A stretch of 64,000 nucleotides of DNA from a virus: positions 32,001 to 96,000 of IMG/VR virus record IMGVR_UViG_3300046535_002009, one strand, 5' to 3'. The position numbers were made by a program, and so were the translations under genes. The notes beneath the pieces are model-generated. The model was given only the letters and a program-made list of their open reading frames with translations. It was not told where the DNA came from and made no database searches. How positions within the stretch are numbered: the stretch's first letter is position 1; each line of letters begins with the position of its first letter. Below are positions 1 through 64,000 of the stretch, piece by piece.

Positions 1-2
1 CC

Positions 3-107
3 TTCGACTCTCCCGGCGTCCTGCCCGGCCGGCCCGACGAGAGCTCCGTCGAGAAGTGGCTCCACGCGGTTCGCGCCACCTACTACCGGCCGGAGGCCGA
101 CCGATGA
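3..107 (+). CDS. 3' end of an upstream gene, probably a predicted nucleotidyltransferase (Pol-beta superfamily); partial
   Basis: Frame reads FDSPGVLPGRPDESSVEKWLHAVRATYYRPEADR*; the LP..PD...VE.WL..VR tail resembles C-termini of this family; TGA overlaps the next ATG (ATGA). Confidence 0.5.
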   Translation, partial: FDSPGVLPGRPDESSVEKWLHAVRATYYRPEADR

Positions 108-1018
108 TCACCGTTCACCTCACCACCGGACTCCCCGCCTCCGGGAAGAGCACGCACGCACGGCACCTGGTCGCCGAGTCCGGCGGTCGCATGCGGCGCG
201 TCAACATGGACGACATCCGGGCCATGCTCGATGACCACGGCAGCGGCCGGGTCTGGAGCAGGGAGCACGAGAAGACCGCGCTCGCCGTCCAGGACGCGGC
301 GGTACTCGCCGCGGTGGCCGACGGCTTCGACGTCGTGGTCGACAACACCCACCTCACCACGCACATGCCCAGCCGCATCCGAGCGGCGCTCACCGGCCAG
401 GACGTCACCTTCGTCATCCACGACTTCACCCACGTCCCGCTCGAGGAGTGCCTGGCCCGGGACGCCGCCCGCCCGGCGCCGGTCGGCGAGGACGCGATCC
501 GCCGCCTGCACCAGCGCCTCCAGTCCGCCCGCAAGAGCGGCTGGAAGCTCACCGCGGAGTGGATGTCCGGCCGGCTCCCCGTCGAGCCGTACACGCCGCT
601 TCCCGGCCTCCCGCCGGCGGTCCTCTGCGACATCGACGGCACTCTGGCCCTGCACGTCTCCCGCGGCCCGTACGACTTCGAGCGGTGCGGCGAGGACGCG
701 CTGAACACCGCGGTCAGCGACACCGTGGACCTGTTTCGCGACGCCGGCCACCGCATCGTCCTCATGTCCGGGCGCAGCGAGGAGTTCCGGCCCCAGACCG
801 AGGCCTGGCTCGCCAAGCAGGACGTCGCCTACGACGAGCTGTGGATGCGCGCCACCGGCGATGTCCGCCGCGACGACGTGGTGAAGCTGCAGCTGTTCAA
901 CACCCACGTCCGCGACCGGTACCAGGTCGTCCTCAGCCTCGACGACCGCGACCGCGTCGTCGCCCTCTGGCGGACGCTCGGCATCCCGACCTTCCAGGTC
1001 AACTACGGCAACTTCTAG
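104..1018 (+). CDS. pseT: Polynucleotide 5'-kinase/3'-phosphatase (T4 PseT-like)
   Basis: N-terminal P-loop GLPASGKST, VVVDNT; C-terminal HAD DIDGTL, SGR, DDR..VV..WR..G. Confidence 0.9.
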   Translation: MITVHLTTGLPASGKSTHARHLVAESGGRMRRVNMDDIRAMLDDHGSGRVWSREHEKTALAVQDAAVLAAVADGFDVVVDNTHLTTHMPSRIRAALTGQDVTFVIHDFTHVPLEECLARDAARPAPVGEDAIRRLHQRLQSARKSGWKLTAEWMSGRLPVEPYTPLPGLPPAVLCDIDGTLALHVSRGPYDFERCGEDALNTAVSDTVDLFRDAGHRIVLMSGRSEEFRPQTEAWLAKQDVAYDELWMRATGDVRRDDVVKLQLFNTHVRDRYQVVLSLDDRDRVVALWRTLGIPTFQVNYGNF

Positions 1019-1025
1019 GAGCAGC

Positions 1026-1934
1026 GTGTCCCGCGTCTACTTCCGCTCCCCGTCGGGCTGCGCTGAGCTCCACGGCAGCGAGCGTGCCCGGCTCGGCGGC
1101 ATCGCCAACGACATCGCCATCGGAGCGCTCCACCTCGACGACCACCACATCATCGAGCGCCTGCAGCAGCTCATCCCCGACGGGCACTTCATGACCCGCC
1201 AGCACCCCAGAGGGCCGGATTGGGCCCTCACCTGGGCCGACAGCTTCCGAACGGCCCTGCTGGTCAACTTCGGCCAGACCCCGCTCATCGCCTACCGCGG
1301 CCAGGAGGTCGACGCCTTCGACCTCGTGCTGAACAGCGCCCTGGCGCTCGGCAACGACGCGGTCAGGCTCGGGGTCCGGATTCACGGCCAGTGCGAGATC
1401 CACGGGTGGGTCGACGGCTCGAACCGGGCTTGGCTCGCCGACATCATGCAGGCCGGACTCGATGCGGGTATCTACCGGCACGGCTTCTGGCGCGAGCCGC
1501 TGCCGGGCAGTACCGCCCCGCGGCAGTGGCTGAGCCAGGGCTGGGACGAGGTGATCGAGTTCCTGCGAGCCCAGGACGACGAGCCGGTCGTCATGTCGTA
1601 CTCGGTGACTGACGGCTTCCCCAACGAGATGGTCGGCGACTGGATGCCTCCTTGGCCTGCTGACGTCCCGAAGAAGCTCGGCTGGGACGGACTGAGCGAG
1701 GAGCAGCAGACGGAGCGACAGACCCGGGCGGACGCCTGGTGGGAGCTCGACGACGCCGAGCAGTGGCGGATCTCCATGGCCGGGCTGCGGCAGCACGGCG
1801 GCGGCCGGGAGCTGCGCCCCGGCAACTGGCAGGAGTTCCGGTTCGGCCACCGCCTGTCGGTGCTGGACCTGGTGGCCCAGGACTGGGAGGACCGCCTCGC
1901 ACGGGCCCTGGGTCTTGTGGCTACCGCAAGTTGA
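1026..1934 (+). CDS. Hypothetical protein
   Basis: 302-aa ORF with AGGAG RBS and GC-rich third codon positions. Confidence 0.75.
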   Translation: MSRVYFRSPSGCAELHGSERARLGGIANDIAIGALHLDDHHIIERLQQLIPDGHFMTRQHPRGPDWALTWADSFRTALLVNFGQTPLIAYRGQEVDAFDLVLNSALALGNDAVRLGVRIHGQCEIHGWVDGSNRAWLADIMQAGLDAGIYRHGFWREPLPGSTAPRQWLSQGWDEVIEFLRAQDDEPVVMSYSVTDGFPNEMVGDWMPPWPADVPKKLGWDGLSEEQQTERQTRADAWWELDDAEQWRISMAGLRQHGGGRELRPGNWQEFRFGHRLSVLDLVAQDWEDRLARALGLVATAS

Positions 1935-2032
1935 TCGGTCTCGCCTGCTGGCCAGTCGTATCCCCGAACCCGCGGCCGGCGACTCCTCGCCGGTCTACGC
2001 TGACCCCGGGTGTGCCTGGGAGGAGAGAAGTG

Positions 2033-2566
2033 ATGTACCAGATGCGTGAGGCGACGGCCTCCGACGCCAGGCCGATCGCCGAGATGGTGCGGGCCCGCTC
2101 CGCATGGCTGTCCGCGCGTGGGCTGGGCGAGTGCGCGGACATGGCCGACGAGTACGGCTCGCAGGCGGGGAACCCGGCGTTCCCCGTGTGGGTGCTGGAG
2201 CACGAGACGGACGGAGTCGTCGGCTGCACGTCCACCTTCGGCAACGAGGCGCTGCCCCCGTTCGCGTTCAGCGAGGAGGAGCGCGCCGAGCCGACGCTGT
2301 TCCTCGCCACGACGTTCACCGTGCCCAACCCGCACCGCCTCGGCCGGCTGATCGCCTGGTGGGCGCTGAACCGGGCCGCCGAACAGGGCCTCGCATGGGT
2401 TCGCCGCGGGACCGGCCAGGAGCAGCTCGCCCGCTACTACCAGGAGGCGCAGGGCTGGGAGCTGCTGCGCGTCGTGGATCGGCGCGGGGCGAAGGTCTTC
2501 TTTCTGCAGCGCGAGGCCGCTGCGGTGCCGGAGCTGGCCGACCTGATGGCCGGCCGCGGCCTGTAG
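2033..2566 (+). CDS. GNAT-family acetyltransferase
   Basis: MREATASDARPI start, WVLE..GVVGC, RLGRLI..WA, LARYY...GW; AGGAGAG RBS. Confidence 0.75.
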   Translation: MYQMREATASDARPIAEMVRARSAWLSARGLGECADMADEYGSQAGNPAFPVWVLEHETDGVVGCTSTFGNEALPPFAFSEEERAEPTLFLATTFTVPNPHRLGRLIAWWALNRAAEQGLAWVRRGTGQEQLARYYQEAQGWELLRVVDRRGAKVFFLQREAAAVPELADLMAGRGL

Positions 2567-2568
2567 CG

Positions 2569-2617
2569 ACACGCCGAGGGCCCGCAGCAGAGCGACTGCT
2601 GCGGGCCCTCGGCGTGT
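2569..2617. terminator. Bidirectional terminator hairpin
   Basis: Perfect 22-bp stem ACACGCCGAGGGCCCGCAGCAG / CTGCTGCGGGCCCTCGGCGTGT with 5-nt loop between convergent genes. Confidence 0.85.
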
Positions 2618-4198
2618 TCAGCGGCGGGTGAGTGCGGAGTCCGCCAGTAGTGCGAAGACGACTTCGTGGTCGCCTGCGGCCGGGGTGCCGTCCTCCAGCC
2701 GGTCGGCGACCTGGCCGAGGCCGTCGGGGTTCAGCAGCCGGGCGTCGATCAGCGGGGAGCCGTCGGCCAGGATTCGGCGGATGCGGGGCACACCGTGGCG
2801 GCGCATGGCCTCGGTGATGATCTGCTGAAAGTTCTCCACGATCGGCGGCCGGGCGACCTGAGGCGGCATGCCCGTGCGGGCGATGATCACCCGGAGCACC
2901 TGCTTGTCCCGCCGCCATTCCAGGGGAAGCCACTCGCAGAACCGGACAAGCGCCGGATCGGTGAGCGGGTGGGCCGGCCACAGACCGTGGCGCAGGAACG
3001 CCGGGCCGCAGACCGCCTTCGCCATCAGCGCGGTCTCGGGGACGACCGCGGCCGGGGTGATCGCCGTGTCAATGTCCGGCAGGAGGGCCTGGGCGGCGGT
3101 GCCCAGCCACGGCGGAGTGCTGGTCGGCTCGAACCCTCCCCAGCCGCCGGTGTCCTCGGCCGCGGTGGTGGCCATCAGCTCGTCTCCGCCGATGCCCGTG
3201 AACACGGCCCTGATTCCCGCCTGGGAGAACCGGCCCGAGAGGGTGTCGAGGGCATCCGCGTAGATGTCCGTGGTCGGGGAGACCCATACCGGCCGACTGA
3301 ACCGGGAGACCGGCCCGTACGGCAGGTGGTCGGCGGCCTGCACGGCCAGGCTCGACCAGCCGGACGCGATGTGGTCCAGGAGCAGCTGTCGCCGATCGGA
3401 CTGCTGGGCGCCGCGTTCGGCGTCGAGGATGACCGTCCCGGCGGTCACGCCGGCCCCCTGCGGGGCGGTACGCATGGCCAGGGCGACCGTCGTGGAGTCC
3501 ATCCCGCCGGACAGCTGCACCGCGGTCTTGGAGCCGGTCCACGGCAGGCGCGTGACGGCCCGCTCCAGCAGGTCGGCGAACAGCGGGATCGGGTCCATGC
3601 CCTGCTGGAGCGACCGTGCCCGGCTGTGCTCCGCGGGAGCAGGGAACTGGATGGCGAGCGCCCCGTCCACTCCGAAGTGGGCTGTTGCCCGCTCGGTGAG
3701 GAGCCGGACGTCCTGCCAGAAGGTCGCCGCCGAGTACCGGGCGCGCAGGGCGAGGTGGCGGGTGATGGCGAGATGGTCGAGCCGGTCCGGGCGCTGCTGG
3801 TCGCGGAGGTTCATCAGGTCCCACGAGCCGTACAGGACACTGCCGTCGGCGGCCAGGTACTGCGGGGCGGTGCACGCGGTGCCGGTCGTGACCTGGACGG
3901 CCCGGCCGGGTTCGACATGGACGGCAGTCCAGTCGTCGTGGAGCTCGTGCAGCTCGCGGACGGCCTTGTCGTAGGCGCCAGCCGAGACGGTGGCCACCTC
4001 GGGCCGGCCCGGGCGCTCGCCGCTGCGCCTGGCGGACGAGGTGAACAGAGTGCGGGTGCCGTCGGTGAGGGCGGTCTGCTCGGTCAGGACGTGGCGGTAC
4101 GGCTCGATCCAGGACGTCCCGCACTGCCAGCGGCTGGCGCACCAGGCCCAGGTCCGGCCGGGGAGGTTGTCGTCGTGGGTGATGCGGAGGTCGAACAT
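2618..4198 (-). CDS. Asparagine-synthetase-like ATP-dependent ligase (lasso-cyclase-like)
   Basis: PP-loop LSGGMDS, FTGIGGDEL, HPLTDP..V.F, DKQVLR; no N-terminal catalytic Cys of glutaminase-active AsnB; GAAGGG RBS. Confidence 0.85.
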   Translation of the reverse strand: MFDLRITHDDNLPGRTWAWCASRWQCGTSWIEPYRHVLTEQTALTDGTRTLFTSSARRSGERPGRPEVATVSAGAYDKAVRELHELHDDWTAVHVEPGRAVQVTTGTACTAPQYLAADGSVLYGSWDLMNLRDQQRPDRLDHLAITRHLALRARYSAATFWQDVRLLTERATAHFGVDGALAIQFPAPAEHSRARSLQQGMDPIPLFADLLERAVTRLPWTGSKTAVQLSGGMDSTTVALAMRTAPQGAGVTAGTVILDAERGAQQSDRRQLLLDHIASGWSSLAVQAADHLPYGPVSRFSRPVWVSPTTDIYADALDTLSGRFSQAGIRAVFTGIGGDELMATTAAEDTGGWGGFEPTSTPPWLGTAAQALLPDIDTAITPAAVVPETALMAKAVCGPAFLRHGLWPAHPLTDPALVRFCEWLPLEWRRDKQVLRVIIARTGMPPQVARPPIVENFQQIITEAMRRHGVPRIRRILADGSPLIDARLLNPDGLGQVADRLEDGTPAAGDHEVVFALLADSALTRR

Positions 4199-4239
4199 CA
4201 GCTGTCGGCCCTTCGTGCGCCGGTGAGGGTGGACGCGGC

Positions 4240-4270
4240 CCGGCCGCAGCGGACGTGCCGCTGCGGCCGG
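4240..4270. terminator. Intercistronic hairpin between peptide gene and cyclase gene
   Basis: 13-bp stem CCGGCCGCAGCGG / CCGCTGCGGCCGG, 5-nt loop. Confidence 0.65.
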
Positions 4271-4281
4271 ACGAGGGACTG

Positions 4282-4440
4282 TCAGACAGCCGTGGTGTCG
4301 TACGTCTGGACCGAGTCGCTGGACCCGGCGATCTTCTTGTACGAGTACCGGTCGGTGGTGTCCATGACCTCGTACGCCGGCTCGTCGCCGAAGATCCGGC
4401 CGGCGGCCTCCAGCAGCATGCGCTCGTCGGTGATGATCAC
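4282..4440 (-). CDS. Putative RiPP precursor peptide, 52 aa (not in the ORF track)
   Basis: MIITDERMLLEAAGRIFGDEPAYEVMDTTDRYSYKKIAGSSDSVQTYDTTAV; GAAGGGA RBS before GTG; almost all third positions G/C; directly upstream of the cyclase-like gene. Confidence 0.75.
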   Translation of the reverse strand: MIITDERMLLEAAGRIFGDEPAYEVMDTTDRYSYKKIAGSSDSVQTYDTTAV

Positions 4441-4706
4441 GGGCCTGTTCCCTTCACCTGGGCTTGGACGGCCCCCTCGCCAGGTCGGTAAGGGGGCCCG
4501 GCACCAGCCGGTTGCCGGTGTCGGCGCCGGCCCGGGGTGTGCCTCTGGCTGGCCGGCGCACCATCAGGTAACCGCTCGGGTCGCGCGTGCGGCAGGGCTC
4601 CGAGGCCAATCTGCAAACGGCATGCAGAACACGCACACGCTGTGCGCGGCCCGTCGCTCCGGGTGTACCGTCAGGACTGTTGCCACACTCCCGAGTTGGA
4701 GGACAG

Positions 4707-6059
4707 ATGGCGGTGCCCACGGCCGGGGGCCGGGAGATCGGAGCAGTGATCCGGGGCGCCCGGGCAGAAGCCCGGATGACGCAGCAAGACCTCGGAGAGA
4801 AGTGCGGATACTCCGCGTCCACGATGAGTCGCGTCGAGGCCGGCACGCTCCGGCCGACCCCGGAGACCCTGCTGCGCATCGCCGAGGCCCTGGACCTGCC
4901 ACCGCAGCGCCTGGGCATCGTCCCGGTACCGGCGCAGCGGCGCGCCTCCCCGAGCTGCTCCCCCGCGGCCGGTCCGGCGGCTAGGGTGGCCAACGGTGTG
5001 ATGCAGGCTCAGCAGGAGGTCCCAGTGCGACGTAGAGAACTGCTGGCTGGCATGGCGGGCACCGCGGCCGCCGCCATCATCCCCACCCCCGCAGCGGCAG
5101 CAACCGCCTCGACATCGGACGACGACCTGGCCGCCGCACTGGAGCGCGCCCTGTACGCCCCGGACGCCATCGGACCGGCGCCGGCGGCCGTCGTGGAGCA
5201 GCACCTGGCCGCCGCCCGGGGCGACTTCACCGCGGCCCGCTACGGCCGCCTCGGTCAGGCCCTGCCCGGACTCATCGGCGCCGCCGAGGCCGGCCGCGAC
5301 GCATCGGCTGGCGCCGCCCGCGAGCGCGCGCACTCCACCGTCGCCCGCGCGTACGTCCTCGCGACCGAGCTCGCCGTGAAGCAGCACTCCGACATCGCCT
5401 GGGTCGCCGCCGACCGAGCGCTGGCCTCGGCCCGCGCCGGCGGCAGCCCGGTCGTGATCGGCGAGGCGGCCCGGGTGCTGGCCATCACCATGCGCCGCTC
5501 CGGACGGCCCGCCGCAGCCGTCGACCTGCTGCGCCGCACCGCCGCAGACCTTGCCGACCAGCGTGGCGCCGCACCGCAGGCTGTCGCAGCGACCCTGATG
5601 TTCACCGCGGCGTACACCGCCGCGTGCGACCGGCGCCGCAGCGACGCCCTCGACCTCATGGCCGGTGCCGACGAGGCGATCCGTCGGCTCCCGGCCGACA
5701 CGCCTGCAGCGCCGCTGTTCACCGTTGACGCGACTGCGGCGCAGCGCGACCTCTACTGGATCGGCGTGCACAACGCCCTCGGTACACCGGACGAGGGCGT
5801 GCCCTACGCCGCGCGCCTCACTGCCGTGGCGCTGCCGACCGCCGAGCGCCGCGCCCGCCTCGGCACCGACACCGCCCGCATGTGGCACCAGCTCGGCGAC
5901 CAGCGCCGCACCTTCACTGCGCTGCGCCTCGTCGAGCAGGCCGCCCCGGAAGAGGCGCGGCGGCCGGCGCTGCGCGCGCTGACCGCCGACCTTCTCTACT
6001 CACCCGCCCCGCTGCCGGGGGTGAGGGAGTTCGCCCGCAGGACCGGCGCGGCCTCCTGA
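4707..6059 (+). CDS. XRE-family HTH regulator with long helical C-terminal domain
   Basis: IRGARAEARMTQQDLGEKCGYSASTMSRVEAG; GGAGG RBS; divergent from the peptide gene. Confidence 0.85.
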   Translation: MAVPTAGGREIGAVIRGARAEARMTQQDLGEKCGYSASTMSRVEAGTLRPTPETLLRIAEALDLPPQRLGIVPVPAQRRASPSCSPAAGPAARVANGVMQAQQEVPVRRRELLAGMAGTAAAAIIPTPAAAATASTSDDDLAAALERALYAPDAIGPAPAAVVEQHLAAARGDFTAARYGRLGQALPGLIGAAEAGRDASAGAARERAHSTVARAYVLATELAVKQHSDIAWVAADRALASARAGGSPVVIGEAARVLAITMRRSGRPAAAVDLLRRTAADLADQRGAAPQAVAATLMFTAAYTAACDRRRSDALDLMAGADEAIRRLPADTPAAPLFTVDATAAQRDLYWIGVHNALGTPDEGVPYAARLTAVALPTAERRARLGTDTARMWHQLGDQRRTFTALRLVEQAAPEEARRPALRALTADLLYSPAPLPGVREFARRTGAAS

Positions 6060-6952
6060 GCGCGCGGGGCCGGCACTGCCCCGAGCTCCCGATCGTCCCG
6101 TTTCGACTCGAAGTAGCGCAGCTGGGTGCTCTCGACATGGACTCGGGTGGGCGGCCAGGACTCGTGGTGCTGGTTCCGCATCGCATGCCGGAACCGCCAG
6201 CCGCCGTCCTCGTCCGGGATCGGCTCAAGGCCGTTGCATGCGACGAGGACCCGGACCGATCCGAAGACCCCCTCGTCGTGACCATCGTCCCAGCGGACGG
6301 CCGCCTCCAGGTCTACAGTTCCGGGACCGCCAGCCTCGCGTTCCTCGTGCTGGCGAATCCAGTCGGACAGCGGCCGGTATGCCTCGAACTCCAGGGTCTC
6401 GCTCTGGCCGGTCTCCAGGGTCAGTGTCAGAGGTTCCCTGGTGAAGGTGGCATGAGGGCCGTCAGGAGCGAACTGGCCAGTGACGTTCACCGTGGCGTCC
6501 GGCCCAAGGTTTTTGATCGTGAAGGAGTAGCGCAGGCCGGCAAGCACGTTGCGGTCGCGCGGCGTCCGGTAGACATGGTCCCTTTCGAGCGGCATGCCAG
6601 GCGCATTCGCGGCGATGCCGATCCGCAACGGCCTGAAATCCAGGCTCGACTGCGTGACTTGGATGTGCGGGGCACGGGCGGCGAGCCGGGCCTTGGCCGC
6701 ATCCACCGCCCCGCGCTCGGCCACGGCCAGTGCATCCTGCGCGATGCGATTCGCCTGCTCGCTCAGCTCATTGGCTTGCCTGGCGAGCTCGTTCGCGCCG
6801 TCGCTACGAGCGTTCGCCTGCTCGGCGGTGACGTTGGCGCGTTCGCTGTTCCGGTTGGCCCTCCGGGCGGTGTGGTGCTGGGCGATCGCCCAGATCCAAC
6901 TGCCCGCTGCTGCTGTCGCGGAGGCGAGGGCGATCTTGTCCGAGGTGTTCAT
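5996..6952 (-). CDS. Hypothetical protein with N-terminal hydrophobic anchor and coiled coil
   Basis: IALASATAAAGSWIWAIA followed by AN-rich heptads; TACGGT -10-like hexamer 6 nt before ATG. Confidence 0.65.
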   Translation of the reverse strand: MNTSDKIALASATAAAGSWIWAIAQHHTARRANRNSERANVTAEQANARSDGANELARQANELSEQANRIAQDALAVAERGAVDAAKARLAARAPHIQVTQSSLDFRPLRIGIAANAPGMPLERDHVYRTPRDRNVLAGLRYSFTIKNLGPDATVNVTGQFAPDGPHATFTREPLTLTLETGQSETLEFEAYRPLSDWIRQHEEREAGGPGTVDLEAAVRWDDGHDEGVFGSVRVLVACNGLEPIPDEDGGWRFRHAMRNQHHESWPPTRVHVESTQLRYFESKRDDRELGAVPAPRAQEAAPVLRANSLTPGSGAGE

Positions 6953-7050
6953 GGCGGCACCGTAGTGGTCGGCGCTGACGCGCGATAGGCGTCACCTTCC
7001 GTCTGGTATACAGCGGCACTCTGGGTCGCTGGCAGGGCCCGGCAGGGCAC

Positions 7051-7302
7051 TCAGGTCTGCCCACGGGCGATGGCACTGGCCCGTTCCGGCTTGACGCCGA
7101 TGTGCGGGGCGATGGCGGTGTAGGACAGGCCGGCCGCGTGGAGGGCCTGGAGGTCCTGCTGTCGCATGGTGCGTAGCCAGCGCTGGAGTTCGGGGACGGC
7201 CTTGAGTGCGGCGGTGAGGCGCTGGGCTCGGTCGATGGTGCCGGCGTCGTCGGCGAGCTGCGCGAGAGCAGCGAACGGCTCGGGGAGCTGCGGAGTAGTC
7301 AT
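7051..7302 (-). CDS. Small HTH protein
   Basis: LHAAGLSYTAIAPHIGVKPERASAIARG; TAAAGT 6 nt before ATG (leaderless). Confidence 0.7.
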   Translation of the reverse strand: MTTPQLPEPFAALAQLADDAGTIDRAQRLTAALKAVPELQRWLRTMRQQDLQALHAAGLSYTAIAPHIGVKPERASAIARGQT

Positions 7303-7313
7303 ACAGCGACTTT

Positions 7314-7377
7314 AGCGGGTACCCGCTTGACTGCCTAGGCGCAGCAGTCGTACCGTGAATGCTGTCAGAGCGCAGCA
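7314..7377 (+). promoter_or_regulatory. Early promoter with repressor operator(s) and a 14-bp palindrome
   Basis: TTGACT (7327) -18 nt- TACCGT (7351); operator TGCTGTCAGAGCGCAGCA 7360-7377; degenerate copy 7329-7346; palindrome AGCGGGTACCCGCT 7314-7327. Confidence 0.75.
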
Positions 7378-7401
7378 AATCCTAGCCCGGGAGCCCTCGC
7401 C

Positions 7402-7869
7402 GTGACCACCATCGCCCTCGCCGCTGTCGCGGCCGGCACCCTCCTCACGCTCAGCCCCCTCGACCCGCAGGCCGTACGCGACGCCCACTGCCTCATCAAC
7501 CCCGACGCCCTGCACGAGCAGGACGCCGACGTCACCGCCGACCTCGCGCTGATCGACCGGATCACGGCTTGGCTGCCCCGCTGCACGGAGCGCACGCCCG
7601 CGCTGGAGATCAACCTGCGGGAGCGTCACCACGCCGAGGACCGGCTCCTCGCCGCGTACGGCCACGTCGTCCCGACCGAGGCGCAGCGGCAGGCCGCACG
7701 GCGGGCCTCCGCCCGGGCGACCGCGGCCGTCCACTCGATCGCCGACCGCGCTCACCCGCCCGCGGACTGCCCGGCCTGCCGTGCCTGGGAGGACTGCCCG
7801 GCCGCGGACCGTGCCCACCGGGACGCGCTGCACATCGACTGGGTCACCCGCTGGCACACCGCCGCCTGA
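7402..7869 (+). CDS. Hypothetical phage protein
   Basis: ORF directly after promoter, GGGAG RBS, CxxC..C..H motif. Confidence 0.65.
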   Translation: MTTIALAAVAAGTLLTLSPLDPQAVRDAHCLINPDALHEQDADVTADLALIDRITAWLPRCTERTPALEINLRERHHAEDRLLAAYGHVVPTEAQRQAARRASARATAAVHSIADRAHPPADCPACRAWEDCPAADRAHRDALHIDWVTRWHTAA

Positions 7870-7968
7870 TCCTCCCCCGGCCGAGGGCCAGCCCCTGACG
7901 GGCCGCACGACCTCTTCCCGGCCGTCACGGCGCGGCCGACCTCTCCTCCATCGCGAAGGGCACATCCG

Positions 7969-8181
7969 ATGAGCTCCCTCCTCGACCGTCTCGCCCCGAT
8001 CGACCGCGTCCTCCTCGACGACGACCTGGAGCTGACCTTCACCCACGAGACCTTCGCGGCGCAGCCCCTGCCGGAACCGTGGGAGACCGAACCCTGCGAG
8101 CTGTGCGGCGCGTCCCCGGGCGAGCGCTGCGCCACGGACTGCCCGAACCACGCCCCTGTCGAGGAAGGCACCCCCCGATGA
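7969..8181 (+). CDS. Small zinc-finger protein
   Basis: CELCGASPGERC. Confidence 0.6.
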   Translation: MSSLLDRLAPIDRVLLDDDLELTFTHETFAAQPLPEPWETEPCELCGASPGERCATDCPNHAPVEEGTPR

Positions 8182-9083
8182 CCGACCACACGCCCGAGCA
8201 GCAGGCCGCTGAACGCTTCCGCCTAGAGACGTCCGGCCACCGCCTCACCGTCCTCCAGGACAACGGCCTCTACCGGCACCTGCGCTTCGAGAATCCCCGC
8301 CACGGCAGCCTCTACCGGGCCGACCTGATCACCTGGCCCCACGGCCTGGCGGTCCGCGGTGACGGCCCGAACTTCACCTTCTCGCTCCACCCGACGCGCG
8401 ACCTGTTCGAGATGTTCCGCGGCTCCAGCCAGTTCGGCATCAACCCGGGCTACTGGAAGGAGAAGGTCCAGGCCGGCGAGGTCCTGGCGTGGTCGGAGGT
8501 CAAATTCCGCGACTGGCTGATCAAGGCCGCCCGGGGCGCAGAAGCCCTCCATCGCGGCATCGGTGCCGCCGTCCGCGAGAAGATCCTCGACAGCGACGAG
8601 TACGACCTCGCCCACGAGGAGATGGCCCGGGCCGCAGTCGCCGACTTCGACCACAACGGCCACCACCTGCGGTACCCGGCAAGGTGGGAGTGGAGCTTCG
8701 AGGACTGGTCGTGGGAGTACCTGTGGGGCTGCCACGCGATCGTCCGGATCATCGCCGAGTACGACCAGTTCACGGCGGGTGCATCCGTGCGTGCCACCCG
8801 GTACACGGTCAACGCCGTGCCCGACGGTGCCCTGTCGGACCCCTACCTCTGGGACATCCACGTCGAACGCCTGCGGGACGGCAAGCGCTGGTTCATCACC
8901 AACGGCTACGCGTACCTCGACGCCCGAGGCGTCTGGCACCACACGCTCCATGAGGCCGGCACCCACGGCTTCGAGGAGGCCATGACGCTCGCCCGCGCTG
9001 AGGCCCCGAGGCTGCAAGTCATGGGGCGCACCGCCGCCGAGGCCGTCACCTGGGCCGCACAGCGGTCGGCTCTGGAGGCCTGA
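8178..9083 (+). CDS. Conserved hypothetical phage protein
   Basis: HRLTVLQDNGLYRHLRF..DLITWP..INPGYWKEK motif seen in phage early proteins; ATGA overlap. Confidence 0.7.
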   Translation: MTDHTPEQQAAERFRLETSGHRLTVLQDNGLYRHLRFENPRHGSLYRADLITWPHGLAVRGDGPNFTFSLHPTRDLFEMFRGSSQFGINPGYWKEKVQAGEVLAWSEVKFRDWLIKAARGAEALHRGIGAAVREKILDSDEYDLAHEEMARAAVADFDHNGHHLRYPARWEWSFEDWSWEYLWGCHAIVRIIAEYDQFTAGASVRATRYTVNAVPDGALSDPYLWDIHVERLRDGKRWFITNGYAYLDARGVWHHTLHEAGTHGFEEAMTLARAEAPRLQVMGRTAAEAVTWAAQRSALEA

Positions 9084-9085
9084 CC

Positions 9086-9682
9086 ATGCCGCCGTCCCGC
9101 GCCGAACTCGCCGCAAAGCACGAGCGGGTCCGCCGGCTCGCCGCCGAGGGCTGGGCCACCGCCCGGATTGCCAAGGAACTCGGCATGGACCGCCGGGACG
9201 TCCGTGCGGTCCGCAACGCTGCGGGCCTTCCGGTCGGCCCCTTCGTCCAGCAGCCCCTCACCCTGGAACAGAAGTGGGCCGAGCGCACCCAGCCGGTTGA
9301 TGGCGGCCATCTCGAATGGTCCGGATCACGCGCCGTGTCTGGCACACCCATCATGATCTACCGCGGCCGGATGTACACCGCGGCCGCCATCGCGTTCCGC
9401 ATCCACAACGGCACGGACCCTATCGGCTACGCCAAGGCCAGCTGTGGCACAGCACATTGCGTCGCCCCCGAGCACGTTGATGACGCGGCCCGCCGCGCTC
9501 GCGACCGAGCCGCGCTGCGCATCGTGCTCGGCACCGGCGAACGCCCAGCGTTCTGCCGCCGTGCAGGCCACGACCAGACCGTCCACGGCCGCCTCTCCCC
9601 GGACGGCGTCCAGTACTGCCACGCGTGCAACCTCACCACCAAGGCCACTGCACGCACTCAGCGCCAGCAGGAGACAGCATGA
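9086..9682 (+). CDS. HTH plus degenerate HNH/zinc-binding protein
   Basis: IAKELGMDRRDV HTH; CGTAHCVAPEH; C..GH...YCHAC. Confidence 0.65.
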   Translation: MPPSRAELAAKHERVRRLAAEGWATARIAKELGMDRRDVRAVRNAAGLPVGPFVQQPLTLEQKWAERTQPVDGGHLEWSGSRAVSGTPIMIYRGRMYTAAAIAFRIHNGTDPIGYAKASCGTAHCVAPEHVDDAARRARDRAALRIVLGTGERPAFCRRAGHDQTVHGRLSPDGVQYCHACNLTTKATARTQRQQETA

Positions 9683-11587
9683 CCGCCTACCAGCCCCTCA
9701 CCACAGGCCAGATCGACAAAGCCCGCGAGCTGATCGGAGACGTCCGGCGCGCTGAGCCCAGCCTCGTCGTCGAGCTCGCGCAGAGCGTCAACGACCGCCG
9801 TACCCATGACCACCCCACGATCAATGAGGACTGGTTCTGCAACAACCTGTCCGGATGGGCCGGCGACAAGGCGGCCGTCGTCCTGCAGCGACTCCTCGAC
9901 GCCGAGACCGCGCTCGCGGCCGTCACCGCCGAACGCGACGCCGCTCTAGCCGAGGTGGCGACCGCGAAGGCGGCCGGTTACCGCAGCGCCGCAGCCAACG
10001 TCGCCGAGATGATGGACCTGCACGGTGCCGACTTCGACCCGCCCATGATCCGGGTGTTCCTGGACCGCGGCGCCGAGGCCCGCGAGAAGTTCGCGGCCCA
10101 CCTCGCTGCCGGCCAGCTCATCGCCGAGCCGGGGGCCTGACATGGCCCAGTCGATGACCGCCAACCAGTGGAACCACCACTACCCCGTCGGCACGCCCGT
10201 GACCGCCTACCCCGGCGTCCACCCCGAATACGCCGCCGAGATCGGCCTGACCGACGTCCCCACGCTGGAGACCCACACCCGAAGCCACGCCTGGAACCTC
10301 GGCCACGGCGAGCCGGTCGTGATGGTCGACGGCTACGCCGGCGGCATCAGCCTGGGCCACGTCTTCGTCCGGGTGCAGGTCGAGGCCACCTCAACCGCCA
10401 CCGTCAGGCCTGAGCCATGACCGACCTTCCGGACTCCCTCGTGCGCCTCGCAGCCAAGCAGGACCTCCGCGTCAGGGAAGCTCTTGGGCGGATCGCTGAC
10501 GGGGCGGAGGCACTCCACCACGCCTTGGCCGCCGTCGGCGCTGAAACGCCGGGCTTCAAGGACCTGCTGGCGCTCACTGGGCCCGACTTGGCCACGCGCG
10601 CAGCCCTGTACGGGCTCGCCCGGCCCACCGCCGACCAGCCCCAGCCCGCGCCCGCCGCTGATGGCTGCAAGTGCCAGACGGCCACCCACCTCGGCCACTG
10701 GCCGGGCTGCCCCAGCCGCACGGCACAGGCCGGCCACACCAACACGTGAGGAGCGGGCCGTGATCATCAAGGTCCCCGCCTACCTGATCACCTGCGACGG
10801 CTGCCGCAAGGTTCTGTACGAGGACCGCAACGGCTGGCACTGCACCGTACTCGCTGAAGAACCGCGCGCAGCCCGGCACATCGCCACCAACGCCGGTTGG
10901 ACCGTCCACCCCGACGGCCACCTCTACTGCCCCGACGAACGCCACGCCTGACCCCGCTGCCCAGCCGGCGATTCCGGTCGGGCTCACCACCACCCAGGAG
11001 GAACACCATGCCCGACGTGGGATCCGTCACCCACCCCGCCGCCATCTACGCCCCGGGCGTCTTCAGCCCCGGCAACGGCCCCGACGACTGGCCCATCGAG
11101 CGCGACCGCCAGATCTTCGAGCTCGTCGTCACCACCTCCACGGGGCCGTTCCACGCGCCGAATGGCGACATGGATGGCAGGCCTTGCTCCGGCTGCGCCG
11201 AACTCCCAGCCGAAGGAGACGAGATCACCCGCCTCGGGGATCTCTGGTGGCACCTCAACTGCGCCAGGAAGCACCTGCGGGAACGAGGCGCGGACGAGGC
11301 GTGGCTGCTCCTCGGCGCCGACTTGGCAGCGCGGCCCTCGAGGTACGGCGTGGCGGAGACCCGGGCGATCACCCGGAACCTGCTGCGGCTGACCGCCCGT
11401 CCCGGCAAGGAGGGCTGAACCCGTGGCCACTTCCTCCGACCGGCAGGGATGGGACCTCGCCGAGTTCCACTGCGGCCGCTGCGGGACCGTGATCACCGCC
11501 ACCACCGAGCGCGAGTACGTGAGCCTCGTCAGAGGCCACAAGGCCACCTGCCCCGGCGACGGCGACCGGGCGCAGCGGGCGGGGTAG
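9679..11587 (+). other. Run of small phage hypothetical genes (9679-10140, 10142-10420, 10417-10749, 10760-10951, 11008-11418, 11423-11587)
   Basis: Tightly packed or overlapping ORFs with RBSs; several CxxC motifs. Confidence 0.65.
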
Positions 11588-11589
11588 CG

Positions 11590-11955
11590 GTGCCTATCCG
11601 GCCGGAGAACCGGCGTCTGTACCCGCTGGACTGGCCGGAGATCAGCGCACGGATCCGCTTCGGCCGGGCCAGCGGCCGGTGCGAGTGCGTCGGCGAGTGC
11701 GGCCGCGGCACCCACGACGGCCGGTGCCCGAACCGGCACGGCGAGCCGGCGTACGGCACCGGCTCGGAGGTGGTGCTGACGACCGCGCACCTTGATCACA
11801 CGCCGCAGAACTGCACCCCGGCCAACTTGCGCGCCATGTGCCAGGGGTGCCATCTGCACTACGACCGGGAGCACCACCGGCAGACCGCGGCGGCGACCCG
11901 GCGGGCCGCGAGCGCGGCGGCCGGCCAGCTCTCCTTCGACCTGCCGACGGACTAA
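11590..11955 (+). CDS. HNH-like zinc-binding phage protein
   Basis: MPIRPENRRLYP.DW..IS; RCEC.GEC; VVLTTAHLDH..NC...NLRAMCQGCH. Confidence 0.75.
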   Translation: MPIRPENRRLYPLDWPEISARIRFGRASGRCECVGECGRGTHDGRCPNRHGEPAYGTGSEVVLTTAHLDHTPQNCTPANLRAMCQGCHLHYDREHHRQTAAATRRAASAAAGQLSFDLPTD

Positions 11956-12011
11956 GAGTGCCGCGTTTCCGCAGGTCGCACCCGAACCCGACAGTAACTT
12001 AGGAGTACAGC

Positions 12012-12593
12012 GTGCCCGACACCACCATCCTGCCCGGCAACCTCGTCGACCCCGCCACTGGCCTACGCGCATGGAACGGCCGACTGATCCTGCCCGGCCA
12101 CATCGACAAGGGCCACGCCCGCGCGATCGTCCTCGCCCGTTACCCGGAGGCCGACACCTCCACCGAGCTCAGCCCCGCCTTCCACGAGCACATCCAGTTC
12201 AACGAGCCGTACGGCTGCTGGGTGTTCGGCAGCGATGTCCCCGTCACCGTGCTCCTGATCCAGCCCCGCGACGAGGAGGACCGGGACGACGAGCCCGAAC
12301 CGCAGACCGGCGACGAGCAGGACCCCGAGCTGGCGACGCCCGCCCAGGTCGACGCCTACCTGCGGCAGCTCCTCTCCCCGGAGACCTACCTGCGCTACCA
12401 GCAGGCGCTGTGCGGCCGGGCGGTTAGCCAGGCTGCCGCGGAGCAGCGGCTGCAGGCCGCGCACCGGTCGGTGACCGGCGCCCCGCTGCCCGAGTACGTG
12501 GTGCGCGGATGGCAGGACGCGGCGAACCACGTCGACCCACTGAAGGCCGGTGGTCGCCGCTGGCCGGCCGAGCTGATCGAGCTCGGCCGCTGA
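12012..12593 (+). CDS. Hypothetical phage protein
   Basis: AGGAG RBS, 193 aa. Confidence 0.65.
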   Translation: MPDTTILPGNLVDPATGLRAWNGRLILPGHIDKGHARAIVLARYPEADTSTELSPAFHEHIQFNEPYGCWVFGSDVPVTVLLIQPRDEEDRDDEPEPQTGDEQDPELATPAQVDAYLRQLLSPETYLRYQQALCGRAVSQAAAEQRLQAAHRSVTGAPLPEYVVRGWQDAANHVDPLKAGGRRWPAELIELGR

Positions 12594-12723
12594 CACTGTC
12601 CGGTCGGGCGACGGGCCCTCCAGCACGTCGCCATTCGCTGCGATGGCGCAGCGATCGGCAGGGCGCCCAAGCCGCGAGCTTGTGCAGCTCGCAGGGACTT
12701 TAAGCTCGGCTGGCTCGGGCTGC

Positions 12724-12773
12724 TTGACCTAGGTAGCGCGCACCCATACCGTTATTGCTGTCAGCGCGCAGCA
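12724..12773 (+). promoter_or_regulatory. Early promoter with repressor operator
   Basis: TTGACC (12724) -17 nt- TACCGT (12747); operator TGCTGTCAGCGCGCAGCA 12756-12773; same architecture as 7327-7377. Confidence 0.78.
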
Positions 12774-12944
12774 ATGACCGGAGCCCCGATGCACCGTCTT
12801 GCCCTGTCCGCCGCCGCCATCCCACGCGCCCTCCCAGGCCACTGGCAGCGCCGCACGCCTCCCCGCCACGTTCAAGCCCGAAGGAGCGCCCGTGGCCCCC
12901 TCCAGCTACGCCTTCCGCAAGTCCTGCGAGAAGGAGATCCACGG

Positions 12945-13403
12945 ATGAGTCCCCTCGTCGACGACAGCCAGCGGATCATCGACGCCATCGCCTGCGGCGC
13001 CTCCGGGGACCGGCCGGGCGCCCTGGCCCACCTGAAGCCGATCATCGACCGCGGCCCCGGCGCCATCTTCGCCATGCTCCACGCCCTGGCCAACGTCGCA
13101 GTGGTCGAGCAGAAGCCGGAGACCGGAACGTTCCTCGGCATCGCCGTCGAGACCACGGACGGGCACGCTGCGAGCATCGACCAACTCCCGGCCGGGCACC
13201 GGTTCGCCGCGCAGTTCACCACCGCGGTCGCGAACGACGACCTGGACCAGGCCGACGCCCTCTACCGCGCGCTGCTCGTCGGTGACGACTTCCACGCCGC
13301 CACCGGCTTGGCCGAAGGGATCGGCGCCGTCTACGACATGGCCGTCGCCACGACCGTCGCCATGGTCGAGCTGGCCCGGCAGCGGAAGCGGGGCCAGCAG
13401 TGA
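12945..13403 (+). CDS. Hypothetical phage protein
   Basis: AAGGAG RBS before ATG at 12945. Confidence 0.65.
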   Translation: MSPLVDDSQRIIDAIACGASGDRPGALAHLKPIIDRGPGAIFAMLHALANVAVVEQKPETGTFLGIAVETTDGHAASIDQLPAGHRFAAQFTTAVANDDLDQADALYRALLVGDDFHAATGLAEGIGAVYDMAVATTVAMVELARQRKRGQQ

Positions 13404-14212
13404 GCAGCGACACCACGGCGCTCGGCGACCGCATGAAGCGCTACGAGGCGCCGTACCGGGCCCTGTTGCCGCGCCGCACGTACACCGTGCTGCGGGTCGA
13501 CGGCCGCGCGTTCCACACGTACCTCAGGGGCGCCGTGCGGCCCTTCGACGAGGCTTTCGCCGCGGACATGGATGCCGTTGCCGCGGCGATGTGCAAGGAG
13601 ATCACGGGCGCATTCCTGGCCTACGTCCAGTCCGACGAGATCAGCATCGTCGCCGCGGACTTCCGCTCGACCAGCACCGAGCCGTGGTTCGGCGGGGTCG
13701 TCGCGAAGTGGACGAGCATCGGCGCAGCAATCGCCACGGCCGAGTTGAACGCCCGCCGGCCGGGCCGCCGTGCCCTGTTCGATGCCCGGGTCTTCACGCT
13801 GTCCGACCCGGTGGAGGTCGCCAACTACCTGGTGTGGCGGCAGCGGGACGCAACCCGGAACAGCATCGTCATGGCCGGGCAGGCGCACTTCCCGCACCGA
13901 TCCCTCCACGGGCAGGACACCGGGCAGATCCAGGAACGGCTGTGGGCTGAGCGGGGCGTGAACTGGAACCGCTACCCGGACGGCTTCAAGCGTGGCCGGG
14001 TCGCCACCCGCGTCGTCGGCTTCCGCGACAGCGAGCACCCCGAACGGGGGCGCGCGCCGCGGTCATGGTGGGCAGCGGAACCGGCACCGGTCTTCATCGC
14101 CGAGCCGGGCAGCTGGCTCGCCCGGACGATCCCCACCCTGCCCACGCTCGCACCGGCGCCGCCCTGCGGCGTCGGCCACTCGCTGGCACCGCACCAGTCC
14201 GCCCCGGCCTGA
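13400..14212 (+). CDS. thg1: Thg1-like tRNA(His) guanylyltransferase / 3'-5' RNA polymerase
   Basis: GDRMKRYE, LRVDGRAFHTY, YVQSDEIS, FDARVF, NYLVWRQRDATRNSI. Confidence 0.92.
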   Translation: MSSDTTALGDRMKRYEAPYRALLPRRTYTVLRVDGRAFHTYLRGAVRPFDEAFAADMDAVAAAMCKEITGAFLAYVQSDEISIVAADFRSTSTEPWFGGVVAKWTSIGAAIATAELNARRPGRRALFDARVFTLSDPVEVANYLVWRQRDATRNSIVMAGQAHFPHRSLHGQDTGQIQERLWAERGVNWNRYPDGFKRGRVATRVVGFRDSEHPERGRAPRSWWAAEPAPVFIAEPGSWLARTIPTLPTLAPAPPCGVGHSLAPHQSAPA

Positions 14213-14224
14213 GAAGGACCAGTC

Positions 14225-16678
14225 ATGCCCACCACACCCGGGCCTGCGCAGGCCTCCCCCCGCTGCGACTACTCCGACCTCCCCGTCGACAGCTGCGCCC
14301 ACTGCCGCGGCAACCGGCTATTCCCCGAGGTCCGGCGCGTCCGCACCGGCGTCGTCGGCCGACCCATCACTGCCCGCTTCCCGGGCCGCTGCGCCTGCGG
14401 CGAGGCCTACCCGCCCGGCACCACCATCCGATCGCTCGACGGCTCCTGGGTCGCCGACTGCTGCGCGACCGAGGCGGACGAGACGTGACCGCTTCCCACA
14501 ACTACGGCCCTGGCTTCCGCGGTTGGGGACACGACTATGCCATCACCGAGGTGATCGACGGCGGCCGCCAGCTGCGGGCCTGCGGCTGGGGCCCGCTCGG
14601 CGGCTCCCGGATCGCGGAGGGCGACTTCATTCTGCTGCAGGCCGGTACGACGGACACCCGGTACCAGGTCGTCAGCGTCGAGTACGTCACCGACCCGGCG
14701 GACATGTGGTTCGCCGTCCTGAAGTTCGCACCCCGCTCCGGCCCGGCCGAGCCCTCGACCGCCAGCTCGGCACTCGCCACCTCAGCCGTTCACCCCAGCC
14801 CAACATCGCAGCCAAGGAGTACCCCATGAGCGCCGCAACCACCGTCCTTCCCCAGCACGATGAGCTCCTCAGCCGTCTCACCGCGGTCGACAGCGAACCG
14901 CACATGGTGGAGCGGTTCTACCCGCACATCCTCACGTCTGCCGGACAGGAGAAGACCGGCCTCGGCGTCGCGCTGGCGCTCACCCTTGCCGCCTCCGACT
15001 ACACCGACGGCATGCCGCCGGTCCTGGCCCGTGTCGTCCTGCTCCGGCTGCCAAGTTTCGTGCGCGCCATCGTTGACGACCCCCAGGTCCAGGCCGAGGC
15101 CCTCGCTGGCCTTCGGTAGGTGCGACCTTCAGAAACACGACAGCCCAACCCGCGAGTAACAACCAGTGGAGGAATTGATCATGCACGACATTGCCGACCC
15201 CAACCGCCACCCCCACGCCGCACTGCTGCTCCTTGCCGAAGCCATGGGACCCGCCAGCCCGAGCGGCGCAATCGAGGCCCAGGAGAGGCGCGGCCAGCAG
15301 GACCTGGTCCGGTCCGAGCTCCTGCCCTCCGACCTGCGCGGGACAGAAGCCGCGTTCGAGGAGCTCGGCTTCATCCTCGGCGACGTCCAGGCCGACGACC
15401 CGCTGTTCCGCCAGGTGACCCTTCCGGCCGGCTGGGCCCGGGAAGCATCGGACCACGCTATGTGGTCGTACATCATCGACCCGCTCGGTCGGCGCCGGGT
15501 CTCGATCTTCTACAAGGCCGTGTACTACGACCGGAGCGCGCACGCCGCGGTCGTCACGCTGCACAGCTACCTGACCAGCTGTGCGTGGGACAACCGCCTG
15601 CCGGTCCTGGACGACGCCTGGGCCACGCCCGCCGAGGTGCTCCAGATCGCCGAGGCTGGGCAGGAGGAGCAGGCTGCGGAAGCCGCACGCTGGTCAAAGC
15701 AGGGTGCGAAGGACCTCGCGCAGGAGGCCGCGGCGCGCTCCGCCACATACTCGCGGATCGCCGACACGGCACGCCAGTGAGCACGGACGACGCCGCGCAG
15801 GAACTCGCCACGCTGCGCCGTCGCTTGGAGGTGATGGCCGCAGCCTGGGAGGAGCAGCTCCCTGAGACCGTCCAGACGGCGACGGTGGTCGAGGCGCTGC
15901 GCCTCACCGTCGCTCGCCCGGCCAGCCGCTCCGGTCTGGTTGCCGAGCAGCGAGTGCGCGCGTACCTCGCCGAGTTCCCGGACACCGCCAACCTCGGCCC
16001 CGAGATCGCATACGGCCCAGCCTGGAACACACCGGGCTGGCCCCACGACTTCTACCCACTGACCCGGGCAGACGTCGATGCCGTCCTGGCCGAGCTGGCC
16101 TCCACCCGCGCGGAGGCGGAGGTGCTGTACGAGGCCCGCTTGAACGAGCCCGTCCTTCGGCACTGCGTCTACCCGGGATGCCTCGCCGAGTTCGACATGG
16201 CCGCGGCCCTGGCTGGCCGGCCGACACGGCCCTCGTGGTCCGGGGATGGCTGGCTGACCGTCGGGCACCTCTTCGCGCACGTCTGCCCTGAGCACGCGCC
16301 GCTGCTCCGTACCGGCGACGGCCCAGGACCGCACCTGCCTCAGTGGGAGCGGGGCGAGGAGACCCGGCTCGTGTGCGCCTGCGCCTGGCGGTCCGGGCCC
16401 GTCCGGTGGCGTGGGTTCGGCATCGAGGCGTGGAAGGACCATCTCCTGGCGGTCGAACAGGGAGCAGCGCCGTGGCCGAGCTGATCACCTGGTGCCGGAT
16501 CATGCGCACCGGTCCGGCGTGCGCGGTCCCGTGCGACGACTGCCGGGCCACCAGCCGCCGCCTGGCCCTCGCCCAGCAGGCCGGCACCGTGAAGCCCTGG
16601 ACTCTCGCGGACGCGATCGCCGAGCTCGACGGCACCGACCCTCGCCCCACCACCGACACCACCGAAGGTGCGCCGTGA
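14225..16678 (+). other. Run of small phage hypothetical genes (14225-14488, 14485-14829, 14826-15119, 15181-15780, 15777-16484, 16472-16678)
   Basis: Overlapping start/stop codons and typical codon usage. Confidence 0.65.
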
Positions 16679-16938
16679 CCATCCGCATGACCAAGCTGAC
16701 CTGGCGAGTCCTGGCCGCGATCCACGCCCGGCCGGAGCCGACCTACGGCGGCGAGCTACGGGAGGAGACAGGCATCCAGTCCGGCACCCTGTACCCGCTC
16801 CTGGTCCGGCTGGAGGGAGCCGGCCTGCTGACCTCCCGGTGGGAGGAGCCCGCGGAGTACGAGGCCTTCAGCCGGCCCCGCCGCCGCTACTACGCCCTCA
16901 CCGAGGCTGGCCGGGCGGCCGCCGGGACGAAGGCCTGA
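16675..16938 (+). CDS. PadR-family winged-helix regulator
   Basis: TYGGEL..ETGIQSGTLYPLL.RLE..GLL...WE....RPRRRYYALT. Confidence 0.88.
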   Translation: MTIRMTKLTWRVLAAIHARPEPTYGGELREETGIQSGTLYPLLVRLEGAGLLTSRWEEPAEYEAFSRPRRRYYALTEAGRAAAGTKA

Positions 16939-17348
16939 TGTCGACGGGCCCGGTCGTGGCCTCTGGTGACGAACAGCTGCCCCTTGCGGACCCTCCCCGG
17001 CCGGCCGGGGCGGCGCGGCGAGTGGAGTGCCGCCGCTGCCACCGGGCACTGACCGACCCGGACTCCCGGCTGCGCCGCATCGGCCCGGACTGCGAGCACC
17101 TGATCGCGGCCGCGCGTCGGCACGACATCGACCAGGACCCGCTACCCGGGCTGGAGTGGCGCGATAGCCGGGACGCTTCATGCCCCCTGAGCTCTCTTGC
17201 CGCCCCTGAGGACCAGCTGTACAACGCCATGCTGGCCTGGGACGGGTCAGCGGCATTCACAGAGACCTCCACCCGGGCCTCCCCGCCCTCCCGGAAGAGA
17301 GCGGGGCTCGCACTCAACGACTGGTCACTCGAAAGACTCGCTGGCTGA
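16938..17348 (+). CDS. DUF6011-like zinc-binding protein
   Basis: CRRCHRALTDPDSRLRRIGPDC. Confidence 0.65.
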   Translation: MSTGPVVASGDEQLPLADPPRPAGAARRVECRRCHRALTDPDSRLRRIGPDCEHLIAAARRHDIDQDPLPGLEWRDSRDASCPLSSLAAPEDQLYNAMLAWDGSAAFTETSTRASPPSRKRAGLALNDWSLERLAG

Positions 17349-17715
17349 TGTTTGCCTCGACGAGAGTCGTCTCCCCCACCTGCGTCCAGTTCCGCCAATA
17401 TGCCGCGCCGCCATGGTTCTCGCCCATGCACTGGCAGTCGCAGTCGTCGCCTTCCGCGTCGCGGCAACGGATATCGCATCTGCTGTTCGTCCGAAAGTCG
17501 ATCGCCACCTCGACCACCCCGAAGCGATCTGCCAGGGCCTCGACTGTCGCGCGCATGTGCTGGCGCGAGATCTCCCAGCATTTCTCCGCCCCGTTCCAGT
17601 CCGGCCGCACCAGGCTGCCGAGGGTGCGGTGGATGAAGGCTCGGTTACCCACGGCGTACGGCATGCGGACCCGGATCCGCCCGGTGCCGACCGGCCGGTA
17701 AACCGTGGCAATCAC
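17314..17715 (-). CDS. Cys-rich hypothetical protein (third gene of helicase operon)
   Basis: CDIRCRDAEGDDCDCQCMGENHG; start overlaps the upstream stop by 1 nt. Confidence 0.7.
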   Translation of the reverse strand: MIATVYRPVGTGRIRVRMPYAVGNRAFIHRTLGSLVRPDWNGAEKCWEISRQHMRATVEALADRFGVVEVAIDFRTNSRCDIRCRDAEGDDCDCQCMGENHGGAAYWRNWTQVGETTLVEANISQRVFRVTSR

Positions 17716-18299
17716 TAGGCCTCCTCGCTGAGAATGCGTACGAGGTCGACAATGGCCGCGCTAGACAGGTGCTTCCGCAGGACGCGCGCCGTGGCGTCAG
17801 TGTCCTCCACCGGCACGCTGACTGCTCGCCTCCGGAAGCCCGCCTGCACCATGGCGGCGTGCGCGGACAGGTGCCCCGCGAGGACCTCGGCATGCAGCTC
17901 GGGGGCGTCCTTGCGGAGGCGGCGAAGGGCCGAGGTCTGAGAGTTCCCGTCCGGCTGGGCAAGGTTGACATTGTCACCCTTGCTTCGGTCGCCCCCGTGC
18001 GGAGCCTGAAGGGCCTGGTCGAGCAGGTCGAGCGCCACCGGATCGTCCGCGACCACCCGCTGGACGAGCGCCACCGACGCCCCGAGCCCCTTCAGCGGCG
18101 GCGTGGTCACAAAGTCGGCGAAGCTCGCGTGCTCCACCAACTCGCCCCGCACGGTGACGAAGGACCGCCAGGACCCATCAGCGAGCAGCCGGCGCAGGAG
18201 CTCCGGAGCGTTCTCCAGCCCGCTCCCGCCCCGCTCCAGCGCAGAGGACAGCGCCTCAACGAGGGTTCCCCGTGCGCGCCCCTCCTCCCGCGCGGTCAC
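17715..18299 (-). CDS. Hypothetical helical, possibly DNA-binding protein (second gene of helicase operon)
   Basis: HGGDRSK..GNSQTSALRRLRKDAPELHAEVLAG.LSAHAA resembles ParB-associated helical regions; GTGA overlap with helicase. Confidence 0.7.
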   Translation of the reverse strand: MTAREEGRARGTLVEALSSALERGGSGLENAPELLRRLLADGSWRSFVTVRGELVEHASFADFVTTPPLKGLGASVALVQRVVADDPVALDLLDQALQAPHGGDRSKGDNVNLAQPDGNSQTSALRRLRKDAPELHAEVLAGHLSAHAAMVQAGFRRRAVSVPVEDTDATARVLRKHLSSAAIVDLVRILSEEA

Positions 18300-20221
18300 T
18301 GAGCCTCCCGAAGCATCTGCTCCACGAATTCCAGTCCGCGCTGCAGCTGCTGGACGCTCGCGTCAGCGCGCTTCCGCACGCCCATGACCTGGTTCACCCG
18401 CCACTGCAGCTCCGGGTGCTCCAGCCCAAGCTTGAACACCGCGTGGCGCGAGCGCTTCGTCAGCTGGTCGGCCAAGGCCTTCCGCCTCTTGTGCAGGGGC
18501 TCGTCCGCGGCCCCGATCGCCACCCTGCTGCCCTGCGGCGGGATGGGCATCGGCACCGTGCCGACCTTGGTCAGCTCGCCGAGCTCCTCGCGGACGAGCT
18601 TGCGCATCGAGGCGAGCACGCTCGGCGGGAAGTCGTGCTTCTTAAGCAGTTCCTCCGCGCGCTCGTTCTCCTCCACGGTCCACTCGGTGCCGGCATGGAT
18701 CGCGCCGTGGAACGTGGGCTGGGACGCGGCGAGGGGGATCCGGGCGAACAGGTCCAGCATCTGTTGGCCGTTGCCGTCGCTCAGCTCGCGCTCGATCTCC
18801 TCCTCCTGGAGGTCGAGCTCGTGCCGGATCTCCTGCTCGATCTGCGCCGCCATGATCCGGAGGCCCGAGAGCGCTGGCGCGAACACCGTGGCGATCTGCT
18901 CGTCAGCCTTGCCTTGGCGCCGGACGAACCGGCCGACCGCCTGGCGGAAGAACATCTCCGTCTTCGTCTTCGTGGCGTACACCCCGAGGGCCAGGCGCGG
19001 GACGTCGACGCCTTCCGACACCATCCGGACAGCGACCAGCCAGCGCTGGCTGCCCTCGGAGAACCGGTCGATGCCGAGCTTCGCCTCGGGGCCGTCCTCG
19101 GAGAGCACCACGACGGGGTCCTCGCCGGTGATGTCCTTCAGTATCTTGGCGTAGGCCTTCGCCTGCGGGGCCCGGTAGGCGATGACCAGGCCGCCAGCCC
19201 GCGGCGCCTCCTCCCGCATCGCCGTGAGCGTGCTGTCCGCCTTCAGTAGCAGGCCCTTCATCCAGCCCGTGGCCGGGTCCAGCGCGGTCTCCAGGACGGC
19301 GGACACGTCGCCGCGCTGCAGTTCGGCCGACAGGTTGGCGCTGGAGGTCACCGACCCGGAGTCCATCCACTTCATCTCGCCGTCGTAGAAGTGGAAGTCG
19401 ACCTGGCGGCAGACGTCGTCCCGGATGGCCTGGCCATAGCTGTATGTGTAGTCAGCGATAGAGCGCGGCACTCCGTCGCTGTCCTTCTCATACCGCACGA
19501 AGGGGATCGGGTTGTTGTCCGACCGGAACGGCGTGCCGGACAGGGCCAGGCGGCGCGACGCCTCGGAGAAGGCGTGCTTGACCGCGGCACCCCACGCCTT
19601 CTCATCGCCGGCATGGTGGACCTCGTCGAGGATCACCAGGGTCTTCTGCTGGCAGCCGAGGCGGTGGAGGTCAGGCTGCGAGGCGACCTGGGCATAGGTG
19701 ACGGCCGCGCCGCGGTAGTCCGCCGGGTTCTCCAGGCCGTCGCTGTTCTTCGTCGTGGGGTCGATCTCGAAGCCGCACTCGTGTGCGGCCGTCGCCCATT
19801 GCATCTTGAGGTGCTCGCTCGGCACGACGATGACGATGCGCCTGACCACCCCGCTGTCCATCAAGTCGCTGGCTAGCCGGAGCGCGAACTTGGTCTTCCC
19901 GGCGCCCGGGGTGGCGACCACGAGGAAGTCCCTGGCATTGCGCGTGACATAGGTGGTCAGGGCAGCGCGCTGCCATTCGCGGGGGTCGGGGCCAGTCCAT
20001 GCCATGTGCGTCGAGCCCTTCTTCAGGTTGCAGTCCGGGCAGAGCGCTTGCCCGTTGATCACGTCAGTAGGGCCGCCGGCAGACCATGGGGTGATGTGGT
20101 CGCCGTGCCAGCCCGGGAGGAGCCGGGTCCCGCACTTCGTGCAGGTGCCACCCGAGGCGAGGTACATCGCCACGCGCTCGGAAGAGTTGAACCGGCGGCG
20201 GGTGGGGTCCGGAGTCACCAC
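18296..20221 (-). CDS. HNH endonuclease fused to SF2 DEAD/DEAH (ResIII-like) helicase
   Basis: CTKCG..WHGDHITPWSAGG.T...NGQALCPDCNLKK; ATPGAGKT; ILDEVHH; LSGTPFRSD; MVSEGVDVP; FRQAVGRFVR. Confidence 0.9.
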   Translation of the reverse strand: MVTPDPTRRRFNSSERVAMYLASGGTCTKCGTRLLPGWHGDHITPWSAGGPTDVINGQALCPDCNLKKGSTHMAWTGPDPREWQRAALTTYVTRNARDFLVVATPGAGKTKFALRLASDLMDSGVVRRIVIVVPSEHLKMQWATAAHECGFEIDPTTKNSDGLENPADYRGAAVTYAQVASQPDLHRLGCQQKTLVILDEVHHAGDEKAWGAAVKHAFSEASRRLALSGTPFRSDNNPIPFVRYEKDSDGVPRSIADYTYSYGQAIRDDVCRQVDFHFYDGEMKWMDSGSVTSSANLSAELQRGDVSAVLETALDPATGWMKGLLLKADSTLTAMREEAPRAGGLVIAYRAPQAKAYAKILKDITGEDPVVVLSEDGPEAKLGIDRFSEGSQRWLVAVRMVSEGVDVPRLALGVYATKTKTEMFFRQAVGRFVRRQGKADEQIATVFAPALSGLRIMAAQIEQEIRHELDLQEEEIERELSDGNGQQMLDLFARIPLAASQPTFHGAIHAGTEWTVEENERAEELLKKHDFPPSVLASMRKLVREELGELTKVGTVPMPIPPQGSRVAIGAADEPLHKRRKALADQLTKRSRHAVFKLGLEHPELQWRVNQVMGVRKRADASVQQLQRGLEFVEQMLREAQ

Positions 20222-20496
20222 GCGGTGGCGGTCGGCTGGCGGAGGGCGTTAGGTTGGGCCTGAGCCATGGGAGATCGCACTCCTCTGGTCGGCGCCCTCG
20301 GCGGGGATCGCGAGTTCCCGCCCGAGGGCATCACTGTGCCTGCACTGGTTCGCAGATGAACCAGACAGAGAAACATTACTCCGAGTGGACGACAATCTGA
20401 CTAGTTGTCACTCTGTGCCACATGCGCACTTGAGCGACTGAAGTGGTCGGCACTGAGTGTCGTATCGGGAAGTGATGCGGCGACACCCCGTATCCA

Positions 20497-21039
20497 TCAG
20501 GCGATGGCCTTCTCGTAGACCTTCGCCTGGTCTGGCGTCAGCAGATGGGAGACGCGGACGACGACCGCGCCATGCTGGTAGATGTAGTCCGGCCTGATGA
20601 GCCCGCCGAGGGCCTGCTGCGCCCCGTCGACGTACTTGACCCAGACGGTGGCGTCGTCCGCGTTGGGGAAGACCTCGACGGTACCGCCGTAGGAGATGCT
20701 GTCACGCCGGTCCTTGGTGGCGTCCTCCTTGGCCTGGGGGCTGTCGGCGACGCGGGTGTCGTCGAACGCGGTCTTGCTCAGGTACTGGTGCGGGCGGCCG
20801 AGCCGGCCATTGGGGTCGCTGGTCGCGTCATAGGTGATGGTGAGCTTGACCGGCAGGCCCTTGGTGGTGAGCTGCCGGGTGATGCCGGCGGCGTCGGTGG
20901 CCTTGGCCGGCGGGGCCGGCGCGGGTGCTGCGCTGCTCTTGGCGGCGGCCGGCGTGCCGGTGCCCGCGGACATGGTGGTGCAGGCGGTGGAGGCTGCGAG
21001 GACGGCGGCGGCGAGGGTGAGGGTGGTGCGGACGCGCAT
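20497..21039 (-). CDS. Putative lipoprotein
   Basis: MRVRTTLTLAAAVLAASTAC signal/lipobox, Ala/Pro linker; GGGGAG RBS. Confidence 0.75.
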   Translation of the reverse strand: MRVRTTLTLAAAVLAASTACTTMSAGTGTPAAAKSSAAPAPAPPAKATDAAGITRQLTTKGLPVKLTITYDATSDPNGRLGRPHQYLSKTAFDDTRVADSPQAKEDATKDRRDSISYGGTVEVFPNADDATVWVKYVDGAQQALGGLIRPDYIYQHGAVVVRVSHLLTPDQAKVYEKAIA

Positions 21040-21134
21040 GGTCTCCCCTGAGTGGTTGTGAGGCGCCGACCGTATCGGTGTCGTCACACAGCGCGCACAG
21101 GCGTTGCCGAGTCGTGACCGCTGATGGTGGGCGT

Positions 21135-21842
21135 TCAGTACGCTGCGGCCCGCACGCCGTCCGGGATGCCGGCGGCGAGGATCCCGCCGTCGACCGCGGT
21201 GACGGTGCCGCGCTCGTCCGGGAGGAGAACCTCCAGCGTTCGGCCGGCACCCGGTGCTCCGCGGCCGGACGCCCGGATGTGGACCCGGCGGGACATGAGC
21301 TGGCCGTGGCCGTCGCCGAGCCCGGTGCACTCGCGGGCGGCCACGTCGAGCTGCAGGTGCGCGCCGGGCCAGGGGCCGGGGGTGAGGAGCACGGTGCCGT
21401 GCTGGCGCAGCCGGGCGCCGAGGCGGCTGGCCGTGGCCGGCGAGGGGCCGACCGGGCCCAGGAGGAGGATCTCGACCGCGGGGAGCAGCCCGGCGCAGAC
21501 GTCGGGCCACTGGTCGCCAGGGGTGTCGGCGAGCAGGAGCCGGTCGAGGTCGATGCCGTAGCCGGCGGCCGCGGCCAGGCCGAGGTCGGGGAGGGCGACA
21601 GCGGCGGTCCAGACGTCGGGCCGGTGGACGGCGGGTCCGGCCGCGAGGGCGAGGAGCAGGCCGGGGTCGCGGACGACGGCGACAGTGCCGCGCTGGAGGC
21701 CGCCGTGCGGGAGGAGGGTCGCGAGTTCCGGCTGGACGGGCAGGGTCTGTGCGGCCTCGGCCCGGGCGCGGGCGGCCGGGGAGGTGGCTTCGAGGAGGTC
21801 GGTGAGGGCGGGGCGCTCGCGCGGCTCGGCGGGGGCGGTCAT
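21135..21842 (-). CDS. ImuA'-like (RecA/SulA-fold) protein
   Basis: LPV.PELA.LLP.GGLQRG, LLLALAA, AAVALPDLGLAAAA..GIDLDRL, RL.ARLRQ.G.VLL..G.WPGA. Confidence 0.75.
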   Translation of the reverse strand: MTAPAEPRERPALTDLLEATSPAARARAEAAQTLPVQPELATLLPHGGLQRGTVAVVRDPGLLLALAAGPAVHRPDVWTAAVALPDLGLAAAAGYGIDLDRLLLADTPGDQWPDVCAGLLPAVEILLLGPVGPSPATASRLGARLRQHGTVLLTPGPWPGAHLQLDVAARECTGLGDGHGQLMSRRVHIRASGRGAPGAGRTLEVLLPDERGTVTAVDGGILAAGIPDGVRAAAY

Positions 21843-22189
21843 CGCTCGGCCCGGGCGTGGACGGCGCCGGGGTCGGAGACCTGTGGCTGGACGGGCTGGA
21901 GGGCGACGCCCTTGTGGTGGACCCAGACCGGGTCGTCGTCGGGGCCGGTCTGGAGGCGGGCGGCCCAGTAGCCGGGCCCGAGCTGGCGCCAGCCGGTGAG
22001 GACGGTGGGGTGCCAGGTGCCGCCGCGGCGGACCCAAACGGCGAGGAGGTCATCGACGATGTCGGAGTCGGCGGTGGCGAGTTCGGCTTCGGTGAGGGGC
22101 ACGATGTCGCGCCAGTCCCGCGCCACGGCGTTGGTGGCGAACGGGCTGGGTGGGCGTGCGGGTCTCACGTGCTCAGGATGCAGCACCAT
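21839..22189 (-). CDS. Hypothetical protein coupled to the ImuA'-like gene (start uncertain)
   Basis: ATGA overlap; Trp-rich beta-type sequence. Confidence 0.55.
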   Translation of the reverse strand: MVLHPEHVRPARPPSPFATNAVARDWRDIVPLTEAELATADSDIVDDLLAVWVRRGGTWHPTVLTGWRQLGPGYWAARLQTGPDDDPVWVHHKGVALQPVQPQVSDPGAVHARAER

Positions 22190-22218
22190 CGTTCGAATTC
22201 GCAAACACGTTCGAATGA

Positions 22219-22425
22219 CTATTCGGGGGTGTCGCCGACCCGGCGCCCCGGCGCCAGCTGCATGAAGAAGGCGAGCGCGTCGGGCGCGGCGGCGTGCATC
22301 GCCTGCTCCTCGGCCTCGGACTCACGCGGCCGGTCGTAGCACGGCCATGAGCACGACCCGTACGGAGTCCAGGGCACGGTCTGCCCGCATCCGTCGCAGG
22401 TCATCAGCGGAATCTCAAGGGCCAT
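22219..22425 (-). CDS. Small Cys-motif protein
   Basis: MTCDGCG...SCSWPC; GAGGGG RBS. Confidence 0.5.
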   Translation of the reverse strand: MALEIPLMTCDGCGQTVPWTPYGSCSWPCYDRPRESEAEEQAMHAAAPDALAFFMQLAPGRRVGDTPE

Positions 22426-22603
22426 GTCGACCATCCCCTCGCACGGGTCGCCCTGCCACCGTACGCCCGCAACCCGCGGCGCAGCCCGGGCCGCCGCCAA
22501 CCCCTCGTGTGACAAATCGTCATCGGATCTCCGGTTCCGCGCAGGGTGACAGTGCCGACGCGTACGGTGCCGGGCAGCAGACCCACGTCCCCGGGGGGAC
22601 CGC

Positions 22604-24079
22604 ATGACGACCACCGAACAGAAGCCCGCGTCCACGGCCGTGCCGGCACCTGCCCGGCCGAGCTGGGCCAGGCTCGCCCCGCCGCCCGCGGCCCGCCGGT
22701 GGTGGCGGCCGGCGACCGCCCCCCACATCGCCCTCGCCTCGGCCTTCATGGCCGCCTACACGCTGGTCTCGGCGCTGCGATACGCCCGCTTCGACTTCAG
22801 GTCGTGGGACCTGGCGATCTTCACCGAGGAGGTCAAGGCCTACGCCCACCTGCGGGTGCCGATCGTCCCGGTGAAGGGCGACGGCTTCAACGTCCTCGGC
22901 GACCACTTCAGCCCCATCACCGCCGCCATCGCCCCCCTCTTCCGGATCTGGCCCAGCGCCTTCCTGCTGCTCCTCGTCCAGGCCGCCCTGTTCGCCTGGT
23001 CCACCGGCGTCGTCTCCGACACGGCAGCCCGCCTCCTGGGCCGCTCCCGCGGCCTGTGCATCGGCATCGGCTACGGCCTCTCCTTCGGCCTGCAGCGCGC
23101 CATCGACGTCGACTTCCACGAGGTCGCCTTCGCCGTGCCCCTGGTCGCGGTCGTCTGCCGGCAGCTGCTCGCGCGCCGCTGGCACCGCGCCGTGTGGTGG
23201 TCGCTCCCGCTGCTCCTGGTGAAGGAGGACCTCGGGATGACGGTCGCCGCCGTCGGCCTGCTCCTGCTCATCCAGGGCCGGCGCCGGGTGGCCGGCCCCG
23301 TCCTCATCGTGCTCGGGGCCACGGCCACGGTCGCGCTCGTGTGGTGGGTCGTCCCGCACTTCAACCCGACCAGCCAGTACGCCTACTGGGACCGCTACGG
23401 CGGCCGGCACCCCCACGTCTGGACCCTGCTCTGGGCCGCGGTGAAGCGCCTGCAGACGTGGACGACACTCGGCTGGACCCTCGGCATCACCGGCCTCCTC
23501 GCCGCCCGCTCCCCACTCCTGGCCCTCGCTGCGCCCACCCTGCTGTGGCGCCTCACCTCGACGTACGACGCCTTCCGCGGCACGGGCTGGCAGTACTCGG
23601 CGGTCCTGATGCCGATCGCGTTCCTCGCCGCGGCCGACGCCGCGCTGCGCATCCGGTCCTCCCGCCGCGTGTGGTTGTGCCAGTTCTCCGACCGGACGGT
23701 GACCTCGCTGCCGGCCGTCGCCCTGGCCTGTATGGCCGGCATGACGTACGGCCTCGGCGGGCTCGCCCAGGCCAGCGCATGGTCGGGCGGGCACGTGGCC
23801 GAGGCCCGGCGGGCCGCTCTCGACCGGATCCCCGACGGCGCGACCGTGGAGGCGACGACGGACGTCCTGGCCGGCCTGGCCGGGCGGTCGGACGTCTACT
23901 GGTACGGCGGGTCGAAGATCCGGCCTCCGCAGTACATCGTCTTCGACAAGAACGACTGGGACTCCGCGCCGCTCGGCGACCAGGCCGCGCACGTCGCGCA
24001 GGATCTGCACCCGGGCTCGACCTACCGGGTGGTGTTCAGCCGCGACAAGGTCACGGTCGTCCGGCTCCTGGCCGGCTGA
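22604..24079 (+). CDS. DUF2079 polytopic membrane protein (GT-C-like glycosyltransferase candidate)
   Basis: SWDLAIF, LGDHFSPI, LLLVQA, DFHEVAFAVP, LLVKED, WQYSAVL; many TM segments. Confidence 0.85.
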   Translation: MTTTEQKPASTAVPAPARPSWARLAPPPAARRWWRPATAPHIALASAFMAAYTLVSALRYARFDFRSWDLAIFTEEVKAYAHLRVPIVPVKGDGFNVLGDHFSPITAAIAPLFRIWPSAFLLLLVQAALFAWSTGVVSDTAARLLGRSRGLCIGIGYGLSFGLQRAIDVDFHEVAFAVPLVAVVCRQLLARRWHRAVWWSLPLLLVKEDLGMTVAAVGLLLLIQGRRRVAGPVLIVLGATATVALVWWVVPHFNPTSQYAYWDRYGGRHPHVWTLLWAAVKRLQTWTTLGWTLGITGLLAARSPLLALAAPTLLWRLTSTYDAFRGTGWQYSAVLMPIAFLAAADAALRIRSSRRVWLCQFSDRTVTSLPAVALACMAGMTYGLGGLAQASAWSGGHVAEARRAALDRIPDGATVEATTDVLAGLAGRSDVYWYGGSKIRPPQYIVFDKNDWDSAPLGDQAAHVAQDLHPGSTYRVVFSRDKVTVVRLLAG

Positions 24080-24088
24080 CCGCGGTGG

Positions 24089-25435
24089 TCAGCCTGCCCG
24101 CTCCTCGCTGAGGATCTCGGAGTACCGGCCGTGGACGCCGAAGCCTCGCAGGAGCGGACCCACCATGCGGTTGACGACGCCGCCCGGCGCGGTGGCGAGT
24201 TCGGCCCGGGTGGCCGCGGTGGCCTGGTGGTAATCGTCGCGGTCGTATCGAGACGGGTAGCTCGTTCCCCAGGACTGCATCATCGAGTAGGGCACGCGTC
24301 CCTTGAGCCGGGACGCGCCGACGGCGAAGGACCAGGCTCCCTGGTGTCCGGTGATGTCGGCGACCTCCTCGACGACGGCAACGAGCCGTCGAGCGAGAGA
24401 GGGCGCAGCAGCGTCGAGGACGACCTGCTGCCCGCCTGCTCGGTCCATGTGGTCCGAGAACCGGCTGAAGTACAGCCGGAGACCGCCGTCCTCGAACACC
24501 TGCAGCTCGACGACGTCCTCGTCCTCCGCCCGCTCGGGCTGCCAGATTCGGCCTTGCCCGAGGTTCGGCGTGGCCCTGGCGACGCCGCCGGAGCGCCGGA
24601 AGCTGTTGCTTGCGTGGAGCAGCTCCGGGTGCACTTCGTTGCCCTGGAGCACCTGGTTCACCTCGGGGGTGTAGGACTTCTGGACCAGGTGCGCGAGCTT
24701 GAGGTTCCAGTCGGGTGCGCTGGTGAAGTCGAGCAGCATGTCTCGCCTCCCGGCGATGGGCTGCGCAACGAGGAACAGGTGTGACTGCTCGCCGATGTCG
24801 CCGAGGGGATCGCGCTTCATCTCGTCGCTGAGGATGGCCAGGACGTCCTCGTCCGTTGAGCGGCGTCGGGCGTGGAGGCGTGCGACGTCCGGGTCCCTGA
24901 GGATGTGCTTGGTCGTGTCGCCGCGCCCGTGGTACTTGCCGTCCACCATGTGCGGTGCCTGGGGGCTCATCGGCACGTGGACCACGAGGTACCCGTGGGA
25001 GGTGTCTGCGTTGCTGGGGATCGGCTTGATGACGACGCTGATCGGGGGGTCGGGTATCGATCGGGCAACCTGGTCGACTCGCTCGGCGAGGCCCCCGAGG
25101 GGCTGCGGTGCGAGGCTGAAGGTGCGGGCGGACTTGTCCTCGTCGATGCCGATGAGCAGGGTGCCGCCCTCGTTGGCGAAGGAGGCGAGATCGCGTGCCA
25201 GCTCCCGGTTGTCGCTCTTGCTGGCCAGCTCCCGCTTCGCGTCGAGGTAGCTCGACTCCTCGATGAGCCCGCCGTCGATGGCGGCCTGCAGGTCGGCTTC
25301 GGTCTGGGGAGTCCAGCGGGGGTTGTCCGGGGAGAGGTAGATCGTGGTCAAGTGCACCTCGCGCTTCATGTCGCCGCTGCTGCGTCCTTGCAGCAGTGCG
25401 AGTATGCGCCGGAGGTCCGACAGATCGCGCTCCAA
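24089..25435 (-). CDS. Schlafen/AlbA_2 domain protein (true start probably 25357-25369)
   Basis: EESSYLDAKREL, ELARDLASFANEGGTLLIGIDE, VPMS..APHMVDGKY.GR. Confidence 0.85.
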   Translation of the reverse strand: MERDLSDLRRILALLQGRSSGDMKREVHLTTIYLSPDNPRWTPQTEADLQAAIDGGLIEESSYLDAKRELASKSDNRELARDLASFANEGGTLLIGIDEDKSARTFSLAPQPLGGLAERVDQVARSIPDPPISVVIKPIPSNADTSHGYLVVHVPMSPQAPHMVDGKYHGRGDTTKHILRDPDVARLHARRRSTDEDVLAILSDEMKRDPLGDIGEQSHLFLVAQPIAGRRDMLLDFTSAPDWNLKLAHLVQKSYTPEVNQVLQGNEVHPELLHASNSFRRSGGVARATPNLGQGRIWQPERAEDEDVVELQVFEDGGLRLYFSRFSDHMDRAGGQQVVLDAAAPSLARRLVAVVEEVADITGHQGAWSFAVGASRLKGRVPYSMMQSWGTSYPSRYDRDDYHQATAATRAELATAPGGVVNRMVGPLLRGFGVHGRYSEILSEERAG

Positions 25436-25500
25436 TATCCGTACGGAACGCGTCCGAGGTCAGCCAGCCTCGGCGGCCGCGCGGCTTAATGCCCGCGGCG

Positions 25501-26546
25501 TCACGGCGCAGCATCAATCGGCGCCTGCTGCTCTTCTGGTGGCGTGCTCTCCTGCTTGGCGGCGGCCAGCAGCGCGGCCTCCAGCTGCTCAACGCGCTGC
25601 TGCAACTCGGCGCTGCGGCGGCGGGCTTGGCCGAGTTCGTTCTCGAGGGTGGTGCGGTCCTGTTCCGCGCGGTGGCAGCGGTCGGCGAGCTGCCGCTCGT
25701 ACGCGCCCGGGCCGCCCGGCTGCGGCAGGTACATCGCGTTCGTCATCTGTGGGCACTCCTCGAGGAGCGGGACTTCTTGGCGCGGGGCTGGACCCGCCCC
25801 CGGGGCGGATCGGCGGCCGGTGTGGGCGGGGCCGGGCGGCACTGGTTCTCGTCGAGGCAGCAGCAGTCGCCCCGGTCCCGGAAGCAGCAGACAGGCAGCG
25901 CGGGGTCGCAGGCACCCGGGTGGTCGTGGCGATGGCTCATCCGGTCTGCGCCGCGTTGCAGTTCCCGCCGTCCGCGTAGCCCCAGGAGTGTCCGAGCGGG
26001 AGCTCCTCGTGGGGGCGGCCGCACCCGGGGCACAGCCAGGTGCCGGCCGCGTGCTGCGCCTCGGCCTGTCGGAACGCAGCCGTCTGCCGGAGCACGCTGT
26101 CCGACAGCGGGTCGCGCGGCTGTACATGCTCGTGATCCATCCCGGCCAGGAGGCAGCTGAGGATCGGGCAGCGTGCCCTCTGCGGGTACCCGCTCAAGGC
26201 TGAGCCTCCTTCTTCTCGGCCGCGGCGGCGCGTCGGGACCGTGTGGCCGCAGCACCGCGCTGGCGGCGCAGCCGGCCAATGCCGGACCGTAGCGTCGCCG
26301 CTTCCTCGGGGGTGAGCTGGTAGAGCTCGGCCCGGTCGACGAGTCGGTCCACCGCGTCGTCGTCGGGCACGGGCTGGCGGCGGGTCACGGCGCGGCCGGG
26401 GCGGGCCTGGACGGCATCTCGTACAGGGCCTCGGTCGATTCCGGGTGCTGGATCTCGTCGATGAGGTGGTCCTGCTCCGGGTTGCCGGTGTGCGGGAGCT
26501 CGGTGACAGCGCGGCTGTGGGCGTCGTCGTACTGCTGCTGGGTCAC
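25501..26546 (-). other. Small phage hypothetical genes (25501-25746, 25743-25940, 25937-26140, 26194-26388, 26385-26546)
   Basis: 4-bp start/stop overlaps. Confidence 0.55.
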
Positions 26547-26785
26547 GGAAGGGTCCTCTCGGTGGTCTGGGTGAAGGTCTGGGTCTGGCCGAGCGGGCCA
26601 AGCCAGGCGAGGAGGCTGACAAGGGTGTCGGCGTTGACGCCGACCAGGTCCTGACGAAGCTCGGCGAACAGGCTGGAGGCGACTCCGGTCTCCCGGGCGA
26701 CGGCCCGCCAGGAGATCCCTCGCTGCTCCCGGCGGGTGTCGAGGGCCTGCCACAGGGCACGCCGGTCCAGGCGGTGGCTCGTCAT
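26543..26785 (-). CDS. XRE-like HTH protein
   Basis: ALDTRREQRGISWRAVARETGVASSLFAEL. Confidence 0.75.
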   Translation of the reverse strand: MTSHRLDRRALWQALDTRREQRGISWRAVARETGVASSLFAELRQDLVGVNADTLVSLLAWLGPLGQTQTFTQTTERTLP

Positions 26786-28951
26786 ACCGGACGTCCGCTG
26801 GGGTGGGCGGCGCGGCGTCGGATGCGGCAGGCGCCTTCCCGTGAGCAGACCATGGTGGGCTCGGCATGGTGGCCGGGGTCGAGGCGCCGGAACTGGCTGA
26901 TGCCGACGCGGCCGCAGCGGGCGCAGGTCCGCTCGTTGGCCTTCTCCGGGAGGTACTCGATCGCGTAGGCGGGGTGGGTGGTGAGGATCCGGCGTTCGCC
27001 GTCGAGTTGGATCCGCAGGTGGCTTTCGTGGAAGCCGACGATCGTGCCGAGCTGACGGCCGGCGCGAGGGTTGCCGCTGTAGGCGACGCGCCGGTACCGC
27101 TCGACCAGCGGCAGGTTGTAGGTGGCCCTGATCCACGCGGCGGAGCTGGCGGCGCTCACCGGCGGACCCTCTCGCCCCGGCGGCTGGCGGCGTTGCGGAC
27201 GGAGCGTTCGGCATCGCGCAGGACCGTGGTGCGCCACCACCAGGACCAGGCGGCAGCCATCGCGCGCTCGGTGTGCCGGTCCGCGAGGTACAGCAGGCCG
27301 AGGAGCGCCCAGACCGCAACCGTCAGCAGGAGCAGCTCGGTGAGGGTCACCGCTCGTCCTCGCGGGTTCCGACGCGGGCCGCGCCAAGGAGAACGGCCAG
27401 GGCGATGACGGCGAGCACGATAACGACGGCGACGCACAGGACGGCCTTGATCATGACGGGTTCACCTCGTAGGAGAGGACCAGGTCGGCGCCGTCCTGGG
27501 CCATGGTGACGACGGCCGGGTTGACGCCGTGGGCCGCCGCAGCCCGGGACGCGGTCCGGGTCAGCGCGGGGAAGTCCCGGACCGGGACGGGCAACGGCAC
27601 GCGCAGCTGCACGGTGACCGTGTGCGGCGGGGCGTCCGGCTCGGCGTCGTCGCCGAGGTCCGGCGGCAGGTAGGTCCGGCCGCGGTTGTAGTGCGGGATC
27701 GGGTCCGGCATGGGGATCACCACGCGGGAGTCGCGGTCGAGTTCGTTGCCGTCCGCGTCGTAGAAGGTCGCCCGGTCCTGCTCGTGGCGCTCACGCCACG
27801 CGATCAGGTCGACCTCGGCCAGGCCGGCCGGCGCGGTCTCGCCGCCGTACCAGTCCTCGGTGATGCCCGCGGCGCGGAGCTCCGTCCCGTCCATCTCGCC
27901 GACGAGGACCTCCCGGCCGGCGATCACGTCGTAGGCCTCGGGCTGCGGCAGGTGCCGGTAGGCGGCCACCAGCTGCTCCAGGCACTCGACGAACTGGAGC
28001 TGCCAGTCGATCGGCATGGACTGGGCGAGAGTGCGGGGCACGACGAAGTGCGTGCTGTAGGAGAGGCCGGCGTGCGCGTGGACGGGCCCGTCCGTGTGGT
28101 TGCGCGGTGGCATGGTGGGTCCTCGGAGGGGCTGGGGTGGGCGGGAGCCGCTGGCGGTCTCGGGGAGCGCAGGCCGGCCAACGATCTGGCGCCGTGCCCG
28201 TTCAGCGGCTGCACGCAGCGCGTCGTTGGCCGTTCCGGGCGTGACCGAGTCCGCGAGCAGGTGGTCGAAGTGCTCCGGGCTGACCGTGGTCACCTCTGGG
28301 TCGGTCACGGCTGGGGTTCCTCGGGGAACAGCTCGGCCGCCCGGGCGTGCGGGCAGGTCGCCTCGGTGTAGAACCAGAAGTGCGCCTGGCAGTAGCCGTG
28401 ATGGTCGTGCCGGCAGGGATCCGGGTCGCGCAGCTCATCGATAAGTTCGCGGAGTTGGTCGCCGTCCCAGACGACTCGGGTCCGGCCGTCGTGGCCGTGC
28501 ACACGGATGGCGTCCTCGATCGAATTCCACAGCACGGTGGACGCCGTGCTGGTGCTCCAGCGCAGAGCGACGGTGCCGTCGGGAAACTGGATGCCGTGGG
28601 CGACGGGCCCGGTGCCGGAGACGCCAGTGACGTCCTCGTCGCGCTGGAGGGTGAACAGGCGGCCGGTGGGCCGGGGTTCAGTGGTGGGCTGGTCGGGCAT
28701 GGGTGGTTCTCCCGGGGTCAAGCCGCAGCGGCGTTCAGGCCGCAGGCGGCGAGGAGTTCGTCGACCTCGTCGTCGCTGAGGTCGGGGCGGGTGATGTCGT
28801 CGAGGCCGTCGCCGATGCCGTTGGCGATCTGGCGCCATCGGTCGGCCTTGTCCGGGTCGCGTCGCTCGCAGCGGTCCGCGGCGGTCAAGAGGATGTCGAC
28901 GAGGTCGGCGGCGTCGGCCGTGGTGTCGAGGTGAAGTTCGAGGCGGAGCAT
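26782..28951 (-). other. Phage hypothetical genes (26782-27159, 27156-27350, 27347-27454, 27451-28308, 28305-28700, 28718-28951)
   Basis: Overlapping ORFs; 28305-28700 carries the phage motif RDEDVTGVSGTG.VA.G..F.DG. Confidence 0.6.
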
Positions 28952-29076
28952 GGCGGCCTCCGGTGAGCGGGTGGGACGGCGCGGGCGGGCGGCCGGGGCC
29001 GGTGCGGAGGGCGCTCGAATCATCGTGCGCCTGATCCGCCGGAAGGCCCAGGGACGGATGCGCGTAGTAGCACCTA

Positions 29077-29137
29077 CGGGTGGCCAGCCGGGAAAGGTAT
29101 CCGGCTGGCCACCCGGGTGTTCCGAAATTCGGACACC
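29077..29137. terminator. Two adjacent hairpins within the leftward operon
   Basis: 15-bp stem CGGGTGGCCAGCCGG / CCGGCTGGCCACCCG, then GGTGT-TCCGA / TCGGA-CACC. Confidence 0.55.
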
Positions 29138-29145
29138 TGGGCCGG

Positions 29146-32100
29146 TCATGAACCGCCGTAGGCGCCGAGGACAGTGACGGGGACGACGCGGAACCCGGTG
29201 CTGCTCTCGCCGTTGTCGGCCTTGACCCACATGACCCAACGGTCGGGGTCCTCCTGGTCCTCGTACCAGGTGTAGTCGGTGCCGTCGCCGTGCTCGGCCC
29301 GGTGGTCGTCGCGGCAGTGCGCCTGGGCGTCCTCTCGGGCGGTGTAGGTGTCGAGCGGGATCCCGCCGCGCTCGGCGCGCCATACGGTGACCGCGAGCCC
29401 GTCGACGTCGAGTCTCAGGGCGGCGGCGATGGTGGCCGCGAGCTTCGTCGCTTCGTCCTCGTCCATCGCGAGGACGATGGTCCGGCCGTCGAGGAGGCGC
29501 AGCGGCGCGTGCAGGGACGCTCCGAGCTCGGTCTCGGGCCACTGCAGCTCACCGGTCCAGCGAGCGGTCACCGGGGCGCTGACCGTGTCCGGGGCGGCCT
29601 GGCGCTGCGCCTGGTGGGCGAGCTGCCGGTGGAGGATGTCGACCTCGTTGAGGAGGTCGGCGATCGCGGCCTCGGCCAGGGAGTTGGCCACGTACTCCGG
29701 GACCTGCCCCGAGTAGAGGCGATCCAGGCGGGCGCGGGCGTTCGCCTCGGCCCGCTCGATGAGTTCGGCCCGGGTGCGCCGCTCCCCCGTGTCGAGGCGG
29801 GCGCGCTCCTCGCGTAGCTTGTCGACGATCTCGCGCTCCATGGCGACGCTGAGTCGGGCCGTGTGCCGGCCGTGCGAGAGGTAGCCGACGAGGGTGTCCT
29901 TCTTCTGGTGGAAGTAGAAGCGCTTGCCCTCGTGGTCGGCGATGCGGTCCCAGGCGTTGCGCTGCTCGTCGGGAACGTCGCCGTGCCAGAACAGGTCGCG
30001 GTGGTGGTGCTCGCGGCGGGCGACGGCGCCGAGCGCCTCGCAGGCGGCCATCCAGTGCGCGGTGTCGACTGGGTGGCCGTCGGCCTGGAGCTGGGCGGCA
30101 CGGGCGGCGAGGCCGGCCGGGGTGGGCAGGTACTCGGGGGCTTCGGTGTCCATGGGTGGTGCCTTCCTGATGGGCCCGCCCCGGCGGGGTGCCGGGGCGG
30201 GCGGTGGCGGTGGTTCGCGTGGGTGGTCAGCCGGCGTGGGCCGTGCGGCCGGCTGCCTGGTTCCACTCGGCGAAGGCCTTCCTCTGCATGCCGGCCGAGT
30301 CGTACGCGGCCATGGCGGTTGCTGCTGCCGCAGCGAGGGTGGCGTGCACCTGTGCGGCGGCGATGAGCCGGTCCGCCTCCGGGTTGGTCCCCTCGTAGGT
30401 GGTCGCCTTGCTCGCGAATGCGAGCTGGACGAGCTGCTCAGCTTCGGAGTAGTGCTCGGGCCCGGTGGCCATCAGGTGTTGTCCTTCGGGGTGGTGAAGC
30501 GGGGCGGGGTGCCGGCGGCCGCCCGGAGGGCGTCGACTCGGGCGGCGAGCCGCAGGATGTGGAGGGCATTGCGGGTGAGTGCCTGAGCCGGGGCCTCGAC
30601 GGGTTCGCGGCGGACGATCCCGGCGGCGAACTTCTGGGTCTGGCTGGCGACGGCCATCGCGGCGCGGGCGAGGTCGTTCTCGGCGCGCTCGACAGCCGCG
30701 GTCAGGTCGGTGCTCACTCGGGCCGCCCGGTGTCCGGCGCCTCGGTGGTGGGGCGCAGCTGCGCCCAGGCGGCGAGGATGGCGGGCAGCGCCGGGCACCA
30801 GGCGCCGGTGTCCCACATGCCGGCGCGGTAGCTGCTGCTGGCGCAGTCCTTCGGCCAGAGACCACACGCGCACTGGTCGTCGTGGTGATAGGCGTTGAGG
30901 GCCTGGTCTGCCACGTCGCCGAGGAACTCCAGCTCGGCGCGGGTGAGGACGACCGGGTCGGGCGGGGTGGGCTGGTAGCCGTCGATGTCGGTGCCGTCGG
31001 GGTGCTGGGCGTCGACGCCGCGAGGCGACCAGCGGAGCCGGTACTCGCCGAACGGGAAGTCCGCGGTGAGTTGCTGAAGGCCTGCCGGGCCGGTGATGCC
31101 GAGGAGCCGGCCGAGGCGGCAGCGGGGGTGGCACTCGTCGGGGTGGGTGAGGGTACGGCTGACGCCGTGGTCGCTGCTGATGGCGAACCGGTGCCAGGGC
31201 CCGGCCGTGAGGTGGTCGATGTCGATCACAGGTCCCAGTCCTCCGGGAGGTTGGCCGCCACCAGGTCGGTGACCCAGGCGGGATAGGTGTCGGGGTTCCA
31301 CAGCTCGCGGGTGACGGCCGAGGCGGGAAGGCCGAGTTGGCCGGAGACGAGGCGACGGCGGCCGGAGACCTTCACCCGGGCCTGGCCCGGCCGGTAGGCA
31401 GGGGGCCGGTCCTCGGGACGCAGCCACCGGTAGGTGATCTCGACGGTCTCCGGCACGACCGTGGGCGAGTACGGGACCGGCAGGTCGGGCACGTCGGTCA
31501 CCCGGAAGGTCAGCGTGCGGGTCTCCTCTGCCCGGGTGGCGCTCACGCGGTCCACCACGCCGGGAGGTTGTCCTTGACAAGGTCGCCGATCCAGGCTGGC
31601 CGCTCGTCCCGGGGGACGGTGGACCAGACCTCGACGCTGTCGCCGAGAGGGCTGACAGTGCCGTCCGGGTCGCGGTAGTTGCCGCGGACGTGCACCTCGA
31701 TCAGCCGCGTGACGGCGTAGGCCTCGTGCTGCGAGTACCGGATGGTGATCCGGTTCGGGACGATGCGGTCGCGGCCGGAGGTGACGTCGGGGGCGCCGTT
31801 CGGCAGGTCGAGGAGGAGGCGCTGCTCCTCGCTGCGGGGGACGGTGGCGACGGTTGCGGTGGTCATCGTGTGTCTCTCGGGTCGGGCCGGGCCGCCCATT
31901 GCGGGGCGGCCCGGCGGCGGTCAGAGCGCGTTGTAGGCCTGGATGCGGGCGATGTCCCGGCCGGGCAGGGCGGTGGCGGGGTCGTGCGGGTCCATGCGGG
32001 CGGTGCCGCAGGCGGCGCAGGAGACGGCGCCTCGGGGCGTGGCGTCCCACCAGTTGTGGTCGTCGTAGGGTTCGCCGGTCGGGCACTTCTCGGCGGCCCA

Positions 32101-32827
32101 GCGGCGGTGCATGAGCTCGCGGCAGGGCTCGCAGATGACGGCGATCTCGCAACTGCCCTTCTTCCAGAGGCGGAAGTACGGGACGCCGTTGGCGAGTTCG
32201 GTGGGGCAGGTGGCGCAGCGGTCGGGCAGCGGCAGGGGCTCGCGGGGGGTCTGGTGCCAGAGGTGGACCGGGACGCCGTTGAGGGTGAAGTCCGCGCTCA
32301 TGTCGGCCGGGTTCGGGTAGCTGACCTCGGCGGCCAGGACGATGCGGAGCTGGTGGCCGATGTGGTCGGGGTCCGGGTGCTCAGGGTCGAGGGTGACGGA
32401 GATCTGCCAGCCGTCGTCGGAGCGCTGCATCTCGTAGTGGATCAGCTGCTCCGGGTCGAGGCAGTCGATCTCGTGGTCGAGGATGCGGGCGAGGACGTCG
32501 GCGGCCGCGGTGAGGTTCGCGGGCAACTGGGGCTCCAGGTCAGTGGTAGGCGTACGCGCGCCGCTCGGCGGCGTCGTCGTGGTCGGCGTAGGTGGTGCGG
32601 CAGTCGCCGCAGTACAGGTCGTCGTTGAGGCCCGGCCGCAGCTCGTCCTCGTCGTCGTGTCCGCAGGCGACGCAGGCCGGCGGGGCCAGGTGGAGCTCCG
32701 CCTCGATCCAGATGCGGGTGACGGCGCAGGAGGCATCGCGCGTGATGTGCTGCCCGCGCGCGGCGCGACCGTGCTGGGCTTCGGCGTTCAGGACCGCGGT
32801 GCTCAGGGCCCTTCGGGGCGGGTACAT
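29146..32827 (-). other. Phage hypothetical genes (29146-30153, 30227-30472, 30472-30717, 30714-31229, 31226-31546, 31543-31866, 31921-~32540, 32540-32827)
   Basis: Chained overlaps and GC3 bias on the minus strand. Confidence 0.6.
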
Positions 32828-32927
32828 CGGGGCTCCGATCTGGTGCTGGTGGCGGTGGTTGGTGCCCGCCGCGGCGTTGCACGCGCGGCGCCGGCGGTCC
32901 GGGGGGCGGGTCCGGTCGGGCTGGGTG

Positions 32928-33611
32928 TCAGTCGAGGTCGACGACCAGGGCGGTGGCGTTGTCGGCGCGCTCTCCGCCGAGGCGGATGGCGGTGCGCACG
33001 ATGAGGGAGGCGGTGTCCGCTGCCTGGCCGCGGCGGTAGTCGGCGAGGTTGTGCCCGTGGTCTTCGATGGGCTCGTAGGCGCCGTCGGAGGCGAGGAGGA
33101 GACGGCCGCGGGCAGGTACGACGGCGAGGCCGACAGGGCTGTCCGCTGCCGGGTATCCGATGCAGGAGGTGACGATGTTGCGGGTGTACCGGCCGGGCTC
33201 AAGGCCCATGTCGAGGAGCTGTTGGCGCCGATTGTGGTCCGTGGTGAGGCGCAGCGCGGGGCCGGCCTCCGGGAGGAGGTAGGCGCGGACGTCACCGGAC
33301 CAGGCGACGGTGAGGGTGCCGTTGTCGACGGTGGCGACGGCGGCGCAGGCGGAGGGGAGTTGGTTGAACTGCCCGGCCTGATCCTGTGCGGCCTCGGCGC
33401 GGGCCCGGGCGGTGGCGAGGGCGTACTCCGCGCCGTGGTGGGTCGCCTCACGGGCGACCCGGCTGGCCGTGAGGCGGGTCCAGCGGCGCACCTGCGGGTT
33501 GGAGCCGATGCCGTCGAGGAGGACGAAAGCCGGCATGCCCGTGAGGTTGACGCGGGCGGCGTCGCATTGGTGGCTGCGGCTACCGGTGAACTGGAGGATG
33601 GCGGGGAGCAT
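32928..33611 (-). CDS. PP2C/PPM-family protein phosphatase
   Basis: R..QCDA, LLDGIG, WSGDVRAY, LTTDHN, LLASDG, ADNATALV; GAAGGAG RBS. Confidence 0.85.
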   Translation of the reverse strand: MLPAILQFTGSRSHQCDAARVNLTGMPAFVLLDGIGSNPQVRRWTRLTASRVAREATHHGAEYALATARARAEAAQDQAGQFNQLPSACAAVATVDNGTLTVAWSGDVRAYLLPEAGPALRLTTDHNRRQQLLDMGLEPGRYTRNIVTSCIGYPAADSPVGLAVVPARGRLLLASDGAYEPIEDHGHNLADYRRGQAADTASLIVRTAIRLGGERADNATALVVDLD

Positions 33612-33816
33612 GCGCGGGTCTCCTTCGGGATCGGGTGGTGCGGTCCAGCGGCCGGGGTGGTCACGGCCGCCGGGCCCGGCTGGGGGTCCCCGGCCGGGGC
33701 CCAGGGGGTGGCTCCGACCGGGGAGTGCTGCGGCGTTGCGCAGCGGGGTGGCGCCCCAGGGGGTGGGCGCCGGGCCCGGCGGGCCGGGGGATGCCCGCCG
33801 GGGGTCTGTGGGCCCG

Positions 33817-34212
33817 TCAGGCCGCCTCCGGGAAGAGGACGAGGGCGACGGGGCGGGTGGCCTTGTAGGTGCGCAGGCCCTGGATGAGGGCCTTGTCGTC
33901 GGGGGCGTAGACGTAGACGTGGATCCACCGGCCGGTGGTGTGGTGCTGGACCCAGGCCTTGAGGGGGTCGCGGCCGTGGGTGGCGCGGTAGGCCTTGACG
34001 ACGTGGCGGCCATACCACGACTGCTTGCCGTCGGGGAGCTCGATGAAGAGGCGGTCGAGCATCTCGCTGGTGCGGATGAGCCAGCCGATCTCCAGGGCCT
34101 CGTTGAGGGCGGCGCCGTTGAGGATCCGGCAGTAGGCCGCGCGGGGCATCTGGACGGCGGCGCGGATCGCGGTGGTGGTCCGGCTGATGAACTTGCGGAC
34201 GGTCGCCTTCAC
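33817..34212 (-). CDS. Hypothetical protein
   Basis: AAGGGGG RBS; basic 131-aa ORF. Confidence 0.7.
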   Translation of the reverse strand: MKATVRKFISRTTTAIRAAVQMPRAAYCRILNGAALNEALEIGWLIRTSEMLDRLFIELPDGKQSWYGRHVVKAYRATHGRDPLKAWVQHHTTGRWIHVYVYAPDDKALIQGLRTYKATRPVALVLFPEAA

Positions 34213-34254
34213 GGTTGCCCCCCTTGGATGTTAGGTGGGCCCCTCGCCCTCCTT

Positions 34255-34367
34255 GTAGCTACGAAACTACGCCTCTCGTAGCTACAAAGCAAGAGGGTTC
34301 GTCGAAATTTCGTAGCTACAACAGCGGGACGGTGGGATTGCCCGGTCGTAGCTACGACCGTTACCGT
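34255..34367. promoter_or_regulatory. Divergent promoter region with four GTAGCTAC palindromic boxes
   Basis: GTAGCTAC at 34255, 34278, 34312, 34348; the last lies in the 18-bp palindrome CGGTCGTAGCTACGACCG between TTGCCC and TACCGT. Confidence 0.8.
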
Positions 34368-34373
34368 TCGCCC

Positions 34374-34604
34374 ATGGCAGACGACGACTACGACAAGCCC
34401 CGACAGTTCCGCGCACCGGACGACGAGTGGGTGCCCTTCGAAGCCGCGACGAAGGCCGTCCACCCCAGCGGACGCAGCCCCCGTGCGGGCGTGCTCCGCG
34501 AGTTCATGCGCTGGTACATGCGCCGTCCCGGCGCCAAACTCCCCACGCGCCCGGACGCCGGCCCATGGTCTGTCCCCGCCGACGAAGCCACCGCCGCCGG
34601 CTGA
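34374..34604 (+). CDS. Ribbon-helix-helix-like DNA-binding protein
   Basis: KPRQFRAPDDEWVPFEAA...RAGVLREFMRWY; leaderless ATG 6 nt after -10. Confidence 0.7.
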   Translation: MADDDYDKPRQFRAPDDEWVPFEAATKAVHPSGRSPRAGVLREFMRWYMRRPGAKLPTRPDAGPWSVPADEATAAG

Positions 34605-34666
34605 CACGGCCAACCCCACCCGCCGCCGGCCCGCTGCGCCGCGCGGCGCTTCGTGCTGCCCGCCCG

Positions 34667-34909
34667 TCACGGCCGCTCCCCCACCCACTGGTACGCCCAG
34701 TCCGCGCCGGCTGCCGACAGGGCCTCCGCCCGCCGGTACACGCCGCGCCGCAGCGGCAGCGGCTCGCCGACCTCGGCCTGGAGGAAGTCGTTCACCGAGG
34801 GCGGGATCGCCACGAGGAACTCGTACGGTGGGAACACCGGGTCGCCGGGGAGCACCAGGAGCAGGCCGTCCTGCGGGCCGCCGTACAGCTCGATCCGTAC
34901 ACCGCTCAC
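34667..34909 (-). CDS. Small hypothetical protein
   Basis: ELYGGPQDG motif; GGAGGTG RBS. Confidence 0.55.
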   Translation of the reverse strand: MSGVRIELYGGPQDGLLLVLPGDPVFPPYEFLVAIPPSVNDFLQAEVGEPLPLRRGVYRRAEALSAAGADWAYQWVGERP

Positions 34910-35391
34910 AGCTGGATCACCTCCACCGGGATGCTGGCCGCCGCTGCGAGGCGCGCGCACCCGCGGGTGCCGTACGAGCGCTGCCACGGGAAGGCGAGCA
35001 TCCGGTGCGCACCGGCAGCGACCATCGCCGCGTTGCGCCGCGGGCCCGCCCCGGGGCAGTAGTCCGGCAGCCGACCGGGGTGGTGAACATCCCCGGGCCG
35101 CTTCACCCGGCGGTGCGGTCGCCGAGGACACGACGGGGCGCAGCTGTCCCAGTCGGCCGGCCACGGCTCCGCCGACACGAGGAAGCCGTAGCCCTGCAGT
35201 TCCCGGGCCCAGCGGTCCGCGTACCGGTCCGCGCCTTCCGGGCAGTCGCCGTGCACGACCACCAGGTGGCCGCCACGCGGCAGCGCCTTCCACTTCGCGA
35301 CCAGGTGCCTTCGCACCTCGCACTCCAGCGACCATGGCAGCTCCCGGCCGCCGGCCACCAACAGGCGCCAGATCGGCGCGACGCTGTTCAC
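34906..35391 (-). CDS. SLOG-superfamily (YspA-related, DUF2493) protein
   Basis: LLVAGGR, VVVHGDCPEGADRYA, ADWD, AGPRRNAAM, LAFP..S.GT. Confidence 0.82.
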   Translation of the reverse strand: MNSVAPIWRLLVAGGRELPWSLECEVRRHLVAKWKALPRGGHLVVVHGDCPEGADRYADRWARELQGYGFLVSAEPWPADWDSCAPSCPRRPHRRVKRPGDVHHPGRLPDYCPGAGPRRNAAMVAAGAHRMLAFPWQRSYGTRGCARLAAAASIPVEVIQL

Positions 35392-35620
35392 TCCGGGTCC
35401 TGCGGGTCGTAGATCCGGGTCGGGCCCGCGGGCCCTTCCATGTGCCGCTCGCAGACCGGCAGCCACTCCCCCAGGTCGCGATACAGGCGCCAGCCGACGG
35501 CCGGCCTGCTGCACCCGCCGCCGTCGCAGGACTGCCCGTGCGTCGGCTCATTCGGAGCGGCCGGTCGGAGGCGGACGGGTCGGTGCCGAGCAGCGCCAGG
35601 CCGTCGTGCCGGACGCCCGC

Positions 35621-35959
35621 TCATGCCTGGGCCCCGCAGGTCCTGCAGGCGAACCCGGCCGGCGGGTCGTCCTCACACACTCGGCAGCTCGGTGCTCCGA
35701 GCAGGACGGCCGGCTCGACGCCGAGGACCGCCGCGAGTCCGCACAGCACGTCGACGCTCATCGCCACATGGGCGCCGCTGCCGGACCGGCCGGTCTCCAG
35801 CCGGGTGAGGTGCTGCGTCGACATCGGCATCCCGAGCGCGGTCAGCTCTTGCGCGACGTCCGCCGCGGTCCGGCCGGCCCGGCGCCGCAGCCGCCGCACG
35901 TTTCGGCCGGCGAGCCGGGACGCCGCGGTGCCGCTCTCGGTCTTCCGGTGCCCGCTCAC
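35621..35959 (-). CDS. XRE-family HTH protein with C-terminal zinc ribbon
   Basis: NVRRLRRRAGRTAADVA...LTRLETG; CRVC....FACRTCG. Confidence 0.7.
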   Translation of the reverse strand: MSGHRKTESGTAASRLAGRNVRRLRRRAGRTAADVAQELTALGMPMSTQHLTRLETGRSGSGAHVAMSVDVLCGLAAVLGVEPAVLLGAPSCRVCEDDPPAGFACRTCGAQA

Positions 35960-36913
35960 CGCTGCGCCCCGGGCCAGGTCTCGTCCATGCGGGCTGCGAG
36001 GCGCCGCGCGGCGTTCGGTGTCGCGCCGTCCTTCAGCCGCCACGCCGTGTGGTCGCGTGTCCGTTCGCCCGCGCGTAGTTCCCGGCTGAGCTTCACCACG
36101 ACCTCCGAGACGGCGTACACCGTCGCGTCCGGCGCGTGGACCTCGGCCCACTCCAGGAGCACGTCACGCATCGCCCGCTCCCGCTCGCTCAGCTGCCAGG
36201 GGAGCCGGTTCGGCCGCTGCTCGGTCATGCCTCGTCTCCCTCGGCCGGCTCCAGGCGGCGGGCGATCCGGTACGGCAGGCGCAGCCCGGCCCGCGCGAAC
36301 TCCTCGGCCAGGAGGCGGAGGTACTCGCCGCGGTGGGCGTCGGTGAGGCGCTCGATGGCACGCTGGCCGGCCTCGGCCTGGAGGTTGCGCCGGGTCCGGT
36401 GCTCGCGGGCGCTGCGCTGGCTCTGCGGGGCCCGGGTGGGCCGGGTGCGCTTGTGCGTGAGGTGGTAGGCGCCGCAGCTGCAGACGTACACCTGGAGGCG
36501 GCGGTCGGGGTCCTGCCGGAGCTGGGACCGGATGGACTCGTAGGCGGCCCCACGGTGGGCGTAGGCGCGCTTGTCTGGGGTCGGGCAGAGGCGGGTGGGC
36601 ATCGGCAGTCCTGGCGGTGTCGTCGGGGCTCTGTGCGGCCGTGTGCAGGCTCGGCGCGGCTCGTGTTGTGGGGCGGCTCGGTTCAGGTGCGTCGGCGCTG
36701 CGTGTCGGGCAGGGCGGGCGGGAGGTCGGCGGCTTCGTAGCGGGTGGCGTGGGCCTTGCTAAGAAGCTGGCCGGAGGGCCGGTGGCAGGGCTTGCCGGGG
36801 GCGGCTCCGCAGTGCTGGCAGGCGATGTGGAGGACGGGGTCTCGGTGGCGGCGGAGGGCGTCGCGGAGGGACGGGGGGCAGGGCTCGCCTTGGCCTGGGC
36901 GTTGGGGGTTCAC
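35956..36913 (-). other. Small phage genes (35956-36228, 36225-36602, 36683-36913)
   Basis: Zinc-finger motifs YVCSCGAYHLT and CQHCGAAPGKPC..H. Confidence 0.6.
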
Positions 36914-37557
36914 GGGGTGGTGTCTTCCTCGGCGGTGGTGTTGCCGGCTCGGGCCTTGGCGAGGTCGGTGCGGCTGGGGTGGGGGTCGGCGTGTTTGCGT
37001 GGGGGTTTGCCTGGGCGGCCGCTGGTGCAGGAGCGGCCGGGTAGGGCGTGGCACTTGGGGCAGCCGACGGCGAAGGGGTTGGCGACGCCGGGGACTTGGG
37101 GCGGGGGTGGTGCTTCGCCGATGGCGGCGAGGGCGGCTTGGAGGCGGCGGCCCTGGGGGCCTGCTTCGAGTTCGAGCGGGCGCCGGTTCGCCGGGTTGAG
37201 CTGGTGGGCTGGGGGGACGGGGCGGCCGTCGCCGGCGGCGGCAAGGAGCCTGCGGAGGTTGCGGATGCCCTCGATGGGGGTCTCGTCCGGGTTGCCGGCG
37301 TACTGGAGGTTCGCGCGGTCGATGCGCGGTGCGCGTGCCTCGGCGCGGATCTGCCGGACGTGGAAGGGGAGGATCCAGCGGCGTCCGTCGAGGTCGCCTC
37401 GCCGGGTGTAGTAGATCGTGACGGCGGCGAGGGCGTCCTCGTCGAGGGGGATGTCGTGCAGGGCTGCGGCCCAGGCTTCTGCGGCGGCCTTCGACGGCAT
37501 GCGGTTGTCGAAGGCGGCGGCTCTGGCCAGGAGGTCGAGTGCCTCGTCTCGGTTCAC
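36910..37557 (-). CDS. Replication accessory protein (helicase-loader/inhibitor-like N-terminus plus zinc finger)
   Basis: MNRDEALDLLARAAAFDNR...AEAWAAAL; CPKCHALPGRSC..HPSR; coupled to the initiator. Confidence 0.65.
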   Translation of the reverse strand: MNRDEALDLLARAAAFDNRMPSKAAAEAWAAALHDIPLDEDALAAVTIYYTRRGDLDGRRWILPFHVRQIRAEARAPRIDRANLQYAGNPDETPIEGIRNLRRLLAAAGDGRPVPPAHQLNPANRRPLELEAGPQGRRLQAALAAIGEAPPPPQVPGVANPFAVGCPKCHALPGRSCTSGRPGKPPRKHADPHPSRTDLAKARAGNTTAEEDTTP

Positions 37558-38624
37558 GCGGGGTACTCCTCGTGGTCGCTCTTGAGGGCGAGCCAGCCGG
37601 CGACCCGGTCGTCGGTGGTGCTGTAGGCGGGGCGCTGCTGGCTGGGCTGGCGTCCGGCGGCGAGGCGTAGCTGGTCGTACTTCTCGCGGAGCTTGGGCAT
37701 CGAGAGGACGTTGCCGCGCCAGAAGTCGTCTGCCTGGCACCAGCGGATCGCGTTGCACAGCTGCTCGGGGGTACGGCCGTCGATGTCGATGGCGCGGCGG
37801 GCGGCGTCGCGCCAGGCCTGCGTGATGCGGGGCCGCTTGGAGCCGTTGGCCTCGATGAGGTCGGCGAGGAGCGTGCACGCTTCTTCGACGTCGGGCCGGA
37901 GCGGCTCCGGGGTGCGCGTGGCGACGGCGTGGTTCGGACGAGGGTTCTTCCCTGCTCCCTGCTCCCTGCTCCCTGCTCCCTGATCAGGAGTGAGGATCTC
38001 GGGAACCTCTCCGGAGACCTTCGTGAGGGTTTCACGAGGTTCTCCGTAGGCGCCGTGACCTGCGCTGTTGTCGCGCTGTGGGGTCGGGGTGGGGGTCGCG
38101 GTGGGGAGTTGGAAGATCGTGGCGCCTGCACCGTGCCCGTGGTCCTCCGAGGGGTTTCCGGAGGGTGCCGGGGAGGTCCCGGAGAGGGCCGTGTCGATCT
38201 TCGTGAAGGCCTCCGGAGGATTTCGGGAGGGCTTCTGTGGGCGCTCCGGGTTCTTCGTGCGCCATTCGGCGAACTCTCCAGGTTCGTCGTGAGGGCAGGG
38301 CGGGATCTTCGGCTTCGCGGGGTGCTGCGGGCGCTGGTGCTCGGTCCAGTTCGGGCAGTGCAGGAAGCGCCGGCCGTCGACGTCGTAGCGGCACACGGAG
38401 CCGCTGTCGGCCATGAGGTCAAGCCAGGTGTCGACGTCCTCGGCCTGGATGCCGCGGTCTCTGGGGAAGCAGTCCGCGGCGATCAGGAGCCCGTCGTCGA
38501 CGCCGCGGCCGTGGTCGTCGAGGTAGCCCCAGAGCAGAACGAAGAAGTAGCGGACGGGCATGGGCCACGCGGAGACCGTGAGGGAGGTGCGCAGCTCGGG
38601 CTTGATCGCACGGATGCGGGCCAT
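37554..38624 (-). CDS. Phage replication initiator (replisome organizer)
   Basis: MARIRAIKPE, LW.YLDDHGR, NWTEHQR; C-terminal DDFWRGNVLSMPKLREKYDQLRL. Confidence 0.8.
   Translation of the reverse strand: MARIRAIKPELRTSLTVSAWPMPVRYFFVLLWGYLDDHGRGVDDGLLIAADCFPRDRGIQAEDVDTWLDLMADSGSVCRYDVDGRRFLHCPNWTEHQRPQHPAKPKIPPCPHDEPGEFAEWRTKNPERPQKPSRNPPEAFTKIDTALSGTSPAPSGNPSEDHGHGAGATIFQLPTATPTPTPQRDNSAGHGAYGEPRETLTKVSGEVPEILTPDQGAGSREQGAGKNPRPNHAVATRTPEPLRPDVEEACTLLADLIEANGSKRPRITQAWRDAARRAIDIDGRTPEQLCNAIRWCQADDFWRGNVLSMPKLREKYDQLRLAAGRQPSQQRPAYSTTDDRVAGWLALKSDHEEYPA
37950..37984. repeat. Heptamer tandem repeat (CCCTGCT)x4 + CCCTGAT inside the initiator gene
   Basis: Read directly from the sequence. Confidence 0.85.
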
Positions 38625-38819
38625 CAGGTGGTGGTCCTTCGGGTCGTGGGGCGGGAATGCGTGCCCGGGCGGTGGTGTGCCGCCCCGGGGCGGGTCAGCT
38701 GGTGCGGCGAGCGCGGGCGCGGCAGCGCGCGATGTCAGCGCTGGTGAGCGGGCGGCGGGTCCGGCCGCCGCGTAGGCAGTAGAGGCGGCGCAGGGCGCTC
38801 CGGCTGGGCCAGGCGTGGG

Positions 38820-39092
38820 TCATCGCCCGGCGCAACGAGGGTCGTTGGGGACGACGGCGACTGCCCCGTACGGGCTGTTGCCGTGGTACGTGGTGTAGAC
38901 GCGGTTCGGGCCGTCGCACTTGGAGGCGACGTTGTTGAAGCCGTCGGGCATGGTGACGACGTCCGCGGGCTGGTTGTTCATCCCGGCCCGGGGGGCGTCC
39001 TTGAACGGCTCGGTGGCCTTGTCCATGCAGCCGGTAAGGGTCAGGGCGAGGACGGCGATTCCTGCGGCGGCGAGGGCTCTGGTGGTGCGCAT
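38820..39092 (-). CDS. Small lipoprotein
   Basis: MRTTRALAAAGIAVLALTLTGC lipobox. Confidence 0.75.
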   Translation of the reverse strand: MRTTRALAAAGIAVLALTLTGCMDKATEPFKDAPRAGMNNQPADVVTMPDGFNNVASKCDGPNRVYTTYHGNSPYGAVAVVPNDPRCAGR

Positions 39093-39151
39093 GTGGCGTT
39101 CCTTCGGGGAAGGCACGGTCGGCGTCCGACCGGGCCGGATGACTGGGTGGG

Positions 39152-40254
39152 TCAGCGTTTGGTGGGCGGCCCGTAGGGGCTCTGCCAGGCCGGCCGGTCG
39201 GTTCGGCGGGCGGGCTTGCCATTGGTGTCGAGCAGGCCTGCGGTCTTGAGGGCTTCGAGGTGCGCGGTCAGCTGACGGGCTGCGGCCTGCACCGCGGGGA
39301 GAAGCGCCTGGGCGAACTCTGTGATCGCGGCGCTGAGAGCTGCTCCTGCACGGAGCAGCGCCTCGCGTTCGGCGTCGGTGAGGGCGCTGGGCGTGTTCAC
39401 CGCAGTGTCTTCTCGGTGCGGTCGGCTGCCTGGCCGGTGCAGCAGGCGCGGGCGCAGCGGCCGCGGTCGGCCCAGGCCCGGGCGATGCGGCAGACGGCGA
39501 TGGTTGCGCAGATCGTGACGACGACCAGCAGGTTGGCGAGGTACTCGTTCATCGGGATCCTTCCGGTGGGGCCCGGCCGGGGTGTCCGGCCGGGCGGGGC
39601 TGGCTAGTTGGTGGTGGGTACGGGCGCGAGGACACGCTTGCGGCGGCGGGGCCGGGTGGCGAGGTGGTGCGCGGCCATCCAGACGGCGCTGGGGGCGAGG
39701 GACGCGACGATGCCGATCACGGTGTTGACGGGGCCGTGGCCCGCGGCGTTGGCGAGCAGCGCGCCACTGGGGGCGAGGAGGGCGCCGGCGAAGCTGATCG
39801 GTCCCATCACGGTGAACGCGAGGTCGAGGGCGACGCCGAGGTTGGCCCAGCCGGTCCGGACGTCGACCGGGTCGACCTTCTTGAAGTCGTCCATCGCCAT
39901 GTCGGCGACGCTGCGGCGGGTGATCAGGGAGGCGCCGGCGAAGAGGAGGACTGCCAGGACCAGCAGGTAGGCCAGGTACGTCAGCTGGTGGACGACGAGG
40001 GCCAGGAGGATGATCGCGCCTTCGGCGAGCATGGCGCGGTGCAGCGGGCGGCACCAGCGGTGGGGGCAGCTACGGGTCGGGGTGTGCGGCTTGCGCATGG
40101 AGAACTCCCGCTTTCAGAGAAGGTCGTCGAGGATGAAGTCGCCGAACCAGACGAGGACGGCGGCGACGGCCGCCCAGTGGGGGCTGCCGGTGGCGGCCCA
40201 TGTGATGAGCCCGGCGAGGGCGGCGCCTGCTGTGCCAGCGAGGAAGCGAGTCAC
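39152..40254 (-). other. Small hypothetical and membrane genes (39152-39400, 39397-39552, 39604-40098, 40114-40254)
   Basis: Hydrophobic segments, RBSs, overlaps. Confidence 0.55.
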
Positions 40255-40988
40255 CGGACGATCCCGGCCGCCCGGGCTGCGGCGAGCCAGGTCGGGTATT
40301 CGGCGAGGAGCCGGTCGTAGAGGTCGGCGTCGGTCATGCGGCGGGGGTTGCGGCCGACGGCGAAGAAGCCAGCGTTGTCGACGGTGCGGCCGCGCATGGT
40401 GTCGAGGCCGCGGAGGAACGCGAACTCGCCTGATTCCTGGGGGCCGAAGCCGATGAACTGCCAGAAGATCGGCAGGTTGCTGGCCTCGCGGAGTACGAGC
40501 TGGGTGTCGGCGGCGTCGGTGCAGGCCCCGTCGGTCTGGAAGATGACGAACGCGGGCGTGGTGCTTCCGCGGTGGGCGTCCATGACCTTGCGCATGGCGG
40601 GCGCGTAGCGGGTGCCGCCCCAGGTGATGCCGCCGGTGCGGCGGAGGTTGTCGACGGCTCCGCGGTGGGAGCCGATTCTGACCTCCATCGGGTCGTAGGC
40701 GCGGCTCTGGAAGAACACGACGGGGACGGTGCCGTCGTCGTCGAGGTTTGCGGCCAGGCCGAGGCTCTGCTCGGCGAGGTGCTGAACGTCGCCGGCGGCG
40801 TAGTGGTCGTCCATGGAGCCGGAGTGGTCCAGGACGAGGTAGACGTCGGCGTGTTCGGTGTTGAGGCCGCGCTTGGTAAGGGAGACGCCGGCGGCCTTGA
40901 CGAGGCTGACGAGCTCGGGGGCGTGGTCCTGGATGGTGTCGGGGGTGATCGGGGTGGGGCTGGCGGTCTTGCGGCTGAACAGGCCCAT
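40251..40988 (-). CDS. vWA domain protein (TerF-associated vWA type)
   Basis: MIDAS LVLDHSGSM, GGTRYAPAM, FVIFQTDG, PIFWQFIGFG, VDNAGFF. Confidence 0.88.
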   Translation of the reverse strand: MGLFSRKTASPTPITPDTIQDHAPELVSLVKAAGVSLTKRGLNTEHADVYLVLDHSGSMDDHYAAGDVQHLAEQSLGLAANLDDDGTVPVVFFQSRAYDPMEVRIGSHRGAVDNLRRTGGITWGGTRYAPAMRKVMDAHRGSTTPAFVIFQTDGACTDAADTQLVLREASNLPIFWQFIGFGPQESGEFAFLRGLDTMRGRTVDNAGFFAVGRNPRRMTDADLYDRLLAEYPTWLAAARAAGIVR

Positions 40989-41014
40989 GGCGGGGTGTCC
41001 TTCGGTGGGGAGGG

Positions 41015-41899
41015 TCACGCGGCGCGTGTGCGTCGGCGGAGTTTGCGCTCGCGGGCCGCGTCGCGGACGGCGCGGCGGCAGCGCGGGCACGTCGGTGTGC
41101 CGATCTGGGTGTGGTCGTAGTAGCCGCCGGGGGTGCCGCAGCGGGCGGTCCAGTCCGGGGCGGCGGCGGGGTCGTCGATGGTGTCGTCGTCCCAGGCGAG
41201 GGGGACGGCCCAGGCGTGGCGGGCGGCGATGGCAAGGGCACCGGTGCGGTCGCGGGTGCGGACGCCGTGTTCCGCGGGGTCTGCGGCCCACAGCCGGTCG
41301 TACAGCTCGTGGACGAGCCGGGCCCGGCTGGAGGTGACACGGGGTCGGCGGCCGTGGGCGAGGTGCCACAGCTCTTCGCCGTGGGTTCCGCCGAGCCGGG
41401 CGAGGACGCGGATGGGCCAGCCGGAGGCGACGAGCGCCTGGACGCGCCGTCGGGAGCCGGTGCCGTCGACGACGGCTCGGCCGCCGGGCGGCACGCGGGG
41501 GATGGCGACGGAGCGGACGGCCCGGGCGTTCTCCTCCCGCATGCGGACCGAGGGCCGTTGGGCGCCGGCGCGAACGAGGAGTCGGCGCACGACCTTCTCG
41601 CTGACGGCGGCCTGCGCTGCGATCTGCTGGTAGGTCATGCCGGCGCGGACGAGGGCCTGCGCGTGGAGGCGGACGGGCTCCGCGGAAACGTAGGGCTGCC
41701 AACGGCCGTAAGCGACCTGGCGGCGCTTGGTGGCGGACCACGCGGTGGAAGCGAGCGTGCAGCGGCGGCAGCGGCAGCCGTGGTGGGTGTAGGTGGAGTG
41801 GCGACCGTGGGTGAGCTGTTCGGTGGGGTTTCCGCCGGTGACGGTGAGGGTGGAGTTGTCGGTCACTGCGGTCGCCTCTCGGTGGTGCGGGTGGTTCAT
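41015..41899 (-). CDS. Phage DNA-binding protein, paralog 1
   Basis: HG...Y...GCRC..C; HTH; GSRRRVQAL..GWP; PLAWDDDTIDDP. Confidence 0.75.
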   Translation of the reverse strand: MNHPHHREATAVTDNSTLTVTGGNPTEQLTHGRHSTYTHHGCRCRRCTLASTAWSATKRRQVAYGRWQPYVSAEPVRLHAQALVRAGMTYQQIAAQAAVSEKVVRRLLVRAGAQRPSVRMREENARAVRSVAIPRVPPGGRAVVDGTGSRRRVQALVASGWPIRVLARLGGTHGEELWHLAHGRRPRVTSSRARLVHELYDRLWAADPAEHGVRTRDRTGALAIAARHAWAVPLAWDDDTIDDPAAAPDWTARCGTPGGYYDHTQIGTPTCPRCRRAVRDAARERKLRRRTRAA

Positions 41900-43176
41900 G
41901 CAGCAGCTGCGGTTGTGCGCGTCTCAACGGAGCGGCACCGGGCGCAGAGCGGGGTGCCGGTGAGCCGGTGGAGTGCCGGTCCGCGTGGTCGGCCGCAGTG
42001 GCCGGTGGAGTCGGGGCTGGCTGCGGGGTCGTCGATGGTGTCGTCGTCCCACGCGAGGGGGACGGCCCACTCGGCCCGGGTGGCCCGGTCGCGGGCGAGG
42101 GCCGCGCGGTCGGCGGGCACGCCGTGCCGGGTCGGGTCCTGGTCCCAGAGGCGGTTGTAGAGCGCGGCCACCGATTCGTTGGAGGTGAATGCCGGGTTGT
42201 CGCCCAGGAGGTTGGTGCGCAACTCGCTCGGCGGGCAGCCGAGGCGGGCGGCGAGGTGCGGGATCGGCCAGCCGCCGAGGACCAGGGCCTGCAGGCGCCG
42301 CTGGGAGCCGATCGCGGAGAGCGTGCGCGACGGCCGCTCGGGCTCGGGCTGGCCTGGCCGGACCGCCATGAGCTTCTGGGCGTTGGAGGCCCGGAGCTGC
42401 TTGGCGGGTTGCCGGCCGGAGCACGGACGGCCGTAGATGAGGTACTCGACGGTGCCGTGGCTGACGCCGGCGGCGCGCGCGATGGCCTTCGCGCTCATGC
42501 CGCCGGAGCGAAGGAGTTCGACGTGGGCGCGCGCCGGTTGTGCGTCGACCATCGTGGGGCGGCGCGTCTGTGCGGCAGCGGCGGGGGCGGCCGTCCTCAG
42601 TGGGGCGGGCTCTGCGGAGGCGGAGCGGCGTGACTCCTGGTCACGGGTGGACCGGCAGACCTCGCAGTACCGGACGGTTCCGTCGTCGCGGAAGCGGCCG
42701 TGGACGGCCAGGTCGTGGCCGTGCTTGCAGCGTTCGACCCGGCGGCGGATGCCGCGGACCTCTGCGAGGACCTGGCGGCACTTGTGCCGGGTCTCGAAGT
42801 CGTCCATGTGGTCGGGGGAGATGCAGGCGCGGTCACCGCAGCCGGGCCGTGTGACGCCGGTGGGCCAGCGGCCGTGCCTGATCTTGAAAGCGACACGGCG
42901 GGCCGTGTACTCGCGGCCGGCATGCCGCAGAATTGGGCTGTTGTCGGCGTTCGTGGTGGGACCGGCCCAGTACCGGTGGCCGTCCGGCCCTTCCTCACAG
43001 AGCGCCCACCACGCCGCTTCGAGGGTCGTAGTGGTGCGGTGGCTGACGGGCAGGCCCATGTCGGCGCGGAGCGCTGCCACCGACGTGGCGTGGGTGCGCA
43101 GATGGCGGGCAACGGACCGGTTCGACCATCCGGCCGCGATCAACTCTCGGGCCTGCTCGGCCTTCTGCGCCTTCAC
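41896..43176 (-). CDS. Phage DNA-binding protein with HNH-like region, paralog 2
   Basis: HTH; CGDRACISPDH; CKHGH; GSQRRLQAL..GWP; PLAWDDDTIDDP. Confidence 0.75.
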   Translation of the reverse strand: MKAQKAEQARELIAAGWSNRSVARHLRTHATSVAALRADMGLPVSHRTTTTLEAAWWALCEEGPDGHRYWAGPTTNADNSPILRHAGREYTARRVAFKIRHGRWPTGVTRPGCGDRACISPDHMDDFETRHKCRQVLAEVRGIRRRVERCKHGHDLAVHGRFRDDGTVRYCEVCRSTRDQESRRSASAEPAPLRTAAPAAAAQTRRPTMVDAQPARAHVELLRSGGMSAKAIARAAGVSHGTVEYLIYGRPCSGRQPAKQLRASNAQKLMAVRPGQPEPERPSRTLSAIGSQRRLQALVLGGWPIPHLAARLGCPPSELRTNLLGDNPAFTSNESVAALYNRLWDQDPTRHGVPADRAALARDRATRAEWAVPLAWDDDTIDDPAASPDSTGHCGRPRGPALHRLTGTPLCARCRSVETRTTAAAA

Positions 43177-43973
43177 TCCTGTGCTCCCTTCCAGCTGGCG
43201 GCCTTCCAGCGCTCGATGGTTCGTTCGGCGACGCCGACGCGCGCGCCGATGGCGGCCGAGGTGAGTCCGCGGCGGTGGAGGCGGCGTGCCTCCGCGATCC
43301 GCTCCGCGCGGGTGGTGCCCTCCTCCGCGGGCACCTCGGCCGGGTCGGGCTCGGCGGTGTCCGGACGGGCAGCCGGGTCGTCGATGTCGGCGCCCCACGC
43401 CAGGGGCCCGTGCCATCCGGCTCTGGCGGCCTTCATGCGGGACCGGGTCGAGGGTCCAGGTACCAGCGCCCACTGCCGGTAGAGGGCTGTGATTGCCCGC
43501 GCGGTGTCGATGTGGACCCGGGGGTTCGGGCGCTGGTTGGGGATGCCGTTGGTGATGCGGCTGATCGACGTCTCGTCGATGGGCAGCCGGCTGGCCAGCA
43601 GCGGGCGGGTGTAGCCGAAGGCGATGAGCGCCCGGAGGCGGCGTTGACTGCCGGTGGCGTCGACGAAGAACGTGACTGGCGTGTTGGGGAGTTGTGCCTG
43701 CTCGATGCGGCGGGCAACGCTCCGGTGAGTGGTGGGGTTCTCGTTGTTGGCCAGCTCGGTGATCTGCGAACGTGCGACGCCGGTCGCTTCGGCGATGGCG
43801 CTGACGGTGTGGCCGGCGTCGACCCAGGTCCGCACGCGTTCGACGGTGGGGCCAGCAGGGATGCGCCGCTTGCCCTCCTTCGAGGTCCTGTATCGCCATG
43901 ACTTGCAGTAGCGGCGGTTGTACTCCCGAGACCGGCCGGTGGCAGGGGCGGGCGCCTGCTCCAGGACGGTCAT
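43173..43973 (-). CDS. Phage DNA-binding protein, paralog 3
   Basis: GSQRRLRAL..GY; PLAWGADIDDP; terminal HTH. Confidence 0.75.
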   Translation of the reverse strand: MTVLEQAPAPATGRSREYNRRYCKSWRYRTSKEGKRRIPAGPTVERVRTWVDAGHTVSAIAEATGVARSQITELANNENPTTHRSVARRIEQAQLPNTPVTFFVDATGSQRRLRALIAFGYTRPLLASRLPIDETSISRITNGIPNQRPNPRVHIDTARAITALYRQWALVPGPSTRSRMKAARAGWHGPLAWGADIDDPAARPDTAEPDPAEVPAEEGTTRAERIAEARRLHRRGLTSAAIGARVGVAERTIERWKAASWKGAQE

Positions 43974-44737
43974 GCTGCCGTCCCCTCGCGGCCGGAGCCG
44001 GCGGCGCGCGGCCCAGCGGCCGGGTCGTCGATGTCCGACCCCCAGGCGGAGGGCGGCAGCCACCCGCGCTGGGCCGCCCGCTCCCGCGTGCGGGAGGAGG
44101 GGCCCGGGATGTCGGTCCACTGCTCGTACAGGTCCCGGATCTCGGCTGCCCGGGCGATGTTGACGAGCGTGGTGAACCCGGTCGCGTACCGGCTGATAGC
44201 CCCGGGGTTCGTGCCGAGGGCCGCGGCGATGGACTCCAGCGGATACCCGACGGCCTGGAGCGCCTGGATACGGCGACGGCTGCCGACGGCGCTGATGTGA
44301 CCCGACCCTTCCACGACCGGCGGATTCGGCTCGGCGCCGGCCACGGGCCGTGCGATCGCCGTCAGTTCGATGACTCCGCTGGCCATCGCCAGCGCGACGG
44401 CGTGCGCCCGGCAGGTCGCTCCGCTCACCTGGTAGAAGCGGTGCAGGTGGGACTTGATCGTGTTCTCGGTCAGGCCCATCTGCCGGGCGATCTGGGCGTT
44501 GGAGAGGCCGTTCGCGGCGCCCGTGAGGATCAGCCGCTGCTGGTGTGAGGCCTCCCCGGAGCGCAGGCGGCAGGAGGCCTCCGGGCCGAGGTCCGGCTTC
44601 GCGGCCCGGATCACCGCAGCGCTCAGGATGTCGGCGTGCCGGACGGTGATCGGCAGGTCGTGGGTGTCGGCGGCCTTCAGCATCGCGCCGTGGATCCGGC
44701 GCTGCATGAGGCCGTAGCCGCGGGGCGCCGGGATCAT
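43970..44737 (-). CDS. LuxR-type HTH fused to the same repeated domain, paralog 4
   Basis: GLSNAQIARQMGLTENTIKSHL; GSRRRIQAL..GYP; PSAWGSDIDDP. Confidence 0.75.
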   Translation of the reverse strand: MIPAPRGYGLMQRRIHGAMLKAADTHDLPITVRHADILSAAVIRAAKPDLGPEASCRLRSGEASHQQRLILTGAANGLSNAQIARQMGLTENTIKSHLHRFYQVSGATCRAHAVALAMASGVIELTAIARPVAGAEPNPPVVEGSGHISAVGSRRRIQALQAVGYPLESIAAALGTNPGAISRYATGFTTLVNIARAAEIRDLYEQWTDIPGPSSRTRERAAQRGWLPPSAWGSDIDDPAAGPRAAGSGREGTAA

Positions 44738-45291
44738 GCCGTCACCTCAGGGATGTCGGGCCACACGGCGCGCTCGATGGCGACTCGGTTGACCTGCGGT
44801 ACGACGGTCAGGGGCTGACCCAGCCAGTCGAGTCCGGCTGCCATGAGCGCGACGGCGTCGGCACGGTTGTCGTTGCCTGCCGTCTCGAACTGCGGCCAGC
44901 GGCGGGCGACGGCGTCGATGACGGCTCCCTTGTCGCCGCTGCCCTTGCCGCAGGCGTACTGGGCGCGCTGCCGCGGGTCCATGAGTCCGATCGGGACACC
45001 GTCGTCGCTCAGCGCGTCGTAGAGCGCCCACCAGAGCCAGCCGCGCTCGTGGGCGCCGCCGGCCGAGCGTGACAGGGCCGCGGTCTCCATGACGACCAGG
45101 CGCGGGTGTCCGACCGCGAGGAGGATCTCGTCCCGGACGTTGCGCATCGCGGTACGCCGCAAGCCGTGGGGGATCTTGGTGATGGGGTTCTTCTTGTCGG
45201 TGTACCCGATGGTCCTCGTCCAGCCGCTGGAGGAGGCCAGGCCGGTCGCGGTGAGGGACGGGTCGAGTCCGACGACGGTGAGGGCCTCCAT
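44734..45291 (-). CDS. ruvC: RuvC-like Holliday junction resolvase
   Basis: VVGLDPSLTATG, LVVME, YACGKG..DK, DNRADA. Confidence 0.85.
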   Translation of the reverse strand: MEALTVVGLDPSLTATGLASSSGWTRTIGYTDKKNPITKIPHGLRRTAMRNVRDEILLAVGHPRLVVMETAALSRSAGGAHERGWLWWALYDALSDDGVPIGLMDPRQRAQYACGKGSGDKGAVIDAVARRWPQFETAGNDNRADAVALMAAGLDWLGQPLTVVPQVNRVAIERAVWPDIPEVTA

Positions 45292-46401
45292 CAGGCACCG
45301 CCGACGAGGGAGAGGTGCCGGCCTTCGGCGGCGGTCCAGCTGCGAGGCGGCTCGTTCGCCGGGGCGTGGACGACCTTGATCACGGGGATCTCGATGGTCT
45401 CGGCCCGGGACCGGTCGAGCGCGCGCAGCGTCGCGGCCAGCTCGTCGGCGAGCTGCCTGTGGGCGATACGCACCTGGTTGTTGTCGAGGCGGACGTCGAG
45501 GAGCTGCCGGAACTGGCTCTCGATGAGCTGATCGGCGCCGGCCAGGCGGTCACGCAGGACGCGGCAGTCGGCCCGGGCGGCGTCGCGTTCGACGGTGAGC
45601 TGGGCAATGCGGTCGTCGGCACGGTGCCGGCCGCAGGATGCGTAGGGGTTGAGCAGGCGCCGGAGCGCGGCAGGGAGCTTCATCACGGGTTCCTGGTGGT
45701 GGAGCAGTGGTGGCAGGTCATGGCCCCGTTCCGGTGCAGGAAGTGGGGCTGTTCACCGGGGCAGGTGCCGGTGCAGGGCGCGAAGGCCGAGGCGAGGGGC
45801 CAGCCGGGGGCGACCGGCCTCAGGCCGTGCGCCCGCTGTGGGAGGGCCGCCGCGGTGAGCAGCGCGGCGGCCAGCGCCCGGACGGTGGTCATGCGGCGGC
45901 TGTGAGCGGCGCGAAGTCGGCGTCGATGTTGGCCTGCTGGAGGAGGTGGACCTTCTCCTCCAGCTGCGCGGAGTGCTCGCGCTCCCGGCGGAGCTCGGCG
46001 GCGAGCCGGACGCTCTCCGGGGTCGGCTGGGCCGGCCGTACCGCGCGGTCCGCGCAGTCCTCGCGGTCGTCGATGATGCGCTGCAGGGCGGCGGCCGTGC
46101 TGGCCAGGCGGACGATCTCGGCCCGGTACCGGGCGCAGGCCCGGGCGAGCCGGCCGATGCGGTGCCCGTACCCGGCGGCCTTGTTCCGCAACTCGTCGAC
46201 GTCGTACGACGCGAGGACCTTCTTGGTGATGAGGGAGCGGGCGTTGTCCCGCTCGTCCGTCACCTGGTTGATCCTGCGGGTGAGCTGTCGCCCGAGGGAC
46301 CGGGCGGTGTCCCGCTCCTCGGTGACCTCTGTCAACCGGTCGCTGAGACGCGCGCAGCGGTCCTCCAGCTCGGCGATGCGGCGGCGGTGCTTTCCGAACA
46401 T
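45291..46401 (-). other. Coiled-coil and small phage genes (45291-45686, 45683-45892, 45889-46401)
   Basis: Overlapping ORFs. Confidence 0.6.
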
Positions 46402-46411
46402 GGGAGCCTCC

Positions 46412-46669
46412 TCAGGCAGCAAGATCGGTGGGGGTGGACAGGTCGGCCGTGAAGGCGAGCAGGCCACGCTGCATCGCGATGGCGACGGCGTGCGGGGTGG
46501 TCCTGGCTCCCAGGCGGCGGCGCATGGTTCCTGCCTGGGTGCGGACGGTCTGGTGCGACACGCGGTGGAGTGCTGCGACCTGGCGGAGGGTGAAGCCCTC
46601 GGCGAGGCCGTGGAGTACCCGCATCTCGGCGACGGACAGCTCACCGGGCGGGATCGGGTACGTGCTCAC
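46412..46669 (-). CDS. Stand-alone LuxR-type HTH
   Basis: LSVAEMRVLHGLAEG...VA....VS..TVRT. Confidence 0.8.
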   Translation of the reverse strand: MSTYPIPPGELSVAEMRVLHGLAEGFTLRQVAALHRVSHQTVRTQAGTMRRRLGARTTPHAVAIAMQRGLLAFTADLSTPTDLAA

Positions 46670-47508
46670 GCTGCCGTCTTCTCTTCCTCGGCCGGGACGA
46701 GTGGCCAGCGGCCGTCGATCACGGCGTGGGGGTCGCGGCTGGCGCCGGCCTTCGGGCTGCGCAGGTAGGCCTCGAAGGACGTGGCCTGTTCGATGGCCCA
46801 GTGGACCTGCCGGGCGTGCAGCTCCTCGGCGGTGATGCCGCCGACCTCGTCGAACTGCTCGCTTCGCTCGGCCCGGACGAAGTCGGGGCGCTGGATGCGG
46901 GGCTTGGACCCGATGGCGCCGATCTTCCAGGCGATCTGCCAGGCCTTCAGCGCGTCGTACTCGGCGCCGTGGGCGGCTTCCTCGTCCCAGGGGAGGTCGT
47001 AGACCGCGGCGAGGGTGCGGAGTTGGCGGGCGCCCTGCTCCTTGGAGACCCGCTTGCGGTACGGCAGGACGTGCTTGTCGAGGACCATCGTGTCGACGAC
47101 CGGGCCGAGGGTGCGGCCGAGGGTCTCGACGAGGCCGGCGCCGGTGTGCCGCCTGGCCTCGTGGTTGAGGAGGTTGAGGTCGTAGCTGCCGATGTTGTGG
47201 CCGACCAGGACGATGCCGGAGCGGACGGCGTCGAGGACGGCGGTCACGATCTGGGGTACGGCTTCGTCGGCGGGGGTTCCGTGCTCGGCGAGGTAGAAGC
47301 CGGTGAGGCCGTGGACGGCGGCCGCCGCGTCGGGCATGGGCACGCCCGGGTTGACGGTCCAGGTGTGCTTCGCCGGGGGCTGGTTGCCGCCGATGAGGAT
47401 GAGCGCGGCCTGGGCGATCCGGTCCTTGGTGACGTCGGTGCCGGTCGTCTCAAGGTCGAAGGCGGCCATGCGTCGGGTGTGCCAGGCGGCGGGTCGGTAG
47501 GTGTTCAC
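46666..47508 (-). CDS. DEDDh 3'-5' exonuclease (DnaQ-like)
   Basis: FDLETTG, VGHN..YD, VDT..LD, AHGAEYDA. Confidence 0.9.
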   Translation of the reverse strand: MNTYRPAAWHTRRMAAFDLETTGTDVTKDRIAQAALILIGGNQPPAKHTWTVNPGVPMPDAAAAVHGLTGFYLAEHGTPADEAVPQIVTAVLDAVRSGIVLVGHNIGSYDLNLLNHEARRHTGAGLVETLGRTLGPVVDTMVLDKHVLPYRKRVSKEQGARQLRTLAAVYDLPWDEEAAHGAEYDALKAWQIAWKIGAIGSKPRIQRPDFVRAERSEQFDEVGGITAEELHARQVHWAIEQATSFEAYLRSPKAGASRDPHAVIDGRWPLVPAEEEKTAA

Positions 47509-47673
47509 GGGGCCCCCCTTTCGGTGGAGGGTCGGGCGGGGCCGCCGCCGCGCGGCGGGGCGGCGGCCCCGAAGTTCAGCGGGGCGGGTGGTGCTTTCCG
47601 AGGAGGAGAGCGGCGAGGGATACGGCGGCCCAAGCGACGACGAGCGCCCAGAACACGGTCACGGCGGTGTCGA

Positions 47674-48690
47674 TCACTCGGCACCGTCCGGCTCTTCGGT
47701 CGGCCAGTCCTCGTCGTGCTCCTCGATGACCTCGGCGTCGATCGCGCCGTCGGCGTCGGGCTCCGGCTCCCCCGCGGCGGGCTTGCCCCGACGCTCGGAC
47801 TCGGCCTTAACCTCGGCGGCTCGGCGCTTCAGCAGCTCCTTCAGCTCCGGAGTGAGGTCGCGGTTGCGGTCGGCCAGGCGCCAGGTGTCCTGGACGTCCT
47901 CGACGTGGAGGGCAGCGGCGGCCAGGGCCACGTAGTCGGGCCGGGCGGCCTCCAGGGCGAGCCGGGGCGCAGCCGAGGGGTTGAGGGCGATCTCGGTGGG
48001 GATCGGCCCGGACAGGGCCTGGCGCGGGGTCAGGCCGCGTACCTCCACGACCACGACCGGGAAGTGCTTCGTCTTGCCCTCGGCGACCCGCATCCGGGGC
48101 TCGATCCGCATCGTCACCGGGACGAGGCCGCGACCGCCGGTCCCGGCGAGGACCATGTCGACGGTCCCGGCCATCTCACTCGCGGCGTAGAACGAGTGGG
48201 TCTCGCAGAGCCAGGTACCCAGGCCCGGGACGTCCGGCAGGACGACGGAGATCCGGGTGGTCGCCGAGCACACGGTGCCCTTGGGCCGCAGGTGCCAGTC
48301 CTCGCCGCACTCGGCGGCGCAGAGGCACGGCCTGCGACTGATCAGCTCGGTCTCGCCGTTGCACCGCCGCTGGCAACCGCCCTTGGTCCAGAGCTCGTTG
48401 TACTGGGACAGCGGGTCGCCCGGGGGCAGGAGCGCATCGACCTGCTCGGCGTTGGTGATGAGCCGCCACTGCTCGGGCCCGTTGCCCTGCGGCTGCCAGC
48501 GGGTCACCTTGCCGCCCCACAGCTCGGCGGCGACGTGGAGCTTCTCGTCGGTATGGCTGGTCAGGACCCAGGTCTTCGACTTGACCGGGACGGGCCGCTT
48601 GCCCGGGTCCTTGTGCGGCACGGACCACCCGGTCCGCATCTTGCCGAGGGTGACGGCCCGGCGCTGCGTGTTGAGGATCCGGCCGCCCAT
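47674..48690 (-). CDS. Phage recombination protein (Gp3-like 'recombination directionality factor' family)
   Basis: LGKMRTG, SQYNELW..GGCQRRCNG, C..TTRISV.LP..PGLG.W..ETHSFYAA.E; follows the exonuclease. Confidence 0.65.
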   Translation of the reverse strand: MGGRILNTQRRAVTLGKMRTGWSVPHKDPGKRPVPVKSKTWVLTSHTDEKLHVAAELWGGKVTRWQPQGNGPEQWRLITNAEQVDALLPPGDPLSQYNELWTKGGCQRRCNGETELISRRPCLCAAECGEDWHLRPKGTVCSATTRISVVLPDVPGLGTWLCETHSFYAASEMAGTVDMVLAGTGGRGLVPVTMRIEPRMRVAEGKTKHFPVVVVEVRGLTPRQALSGPIPTEIALNPSAAPRLALEAARPDYVALAAAALHVEDVQDTWRLADRNRDLTPELKELLKRRAAEVKAESERRGKPAAGEPEPDADGAIDAEVIEEHDEDWPTEEPDGAE

Positions 48691-49523
48691 CACGCCGCCT
48701 TCAGGAAGTCGGGCTCCGCGGCCTCGGGAGGCAGCAGCGCGGGGTGCGAGCCGGGGAGTTCGTGGAGCCACTGGGTGGTGACCAGGGCGCCGCGGAAGGC
48801 CCGCCAGGCGGCCTTGTCACCGGGCATGTCGACGAGCGCGTGCGAGCGCTGGCGCAGGTTGAGGATGCCGGTGCGCTGGATTGCGGGGACCGGCTCGGAG
48901 GTGTCGTCCGGGAGGATCACGACCTCGCAGAAGCGCAGCGCCGCGAGCTGCATCGCGAACTCCGGGTAGACGCTCTTGGCGGGCCGGGTGGAGCTGGTCT
49001 TGAAGTCGATCAGCCACAACTCCCGGCGGCCGCCCGGGCCGGTCGGCAGCCAGATCATGAGGTCGGCGGTGCCCGCGTAGCCCAGGGTCCGGTGCATGCA
49101 GGTGATCTCGGTGGAGACGACGTCGCGGGTGATGTCGACACCCCACGCGGTCATCCACTTCACGAGCTGCCGGGCGTACGACTCCACCTCCGGGTCGGCC
49201 GGGTGGGGCGTGCCGAGCATGATCGCCTGCGCCCTGAGGTGGACGCGGCTGCCCAGGTCGGCAGCCCGCTCGCGGACGTCGCGGTGGACCTGCTTGATCT
49301 CCCGGACGAGCTCGGCCCGATCGGTGATCGCCCGGCGGGCGACCATGATGCGGCGCTCCAGCATCCACTCGATCGTCTCCCGGACCGCCCAGGGCATCAG
49401 CGCGTGGTGCTTGGAGACGGAGGAGTCGATCACGTTGGTGACGCTGACGAGGTCGGGGCCGCCGGCCGGGTCGGAGTAGTACCGGCCGTTCTCGGTGTCG
49501 CGGGCGAGCCTGGGATCGGTCAC
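48690..49523 (-). CDS. PD-(D/E)XK exonuclease (RecE/Cas4-like)
   Basis: SVTNVI, GSRVH, E......GYAGTADL, LIDFKT, QLAAL. Confidence 0.85.
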   Translation of the reverse strand: MTDPRLARDTENGRYYSDPAGGPDLVSVTNVIDSSVSKHHALMPWAVRETIEWMLERRIMVARRAITDRAELVREIKQVHRDVRERAADLGSRVHLRAQAIMLGTPHPADPEVESYARQLVKWMTAWGVDITRDVVSTEITCMHRTLGYAGTADLMIWLPTGPGGRRELWLIDFKTSSTRPAKSVYPEFAMQLAALRFCEVVILPDDTSEPVPAIQRTGILNLRQRSHALVDMPGDKAAWRAFRGALVTTQWLHELPGSHPALLPPEAAEPDFLKAA

Positions 49524-50323
49524 AGGTCTACCGCCCCGTTCTTCTGCAGCGGCAGGTAGCGCAGCGGCTGGACGCCGTCGAGCGGGGCCGCGAAGGCGCG
49601 GTTGGACCGACGGGCCTGGCGTCGGTCGCGGAGTTCGCAGACCACCGCGGCGATCCCGGCGAGGCCGAGGATCAGCACGCCGGCGATCAGCAGGCGGGTG
49701 TTGTCGTTCATGCGGCCACGGCCTCGGTCGTCACGAGCCCGGGATAGACGGCGGCGTCGGAAGAGAGCCGGAGGTCAAGCGGGACGTCCATCCAGCTGGC
49801 GCGCAGGTGCACCTGGACGCGCGGTCCGTTGGCGCCCTGGATCCGCAGGCGGTCAACCGTGACGGCGCCGATGCGCCGCTCGAACCAGGCGATCGCCTCG
49901 CGGGCGTCGTCCTCGGCGGTGGTGCCGAGCAGGCCCTCGAAGTTGGGGTCGACGTGCCAGGTGAGGCGCGGTGCGCCGGGGAGCTGCAGGAGTGCCACGA
50001 GGGCCAGGGCCTGACTCGTGTCGGTGCGGTGAGTAGAGTTGGCGGGCATGGCCTGCCTCCCTGTGTGAACGGTCGGGTGTGGTGGGCCGGGGCCGTCCCC
50101 CTGGTTGCGAGCCGGGGACGGCCCACTTCGGGCCCTATGCCGCCGTGAGCTGGGCGGTCTGTCGTGCGGTGCGCTTGGCCATCACTCGCTCCATCGCGGG
50201 GGCGAGGACGGTGCGGAGTTCGGCGAGGAGTTCGGGCGTGGGCGGCGGAGCTGCTGCAACTGCGCAGCGAATTTCGGCCACAGTCGCTTCGCCGAGTAGG
50301 GCGAGTCGCTGAGCCCTCGTCAC
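49520..50323 (-). other. Small genes after cro (49520-49711, 49708-50049, 50135-50323)
   Basis: RBSs and overlaps. Confidence 0.6.
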
Positions 50324-50535
50324 TTCGCTTCTGCCGATGCGTAGTAGTCGTCCAGCTTCTGCTTGTACGCGTCGGCGATCTTTCGGACGGTGGCCGTCGT
50401 GGGCTCGGTCTTGCCCCGCAGAAGGCGGCTGACGTGCCCACGATTAAGGCCGGTGCGTCGGGCGATGAGGGTTGCGCTGGTGTCACCCGCACCCTTGGTG
50501 GTGTCCCGGAAGAGGGCGCTGTCGAAGTCGGACAT
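50320..50535 (-). CDS. Cro-like HTH protein heading the leftward early operon
   Basis: IARRTGLNRGHVSRLLRGKTEP; GGGAGGTG RBS. Confidence 0.82.
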   Translation of the reverse strand: MSDFDSALFRDTTKGAGDTSATLIARRTGLNRGHVSRLLRGKTEPTTATVRKIADAYKQKLDDYYASAEAK

Positions 50536-50566
50536 AGGTCACCTCCCTGGGCGTTGCCCCAGTGAC

Positions 50567-50741
50567 TGCTGGTGTCTGACAGGAACCATAGCCCAAACTG
50601 CTGCGCTTTGACAGCAACCCGGAAATGGAGATTCCCGCAGGTCGACACGCCAGGACATGCGACACCTGCGGTATCGACGACATAGCCGGATCCGCATGCA
50701 CGTGCACGGCGGCTGACCTGTACTGTTGCTAGCTGACAGCA
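50567..50741. promoter_or_regulatory. Immunity switch with three operators
   Basis: Minus strand: TCCTGTCAGACACCAGCA (50567-50584), TGCTGTCAAAGCGCAGCA (50599-50616), TGCTGTCAGCTAGCAACA (50724-50741). Confidence 0.8.
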
Positions 50742-50768
50742 GCGCACCCCGGCGCTAACCTCCGAGCC

Positions 50769-51227
50769 ATGGACGGTGCCCACCGCATGGAACCAGGACC
50801 CCAGGCCCTCGCCGACTACGTGCGCGAACACGCGCCGGCGGCCGGCTACACGCTCACCGAGTGGGGCGAGCCGGCACGCCTTGCCCGCGACTCCGGCATG
50901 GACACTGGCACCCTGACGCGCATCCTCAAAGGTGAACGCGTCCCGCGCCCCGCACAGCTCTGGCCGCTGAGCCAGGCACTCGGCCGGCCCTTCATGGAGG
51001 TCATGGTCGTATCCGGAACAGTTCCCCCCGAATCGGTCGCGCATATGCCACAACCCGCAGTAGCATCAACGCCTATCACTGCTGATGCTCTGGCAGATGA
51101 GTGGGGCGTCCACGCCGAAGGCGACCGCGCATACATCGCGGAGACCCTCAAGCGCCTGCGCGAACACGCCAAGTCCCAGAAGGCCCGACAGAAGCCGGAG
51201 CACGGGAGCAGCGCCGCGAACGGATAA
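50769..51227 (+). CDS. CI-like immunity repressor (XRE HTH)
   Basis: RLARDSGMDTGTLTRILKGERVP; divergent from cro; TAACCT 7 nt before ATG. Confidence 0.78.
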   Translation: MDGAHRMEPGPQALADYVREHAPAAGYTLTEWGEPARLARDSGMDTGTLTRILKGERVPRPAQLWPLSQALGRPFMEVMVVSGTVPPESVAHMPQPAVASTPITADALADEWGVHAEGDRAYIAETLKRLREHAKSQKARQKPEHGSSAANG

Positions 51228-51240
51228 CTGGGGGCCGCCC

Positions 51241-51780
51241 GTGAAGAAGTACCGCTCCGCCATCGCTATTGCCGCCGCTGCTGTGGCCGGCATGCTGCTG
51301 ACGGCCGAGGCCCCCATCGTGGGCGGCGCCATCCTCGGCGCCGCCGCGACCGCCATCGTCACGCTCGCCCTCCAACTTCGGCAGGCCGACGCCCGCCGCA
51401 CGGAGTACACCGCGCGCGAGGCAGCCCTGCGCGCCAGCGAACAGCGCGTGGCCGCCGACGACTTCCGCCTCCGCATCGCCCTCCGCGAGCAGGAAGCTCT
51501 CCGTAGGCGCTACGACGCCGGACTGGGCACCCTCGTCTCCCAGCGCGAGCGTCTGCGACTCAACATGGAGGAGCGCCTCGTCTCGGAGATGGCAGCCGTC
51601 AACGCCCGGCACGCCCACGAGCTGGCCCGCGCGAAGGCCGACGCGTTCGAGGACGGCGCCATGGCCGTCATCTACGACCGGCTCGGCGCCCCCATCGCCC
51701 CCGTCGACACCCCGGCAGTCAGCGCCGACGTGATCCCCCTCGCCGGCCGCCGCCCGGCCGCCGCCACGCCTTCACGCTGA
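51241..51780 (+). CDS. Membrane-anchored coiled-coil protein
   Basis: Two N-terminal hydrophobic segments; follows the repressor. Confidence 0.65.
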   Translation: MKKYRSAIAIAAAAVAGMLLTAEAPIVGGAILGAAATAIVTLALQLRQADARRTEYTAREAALRASEQRVAADDFRLRIALREQEALRRRYDAGLGTLVSQRERLRLNMEERLVSEMAAVNARHAHELARAKADAFEDGAMAVIYDRLGAPIAPVDTPAVSADVIPLAGRRPAAATPSR

Positions 51781-51781
51781 C

Positions 51782-53314
51782 CTACGTCGCGACGGGCTCC
51801 AGGACCTTGGGCCACTCCTCGAACCCAGGCTGCCCGAAGAAGATCAGGTTCACCCGGGGCCCAACCGGCTGGCCGTGACCCTTCCTCAACGCCGGCAAGA
51901 CCTCGACCCGCAGGACCTTGCGGATGACGTGGCGCTTCTGCTCAAGGACGAGCTCCTCCTCGTCGTTCCACATCTCGTCCAGCGCATCCGGATCCATCCC
52001 GATGAGACGGTCCAGCAGCGGGTCACCCACCGACAGAAGCCCCTTCACGATGGCCTCGGACGCCCGGGCCAGCGGGATCAGCCGCTGCTCCAGCTCGGCG
52101 AGCGAGGCGACGGTCAGGCCGGGCAGGCCGGTCACCGGGTCGAACTCGGTCGCCCGCGCCCGCGCGTCTCGGAGCTGCTCGGTGATCGCCTTCAGCTTGG
52201 CCCGCTCCCGTTCCAGTTCACCGCTCGACGCCTGTCGGCGCATCGCCGCGGCTGCCTTCTCGGAGGACAGCCACTGCAGCAGGGCCTCCTCGACGTAGGC
52301 CTCCAGGAGCTGCTTCATGATGGACAAGTGCTCCACGCGGCACCGGTAGAGCGCGCCACGGCGGTACTTGGGCTGTGCCAGCCGCACCGTCATCGTGCTG
52401 TTGCGGATGTCCACGTCGGCACGGCAGAGCGAGCAGAGCGCGATCCCGGACAGCAGGTGCTCGACGCCGGTCGTGTGGGTCGTCCTGCGGTCCGGGTCGT
52501 CGAGCATCCGCTGGACACGCCAGAAGACGTCCTCGTCGACGAGCCCCTTCCAGGCAGCCGGATACTCGGTGTCGTGGTGGACTCGGATCCCGATGTACGC
52601 CCTGTTCTGCAGGATCGCGCGGATGCCCTGGTCCGTCATCAGCGGGCGGCGGGGCAGCATGAAGGCGACGAGGCGCTTGATGGAGATCTTCTGGTCCGCC
52701 ATGTTGAACAGCTTGACGAGTACGGGCGCTTCGTCCGGGTGGGCGACCTGCCCGAGAAGTTCGCCAGTGTCCGGGTCATAGACCCGCTTGAAGCCGAAAG
52801 GCGGGGTGCCGGTCATCCAGCCCCGCTGGGCGCTGAGGCGTGCGGTCCGGACGTTGCGGGCGATGATCGTGTCGCCCTCGCCCTCGGACTCCACGGCGTC
52901 CCGGGCGGTCTCGCGCCGGTCGGATGCCTTGGTGAGGTCGTAGACCCGGCCGTCGTAGCACCAGAGGACGCCGGTCTCCATGCACAGCGCGCGGAGCCTC
53001 ACGTACCCGTCGAGCGTGCGGTTCGTGCGGGACCTCTCGGCGTACACGATCACGTCGATTTTGCCCGCGCGGACGTCTTCGACCATACGCTCGTACTCGT
53101 CACGGACCTTCGTGGCGCGACTGCTTGCCGAACGGTCGCGGTCCTCGTAGAAGTCGACAATCTCCCAGCCGCGCTCGTTGCACTCGGCGCGGCACTCGGC
53201 GAACTGGTCCTTGATGGATCGTCCGCGGTAGCGCGGGTCTCGAGATGCCCGACCATACACAGCGGCCCGCAGCGGGCGAGTCGCCTGCGCGGGCACCGAG
53301 TACAGGTAGTTCAT
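51782..53314 (-). CDS. int: Large serine recombinase (integrase)
   Basis: YGRASRD catalytic Ser, S...Q...C, D..RSAS, SRTNR, G.PPFGF, N.AYIG, LLSG...C..C zinc ribbon, coiled coil. Confidence 0.93.
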   Translation of the reverse strand: MNYLYSVPAQATRPLRAAVYGRASRDPRYRGRSIKDQFAECRAECNERGWEIVDFYEDRDRSASSRATKVRDEYERMVEDVRAGKIDVIVYAERSRTNRTLDGYVRLRALCMETGVLWCYDGRVYDLTKASDRRETARDAVESEGEGDTIIARNVRTARLSAQRGWMTGTPPFGFKRVYDPDTGELLGQVAHPDEAPVLVKLFNMADQKISIKRLVAFMLPRRPLMTDQGIRAILQNRAYIGIRVHHDTEYPAAWKGLVDEDVFWRVQRMLDDPDRRTTHTTGVEHLLSGIALCSLCRADVDIRNSTMTVRLAQPKYRRGALYRCRVEHLSIMKQLLEAYVEEALLQWLSSEKAAAAMRRQASSGELERERAKLKAITEQLRDARARATEFDPVTGLPGLTVASLAELEQRLIPLARASEAIVKGLLSVGDPLLDRLIGMDPDALDEMWNDEEELVLEQKRHVIRKVLRVEVLPALRKGHGQPVGPRVNLIFFGQPGFEEWPKVLEPVAT

Positions 53315-53347
53315 GGCCAGTCAGCATAGGGGGCTACCCCTGACAGC

Positions 53348-53399
53348 AATACCCCTCTTTAACAAATCTGCGTGCGCCGCTTTTGGAAAAGGGGGTATT
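53348..53399. other. Candidate attP site
   Basis: 52-bp AT-rich imperfect inverted repeat AATACCCCTCTTTAACAAA...TTTTGGAAAAGGGGGTATT (14/19 paired) just upstream of int. Confidence 0.65.
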
Positions 53400-53441
53400 T
53401 AAACGTGCAGGTCAGGTCGATAGGGCGCGGTACGCAGCACA

Positions 53442-53475
53442 AAGGGCCGTTCACCTGGCGGGGTGAACGGCCCTT
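53442..53475 (-). terminator. Intrinsic terminator
   Basis: 14-bp stem AAGGGCCGTTCACC / GGTGAACGGCCCTT just after the stop at 53486. Confidence 0.75.
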
Positions 53476-53485
53476 CGGGCACCGG

Positions 53486-53893
53486 TCAGGTCGTGCCGGT
53501 GGAGCACACGAAGATCATGACGGCCAGCGATCCGCACAGCCGGTTGACGAGTTCGCCGAGCTGCGCATGGGAGGCCTGGACGAGGTCCACGCTCTCGGAC
53601 CAGTCGAGCTCGTCGAGCTGCTTGCGCGGTGCACAGCCGGACAGCCTGATCATGTCGGCCAGGGCCCCACGGAGGCGCTCGACCAGATGGATCAGATCCC
53701 CATCGTCCGCGGAGTGGAGGTCGGTCCTTTCGGCCTCGCGGAGGTCGGCTCGCGCCATGGCGATCCGCTCGACGGCGAAGTCCGGGCGCGGGAAGGTCGG
53801 GCGTTCTGTGGTCACCGGGCTGAAGGGCTGGAAGCCGACGGGGGAGGCGAGCGCGGCCGAGCCGCGCTGAGGGAACGGCAGAGGATTCGTCAT
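53486..53893 (-). CDS. Helical hypothetical protein with internal duplication
   Basis: DL..A....LIHLVERLRGALADMI versus DL..A....LGELVNRLCGSLAVMI; GGAGAG RBS. Confidence 0.6.
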   Translation of the reverse strand: MTNPLPFPQRGSAALASPVGFQPFSPVTTERPTFPRPDFAVERIAMARADLREAERTDLHSADDGDLIHLVERLRGALADMIRLSGCAPRKQLDELDWSESVDLVQASHAQLGELVNRLCGSLAVMIFVCSTGTT

Positions 53894-53969
53894 TCGGACT
53901 CTCCGTCCCCGACGGCCGGACCGTTGCAGGTGCGCTTACGCGCCTGGCGGCCCGGCCGACGTGCTGGGG

Positions 53970-54149
53970 TCAGCCGCCCCAGTTCGTGTCCATCGGCTGG
54001 TACGGAGTCGTGTCCGTGTCGCCCGGAGTGGGCACGGCGATCTTCACGGTCGGCGAACTTGCGGAGCTCAGCTCCTCGGCCTGCGCGGCGGCGGCCGGCA
54101 GGGCAATCAGCGCGGCTGCAGCGAGCAGCACGCTTGCGGTCTTCTTCAT
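53970..54149 (-). CDS. Secreted 59-aa peptide, putative signalling pro-peptide (not in the ORF track)
   Basis: MKKTASVLLAAAALIALPAAAAQA|EELSSASSPTVKIAVPTPGDTDTTPYQPMDTNWGG; AGAGGAG RBS; Sec signal with AQA cleavage site. Confidence 0.8.
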   Translation of the reverse strand: MKKTASVLLAAAALIALPAAAAQAEELSSASSPTVKIAVPTPGDTDTTPYQPMDTNWGG

Positions 54150-54416
54150 GATTCTCCTCTGTGTTCCCTCCGGTGCCGCTGGGGCGGCACTGGGTGGTCA
54201 TAGGACATGTGGCGACGCGCGCCCGTGTCAACATCCGCCCCGTTTCGGTTGAGTGACAGACTGCCGATGCCTTCGCGCGGAAGGCGTGGGGCCCGGTCCG
54301 ACGTGGTTGATGGTTCATCCACCCGCTCCGCAACGATCGCGCACGGATAGTTGCCGGACAAGACGATCTGTGGTGCATTTATCTGCGACTGCATAAAGAC
54401 GCAGAAGGGCTGAAGA

Positions 54417-55382
54417 GTGAGCGACCTTGGTGTCGTGCCGGCGAGCGCGGTGATCCCTGACGATGCACGGGAGTTGTACGCCCGGATGGCTGGCTTGGGG
54501 GAGCAGCCCGGGCCCGATGACGACGCATCGCTGCATCTGCTGCTCAGCCTTGGCCTGGTCCGGCAGGACGTCAGCGAGGGCTACCTGCTCGTCGATCCGC
54601 AGTACGTGGGCGCTCGCTGGGAGGGCTCGTTCTACACCAGCGCGGCACGGATGCTGGAGCAGGCGGCGACCGTCTCCGAGGCGCTTCGCCCCCTTCGGCA
54701 TGCGTTCGACAATCGTTCGTCCGAGTCTGCCGGCCTGATCGAGTACCACCGGGGGTCGGAGGCCATCAACTGGCGGGTGGGGCAGGTACTCGGAGGCTGT
54801 TCGAGTGAGCTGCTGGTGTGCCAGCCCGGTGGTCCGCGGCGGCCGGAGATCCTCCAGGAGACCGCACAGCGGGACCTGGAGACGCTGAACCGTGGCGTGG
54901 CGATGAAGACGATCTACCACGACCACGCGCGAGCTGGCGCGTCCATCGACGACTGGGTCAAGGTCATGACCGACGCCGGGGCGGAGATCCGGACCCTCGA
55001 CGAGAAGTTCGAGCGGATGTTCATCATCGACCGGCGGATCGCGGTCGTCCCGGGGGACGACATCCTCACGACGAGCTCGGACGCAGTCGCCTACATCGTG
55101 AACGACAGTGGGGTGGCACGGTTCCTGGCCCGCCAGTTCGAGCGGGACTGGAACCGTGCCCGCGCTTGGAGCGAGACGGCGAAGGCGGAGGTGTCGCTGA
55201 CCGGTCGGCAGGCCGCCGTCCTGCGAGGGCTCGCGGCGGGTGACGGCCAGCAGCTCATTGCCCGCCGCCTGAAGATCAGCCAGCGGACGATGGCTGACAC
55301 GATCTCCGAGCTGAAGGCGCTGTACAACGTCACGTCGCTGTTCCAGCTTGCGTGCAGCTGGACCTCGGCGGGTGGCGTGTAG
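54417..55382 (+). CDS. LuxR-type regulator with N-terminal wHTH and central TrmB/PLD-like sensor domain
   Basis: L..LGLV; CQPGGPR; GVAMKTIY; RMFIIDRRIAVV; FERDW..A; LTGRQAAVLRGLA.G....IARRLKISQRT. Confidence 0.85.
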   Translation: MSDLGVVPASAVIPDDARELYARMAGLGEQPGPDDDASLHLLLSLGLVRQDVSEGYLLVDPQYVGARWEGSFYTSAARMLEQAATVSEALRPLRHAFDNRSSESAGLIEYHRGSEAINWRVGQVLGGCSSELLVCQPGGPRRPEILQETAQRDLETLNRGVAMKTIYHDHARAGASIDDWVKVMTDAGAEIRTLDEKFERMFIIDRRIAVVPGDDILTTSSDAVAYIVNDSGVARFLARQFERDWNRARAWSETAKAEVSLTGRQAAVLRGLAAGDGQQLIARRLKISQRTMADTISELKALYNVTSLFQLACSWTSAGGV

Positions 55383-55384
55383 CG

Positions 55385-55597
55385 TCAGCTCTCCCCGCCT
55401 CCTCTCAGGGCCGCGGCCAGCCGATGGGCTGTCTCGGCAGTCGCGGAGCCGAGGTTCACCAGGGAGAAGTCGGACATGATTCCGATCATGTCCACGCCCA
55501 GCGACGGCAGGATGATGCCCTGCTCCCTGAGCGCCTCTCGCAGATCCTCGACTGCGTCCTGGGCTTCCTTCCATGCATCCGGTACCGACTCAGCCAC
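55385..55597 (-). CDS. Small Streptomyces-type hypothetical protein (paralog A)
   Basis: LREAL...GIILPSLGVD...LVNLG.....A.RLAAAL. Confidence 0.7.
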   Translation of the reverse strand: MAESVPDAWKEAQDAVEDLREALREQGIILPSLGVDMIGIMSDFSLVNLGSATAETAHRLAAALRGGGES

Positions 55598-55706
55598 GTC
55601 GTTGCTTCTCTCTGTACTTGGCCTGGATACATCGCATACCCAGGCTGATTGATTTACCACGCGGTGGTAAGGACTGAAAGGGGTTATGGGCCCTAGTCGT
55701 GGAGGG

Positions 55707-55946
55707 GTGCCCACCGATGATCTTCCCGACTACGTCCGACATCACCGCTGGCTGCTCGGCAGCCGACTGCGCCAGACGCGCCTAGAACAGGAGTTGACCC
55801 AGGAGGACCTGGCCCGCATGACCGGCGTGGACAGCAAGACCATCAGCCGGACCGAGAACGGGCACCACAACGTGGGGATCGATCTGGTCGCACGGCTGGC
55901 GCATGCCCTCGGCGTTCCGAGCTGGACGCTGTTCGAGGAACGCTGA
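55707..55946 (+). CDS. XRE-family HTH regulator
   Basis: LTQEDLARMTGVDSKTISRTENG. Confidence 0.88.
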   Translation: MPTDDLPDYVRHHRWLLGSRLRQTRLEQELTQEDLARMTGVDSKTISRTENGHHNVGIDLVARLAHALGVPSWTLFEER

Positions 55947-55968
55947 CCCAGGGCCGGTTGGCTACCGG

Positions 55969-56175
55969 CTAGCTTGCGGGCCGGAGAGCCTCGGCCAGGA
56001 GGTGGATTTCGCGCGCGACCGCGCGCCCCAGGTCGACCATCCACTCCCCCGGTCGCGCCCTGGACGGACGCACCTCCAGGGACGGTAGGACGATCCCATG
56101 TTCAGACAAGGCGGACTTCAGCTCACGGAGCGCACGTTCGGCCTCCACCTTGCTGGTCGGCTCGTCGGCGGTCAC
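55969..56175 (-). CDS. Small Streptomyces-type hypothetical protein (paralog B)
   Basis: LKSAL..HGIVLPSLEV...MVDLG......LLAEAL. Confidence 0.7.
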   Translation of the reverse strand: MTADEPTSKVEAERALRELKSALSEHGIVLPSLEVRPSRARPGEWMVDLGRAVAREIHLLAEALRPAS

Positions 56176-56626
56176 CGGCGGATCTGCCTGTTCCGGTAGG
56201 CCTCGTCGAACGAGTCCCAGACCACGAGGTGGCCGTCCTCGGCGTACGGATGGCCGTCGGGCTGAAGGACGTACCAGCCGCGACCCGGTCCTCTGTAGGG
56301 CTCGACGCCCTGGCCCTCGATCTTCTCGGGCAGCACCGGGGCCGGCACGGGCTGGCAGAGGCGTCGGCTGTCGGTGCGTCGAGGCTCGATCATCACAGGC
56401 CACCGTCCCGGCCCGCCGTGGCTGCGGCGCGGCGGGCGACGAGGCAGCGGGTGCAGGTCACGGTCTCCCAGTCGTGCGCGACGCCGCACACGCCGGGCGT
56501 GGAGACGACGCCGTCCGGGTGGAGCGGCGGGTCGGCGTCACCGCAGTGAAAGCACGCCCGGCCGTGGAGGCGCGCGGGGCTGATGTCCTCGTCGACCAGC
56601 GGCAAGGAACGGTCGGTATCTGTCAC
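56172..56626 (-). other. Two small genes (56172-56396, 56393-56626)
   Basis: Overlaps; LHGRACFHCG...TCTRC zinc motif. Confidence 0.55.
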
Positions 56627-56682
56627 ACCGTCATCGTCCCCGGGTGGAACAAGCAGAAGTGCTACAGCCTGTGGCACATCGG

Positions 56683-57867
56683 TCAGACAGCTTTCGCCCA
56701 GCGGGCGAAGGCGAGGAGCCGCTCGTCGCGGCCACGGTCGAGTCGGACCATCGTGGCCAGCTCTGCCCGTACCTGGCCGTGCTCACGGACGTGCTGGGGC
56801 GCGATCGCCCGGGCGGCCTGGAGGGAGTCGAGGGCGTGGCCGGGCCGCCCGAGCTGCATCTGGGCTCGGCCCAGGTCGATGTAGTAGTGGCTGCGCCGCT
56901 CGGCGCCGAGGCTCGGAGGCGGGGCCCAGGAGCGGGCGGCGGCGACGGCGCCTAGGAGGTCCTGCGGCTCTCCGAGTTCCACGGCGACCGACAGGCGGTG
57001 AATCTCGACGGAGTGGGGGCCCACCGCGGTGCCGTCGTAGAGACGCTCCGGAAACGTCCGGGCCAGCGTGCCGGCCTCGGTCAGGTGGGCGCGCGCGGTG
57101 TCTGCGTCTCGCATGCGGCCGGCGACGACGGCGGCTCGCATGTGCAGCGCGGCCGCGGCTGCGGCGAGGGGACCGGTGCGAGGGGAAGGCATCCGGTCGG
57201 CGGCGGCCTGAAGAGCGCGCAGGCCGGGGGCGAGCTGGCCGCTGGCGAAGAACACCTCCGTCCTGACGTATGCGGCGGCGGCGGCCAGCGCGGGGTCCTC
57301 GGCGATGGAGGAAGCCCAGCGCATCAGCTCGACGAGCCTTCCCGACAGGTCCCGGTATCCGTGCTTGTAGGCGACGGCGTCCGCGCTGCGGACCGCGAGC
57401 GCTAGCAGGTGCGCGGCCCGTTGACGGTCGGCGCCGGCGGCCTGGTCGACGGCGCGGAACAGCTCGGCCAGGAGCGGCGCGATCGTCTCTGCAAGCTGGC
57501 CGTAGCGGGAGTTGACCCGGTCGTCTGTGGCCGCATGGACGGCGGCTGCGAGCTGGGCGAGGGGCCGGACAGGGCCGTCGTCCGGCAGGTCGTAGGCGGC
57601 GATCACGGACTGGAGGCCGGGGATTGCGAGGTGCACTCGGCTCTCGGTGCGGCCGGGGCCGCCGAGGAGTTCGTCCGCCGTGGTCTTGAGGTGGCGAGCG
57701 AGCGCGTCCAGCACGCTGTCGCTCGGGGACCGCTCGCCGTCCTCGACCTTGCGGATCATGCTGGTCGAGACGCCGGATCGCTCCTCCAGCGCCCGGCGGC
57801 TCAGACCGCACGCGCTCCGGGCGGCCTTGATGCGCAGTCCGACTTCGGTGGCGATACGACCGGGCAT
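56683..57867 (-). CDS. XRE-family HTH regulator with long helical C-terminal domain
   Basis: GLRIKAAR...GLSRRALEERSGVSTSMIRKVEDG; ERRSHYYIDLGRA; A..IAPQ. Confidence 0.87.
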   Translation of the reverse strand: MPGRIATEVGLRIKAARSACGLSRRALEERSGVSTSMIRKVEDGERSPSDSVLDALARHLKTTADELLGGPGRTESRVHLAIPGLQSVIAAYDLPDDGPVRPLAQLAAAVHAATDDRVNSRYGQLAETIAPLLAELFRAVDQAAGADRQRAAHLLALAVRSADAVAYKHGYRDLSGRLVELMRWASSIAEDPALAAAAAYVRTEVFFASGQLAPGLRALQAAADRMPSPRTGPLAAAAAALHMRAAVVAGRMRDADTARAHLTEAGTLARTFPERLYDGTAVGPHSVEIHRLSVAVELGEPQDLLGAVAAARSWAPPPSLGAERRSHYYIDLGRAQMQLGRPGHALDSLQAARAIAPQHVREHGQVRAELATMVRLDRGRDERLLAFARWAKAV

Positions 57868-57970
57868 GGGCGAGGGCTCCGTTCCGTGCGACACCACGAC
57901 GGTACCGGCGGGCCCGGACGTGGTGTGCCGGAACGGCCCGGCGGCTCGGGAGTGCCCAGGCGGCGGCTGG

Positions 57971-58615
57971 TCACTGGGCTGAGGTGATCACCTCTGCGAG
58001 GTCGTGCAGCGAGTTGACACGCCAGTCGGCGGCCGCCGCCTCCGAGCTGTCCGCCCATAGGTGCCCGAGTGGCCCGCGGCGCAGGTGGGCCGCGCGCATG
58101 CCGGCGGCCAGTGCGGGGTGGATGTCGTTCGCCGGGTGGTCGCCGACGTAGAGGATCTCGTGGCGCTGGCCCGGTGCCCAGTCGGCGACCCGGTCGAAGA
58201 ACTCCGGCGACGGCTTGGCTACTCCCCACTCGGCAGAGGTGACGATGCCGTCCGCGGGTAGGTTCATTGCGCGCAGCAGGTTCCCGGCCCGGTGGTTCTG
58301 GTTGCCGGCGATGCCTACCCAGACGCCGATGTCGCGCAGCCGTTGTAGGGCCGGTCGGACGTCGGGGTAGAGGTCGGTCCGGTCGAGGAACTCGTCCTGG
58401 CCTGCTGCCCGGCGTGCCTCCCACTCTTCGGCCACGTCGCACCCGGGCTTGATGATGCGGATTGCGTCCGCGTTGTCGCGGCCCTGGGCGACGACCGCGC
58501 CCACGAGGGCGGACATGGTGTGTGCGGGGACGCCGAGCCAGCGGGCCCAGTCAGCCCAGTAGCGGGCGTCGCTGACGAGGGTTTCCCCGATGTCGAGGAC
58601 CACGGATTTGATCAC
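57971..58615 (-). CDS. HAD-superfamily hydrolase
   Basis: LDIGETL, AGNQ, KPSPEFF, YVGDHPAND. Confidence 0.88.
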   Translation of the reverse strand: MIKSVVLDIGETLVSDARYWADWARWLGVPAHTMSALVGAVVAQGRDNADAIRIIKPGCDVAEEWEARRAAGQDEFLDRTDLYPDVRPALQRLRDIGVWVGIAGNQNHRAGNLLRAMNLPADGIVTSAEWGVAKPSPEFFDRVADWAPGQRHEILYVGDHPANDIHPALAAGMRAAHLRRGPLGHLWADSSEAAAADWRVNSLHDLAEVITSAQ

Positions 58616-58676
58616 GCGGCGAGCCTACCCAGGTGTCGGCAGCGGATGCCTTCCCGGTCGCTCGTAGGATGGCGAG

Positions 58677-58916
58677 ATGCCTGGACCTGCTGCCCTTCCT
58701 CTGCCTGATGACCTGGTCGCCCTTGGCCGTACGCGTCGGGCTGCTGAGCTCGCAATGGAGGCTGCGGCCCGCGACGGCGGGGACGTCGAGGCGGCTCGGC
58801 AGGCCTTCGTCGAGGCTGGCTTGGCGGTCCGCGCGCATCCGATCTGGCAGGAAGCGCGACGCGCTGGTTGCCACCACCAGACCGCTCAGGCGCTCACGGA
58901 TGCCGTGCGGGACTGA
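58677..58916 (+). CDS. Small hypothetical protein
   Basis: TAGGAT -10-like hexamer shortly before ATG. Confidence 0.5.
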   Translation: MPGPAALPLPDDLVALGRTRRAAELAMEAAARDGGDVEAARQAFVEAGLAVRAHPIWQEARRAGCHHQTAQALTDAVRD

Positions 58917-58928
58917 GACGTCCAGGAC

Positions 58929-59486
58929 CTATTTGCGGTTCTTCACCGCGGGGGTGGGGGTGGCCTGGCTGCACTGGTACTGCGGAGCCGTGGGGTCGAA
59001 GGGGTCGGCGCGGGTGCAGCTGTAGGTCTGGCCGCCGGTGGTGAACGTCCAGCTGTAGGGCGGCTGGCCGGCGGTGCCGGGCGGTCCTTGTGGCCCGGGT
59101 GAGCCGTCGGCGCCGGGGCTTCCTGCCGGGCCGGGGAGGGTGGAGTTGGTGCCGTCGCGGCCAGCGGGGCCGCTGGGTCCGGTCGGGCCGGTCGGTCCTG
59201 GGATCGGGGTGGGGGTGGGTGCGTCGCGGCCGGCCGGGCCCTGGGGTCCCTCCGGTCCCTGGGGGCCGGTGAGTCCGGCGTCGCCGCGGCTGCCGGGCGG
59301 GCCGGCGACGGGGGATGCGCCGAGTTGCTGGACCTGGCGGGCGAGGCCGTCGCGGGCCTCGTTGGCGGAGCGGAGGTCGGCGGACAGCTGGACGGTCTGG
59401 ACGGCAAGCCATGCCATGAAGATCAGCATCAGCACCGCGGTGAAGAGGGCCACGGTCTCGGCCCGGGCCGGGAATCGGCGGTTCAT
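58929..59486 (-). CDS. Membrane-anchored collagen-like protein of the lysis cassette
   Basis: N-terminal TM helix, Gly-X-Y runs, C-terminal C...C. Confidence 0.8.
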
Positions 59487-59836
59487 GAGGCGGTCACCGC
59501 CCAGATCGCGACGGCTGCGGAGAGCAGCGCCAGGAGGACGGGGACGACCATCTGGTAGAGGCGGGCCTGGCGTTCGCGTTCGCGGCGTGCTGCCTCGGCG
59601 AGCTTGTACGCCTCGAAGGCGTCCTCCAGGACCTTGATGTCGGAGCGGGCGGCCTGGAGGTCGCGGGTCAGGTCGGTGATCCGCTGGTCGGTGTGGGCGG
59701 ACTGGAGGGTGTAGACGTCGGTGGACACGACGCGGTCGAGGCGGGCGTTGATCCCCTGGATCATGCCCTGGAGGTCAGCGCGCAACGCCCCCACCATGCG
59801 TCCGAGCTCTCCCACCGTCAGGTCGTCGTCGGCCAC
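59483..59836 (-). CDS. Coiled-coil protein with C-terminal TM helix (lysis accessory)
   Basis: TVGELGR; C-terminal [18 protein letters not shown]. Confidence 0.7.
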
Positions 59837-59931
59837 TTCTCTCCACCTCCGTCCGTGGTCGCTGTTCCGGGTCTCGACATGGAGCCGCGCCGGCCGGGCC
59901 GGTGCTCGGCGCCGGTCGGCGCGGCAGTCAT

Positions 59932-60330
59932 TCACTCGCTCCGGGTGTAGGTGACGGCGGCCGGTGCGGGCGGTGCGACCGGGGCGGTGATCTGGGTGCG
60001 GGTGTACAGGGCTGCGGCGATGGCCACGGCGGACATGACGAGGGCCTGCAGGTCGGCGCTCCAGTGGAGGCCGTATCCGACGGCCAGGGCGATGGCTGCC
60101 TGGAAGAGGCCGAGGACGGCGGCGATGCCACCGTCGTGGGCGATGCGGGCGATGATGACGCCGATGATCGCCGCGGCGAAGGCGTTGATCGCGGACTGCT
60201 GGTCGACGGTGACGTGTGCGCCGAACGCGACGGCGAGCTTGACGATGACGGCGACGAGGGCGAGGTAGGCGGCGGGTTCGCGGCCGAGGATGGTGGTGAC
60301 GGGGTTGCGGTCGGGGGTGGTGGTGCCCAT
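59932..60330 (-). CDS. Holin
   Basis: ILGREPA start, four TM segments, TRTQITAP end; follows the endolysin. Confidence 0.82.
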   Translation of the reverse strand: MGTTTPDRNPVTTILGREPAAYLALVAVIVKLAVAFGAHVTVDQQSAINAFAAAIIGVIIARIAHDGGIAAVLGLFQAAIALAVGYGLHWSADLQALVMSAVAIAAALYTRTQITAPVAPPAPAAVTYTRSE

Positions 60331-60344
60331 GGCGGGGGTGCTCC

Positions 60345-61232
60345 TCAGCGGGTGCGGGGCTTGGTCTTGGTCATGGCCCAGGTGCGGGCGCCGAGCTTGC
60401 CGTCGACATCGCCGACGCTGTAGCCCTGCGCGTTGCACTCGGTCTGGAATGCGCGGCAGACGGCCTCGGACTTGGGGCCGTAGTCGCCGTCGACGGTGAT
60501 GGTCCAGCCGCGCCAGGCCATGTAGGCCTGCCACATGCGGACGCGGTCGCTCGCGGTGAAGTTGACGATGAGGTGGCCGTCGTAGGTGGCGTAGGCCGGC
60601 GCCGGTGTGCTCGGCGGCGGGGCGGGTGTCGGCGGTGCCGGGGTGGGCGCGGCGGCGAACAGGGGCGGCATGGGGCCGGGGTCGGTGTGGTCGTTCTCGG
60701 GCACCTGCGAGTGGCCGTAGTGGCCGCTGCGGGTGGACCAGACCGTGGCGTCGCGGTGCGCGGTCCAGGTGGGCTCGCCCATGGGCCAGACGTCCGGGAC
60801 GCCCCAGGACCGGAGCCAGGCCATGATCTTGTCGAGGCCGGCGCTGGGGGTGTCGCGGAGGGTGGGGTAGACCCGGCCGTCGACCCGGCAGTACGGGAAG
60901 AACAGGCTCTCGATCTGGATGCAGACGTTGCCCTTGCGGTTGGTCTCCACCCCGCCGGGGGCGTTGACCACGGACTTGCTGCGGGAGGTCGCGGCGAAGT
61001 ACTGCACGGTGCGGCCGGTGAACGGGTCCCACAGCAGGTGGGGAGCGGCGCCGGCGCCGTCGCTGGCGAAGTAGCGGGCGAGGGTGTCGAAGGGCAGCAG
61101 GTCGGCCGGTGCGGCCGCGGTGGCGTTGCGGTCCCAGGTGATGTGCCAGATCGTGCGGGAGCCGCCGTCTCCGGCCATGGGGGCGTCGTCGAGTTGGCGG
61201 CGCTCGGCGCCGGGCAGGTAGAGGTCGGCCAT
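60345..61232 (-). CDS. Endolysin (amidase-like plus peptidoglycan-binding domain)
   Basis: WHIT, PHLLWDP, IQIE, GHYGHSQVPENDHTDPG; VDGDYGP and VDGKLG..TW repeats. Confidence 0.87.
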   Translation of the reverse strand: MADLYLPGAERRQLDDAPMAGDGGSRTIWHITWDRNATAAAPADLLPFDTLARYFASDGAGAAPHLLWDPFTGRTVQYFAATSRSKSVVNAPGGVETNRKGNVCIQIESLFFPYCRVDGRVYPTLRDTPSAGLDKIMAWLRSWGVPDVWPMGEPTWTAHRDATVWSTRSGHYGHSQVPENDHTDPGPMPPLFAAAPTPAPPTPAPPPSTPAPAYATYDGHLIVNFTASDRVRMWQAYMAWRGWTITVDGDYGPKSEAVCRAFQTECNAQGYSVGDVDGKLGARTWAMTKTKPRTR

Positions 61233-62128
61233 CAGATGCCCTTCCGGGTGCGCCAGGTGTCCATGGCGGCGAGGAGGTCGTGGTCGGCGTCCTGCGGGGC
61301 AGGGACGGGGACCGGGGTGGGCGGCGCCGGCGCGGCCCAGGTGAAGGCGGTGACGTCGCCCTCCTCGGAGAGGAGCGTCTGCAGGTCGGTGCCTGTCAGG
61401 TAGCCGCGGCCCTCAAGCCCCCAGCCGGTGCCCCAGGAGTTGGTGATCCAGAAGCCGTCGGTGGTGGCGTCCCAGCGGGGGATCTCGACCTCGTGTCCGC
61501 CGGCCAGGCCGGACGACTTCACGATGGGGATCCGGCCGTCGGCGTCGGTCGACTCCATGGAGGTGTACCAGTGGACGCCGATGATGATCGGGCCGGCCTG
61601 CAGGGCGGAGCGGGCGGCGGCCAGGCTGAACGCATGGCTGTACTTGGTGATCAGGCCGAGGGCCTGGAGGGCCTTGCCCGCGCCCACGCCGTTGGAGCCG
61701 GTGTCGGTCGGAGGGAAGGTGCCGGGGTAGCCGTCGAGGATCGTCTCCAGGCTGTACAGGCGCAGGGCGAAGGCCTCGTCGAGCTGGTAGGTCCCGGCGG
61801 TGAACAGGCCGTGAGAGTTGGCGGCCCCGGCCTCGGTGATGGTGACGGTGGTGGCGGCGGTGCGACCGGCGCTGTCGGTGCCCAGCGCGCCGACTGCCGC
61901 GTTCGCGGTGCAGCTGCCGACCTGGCCTTGGTCCAGCACGGGGATGCGTCGGGTCCAGTCCACGGACTGGAGCGCGGACTTGGGCAGGACGCCGACGGTG
62001 AACGCGAGGGAGCGGGGGTCGTGGCGGGCGTGCCGGCCGTAGGTGCGGATCGAACGGGGGCGTGCCGCCTCCACGCTCGTGTCGGCGGTTGTCCGCCCGG
62101 TGGCGGGATCGTGCTCGGGCTGGGCCAT
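61232..62128 (-). CDS. Papain-like (C1) cysteine peptidase
   Basis: VDW, VLDQGQVGSCTANA, GGHEV, NSWGTGWG..GRGY. Confidence 0.85.
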   Translation of the reverse strand: MAQPEHDPATGRTTADTSVEAARPRSIRTYGRHARHDPRSLAFTVGVLPKSALQSVDWTRRIPVLDQGQVGSCTANAAVGALGTDSAGRTAATTVTITEAGAANSHGLFTAGTYQLDEAFALRLYSLETILDGYPGTFPPTDTGSNGVGAGKALQALGLITKYSHAFSLAAARSALQAGPIIIGVHWYTSMESTDADGRIPIVKSSGLAGGHEVEIPRWDATTDGFWITNSWGTGWGLEGRGYLTGTDLQTLLSEEGDVTAFTWAAPAPPTPVPVPAPQDADHDLLAAMDTWRTRKGI

Positions 62129-62438
62129 GTGGGCTCCTGTGGAGGGAGGTGGTCAGCGCGGGCCCGATGCAGGTCAGAGCGCCTTTCCGTGACCCTCCAT
62201 CCCGGACCGGCACTGCCTTCCCGCACCGGGCCCGCATCGCCACAGTCACCACCGGCCCCACTGACACCGCGACGCCCGCCACCGCCCTGACCTGCGTTTA
62301 CAGGACAAACCGGACCGGAACCTAGGGTCTGGCCCGCGACCGGGTACTCCGAGGGCCCGCCGCACGGTGGGGCCTCGCTTCGCAGGCGCGGGCCCCACCG
62401 CCGCCTGCGAACCGCCTGCGTGAACAGGAGTGCCGGGC

Positions 62439-63446
62439 ATGCCGCCCTTCGAGCCGCCCCTCCTTGACGCCTTCGGCATGAAGGCCGACTCCTCCGGCTG
62501 CGGCGTCATCCGCATCGAGCTGCCGATGGACGCCCTGAAGGGCGAGGGCTACGCGACCGCCTACGCCGAGGGCGCCCACAACAAGCTCCGCACCCGGGTC
62601 CTGATCGGCCAGCGGGTCTGCAACGACACCGCTTCGCCGGGCTGGCAGGACATGGCCCGGGCCGCGAACCGGCCCAAGCTCGTCTTCGAGCTCGATGACG
62701 ACCTGTGGAACATCGACAGCAGCAACGTGATCGCTCACCGCTACTTCGGCGACCCGGCCGTCCGCAGCCGCCTGGAGGCGAACATCCGGGTCGCGGACGA
62801 GGTGACCGTCACCATGGAGCCCCTGGCCGACCTGGTGCGTCCGCTCAACCCGAACGTCCGCGTCATCCCGAACTACCTGCCCTCGTGGCTTCTGGAGCAC
62901 GATCGGCCGCGGTCGGCGGAGGGCACGGTGACGGTCGGCTGGGCGGGCTCGACGACGCACCTGATGGACGTGCAGGAGCTCGGCGGCCACCTGCGGCAGG
63001 TCATGGCCCGCAACCGTCACGTCGAGCTGCACCTGATCGGCTCGGACTACCGCAAGGCGATGGGTGCCGGCACGCAGGACCGGGTCCGGTTCAGCGGCTG
63101 GTCCGCGTCACCCGCGGACTACTGGCGGGCCGTCGACTTCGACGTCATGCTCGCGCCACTGCGCGCCCACCAGTTCAACGCCAGCAAGAGCCCGCTGCGC
63201 CCGCTGGAGGCGGCGTTCCTCGGCATCCCCGTGATCGCCTCCGACTACGGCCCCTACGGCGCGTTCGTCCGCCACGGGCAGACCGGCTTCCTTGTGCGTC
63301 GCGACCACGAGTGGGGCCGGTACCTGCGCGACCTCGTCAACGACCCGGCGATGCGGGCCGAGATGGGCGCCGCAGCCCGCCGCCAGGCCGCGGACTGGAC
63401 GATCGAGGGCAACCTCGACGCGTGGCGGAAGGTGCTCGCGCCGTGA
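62439..63446 (+). CDS. GT-B (family 4-like) glycosyltransferase
   Basis: ELDDDLW, VIPNYL, VGWAGS..H..D, LAPL...FN.SKS.LR.LE...LGIPVIAS. Confidence 0.87.
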   Translation: MPPFEPPLLDAFGMKADSSGCGVIRIELPMDALKGEGYATAYAEGAHNKLRTRVLIGQRVCNDTASPGWQDMARAANRPKLVFELDDDLWNIDSSNVIAHRYFGDPAVRSRLEANIRVADEVTVTMEPLADLVRPLNPNVRVIPNYLPSWLLEHDRPRSAEGTVTVGWAGSTTHLMDVQELGGHLRQVMARNRHVELHLIGSDYRKAMGAGTQDRVRFSGWSASPADYWRAVDFDVMLAPLRAHQFNASKSPLRPLEAAFLGIPVIASDYGPYGAFVRHGQTGFLVRRDHEWGRYLRDLVNDPAMRAEMGAAARRQAADWTIEGNLDAWRKVLAP

Positions 63447-63841
63447 CCGCGGGGACAGCCATCGGCATCCTTCTCGCCCACCTGGCCGGCGACTACCTCC
63501 TGCAGTCGCACTGGATGGCGACGGAGAAGACCAGCCGCTGGTGGCCGGCCGCGGCACATGCCGCCACGTACGGCCTTCCGTACCTGGCGGTCACCCGCTC
63601 GCCCGCGGCTCTTGCGGTCATCGTCATCACCCACGCCGTGATCGACCGGTACCGCCTGGCCCGGCACGTGTGCTGGGCAAAGAACCTCGTCGGGCCGGCG
63701 CGGCACCGGCGGCCGTGGGCCGACTGCTCGGCCACCGGCTACCCGCCCGAGGCTCCGGCCTGGCTCGCCGTCTGGCTGCTCATCGTCGCGGACAACTCCA
63801 TCCACCTGCTCATCAACACGGCCGCCGTGGCCTGGCTGTGA
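63443..63841 (+). CDS. DUF3307-like membrane protein
   Basis: LLAHLAGDYLLQS.WMA..K, HA..Y, THAVID, DN..H. Confidence 0.8.
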   Translation: MTAGTAIGILLAHLAGDYLLQSHWMATEKTSRWWPAAAHAATYGLPYLAVTRSPAALAVIVITHAVIDRYRLARHVCWAKNLVGPARHRRPWADCSATGYPPEAPAWLAVWLLIVADNSIHLLINTAAVAWL

Positions 63842-63847
63842 GGACCC

Positions 63848-64000
63848 ATGTCTGACCTCTGCATCGTCGTTCCGACCCGCGGCCGCCCGGGCAACCTTCG
63901 CGAGCTCTGGGCGGCATTCCGCGAGACCTGCACCAGCCGTACCATGCTGCTGGCCTACGCCGACGAGGACGACCCGGAGCTGCCCGGCTACCGCGCCCTG
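63848..64000 (+). CDS. GT-A (family 2-like) glycosyltransferase; partial
   Basis: MSDLCIVVPTRGRP...DEDDP. Confidence 0.65.
   Translation, partial: MSDLCIVVPTRGRPGNLRELWAAFRETCTSRTMLLAYADEDDPELPGYRAL

Follow-up and report, generated by a model that had tools for sequence, protein, structure and literature searches.

The locus considered here raises the question of what an asparagine-synthetase (AS)-like ligase does with the short peptide encoded beside it when the partner genes of lasso peptide biosynthesis are not in sight. The window, i.e., the whole stretch of 64,000 nucleotides that was analyzed, belongs to a ~110-kb temperate actinophage that encodes capsid, portal, terminase, tape-measure and serine integrase proteins. 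An initial annotation had described a "phage-borne" RiPP-like cassette, which is correct since the cassette lies inside a real temperate phage. It is composed of four genes, encoding a 52-aa peptide, an AS-like ligase, a GNAT acetyltransferase and an XRE regulator, and forms a discrete module of 4.06 kb (window 1990-6052). All elements reported earlier were found again at the same positions and in every detail:

2033-2566, plus strand: predicted GNAT-fold acetyltransferase, 177 aa, accessory to an actinobacterial sub-branch (AF2, Foldseek, phrog_38266)
2567-2617, no strand assigned: bidirectional terminator hairpin common to the GNAT and ligase genes, with a 21-bp perfect stem
2618-4198, minus strand: predicted AS-like ATP-dependent amide ligase, 526 aa, two domains (Pfam PF00733)
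4209-4214, minus strand: ligase RBS GAAGGG, read from the sequence
4238-4272, minus strand: intercistronic stem-loop, a putative attenuator or mRNA stabilizer, directly 3' of the peptide stop codon
4282-4440, minus strand: 52-aa precursor-like peptide with a GTG start, leader residues 1-34 and a C-terminal core
4441-4706, no strand assigned: divergent promoter/operator region between the peptide operon and the regulator, assigned from position only
4448-4455, minus strand: RBS of the peptide gene, GAAGGGAA, kept in all seven close relatives
4707-6059, plus strand: XRE-HTH regulator, ~450 aa (HTH_31/HTH_3), with an alternative GTG start at 4587

As judged by comparison with relatives, the peptide ORF is real, because its codon differences are often mostly synonymous (11 synonymous and 3 nonsynonymous against locus L003) and the same 52-aa protein was called by NCBI in 10 clusters; at the sequence level it is under purifying selection. 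The RBS sits 7-9 nt before the start codon in 7/7 close relatives. The hairpin noted after the peptide gene is also present, and its stem is kept in 8 loci despite varying sequence, with compensatory double changes in 7 of 17 pairs. The 86-nt spacer between the peptide and ligase genes folds at -46.3 kcal/mol (z -2.75), and ACGAAGG is conserved in the ligase-preceding spacers of relatives. The stem-loop may keep the peptide message in excess over that of the ligase. The convergent GNAT gene does share its terminator with the ligase gene: the hairpin between the two stop codons has a folding energy of -54.6 kcal/mol (z -8.87), equaled by 0/200 shuffles. A sigma-70 consensus scan of positions 4441-4706 gave no match, as expected in a high-GC actinomycete.

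The ligase matches Asn_synthase (PF00733, 1.4e-13), and its PP-loop SGGxDS and the GxGGDE motif are invariant (S230, G232, D234, S235, G335, G337, G338, D339 and E340). In the AF2 model (pLDDT 92) the N-domain is complete, with residues 1-190 at pLDDT >90. Foldseek related this model at probability 1.0 to beta-LS, CarA, ASNS and AsnB, the nearest solved structures being beta-lactam and carbapenam synthetase (E 1e-17 to 1e-13), and TsnB9 was among the structural neighbors. With these motifs and the two-domain AsnB fold, the ligase belongs to the AS-like adenylating (PP-loop) superfamily. Two closer identities were considered and rejected. The first was AsnB: the N-terminus reads M-F-D, as compared with M-C-G (MCGI) in AsnB paralogues of the same genomes, residue 2 is F, L or I in 19/19 aligned members, which bears out the reported loss of the glutaminase Cys, and the score against TIGR01536 (glutamine-hydrolysing AsnB) was 30.8 bits at a cut-off of 267. 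The second was a lasso cyclase: NF033535 and NF033561 gave 20.4 bits (cut-off 525) and 30.3 bits (cut-off 300), respectively, while a real neighboring lasso cyclase reached 230 bits on NF033561. In a tree that sampled three lasso cyclases, the ligase family formed a 100%-supported group apart from these and from AsnB. The matching PHROG (phrog_29141, 2.8e-110) is annotated as "unknown function", and a literature search found no publication that describes the family.

This unnamed family comprises 161 clusters (50% identity clustering, E<1e-30) in Actinomycetota and Pseudomonadota. Mining of homologues for an upstream peptide, a check proposed in the initial annotation itself, revealed a conserved one, i.e., a short ORF 11-157 nt upstream of the ligase in ~39/45 loci from the two phyla. 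It is present in Kitasatospora/Streptomyces, Actinomadura, Micromonosporaceae, Pseudonocardiaceae and a large proteobacterial branch; at a few ligase loci (L009, L024, L040 and L042) no adjacent peptide was found. These peptides are otherwise barely alignable; when 35 distinct cores were aligned with MAFFT, one Lys column and one Asp column, and no others, proved invariant. The two residues are spaced as K-x5-D in 31 cores and as K-x6-D in the other 4, and the cores of L049 and L053 each have a single K and a single D at exactly the conserved spacing. From composition shuffles, the chance of a K/D pair spaced in this way in all 15 representative cores is ~8e-11.

In the phage peptide the invariant residues are K36 (4333-4335), preceded by K35, and D42 (4315-4317), followed by a 10-residue tail. 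One point of the earlier description is refined here, in that the relevant Asp is D42 and not the last one (D48). A Phi-F/Y motif, here I16-F17, is found 17-21 residues before the Lys in most actinobacterial and main-branch proteobacterial cores; it is missing in the L045-type branch and in L041. In the L022 peptide this leader motif precedes a core that is repeated three times in tandem, and repeated cores are a typical RiPP trait. Core tails are 6-15 residues long and contain bulky residues, and neither their length nor the C-terminal residue (V, I, D, G, A or S) is conserved. Co-location, the leader-core layout and the repeated core support RiPP status of the predicted product.

The initial annotation had seen no B genes in the window, and this absence extends further. 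Neither the B2 leader peptidase (PF13471) nor the B1 RRE (PqqD-like, PF05402) was matched in the whole 110-kb record, PF05402 is absent altogether from the Actinomadura genome carrying the cassette, and no B1/B2 genes were found in the neighborhoods of ~40 ligase homologues. A canonical lasso cluster of another genome, the positive control, was detected with both models, PF13471 at 4.7e-26 next to the lasso cyclase (G001:C372) and PF05402 at 3.4e-14. Of the outcomes that the initial annotation had named as speaking against its own proposal, neither a lack of upstream peptides in homologues nor a regular presence of B1/B2 genes was encountered. The family peptides also lack the lasso precursor features (Thr at -2, small core residue 1, Asp/Glu at 7-9): Thr-2 is missing, as had been noted, and there is instead an Asp 6-7 residues after the invariant Lys, which is preceded by K, R, P, M, T or L, i.e., by no conserved residue or cleavage context. 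A lasso gene cluster was therefore rejected on B1, B2, cyclase score and precursor. A triculamin-type cluster was rejected as well; with a 34-residue leader ahead of a C-terminal conserved core and with a complete ligase N-domain, the triculamin route is inapplicable, and only the GNAT is common to both.

These data also bear on a non-canonical lasso, in which an unlinked protease would cut before the invariant Lys and the alpha-amine of this Lys1 would be joined to Asp7/Asp8, with the tail threaded. The ring size of 7-8 and the bulky tails would fit, the ligase shares its superfamily with lasso cyclases, and B-less biosynthesis exists for triculamin (PMC12070363). However, the triculamin trick (leaderless precursor, follower, N-truncated cyclase) does not apply, B genes and a cleavage context are missing as described above, the ligase family is separate from lasso cyclases (20 bits vs 525), and an alpha-amine nucleophile would give the invariant Lys no reason; we regard this explanation as distinctly improbable.

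The K/D conservation proves that the two residues are constrained rather than that they are joined, and a Lys-Asp cross-link is what we infer from it. The invariant Lys and Asp, as the sole shared peptide residues, suggest a new route, and the sequence comparison points to a protease-free, lasso-cyclase-like path to a side-chain macrolactam, which was among the options first raised and is now favored. In such a minimal RiPP-like system, the 52-aa peptide would be the substrate of the adjacent ligase. The ligase would bind the leader via the aromatic motif I16-F17, ~19 residues before the core, and would adenylate the side-chain carboxylate of Asp42 with ATP, using SGGxDS and GxGGDE. As the ligase lacks the glutaminase Cys through which ammonia would be supplied, the presumed attacker of the acyl-adenylate is the Lys36 epsilon-amine. 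This would yield an isopeptide macrolactam of seven residues, closed from Lys to Asp (-18 Da) and bearing a 10-residue tail. With a side chain rather than the N-terminus as the nucleophile, B2 and B1 would be unneeded, hence their absence.

Alternatively, the ligase could activate the Asp or the C-terminus for coupling with an amine from outside the peptide (ammonia, hydroxylamine, hydrazine, a polyamine or an amino acid), in which case recognition would be the sole function of the Lys. Precedent comes from the AS-like RiPP enzymes TsrC, ScdTA, PesC and FzmA, which turn carboxylates into amides, nitriles or hydrazides and do not form lassos (PMC13060819, PMC13622209), and from TsnB9 as a structural neighbor. 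There the modified group is the carboxylate at the C-terminus, the nitrogen comes from an external donor, and some of the enzymes carry RRE fusions, whereas in the cassette family the C-terminus varies and the internal K/D pair is conserved. Amidation, also proposed initially, is less likely because the glutaminase nucleophile is missing; in addition, converting Asp to Asn would serve no purpose at a position that is genetically encoded, the neighborhoods contain no conserved gene for amine supply, and the fixed K-to-D spacing would be left unexplained. We consider an external amine rather unlikely.

A second modification is predicted for the actinobacterial sub-branch. For the 177-aa protein alone no significant Pfam match was obtained, and sequence evidence from homologues is weak (Acetyltransf_6/_1 in 2/8 members, best 2.2e-6). 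By its AF2 model (pLDDT 93.2) the protein has a GNAT fold, with at least 500 PDB matches at E <= 0.001 in Foldseek, the best 50 of which are all GNATs (TM 0.6-0.67 for the top matches); its PHROG is phrog_38266 (3.3e-44). Linkage of the GNAT and ligase genes was seen in 16 loci. Every core from a GNAT-linked locus has another Lys adjacent to the invariant K, at -1 or +1, and L050, the sole GNAT-less peptide-bearing lineage inside the GNAT clade, has an Arg at this position. The fold and this co-occurrence strengthen the suggested acetylation of the peptide; since GNAT-positive loci form essentially one clade, about two evolutionary events underlie the correlation. GNATs acting on Lys of peptides made by AS-like enzymes have a precedent in triculamin/albusnodin-type lasso clusters, where the associated GNAT probably acts on Lys (PMC12070363, PMC13178200), TriT being longer (296 aa) than the cassette GNAT (PMC12070363). 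Here, the GNAT would acetylate the extra neighboring Lys, i.e., K35 in the phage peptide, for tailoring or for self-protection, the latter as with TriT, AlbT and GelT of lasso peptides. An ATP-dependent Lys36-Asp42 isopeptide macrolactam together with Lys35 acetylation is reasonably probable.

Such a system would share features with several known ones. Lasso biosynthesis also uses a glutaminase-dead, ATP-dependent enzyme of the AS superfamily that forms a 7-8-residue isopeptide ring onto Asp (predicted for the cassette), and its genes have the same order of precursor, stem-loop and enzyme. The cassette differs in its predicted nucleophile (Lys epsilon-amine, not an N-terminal alpha-amine), in having no B1/B2, Thr-2 or YxxPxL leader and no need for leader removal, and, relative to triculamin, in its N-terminal leader and full-length ligase N-domain. 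Graspetides (omega-ester peptides such as microviridin and plesiocin) resemble it in their Lys to Asp/Glu side-chain macrolactams (predicted here), leader-core peptides with an aromatic recognition motif, multi-repeat cores (cf. L022) and minimal precursor-ligase clusters, sometimes with a GNAT. Their ligases are ATP-grasp enzymes that act via acyl-phosphates, unlike the AS-like PP-loop adenylating enzyme; a graspetide cluster was rejected since the four cassette proteins are all free of ATP-grasp domains and the two-gene form has only the AS-like enzyme. Beta-lactam and carbapenam synthetases likewise have the AsnB fold of two domains, the glutaminase domain being dead, and form an intramolecular amide after adenylation (predicted for the ligase), but act on small molecules to give four-membered lactams and are 13-18% identical to the ligase.

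AS-like RiPP enzymes are at present credited with four reactions, i.e., lasso cyclization, C-terminal amidation and the formation of nitriles and of hydrazides (PMC13060819, PMC13622209). Side-chain cyclization from Lys to Asp, if true, would bring the number to five; it would connect lasso peptides (AS-like enzyme, 7-8-residue ring) with graspetides (side-chain lactam) and provide two-gene, protease-free peptide stapling. Recent family-wide surveys chose AS-like enzymes by co-occurrence with known RiPP elements (PMC13622209, PMC13060819), and this family would escape them because its sole partner is an unannotated 40-55-aa ORF. With 161 clusters it is large enough for systematic study, and the conserved K and D allow a sharp, cheap test.

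We tentatively suggest, as slightly short of an even chance, a new RiPP class in which an AS-like enzyme joins the side chain of a Lys to an Asp located six residues downstream, without leader peptidase or RRE and perhaps with a threaded tail (a "side-chain lasso"), widespread but overlooked in soil Actinomycetota and Pseudomonadota; as phage cargo, its product could be released at lysis or used in the lysogen for exclusion or competition. On the phage, the module would be cargo that is complete in itself and was acquired horizontally, and it is a further candidate for the few peptide natural products known to be carried by phages (bioRxiv 10.1101/2020.10.01.322628). Competition, anti-phage exclusion or signaling are possible ecological roles; anti-phage activity is on record for actinobacterial RiPPs (bioRxiv 10.1101/2024.06.26.600839).

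A different view, to which we give a low probability, is that the small protein is not a natural product but a ligase regulator, inhibitor or adaptor, or a Pup-like tag joined via Asp42 to lysines of other proteins in a phage-host conflict or stress system, possibly sensed, RRNPP-style, by the XRE/TPR-like regulator. Neither a protease nor a transporter is conserved around the ligase homologues, and because the two-gene proteobacterial form (peptide and AS-like ligase) has no conserved exporter or immunity gene, it would be odd for a secreted antibiotic. In three actinobacterial lineages distant from each other the pair adjoins dnaE, and this suggests a stable role in the cell; the regulator combines an HTH with a long helical domain, and the cassette rides on a phage and is present in PHROGs. 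On the other hand, PADLOC matched nothing except the generic HTH, RRNPP-type export and re-import would need a signal sequence that the peptide lacks, no regulator accompanies the two-gene form, and the internal K/D pair at fixed spacing, the leader-core layout and the L022 repeats better fit intramolecular modification than tagging.

Under the preferred macrolactam reading, the regulator would control the peptide-ligase operon. It is divergent, as had been described, with matches to HTH_31 (1.8e-13) and HTH_3, and phrog_5823 covers residues 126-447. Its long, helical C-terminal domain is possibly TPR-like; TPR is a lead only, from Atlas. Regulator orthologues occupy the same position at L001, L008, L009, L012 and L015.

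The cassette probably encodes a system for RiPP-type peptide macrocyclization in which a lasso-type enzyme would be combined with a graspetide-type linkage, the linkage being predicted. Its genes and signals, the genes that flank it and the phage integrase are located as follows (window positions):

1026-1934, plus strand, 302-aa gene flanking the module
2033-2566, plus strand, 177-aa gene
2618-4198, minus strand, ligase gene, 526 aa
4238-4272, stem of 13-15 bp, 3' of the peptide stop codon
4282-4440, minus strand, peptide ORF, 52 aa, GTG start
4707-6059, plus strand, XRE-type HTH regulator gene, roughly 450 aa (Pfam HTH_31, 1.8e-13)
5996-6952, minus strand, 318-aa gene flanking the module
51782-53314, large serine integrase, mid-record

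The peptide gene has a ribosome-binding site, GAAGGGAA, 7 nt ahead of the GTG. The stem that follows the gene is retained in eight related loci despite sequence change, with double pair-preserving changes in 7 of 17 pairs. The converging ligase and 177-aa genes share a perfect hairpin of 21 bp (-54.6 kcal/mol, z -8.9). The initial annotation, i.e., a peptide gene with a ribosome-binding site and a hairpin, a divergent XRE regulator and a convergent gene that shares the terminator of the ligase, is thus borne out. Neither the peptide nor the 177-aa protein has a Pfam match at E ≤ 0.01. When the peptide ORF is compared with close relatives, synonymous codon changes are at least as numerous as nonsynonymous changes (11 and 3, respectively, in Streptomyces rubellomurinus), and the identical 52-aa ORF is annotated "hypothetical protein" by NCBI (ten clusters).

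The ligase matches Pfam Asn_synthase (1.4e-13), and the motifs SGGxDS (S230, G232, D234, S235) and GxGGDE (G335-E340) are invariant in an alignment of 19 diverse homologues. Position 2 is F, L or I in all 19 aligned members, while AsnB paralogues of the same genomes begin with MCGI, in agreement with the earlier description of an AsnB-like gene that lacks the glutaminase Cys. Scores against NCBIfam models are far below threshold: 30.8 bits for AsnB (cutoff 267), 30.3 bits for the "albusnodin/ikarugamycin macrolactam cyclase" (cutoff 300) and 20.4 bits for the lasso cyclase (cutoff 525). The AF2 model (pLDDT 92, pTM 0.91) contains both AsnB domains; in structural comparison, beta-lactam synthetase and carbapenam synthetase rank first (E 1e-17 to 1e-13), followed by TsnB9 and asparagine synthetases, and a profile search against PDB sequences returned beta-lactam synthetase as the sole match. 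Beta-lactam and carbapenam synthetases have a dead glutaminase domain and, following adenylation, form an intramolecular amide bond.

The lasso leader peptidase B2 (PF13471) and the RRE or B1 protein (PqqD-like, PF05402) were not found anywhere in the 110-kb record, while the same searches identified both, side by side, in the canonical lasso cluster of S. rubellomurinus, which served as a positive control; the absence of B1 and B2, noted originally for the window, therefore extends to the entire record. Neither was found in the cassette-bearing Actinomadura genome. The cassette falls outside the lasso, triculamin-type, graspetide and AsnB classes because the tested defining feature failed in each. 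A canonical lasso cluster was rejected on the basis of, e.g., the missing B1 and B2 and the cyclase-model score, and AsnB proper on the basis of position 2 and the AsnB score; for an ATP-grasp graspetide and for a triculamin-type system, the defining feature that was tested was lacking. Clustering of the neighborhoods revealed no conserved protease, transporter or further enzyme. A known defence system was also rejected, as PADLOC gave no system match for the cassette other than a generic HTH.

Related loci were obtained through related-locus and genome searches. In nearly all of those with enough upstream sequence, a short ORF ends 11-157 nt upstream of the ligase start, i.e., the homologues do harbor a conserved upstream peptide, as the pairing proposed at the outset implied. 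These ORFs are found in Kitasatospora/Streptomyces, Actinomadura, Micromonosporaceae, Pseudonocardiaceae, one further actinobacterium and over 20 metagenome contigs of proteobacterial type, and the peptides form about ten families with almost no shared sequence. When the C-terminal 30 residues of 35 distinct peptides were aligned without anchoring, just two columns proved invariant, a Lys and an Asp (K36 and D42 in the window peptide), with five intervening residues in 31 peptides and six in 4. Two cores (L049 and L053) have a single Lys and a single Asp, at the family spacing, and the residues ahead of the invariant Asp are usually small (G, S, A, T). Composition-preserving shuffles put the joint probability of the Lys-Asp pair in 15 representatives at about 8e-11, a rough figure as the peptides are partly dependent. 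Most actinobacterial and main-branch proteobacterial cores also have a hydrophobic-aromatic pair 17-21 residues upstream of the Lys (I16-F17 in the window peptide), which looks like a leader recognition motif; this pair is absent from the L045-type branch and from locus L041.

In locus L022 (G304:C90, reverse strand), the precursor ORF ends 9 nt upstream of the ligase start and encodes the leader motif of the family, S-E-L-F-A-E-E-P, and then three repeats of about 26 residues in tandem, each with A-K-V-(S/P)-P-A-R-D (K-x5-D) and with no tail beyond the final repeat. This locus represents a multi-core form of the system. Multi-core precursors are a typical RiPP trait. The metagenome contig L050 (about 720-1064) harbors two tandem, diverged precursor copies upstream of a single ligase, both with R-K-P-S-G-x-x-D cores.

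In the proposed mechanism, the leader would be bound by the ligase, which would adenylate the side chain of Asp42, and the epsilon-amine of Lys36 would close a seven-residue isopeptide ring, as no glutaminase-derived ammonia is available. Cleavage of the leader would be unnecessary because a side-chain nucleophile does not require that the leader is cut, which would explain the missing B1 and B2. K35 would then be modified by the GNAT, the hairpin 3' of the peptide gene would raise the peptide:enzyme message ratio and the XRE regulator would set expression. We infer that the mechanism as a whole is reasonably likely; the Lys-Asp side-chain macrolactam, suggested initially as one option, is the best-supported reading, with Lys and Asp as the sole invariant columns of the 35 cores and with a chemistry that is predicted. 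Coupling of the Asp or of the C-terminus to an external amine is unlikely considering the missing glutaminase Cys, the variable C-terminus and the fixed Lys-Asp spacing.

At E ≤ 1e-3 the ligase family comprises 619 representative clusters, of which 161 remain at E ≤ 1e-30, and is found in Actinomycetota and Pseudomonadota. It is sparse: in even samples of 401 genomes each, it is present in 4 from actinobacteria and in none from Pseudomonadota; the sole sources of the proteobacterial branch are protein databases and metagenome contigs. Database relatives include an 88%-identical Kitasatospora protein (P0002) as well as proteins from Luteibacter and Cupriavidus genomes. The proteobacterial form is composed of peptide and ligase alone, the actinobacterial form of peptide, ligase, the 177-aa gene and a divergent HTH regulator (about 450 aa). 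A maximum-likelihood tree places 29 family members in one group with 100% support, apart from seven AsnB and three lasso-cyclase-type proteins; of the latter three, one is a genuine lasso cyclase because PqqD and B2 genes adjoin it. This separate grouping, together with the invariant Lys and the lack of a conserved cleavage context, makes it unlikely that the product is a true lasso peptide whose precursor is first cleaved by an unlinked protease.

The literature, including two surveys from 2026, credits AS-like RiPP enzymes with four reactions: lasso cyclization, C-terminal amidation (TsrC, ScdTA), nitrile formation (PesC) and hydrazide formation (FzmA). The surveys mention about 300 uncharacterized AS-like candidates, but no Lys-Asp cyclase (PMC13060819, PMC13622209). 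These surveys selected AS-like enzymes that co-occur with known RiPP elements (PMC13060819, PMC13622209), in contrast to the present ligase family, which is found without such elements. A full-text literature search yielded no publication on the family, a result that does not prove absence because most subscription journals are outside its coverage.

The 177-aa protein is barely recognizable by sequence (two of eight homologues match GNAT families), but the structural matches listed for its AF2 model (pLDDT 93) are all GNAT acetyltransferases, which confirms the assigned fold. Its gene is found together with the ligase in every Kitasatospora/Streptomyces locus as well as in Actinomadura, genome G286 and the metagenome locus L046, and the GNAT-linked ligases form one subclade. 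All GNAT-linked peptides have a second Lys at -1 or +1 of the invariant Lys (K35 in the window), while those without a linked GNAT carry R, P, M, T or L at that site, with one exception (L051). The single GNAT-less peptide-bearing lineage within the GNAT clade, L050, has Arg there. This co-occurrence, which reflects about two evolutionary events, is suggestive of acetylation of the extra Lys, such that the role suggested for the GNAT at the outset gains some support. A direct precedent is found in lasso systems, where the product is acetylated at Lys residues by AlbT, TriT and GelT, of which TriT and GelT serve in self-resistance (PMC12070363, PMC13178200).

Several related loci deviate from this organization. 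In Kitasatospora sp. NPDC048540 (L014, about 5500-6310), the ligase is reduced to its last roughly 100 codons, directly following the 3' end of a tyrosine-integrase gene, with GNAT and regulator intact, which may reflect insertion of an integrating element into the ligase gene. The GNAT gene of Kitasatospora sp. CB01950 has the opposite orientation to that in the other loci and runs co-directionally downstream of the ligase, whose match begins at residue 66, and the 5' region of this ligase may be rearranged. No recognizable peptide was found upstream of the ligase in Kitasatospora sp. NPDC058115 (L009, where the regulator-ligase gap is just 55 nt), L040, L042 or L024 (G001:C74), a second copy in S. 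rubellomurinus that follows an Old-Yellow-Enzyme-like gene; these loci may be decaying, or their enzymes may use a peptide encoded elsewhere.

In a Micromonosporaceae MAG (L011), a Pseudonocardiaceae MAG (L013) and a high-GC IMG/VR contig (L095), the peptide-ligase pair adjoins dnaE, with 55% identity between two of the three, and this synteny hints at long vertical retention. The conserved dnaE-adjacent position in three actinobacterial lineages and the lack of an exporter would fit a non-RiPP role of the peptide, as regulator, adaptor or tag, to which we assign little probability.

The cassette itself lies well inside a real temperate phage, as the initial annotation held. The window corresponds to bases 32001-96000 of a 110,060-bp IMG/VR record (90% completeness by CheckV). 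Besides the serine integrase, this record has genes for a major head protein, a portal and a large terminase, which occupy 3-9 kb, and for a tape-measure protein, found near 105-109 kb. The location of head and tail genes at opposite ends suggests a circularly permuted genome. The outer parts of the record (1-17 kb and 96-110 kb; L092, L094), with head genes at the start and tail genes at the end, are all on the minus strand, and the whole resembles a complete temperate phage genome of about 110 kb, assembled in circularly permuted form. A Kitasatospora chromosome contig is 85% identical to the window DNA across 1990-6052 but not beyond, i.e., the four genes are a discrete module, and the genes that flank it differ from genome to genome. 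For the flanking 318-aa and 302-aa genes, Pfam, PHROG and PADLOC gave no match, and the related loci contain no homologue. The ligase, 177-aa protein and regulator match phrog_29141 (2.8e-110), phrog_38266 (3.3e-44) and phrog_5823, respectively, the first two annotated as of unknown function, i.e., the module was already present, nameless, in (pro)phage data. A tblastn search with the ligase against 50,697 GenBank phages gave zero matches, and megablast of the first 12 kb matched HNH endonuclease fragments only. Other cassette-bearing viral contigs in IMG/VR numbered none in a first scan and one, L095, in a second; as its cassette adjoins the host gene dnaE, that contig end is probably host DNA and gives no evidence for a second phage carrier.

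The window also encodes HNH endonucleases and helicases, and an RNA-repair-like gene set is found beside the cassette (56-1018, 13400-14212 and neighbors), with a Pnkp kinase-phosphatase (HAD_PNKP, 1.4e-49) and a Thg1-like tRNA-His guanylyltransferase (phrog_4717, 4.9e-69).

Follow-up and report, generated by a model that had tools for sequence, protein, structure and literature searches.

Here, we show that the conserved unit at this locus comprises just two genes, which are translationally coupled and are carried as a cassette by tailed phages and actinobacterial plasmids. Judging from its sequence, gene 1 joins an intact HNH nuclease to an SF2 ATPase of the XPB/UvsW-like kind, and gene 2 encodes the partner of this enzyme. 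Our preferred reading, to which we attach a rough probability of 0.4, is that the pair constitutes a partner-guided nuclease-translocase that processes the replication or recombination intermediates of the very element that carries it.

The window (the whole stretch of 64,000 nucleotides that was analysed) belongs to an actinophage record of 110 kb with a GC content of ~72%; the sequencing runs listed for it are of rhizosphere metagenome DNA. As the original prediction had it, three ORFs of 641, 194 and 133 aa, linked by overlaps of 4 nt (genes 1 and 2) and 1 nt (genes 2 and 3), are present on the minus strand (Table 1), and their GC3 values (0.93, 0.87 and 0.82, respectively) are of the coding type. 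The lower-GC region said to lie upstream is likewise real, with 61.8% GC in the 275-nt spacer vs. ~72% in the window. The trio is not, however, an isolated operon opposing the early genes, as had been proposed, but the distal end of a ~33-kb minus-strand arm, which runs from ~50535 down to 17314 with a single plus-strand gene inside (22604–24079) and converges with a plus-strand arm ending at 17348. The pair lies ~17 kb away from the replication initiator of this phage (37554–38624), and the genes around it look accessory (SLFN/AlbA_2, DUF2079 and PP2C-like).

Table 1. Features of the locus, in window coordinates
Feature	Position	Strand	Description
Gene 1 (P0001, 641 aa)	18296–20221	-	Putative HNH nuclease + XPB/UvsW-like SF2 (ResIII, DExH) ATPase; Pfam and PHROG matches
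HNH domain (aa 27–70), CxxC...WHGDH...N...CxxCN	20012–20143	-	PF01844, E 6e-11
Helicase core (aa 80–450), motifs I, II (DEVHH), III, VI	18872–19984	-	ResIII E 1e-17, Helicase_C; alignment A1
Gene 2 (P0002, 194 aa)	17715–18299	-	HNH-helicase partner; no Pfam/PDB match
Gene 3 (P0003, 133 aa)	17314–17715	-	Cys cluster CDIRC...CDCQC; outside the conserved module
Short GC-rich hairpin	17281–17306	.	Inverted repeat I7, 10-nt arms, 90% complementary; directly past the gene 3 stop, at the arm convergence
Upstream spacer	20222–20496	-	275 nt, GC 0.618; holds hairpin and upstream ORF
Leader hairpin	arms 20294–20307 and 20316–20329	-	Repeat search
Upstream ORF, 17 codons	20215–20268	-	Preceded by GAGGAG; its TGA overlaps the helicase GTG start

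Each HNH-fused helicase locus, in phages, plasmids and several phyla, has gene 2 directly downstream (34/34), and in 37 of 39 loci the helicase stop and the start of gene 2 overlap. Helicase loci without the HNH domain also lack gene 2 (82 loci; L106 is the one exception), and most of these 82 represent a syntenic chromosomal gene of Actinobacteria. The distribution of the pair is sporadic: it was found in 5 of 401 Actinomycetes genomes and in 1 of the 50,697 records of a phage collection. The closest homologues at NCBI come from Kitasatospora sp. NPDC005751 and Streptomyces sp. 184. At locus L107, the helicase is interrupted by an IS605 element and must therefore be dispensable, at least for the resident prophage; both in this disrupted locus and in a remnant (L118), the nuclease gene has been lost, leaving the partner or part of it. 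A match on a Pseudomonas plasmid (H16) was rejected because its architecture differs.

Gene 3, by contrast with genes 1 and 2, is a lineage-specific passenger next to the conserved module. It has only 18 database relatives and is found next to the pair in L083 and the closest contigs alone, whereas the other Streptomycetaceae loci that encode it (15/15) contain neither the helicase nor gene 2 within 1.5 kb. Searches of gene 3 against Pfam, PADLOC and NCBIfam assigned it to no family, and PHROGs yielded only a weak phrog_6842 stretch. The conserved three-gene order that had been anticipated is thus absent, with genes 1 and 2 alone kept together, and the trio has to be abandoned on the prediction's own terms because its third member is a passenger.

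The HNH domain of gene 1 scores 42.8 bits against PF01844 (cut-off, 21.4 bits) over aa 27–70, and residues C27, C30, H39, D41, H42, N56, C61, C64 and N65 are invariant in an alignment of 14 homologues; the final position of the HNH motif is read as Asn, which would make it an HNN variant. Apart from HNH, Pfam recognizes ResIII (64.8 bits vs. a cut-off of 22.5), DEAD and Helicase_C, and the helicase motifs, namely, Walker A (103–110), DEVHH (199–203), SGTP (228–231) and motif VI (427–434), are invariant as well. The C-terminal ~170 aa contain no known domain. Among solved structures, archaeal XPBII and Rad25 are nearest to the core (E 4e-18 to 5e-11), with weaker matches to UvsW and RadD.

The closest relatives of the helicase belong to an actinobacterial chromosomal gene that lacks the HNH domain and shares ~50% identity with gene 1 over aa 74–475; in Rothia, Micrococcus and Arthrobacter, the similarity spans the whole post-HNH length. 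These sister helicases form one tight clade in the tree and have the C-terminal motif in common with gene 1 but are unaccompanied by gene 2. Their syntenic neighbours, a DUF3039-like CxxC protein, pncA, pncB, clpS and aosR, make for a housekeeping rather than a conflict context. SftH, which presumably has DUF1998 itself, was considered as the identity of the sister gene and rejected. The literature links SftH to the DUF1998 helicases MrfA and Hrq1.

The gene 2 family is large: clustering at 50% identity leaves 6,235 representatives, 706 of them with E ≤ 1e-30. In one and the same set of relatives, gene 2 is better conserved than the helicase (55–65% vs. 40–45% identity). AF2 models (pLDDT 83.5 and 92.5) show two helical domains, aa 1–100 and 119–194, the second of which contains a highly conserved, basic motif that is probably helical. 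Gene 2 has no match in Pfam, PHROGs, PADLOC or NCBIfam; a PDB sequence search with its profile returned chance rows only; Foldseek with the whole model gave nothing at E ≤ 0.001; and the best fold-search result for the whole model (VIA, Z 5.9) reflects generic helical repeats. The model of the C-terminal domain likewise had no Foldseek match and no Z above 3.1, its 15 weak rows including the pNOB8 ParB-N domain (Z 2.5) and KorB (Z 2.0–2.2); the motif in this domain may resemble the HTH DNA-binding domains of the ParB/KorB type. The matches in BFVD are all uncharacterised Caudovirales proteins, and those in the ESM Atlas are unnamed clusters, with DUF3102 (0.82) as a mere lead. A beta-clamp motif was rejected as a family feature: a sequence like Q-x-L-[DSE]-L-F occurs in 21 of 118 relatives and the strict form in 4.

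Across genomes, the commonest recognizable neighbours of the pair are replication initiators, DnaB, primase or exonucleases, with a lysis cassette or regulators in some cases. The helicase and gene 2 follow a replication initiator and DnaB in L083, precede a replication initiator in L088 and L113, and precede a primase/helicase in L092; DnaB is encoded two genes upstream in L107 and L110, and an exonuclease two genes downstream in L109. In the 95-kb phage PIS 136, the pair is located amid genes for a YqaJ-type exonuclease, VRR-NUC and DnaQ, with a C5 methylase nearby. Other settings are more varied. The pair comes after the lysis cassette in L084 and L096, stands alone between opposite-strand genes in a moron-like manner in L091, L105, L114 and both plasmids, and sits beside XRE-TPR or GntR regulators at some loci; a methyltransferase gene abuts it on plasmid p3211-2, and IS605 elements recur next to it.

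No named system matches the module, in agreement with the original prediction: PADLOC detects only the helicase core, as PbeA, and nothing in genes 2 and 3. The PbeA model of PbeABCD (PDLC02707, E 2.3e-26) is the best PADLOC model for gene 1 and aligns with the N-terminal ATPase lobe (aa 79–234) and a short stretch of the C-lobe, corresponding to profile positions 252–416 of 672. The best NCBIfam model, dnd_restrict_1 (TIGR04095), reaches E 9e-19 and 68 bits vs. a cut-off of 600 bits. Both matches cover the generic ATPase lobe only, and PADLOC found neither PbeB/PbeC/PbeD-like partners nor dnd genes among genes 2, 3 and 10 neighbours. For type II Zorya (ZorA/ZorB, ZorE), no Zor model matched gene 1 among the 25 of 27 families listed, nor its partners or neighbours; for Hachiman, there was no HamB model for gene 1 among the same 25 of 27 families and none for the partners, whereas HmaA, which is unrelated to HamB, matched gene 1 in PADLOC at E 0.003. 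Gao_Hhe was considered and rejected: a preprint places it both among the HEPN-domain systems and among those encoding a helicase, with no mention of HNH, and no Hhe model is among the families listed for gene 1. The earlier statement that this is not a normal restriction-modification system holds, given that no methyltransferase domain was found in genes 2 and 3 or in those flanking genes that were scanned; matches of gene 1 to type I and III restriction enzymes are weak and confined to the R-subunit core.

A different set of comparisons leads to DNA translocases and helicases. T5 D10, which is kin to XPB and UvsW, is a branch-migration enzyme, and both it and UvsW work on branched DNA when phage genomes replicate and recombine (PMC5180179). 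The ATPase core of gene 1 is akin to that of the clade including XPB/Rad25, T4 UvsW and T5 D10, and UvsW and D10 are phage-encoded too, but the likeness is confined to the motor lobes, and these proteins lack both the HNH domain and an obligate partner of the gene 2 type. Archaeal XPB-Bax1 may offer an analogy in that a motor of the XPB type is paired with a nuclease of its own; the chains that come nearest among solved structures (6p4f, 6p4w, 5tnu and 6p4o) are XPBII, and some of these entries, we assume, include Bax1. In that complex, however, the nuclease is a separate protein of the Bax1 fold, whereas here the HNH domain is fused in cis and the additional partner is unrelated. ZRANB3, an SNF2 translocase that acts on stalled forks, combines an SF2 motor and HNH in one polypeptide. 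It might be viewed as another analogue, but it is a eukaryotic protein from another helicase family, and its HNH domain is C-terminal.

We propose that gene 1 encodes a DNA translocase of the XPB/UvsW-like kind that is driven by ATP and bears an HNH nuclease at its N terminus, and that the small, two-domain helical product of gene 2, made in step with it, would bind the helicase and possibly, through its C-terminal basic helical motif, DNA. The partner would steer the enzyme to branched or stalled DNA of its own element, or license it there; the structure would be remodelled or branch-migrated by the motor and nicked or resolved by the HNH domain, aiding replication restart, concatemer processing or recombination-dependent replication. 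Such an activity would come closest to that of T4 UvsW and T5 D10 acting together with a resolvase, or to that of archaeal XPB-Bax1. Several lines of evidence support this proposal: gene 2 strictly co-occurs with the HNH fusion, with coupled overlaps; the catalytic motifs of both nuclease and ATPase are invariant; the core is closest to XPB/Rad25, with a branch-migration enzyme, D10, among its kin; the neighbours are often replication or recombination genes, and one gene 2 relative (P0294) is joined to RusA, by fusion or read-through; the nearest helicase relatives are a syntenic, housekeeping-like chromosomal gene; and the gene 2 clusters are 69–81% viral, with no PADLOC matches for the partners or neighbours. 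Against it stand the distance from the initiator and the accessory-looking surroundings in this phage, the positions after the lysis cassette and the moron-like lone units elsewhere, the dispensability implied by the disrupted L107 helicase, the sporadic distribution, and a partner fold without a significant match.

Some of these same observations would suit a new system of two genes, carried by prophages and plasmids, that defends against phages, excludes superinfection or serves as an inter-element weapon. In it, the partner would recognize or target incoming DNA or restrain the enzyme, with the helicase as the translocating motor and the HNH domain as the cutter of foreign DNA. This possibility, which we hold to be a serious if doubtful one, draws on the fact that defence systems commonly combine a nuclease with an SF2 helicase, on restriction-type helicases being the best annotated matches of the core (PbeA and dnd_restrict_1), and on the behaviour of an autonomous cassette that is sporadic, dispensable, as the IS insertion shows, equipped with its own lower-GC, hairpin-containing leader and found in shifting positions (after a lysin gene, by XRE-TPR or GntR regulators, in opposite-strand islands). 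Yet, no named system corresponds to it, the PbeA and dnd matches being limited to the generic ATPase lobe; the predicted association with a defence island did not materialize, since PADLOC detected no defence genes among the 10 neighbours in this phage; genes for replication or recombination are the commonest neighbours that can be recognized; the partner diverges less than the helicase, unlike a fast-evolving sensor; and the closest helicase relatives are housekeeping-like. That the pair is a widespread, undescribed immune or inter-element conflict system, with the partner as a sensor or targeting subunit of a new type, appears rather doubtful.

Host takeover could also be served by an intact motor of the processive type joined to a nuclease, which would degrade or nick the DNA of the host or of a competitor prophage early in infection, with the partner sparing phage DNA or aiming the enzyme. 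The early-arm location in phages, including PIS 136 with its nearby C5 methylase, and the methyltransferase gene abutting the pair on p3211-2 would fit, but no modification or self-protection gene consistently accompanies the pair and carriage by large plasmids is hard to square with degradation of host DNA, so that we regard this scenario as unlikely. Less likely still is an addiction-like or selfish cassette, in which a potentially toxic HNH-helicase would be inhibited by the gene 2 product and the cassette would persist through post-segregational killing or homing. The tight translational coupling of a nuclease to a small partner, the movement of the cassette among unrelated positions and replicons, and the recurrent IS605 elements are all compatible with such a lifestyle; however, a 641-aa protein with a full helicase is unlike known toxins and homing endonucleases, and the L118 and L107 loci, which lose the nuclease gene and keep the partner or part of it, do not suggest addiction.

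Whichever of these readings applies, gene 2 represents a large, mostly viral protein family, without a Pfam, PADLOC or NCBIfam match here, that accompanies a single domain fusion almost without fail from phylum to phylum, and such coupling usually denotes a two-subunit machine. Should the pair prove to be an XPB-Bax1 analogue for forks or junctions, or a new defence system, genes of phages and plasmids would gain a function by the thousand, and the answer might illuminate the chromosomal sister helicase of Actinobacteria, which is not known to have been characterised.

As for expression of the cassette, a simple scan of the leader found no sigma-70-type promoter, the sole terminator-like site in a terminator scan sits within gene 1 on the wrong strand, and the fold of the leader is not significant (z -1.4). 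The helicase GTG start at 20221 aligns with the ATG start of a Kitasatospora homologue (P0005, 641 aa), and in L083 the ATG homologous to the start of the upstream ORF is in frame with the helicase.

Across the loci compared here, the conserved unit is not the coupled three-gene operon that the original prediction put forward as a candidate anti-phage defence system, but its first two genes, an HNH-helicase (gene 1, P0001) and its partner (gene 2, P0002). HNH-helicase homologues number in the thousands. In 117 helicase loci scanned with HMMs (species-representative genomes, IMG/VR contigs, phage PIS 136 and two Streptomyces plasmids), gene 2 lies directly downstream and on the same strand in all 34 HNH-fused cases and is absent from 82 of the 83 HNH-less ones. 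The set spans Chloroflexota and Acidobacteriota contigs and phages of 48-58% GC, and an in-frame gene 2 start overlaps the helicase stop in 37 of 39 loci, usually within an ATGA or GTGA. In a helicase-core tree of unknown root, the chromosomal HNH-less forms make up one tight clade; a fully supported split (1.0) separates them from all gene 2-linked helicases, on whose side five HNH-less viral helicases also lie. The sole exception to the HNH-gene 2 association is on the viral contig L106: no HNH was detected in the helicase that precedes gene 2 there, and the two genes overlap by the usual 4 nt.

The Cys-cluster protein encoded by gene 3 (P0003) has no match in Pfam, PADLOC or NCBIfam and 18 database relatives. 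It follows the pair only in L083, a close relative, and in the nearest database relatives, which share contigs with helicase and gene 2 homologues. Gene 3 relatives occur in 19 of 401 Streptomycetaceae genomes, and in all 15 loci fetched neither the helicase nor gene 2 lies within 1.5 kb. Thus, the expected conservation of gene order holds strongly for the pair and fails for the trio.

The record is a 110,060-bp IMG/VR virus of ~72% GC, of which the window represents bases 32001-96000. The three predicted minus-strand ORFs were recovered at exactly the proposed positions, with overlaps of 4 nt (genes 1 and 2) and 1 nt (genes 2 and 3) and coding-type third-position GC. Rather than opposing the early genes, however, they form the last unit of a ~33 kb minus-strand arm that converges on a plus-strand arm ending at 17348, according to a GC3-based gene call. 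The replication initiator lies ~17 kb upstream of the pair on the same strand; the intervening genes look accessory (SLFN/AlbA_2, DUF2079, PP2C-like), and none of them is matched by PADLOC. In alignment, gene 1 begins with its GTG where a 641-aa Kitasatospora homologue has its ATG, and the 623-aa database call (P0004) would remove conserved N-terminal residues. The lower-GC upstream region is indeed present, as a 275-nt spacer (61.8% GC) containing a hairpin with 14-nt arms. GAGGAG precedes a 17-codon upstream ORF whose TGA overlaps the helicase GTG; this GTG has no purine-rich ribosome-binding site of its own. In L083 (86% identical), the homologous ATG is in frame with the helicase. The arrangement could serve translational coupling, or it could reflect a frameshift particular to this lineage or an indel from assembly. 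A 235-aa protein without a family match, encoded two genes upstream of the helicase, has a 39%-identical homologue directly 3′ of the helicase-partner pair in a distant phage.

Features of the window and of related loci (loci other than the window are named)
Feature	Position	Strand	Description
Gene 1	18296-20221	-	ORF, 641 aa
Gene 2	17715-18299	-	ORF, 194 aa
Gene 3	17314-17715	-	ORF, 133 aa
Upstream ORF	20215-20268	-	17 codons
Internal ATG	20003-20005		codon 73 of gene 1
Clamp-like motif	~18713-18739		gene 1 aa 495-503
235-aa protein	21135-21842	-	no family match
phrog_4717	13400-14212	+	tRNA-His guanylyltransferase-like
DUF2079	22604-24079	+	membrane protein
SLFN/AlbA_2	24089-25435	-	protein
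PP2C-like	32928-33611	-	phosphatase
Replication initiator	37554-38624	-	O/DnaD-like C-terminus
vWA-TerF-like	40251-41018	-	protein
RNase_T/DnaQ-like	46666-47508	-	exonuclease
Gp3-like	47674-48693	-	recombination directionality factor
235-aa homologue	L115:13087-13929		distant phage
Sister block	L013:9510-15080		example
Possible deletion remnant	L118:10001-10323		HNH residues joined to gene 2 domain
TnpB	L107:4922-6121		splits helicase gene
TnpB	L110:8625-9731		just upstream of helicase gene
TnpB	L001:12589-13803		PIS 136
TnpB	L128:7735-8994

Gene 1 combines an HNH domain (aa 27-70), a ResIII/DEAD domain (80-233) and Helicase_C, as assigned by Pfam. An alignment of 14 homologues reaching down to 40% identity shows no variation in the zinc Cys pairs, in the His/Asp/His/Asn/Asn set or in helicase motifs I, II (DEVHH), III and VI, so that nuclease and motor activities are both under selection. 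Among solved structures, archaeal XPBII and Rad25 have the nearest cores (E 4e-18 to 5e-11); RadD, type I and type ISP R subunits and UvsW rank lower. The likeness to PADLOC PbeA (E 2e-26) is confined to the ATPase lobe, as is that to NCBIfam dnd_restrict_1, whose 68 bits fall far short of the 600-bit cut-off.

A syntenic chromosomal helicase without HNH is ~50% identical to gene 1 over 400 aa. It is preceded by a small CxxC protein, which we take to be DUF3039-like, and followed by pncA, pncB, clpS and aosR, in a block conserved in Micrococcales and Streptosporangiales (L006-L082). This sister appears uncharacterised. In a midpoint-rooted tree, the root of which is not established, it nests among phage forms, which would fit a domesticated phage helicase.

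Gene 2 has no match in Pfam, PADLOC or NCBIfam. Its model comprises two helical domains and a disordered linker (pLDDT 83.5; 92.5 for the C-terminal domain alone), and neither the whole model nor the C-terminal domain significantly matches any solved structure; the only proteins resembling it in structure are uncharacterised ones from Caudovirales. A basic helical motif in the C-terminal domain is very conserved, and this domain gives weak ParB-N and KorB rows (Z 2.0-2.5), which fit, and do not prove, our guess that it binds DNA. The family has 781 word-indexed matches and, in an exhaustive profile search, 6,235 cluster representatives (50% identity), of which 706 reach E <= 1e-30, almost all with a length of 190-210 aa; its ESM Atlas clusters are 69-81% viral.

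The pair has a patchy distribution and is carried by mobile elements. Gene 2 is matched in 5 of 401 Actinomycetes genomes, three of which have it full-length with an adjacent helicase; the pair occurs in one of 50,697 phage records and on Streptomyces plasmids of 99 kb and 240 kb. Nothing else around it is constant. The recognisable neighbours with replication or recombination roles are a replication initiator (L088, L113; with DnaB in L083), DnaB (L107, L110, L114), a primase/helicase (L092), an exonuclease (L109), the RusA domain of P0294 (see below) and, in PIS 136, a YqaJ-type exonuclease, VRR-NUC and DnaQ. In L084 and L096 the pair sits at the lysis cassette; in L091, L105, L114 and the plasmids it is a lone opposite-strand unit, and GntR or XRE-TPR regulators are recognisable beside some pairs. 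IS200/IS605-type TnpB elements turn up repeatedly on the 5′ side of the cassette or close to it; one splits the helicase gene in L107 and lies just upstream in the near-identical L110.

The evidence shows the pair to be a co-translated cassette in the style of a two-subunit enzyme, in which nuclease and motor both look active, and to be specific to phages and plasmids. The reading that we rank first, at a probability of about 0.4, is that it acts on the element's own replication or recombination intermediates: the two proteins would form a complex, the partner would bind DNA or license the enzyme, and the substrate would be branched DNA. This ranking rests on the XPB/UvsW/D10 kinship of the helicase core (PMC5180179), on a sister gene of housekeeping character, on neighbours from replication modules and on the stronger conservation of the partner relative to the enzyme. 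Either defence, the role originally proposed, or conflict between elements is a somewhat doubtful second, kept close because of the nuclease-helicase architecture, the autonomy and shifting positions of the cassette, its sporadic spread and the IS-disrupted copy in L107. An attack on host DNA seems improbable beside these two readings, and an addiction or selfish cassette more improbable still. Limited searches returned no paper and no library family describing the pair; it fits best as a novel form of nuclease-helicase system whose partner belongs to a very large family that has no name.

Several individual sequences stand apart. In L118, the first ~34 HNH residues (74% identity) run straight into the gene 2 C-terminal domain, which looks like a deletion remnant that lost the helicase. 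In P0294 (374 aa), a gene 2 homologue runs on into a RusA Holliday-junction resolvase domain (aa 241-348), through either a true fusion or read-through between neighbouring genes. Within gene 1, an ATG lies precisely at the HNH/helicase boundary, ~10 nt downstream of the Shine-Dalgarno-like AAGAAGGG; Met occurs within aa 68-80 in 73 of 118 relatives and Val in many others. This ATG is near the presumed start of the chromosomal HNH-less helicase, where ORF calls begin at varied positions, and an HNH-less isoform produced by internal initiation is possible. Finally, Q-Q-M-L-D-L-F, located in the acidic linker that follows the helicase core, resembles a sliding-clamp-binding peptide and recurs in 21 of the 118 relatives, in the closest clade only, versus 0.6 expected from shuffles.

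Follow-up and report, generated by a model that had tools for sequence, protein, structure and literature searches.

A predicted secreted D-x-x-W peptide gene divergent from a TrmB-like/LuxR regulator in an actinophage, a candidate peptide signalling cassette

Does a temperate actinophage carry a peptide signalling system beside its integrase gene? The question arises from a small open reading frame lying divergently from a regulator gene in a 64,000-nucleotide stretch of phage DNA (hereafter the window), part of a 110,060-bp contig with a 148-bp terminal repeat. To our knowledge, phage-to-phage peptide communication is known so far from Bacillus phages only, and peptide pheromones with cytoplasmic receptors are regarded as a speciality of Bacillota. 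A preliminary description of the locus had proposed a receptor, a pro-peptide and an effector analogous to, and not homologous with, the arbitrium genes. We analyzed the locus, its relatives and the competing explanations.

The peptide gene and its surroundings

The locus is flanked by replication genes on its left and by endolysin and peptidase genes on its right. The features on which the analysis relies are as follows.

51782-53314, minus strand: large serine integrase (Pfam Resolvase, Recombinase), context
53428-53484, minus strand: terminator-like hairpin closing the leftward unit, just before the attP candidate (-38.1 kcal/mol, z -5.5)
53486-53893, minus strand: 135-aa protein, modelled as a four-helix bundle (AlphaFold2), clade-specific accessory gene and candidate output
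53910-53961, minus strand: long RNA hairpin downstream of the peptide stop codon and ahead of the 135-aa gene; may act as terminator or attenuator (from folding)
53970-54149, minus strand: pro-peptide gene, 59 aa, with predicted signal peptide, Ser/Pro/Thr spacer and C-terminal DTNWGG (ORF and translation)
53973-53990, minus strand: predicted mature signal core D-T-N-W-G-G, last six codons (GAC ACG AAC TGG GGC GGC, then TGA)
54078-54149, minus strand: signal-peptide-like N-terminus, aa 1-24, made up of MKK, a hydrophobic core and AQA, with cleavage predicted after AQA; read from the sequence
54154-54159, minus strand: ribosome-binding site GAGGAG, 4 nt 5' of the ATG, read from the sequence
54150-54416, no strand assigned: divergent control region between the peptide and regulator genes, exactly 267 bp
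54331-54343, plus strand: conserved box CAACGATCGCGCA, candidate promoter or operator element of the regulator gene (clade conservation)
54382-54405, plus strand: palindrome TCTGCG-N12-CGCAGA, 12 nt 5' of the regulator start codon, which may be an operator or a 5'-UTR hairpin (palindrome search)
54417-55382, plus strand: regulator, 321 aa, predicted cytoplasmic peptide receptor (Pfam, AlphaFold2, Foldseek)
55686-55946, plus strand: 86-aa XRE-type HTH protein encoded 3' of the regulator gene, possible co-output (Pfam HTH_31, HTH_3)
56683-57897, minus strand: XRE HTH and TPR regulator, 404 aa, context and rival candidate receptor (Pfam HTH_31, TPR_2; phrog_5823)

The 59-aa reading frame had been described as a minus-strand gene with a strong ribosome-binding site, a signal peptide cleaved after AQA, a Ser/Pro/Thr spacer and a PMDTNWGG tail, and all of these elements were found in the sequence, the signal peptide being a prediction from sequence features. 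The product begins with MKK and an Ala/Leu-rich hydrophobic stretch, passes through AQA/EE (the slash marks the predicted cleavage site) into a Ser/Pro/Thr-rich spacer and ends with PMDTNWGG and the stop codon. At the ribosome-binding-site position its relatives carry AAGGGA. In a phage genome of about 72% GC, GC3 was 0.85 in this frame vs 0.61-0.63 in the two other frames of the same strand. Across the whole 110-kb genome it is the sole signal-peptide ORF with D-x-x-W repeated or lying no more than 3 residues from the end, and it adjoins the genome's single copy of the regulator gene. Assignment to the WGxxGxxG family (NF041742) was rejected at 17.1 bits against an NCBIfam cut-off of 35, as was a lipoprotein, there being no lipobox Cys after the hydrophobic core. 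A tblastn search of the peptide against 50,697 phage records gave no match; the peptides of the family are too short and vary too much to be found by sequence search, so that the family had to be reached via the regulator. Four rhizosphere metagenome runs contributed no more than short fragments at low depth, some of them matching the window exactly, with no information on peptide expression or variants.

Downstream of the peptide gene, across the 53910-53961 hairpin, lies the small helical gene mentioned in the preliminary description. The 86-nt stretch holding this hairpin folds at -50.3 kcal/mol (z -3.9), and 0 of 200 shuffles folded as well. The 135-aa product was modelled with a pLDDT above 90 for aa 37-133; it had no significant structural match, no informative ESM Atlas match, no family match in Pfam, NCBIfam or PHROGs and no relatives in an IMG/VR pattern search. 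Homologues in the same position and on the same strand were present in L153 (45% identity) and L157 (40%), that is in two of the eight other close relatives with readable flanks, and P0063, whose contig lies outside the flank comparison, adds a further relative (69%). The terminator claimed about 40 bp before the attP candidate corresponds to the strong hairpin after the 135-aa gene, whose end is about 40 bp away. Since the 135-aa gene was not found in the rest of the family, a fixed trio is not a family trait: the receptor/pro-peptide pair of the original proposal is conserved, and its effector gene only partly (L153, L157 and P0063). No permease, protease or clear output gene was linked to the peptide/regulator pair.

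The regulator and its control region

The regulator comprises a winged helix (aa 15-58), a long helix (61-98), a PLD-like domain (108-247) and a LuxR/GerE HTH (260-317), and the architecture first proposed, a TrmB-type winged helix, a PLD-like domain and a LuxR domain, was borne out by Pfam, AlphaFold2 and Foldseek. The C-terminal HTH matched GerE/LuxR (PF00196) at 28.4 bits (Pfam cut-off 23.5), and Regulator_TrmB (PF11495) gave 20.2 bits, just below its cut-off of 22.2. In the AlphaFold2 model (pLDDT 88.5), a winged helix and a long helix precede an alpha/beta domain and the C-terminal HTH. The top Foldseek match of this model was TrmBL2 (E 1e-13, about 236 columns), followed by TrmB (3qph, E 7e-8) and PLD-family nucleases (Nuc, PLD3). 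As also predicted, the protein is no RRNPP/TPR receptor, the Pfam matches being limited to GerE and the weak Regulator_TrmB and the fold matches to TrmBL2, TrmB and the PLD family.

TrmB senses sugars via an extra C-terminal subdomain. The regulator shares with TrmB and TrmBL2 the N-terminal winged helix, the long dimerisation-type (coiled-coil) helix and the PLD-like alpha/beta effector domain; unlike in TrmB, the sugar-binding subdomain is missing and residues 260-317 form the GerE/LuxR HTH in its place, and the linked gene encodes a predicted secreted peptide, not a sugar transporter. On these matches and models, the regulator has a TrmB-like one-component ligand-sensor architecture. The catalytic H-x-K-x4-D motif of the PLD superfamily was not found in it; the equivalent position, judged by spacing, holds a degenerate F-x-R-x4-D (F198, R200, D205) with no His, in which R200 and D205 were invariant in the first regulator alignment. 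Neither a signal peptide nor a membrane segment was detected in the regulator. Like LuxR one-component regulators including the 'solos', it has a C-terminal GerE/LuxR HTH, and its array paralogues have no linked signal gene; unlike them, it has no acyl-homoserine-lactone-binding, REC or other classical LuxR N-terminal domain. Co-folding of the regulator (41-row alignment) with the 35-aa pro-region gave a score of 0.03 against a mark of 0.32, a result that speaks neither for nor against binding.

The regulator and the ORF share a 267-bp intergenic region, as had been reported, which holds several palindromes. CAACGATC stands 73-99 nt 5' of the regulator start in five of eight clade members (the window, L003, L088, L154 and L155), whose intergenic regions are otherwise diverged. 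The TCTGCG-N12-CGCAGA palindrome is the sole match in the 110-kb genome with at most 1 mismatch, and similar TGCG...CGCA elements occupy this position in L004 and L006-L008. The control-region palindromes did not recur elsewhere in the 110-kb genome at 0-2 mismatches, bar loose GC-rich matches to one of them. A sigma-70 promoter scan of 53300-56000 found none, a result of little weight since the consensus is poorly suited to high-GC actinomycetes. Downstream of the regulator, small XRE homologues (35-42% identity) follow in Chymera, L003 and L004, and the gene is also present in L155, L157 and L153, making it a conserved neighbour in phage-type loci.

A family of regulator-peptide pairs

The preliminary description had suggested collecting regulator homologues and searching their neighbourhoods for conserved D-x-x-W tails, and would have been contradicted by homologues lacking adjacent secreted peptides. 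A small, putatively exported D-x-x-W ORF was found within 700 bp of the regulator homologue at 117 of 140 loci, so that a candidate pro-peptide gene lies directly beside the presumed receptor, as in RRNPP(A)-type systems. The density of such ORFs was 0.62 per kb within 700 bp vs 0.031 per kb beyond 1.5 kb, a difference of about 20-fold. The pairing of the regulator with a D-x-x-W peptide is not due to chance. Regulator loci without a peptide ORF were mostly cut contigs or tandem arrays of paralogous regulators, and linkage persisted down to about 28% regulator identity. With six later finds, the set comprises 123 pairs, and D-x-x-W-ending peptides do occur beside such regulators, as the preliminary description had mentioned. 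We found no publication describing this family of peptides and regulators.

The 123 pairs include the cultured phage Chymera (gp29/gp30), a phage of Streptomyces venezuelae whose core reads DPGWG, nine IMG/VR contigs and five Kitasatospora prophages; the remainder includes many chromosomal and metagenome loci. Pairs were also present in three of four sampled Streptomyces plasmids, which are not counted in the 123. Most pairs are chromosomal, in Kitasatospora and Nocardioidaceae. The view of the pair as a phage system therefore stands in so far as it is phage-borne in Chymera, IMG/VR contigs and Kitasatospora prophages, but the pair is not phage-specific. No other cultured phage record held a regulator homologue, and further IMG/VR scans, with a second alignment and with a single protein, gave no new loci. 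The prophage copies occurred in 5 of 167 Kitasatospora genomes (regulator identity 41-65%), with the tails DTHWGG, DTHWGG, DTNWGG, DSTWG and DTFWGN; among the closest relatives of the locus, the peptides end in DTHWGG, DTNWGG, DSNWGG, DTYWGI, DSTWG or DTFWGN. The closest database homologues include P0002 (74%) and P0063. For the relative with 65% regulator identity (L002/L141), the provirus record ends at the regulator start and the peptide lies outside the record.

Could the 59-aa ORF be an accidental open frame? It was missing from the initial ORF track, and high-GC DNA is rich in short ORFs. For practical purposes this is refuted, and we give it a negligible probability: against it stand the ribosome-binding site, the coding GC3, 119 distinct peptides of homologous design at the same position, the preservation of the tail across in-frame spacer indels (L088 vs L089) and the RefSeq annotation of such small peptide genes on plasmids and in Chymera.

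The 119 peptides have a median length of 47 aa and 1-6 core copies each, and all share the signal-peptide-like N-terminal build. Core copies are mostly identical or nearly so inside one precursor and differ between loci, giving about 50 core types. The last D-x-x-W core stands at the C-terminus in every one of the 17 phage-type precursors. In most Nocardioidaceae-type precursors the core lies 0-2 residues from the A-x-A-like site ending the signal peptide and is followed by 5-15 more residues, often with two Cys. This placement at either end points to the pentapeptide itself as the shared unit. The Nocardioidaceae layout would also fit a longer, possibly disulfide-bonded product, whose import as a pentapeptide is less obvious.

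These cysteines, as C-x-x-C or CC after the core, recall many antimicrobial peptides and bear on the reading that the peptide is an extracellular effector and not the regulator's ligand: a bacteriocin-like or surface-active peptide, a phage-receptor blocker or a factor disturbing host development, whose gene the regulator would control or with which it would merely be co-inherited. Divergent genes with a shared control region are typical of a regulator and its target, and lysogenic-conversion genes typically sit at prophage ends. However, within the 117-pair set the genes are divergent in the 12 phage-type loci and convergent in the 105 chromosomal loci, where there is consequently no common promoter region and linkage is kept nonetheless. 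Moreover, no immunity or export genes are linked, and multi-copy short cores with variable spacers indicate release of 5-6 residues, a length common among pheromones and small for a bacteriocin (PMC11343458). We consider an effector role rather unlikely.

The invariant Trp within a short repeated core raises another reading, in which the ORF encodes a RiPP or cofactor precursor with an altered Trp, the regulator sensing the product or something else. ComX-type pheromones are indeed Trp-modified. In none of the contexts examined, however, was a radical SAM, prenyltransferase or cyclase gene linked, and RiPP leaders seldom take the form of a Sec-type signal peptide. We regard a modified product as highly improbable.

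The peptide could also be a signal sensed by another protein, either the XRE-TPR regulator (56683-57897) or a host membrane sensor. The former, an HTH and TPR protein 2.5 kb away, has a build resembling RRNPP receptors; sequence homologues occur in L004 (70%) and L003 (32%) only, and a protein built alike (HTH_31 and TPR_12) is present in L155. XRE-plus-TPR-like regulators abound in Streptomycetaceae, where their linked partners are usually different ones. A tblastn search (E ≤ 1e-4) detected no XRE-TPR homologue in any of the 105 chromosomal pairs, nor in most viral loci, and the one constant neighbour of the peptide is the TrmB/LuxR regulator. Sensing by another protein thus appears improbable.

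Co-variation of receptor and peptide had been named as a check on the proposed pairing. Divergence of the peptide core tracked that of the sensor domain with the DNA-binding domains controlled (partial r 0.35-0.57, permutation p ≤ 0.0005), the partial Mantel tests being liberal on related sequences and co-inheritance of neighbouring genes alone yielding some of the correlation; the reverse partial correlation was negative. The window and L155 have the core DTNWGG in common at only 50% regulator identity, which suggests that specificity, if any, is not simply readable from overall divergence. Between the N-type and H-type peptide groups of the closest relatives, specificity-determining residues numbered 3 sites vs 1-6 in control groupings, so that no signal rose above the controls.

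A candidate signalling cassette and what it would mean

The analysis shows a genuine 59-aa gene, a conserved pair, a conserved and repeated D-x-x-W unit, and a regulator with the architecture described above. The evidence supports the regulator and the putatively secreted Trp-peptide gene as a conserved two-gene unit with D-x-x-W as its functional core. The main reading, to which we assign a probability of roughly 55%, is that the 59-aa gene and the regulator gene diverging from it together make up a cassette for peptide signalling, carried by a temperate phage with Kitasatospora as its probable host. Cell-to-cell signalling by a peptide, working like arbitrium or Rap-Phr and homologous to neither, is the best reading of the pair.

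From export to phage output, including the direction of regulation, we infer the following scheme. The pro-peptide would be exported by Sec and cut by signal peptidase after AQA, and extracellular proteases would shorten the 35-aa pro-region to about 5-6 residues that include the C-terminal D-T-N-W-G(-G). The resulting peptide would build up with the number of cells expressing phage genes, be taken up again via a host oligopeptide permease and bind the non-catalytic PLD-like domain of the regulator. Binding would alter the occupancy of the 267-bp region by the winged helix and the LuxR HTH, and thereby reset the transcription of one or both units, peptide/135-aa and regulator/small-XRE. Given the position of the cassette at the attP-proximal end beside the integrase, its most likely use would be to sense the density of kin phages or lysogens and to bias lysogeny, maintenance or induction; a location at the end of a prophage would suit an ordinary lysogenic-conversion gene as well.

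The likeness to arbitrium (AimR-AimP-AimX of Bacillus SPbeta-like phages) lies in a phage-borne short pro-peptide with an N-terminal secretion signal (here predicted), a presumed active unit formed by the last six residues or so, an adjacent gene for a cytoplasmic DNA-binding regulator, a further small gene downstream of the peptide gene in some members and peptide 'dialects' that vary between related elements. In contrast to AimR, with its HTH and TPR, the receptor here has no TPR and is unrelated in sequence and fold. The genes here diverge instead of running in the same direction, the hosts belong to the Actinomycetota, and the majority of family members sit on chromosomes.

With Rap-Phr and the RRNPP(A) systems of Bacillota, the pair shares a pro-peptide gene, Sec-exported (here by prediction), beside a presumed intracellular receptor, and an active unit, presumed here, that is roughly the C-terminal pentapeptide. 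In both, receptors lacking a peptide gene stand in arrays, and both occur on chromosomes, plasmids and phages. Tandem pheromone copies, present in some precursors here, are also known from phage Rap-Phr precursors (PMC11343458). The differences are that TPR-type peptide-binding repeats are absent from the regulator here (Pfam, AlphaFold2, Foldseek), and that a D-x-x-W core is common to the whole family here, whereas Phr peptides have no universal motif.

A bolder proposal, which we offer tentatively and regard as doubtful, is that these pairs are the first genetically encoded peptide quorum-sensing family of Actinomycetota, with a receptor fold unrelated to RRNPP (TrmB-like winged helix, dead PLD domain and LuxR HTH) that would recognise D-x-x-W pentapeptides. 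Its phage-borne members would be a second, independently evolved 'arbitrium', with which temperate actinophages, prophages and phage-plasmids would gauge the number of their kin and decide on lysogeny or induction; these members might also engage in cross-talk with the chromosomal D-x-x-W systems of the host.

In Streptomyces development, oligopeptide-permease-dependent extracellular signalling has long been unexplained (BldK literature), and the peptides, should the family act in signalling as we infer, would be candidate ligands for it. A family acting in this way would likewise add a class of receptors for short peptides, a readable 'code' with about 50 core variants already, and a route into density sensing by temperate actinophages and by Streptomyces and Kitasatospora prophages and plasmids. 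Its reach would be broad, since the sensor part alone (winged helix and PLD-like domain) defines 2128 clusters (50% identity) at E ≤ 1e-10. Signals of Actinomycetota are described as typically enzyme-made small molecules (PMC10075063). Overall, more than 120 related pairs point to an undescribed peptide signalling system in this phylum.

Peptide gene, regulator and phage context

The cassette formed by the peptide gene and its divergent regulator has the following features, given with those downstream of the peptide gene:

53970-54149, minus strand: peptide gene, 59 aa (ORF and translation)
54417-55382: regulator, 321 aa, divergent from the peptide gene across 267 bp
Downstream of the peptide gene: long hairpin, the surrounding stretch folding at -50 kcal/mol
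Downstream of the peptide gene: 135-aa gene, a four-helix bundle in the predicted model
Downstream of the peptide gene: terminator-like strong hairpin, -38 kcal/mol

The preliminary description of the 59-aa ORF was borne out exactly in position and strand and in its translation, which comprises MKK, an Ala/Leu-rich hydrophobic core, AQA followed by EE, a Ser/Pro/Thr-rich spacer and the end PMDTNWGG. The ATG is preceded at 4 nt by GAGGAG, and GC3 was 0.85 in the called frame compared to 0.61-0.63 in the other frames of the same strand.

For the regulator, the GerE/LuxR HTH was over the Pfam threshold and Regulator_TrmB slightly under it. In its AlphaFold2 model (pLDDT 88.5), residues 15-58 fold as a winged helix, 61-98 as one long helix and 108-247 as an alpha/beta domain, with an HTH at the C-terminus; in Foldseek, TrmBL2 came top (E 1e-13), ahead of TrmB and nucleases of the PLD family. 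Since the motif spaced like the PLD catalytic motif reads F-x-R-x4-D, enzymatic activity of the PLD-like domain is very unlikely. Used alone as a query, the winged-helix and PLD-like part matched 474 clusters (50% identity) with a cut-off of E <= 1e-30 and, when this was relaxed to E <= 1e-10, 2128. The box CAACGATC was found 73-99 nt 5' of the regulator start in 5 of 8 clade members.

The virus record containing the window (110,060 bp) has a direct terminal repeat of 148 bp (genome positions 1-147 and 109909-110056, 98% identity) and probably represents a whole genome, either circular or terminally redundant. Replication genes lie to the left of the large serine integrase, and the XRE-TPR regulator, a HAD hydrolase, an endolysin and a peptidase to its right; because of these flanking genes, we assigned the cassette to the attP-proximal end of the phage DNA. 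Low-depth short contigs identical to the window were found in rhizosphere metagenomes.

Recurrence of the regulator-peptide pair

Regulator alignments were used to scan IMG/VR, GTDB genomes and JGI metagenomes, which yielded 140 loci. The preliminary description had suspected small D-x-x-W peptides beside regulator homologues, and a small D-x-x-W signal-peptide ORF was indeed present within 700 bp of the regulator in 117 of them. The density of such ORFs was 0.62 per kb within 700 bp versus 0.031 per kb beyond 1.5 kb. Pair-less loci were mostly truncated contigs or Kitasatospora arrays of 5 tandem paralogous regulators; one seemingly pair-less locus (L005) holds a 95-aa precursor with three copies of DTTWG. 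The final set comprised 123 pairs, 119 distinct peptides and 163 cores (D-x-x-W-containing units).

Among cultured phages, only Streptomyces phage Chymera has a regulator homologue (gp29, 29% identity), divergent from the 59-aa gp30, which adjoins the integrase and carries a signal peptide ending in AQA, followed at once by DPGWG, and a C-terminal NDPGWG. When 167 Kitasatospora genomes were searched in six frames, 5 close relatives (regulator identity 41-65%) emerged, all with a divergent peptide, with the tails NDTHWGG (twice), NDTNWGG, QDSTWG and NDTFWGN. These pairs lie at prophage ends, one beside host sdaA and one near dnaG; holin-like genes are close to two of the five. The NDTNWGG peptide (L155:9445-9606) has the core of the window (MDTNWGG) with regulators only 50% identical, and a common "dialect" with cross-talk is possible from this sequence match.

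Regulator homologues also occur in 73 plasmid records. Three of four sampled Streptomyces plasmids (88-130 kb) carry the pair, with 2-3 copies of DTAWG (one copy DTGWG) or DSAWG. On the linear 220-kb Streptomyces plasmid NZ_CP108254.1, the regulator homologue is followed 500 bp downstream by a DUF4344 metallopeptidase gene, and a D-x-x-W peptide was not found within 2.5 kb of that homologue.

The same-strand arrays of 5 tandem TrmB/LuxR-type paralogues belong to the Kitasatospora griseola group and relatives (L055-L057, L063, L064, L067, L068, L076). No D-x-x-W peptide gene was found in the DNA fetched around these arrays, whose regulators may be "solo" or eavesdropping receptors. A conserved chromosomal Kitasatospora locus (L010-L054 type, e.g. 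L022:4000-8000) has a regulator (+), a convergent D-x-x-W peptide gene (-), a nucleoside 2-deoxyribosyltransferase-like protein (+, 127-170 aa; PF05014 at 26.6 bits, below cut-off) and 2-4 more paralogous regulators (-).

Precursor anatomy and co-divergence with the regulator

Thr or Ser follows D in 71% of cores, and Gly follows W in 50%. In the first 117 pairs scored, 90 precursors had one core, 19 two, 5 three and 3 five to six; copies in the same precursor were mostly identical, with about 50 core types overall. As had been proposed for the Trp-containing tail, the last core was C-terminal in 17/17 phage-type precursors. Between two relatives of the window, L088 and L089, an in-frame indel in the spacer leaves the tail intact. 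Most Nocardioidaceae-type precursors have the core 0-2 residues from the A-x-A-like site ending the signal peptide, with 5-15 residues after the core, frequently including two Cys. What all precursors share is thus the pentapeptide D-x-x-W-x itself.

The Nocardioidaceae-type peptides of 37-50 aa (e.g. L039, L045, L053, L078, L083) have DSSWG or DTSWG directly after the signal peptide, then C-G-G-C, C-P-G-C or G-C-C, pointing to a mature product with a disulfide bond. The gene upstream of this pair resembles by eye, in several MAGs, the C-terminal portion of GTP-dependent PEP carboxykinase.

A rapid maximum-likelihood tree built from 110 regulators placed phage and viral loci on long, deep branches with divergent gene order throughout, and the window clustered with L003 and L088/L089 (SH-aLRT 97). 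Gene order was convergent in the chromosomal clades, Kitasatospora (35) and Nocardioidaceae-type (63). Cores followed regulator subclades and varied strongly between close Kitasatospora relatives. An indication of the anticipated receptor-peptide co-variation was obtained: with both DNA-binding domains controlled, core distance correlated with sensor-domain distance overall (partial r 0.46) and inside the two clades (0.35 and 0.57; p <= 0.0005 in each case), and the reverse partial correlation was negative. The test is liberal for related sequences and was therefore counted as modest support only.

Neighbouring genes and comparison with known systems

The preliminary description had included the 135-aa gene as the effector of a receptor/pro-peptide/effector trio. 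Homologues in the same position and strand were found only at L153 (45%) and L157 (40%), with one further relative (69% identity) known as protein only; the gene is an accessory confined to this clade, and a fixed trio does not characterise the family.

Homologues of the XRE-TPR regulator were restricted to L004 (70%) and L003 (32%), and none was found in chromosomal pairs, which argues against it as a general peptide receptor. Its window copy (56683-57897) is 70% identical to L004:7606-8835, with the TrmB/LuxR regulators of both at only ~33%, so these identities indicate module exchange in a mosaic region.

In 7 phage-type loci, the regulator gene is followed by one for a small XRE protein. 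Two small minus-strand ORFs of the window (55385-55714 and 55969-56403) have the common motif L-R/K-E-x-L-x-E-x-G-I-x-L-P-S-L. The former is located between regulator and small XRE gene, with tblastn homologues equivalently placed in L154 and L153, and a 76-aa ORF of L157 resembles its product by eye only. The two ORFs represent a real, unnamed small gene family.

Full-text literature searches gave no description of a D-x-x-W peptide/TrmB-LuxR regulator family. Signals of Actinomycetota are described as typically enzyme-made small molecules (PMC10075063). We consider, with a probability of roughly 55%, that the peptide and the regulator form a cognate peptide-receptor pair. According to its sequence features, the peptide would be exported and then trimmed; by analogy, the trimmed peptide may be taken up and bound by the regulator, followed by an output. 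The layout agrees with what is known for Phr/AimP-type signalling: a Sec signal precedes a variable spacer, the conserved unit is short and can be repeated, variants are locus-specific, and the constant neighbour is a cytoplasmic one-component regulator, here in two gene orders; tandem pheromone copies are documented in phage Rap-Phr (PMC11343458). In contrast, the receptor is unrelated to the TPR receptors of those systems. A role of the cassette in the lysis-lysogeny or induction decision is a tentative, rather doubtful proposal. By analogy, the system most likely works like arbitrium or Rap-Phr, as a member of neither family.
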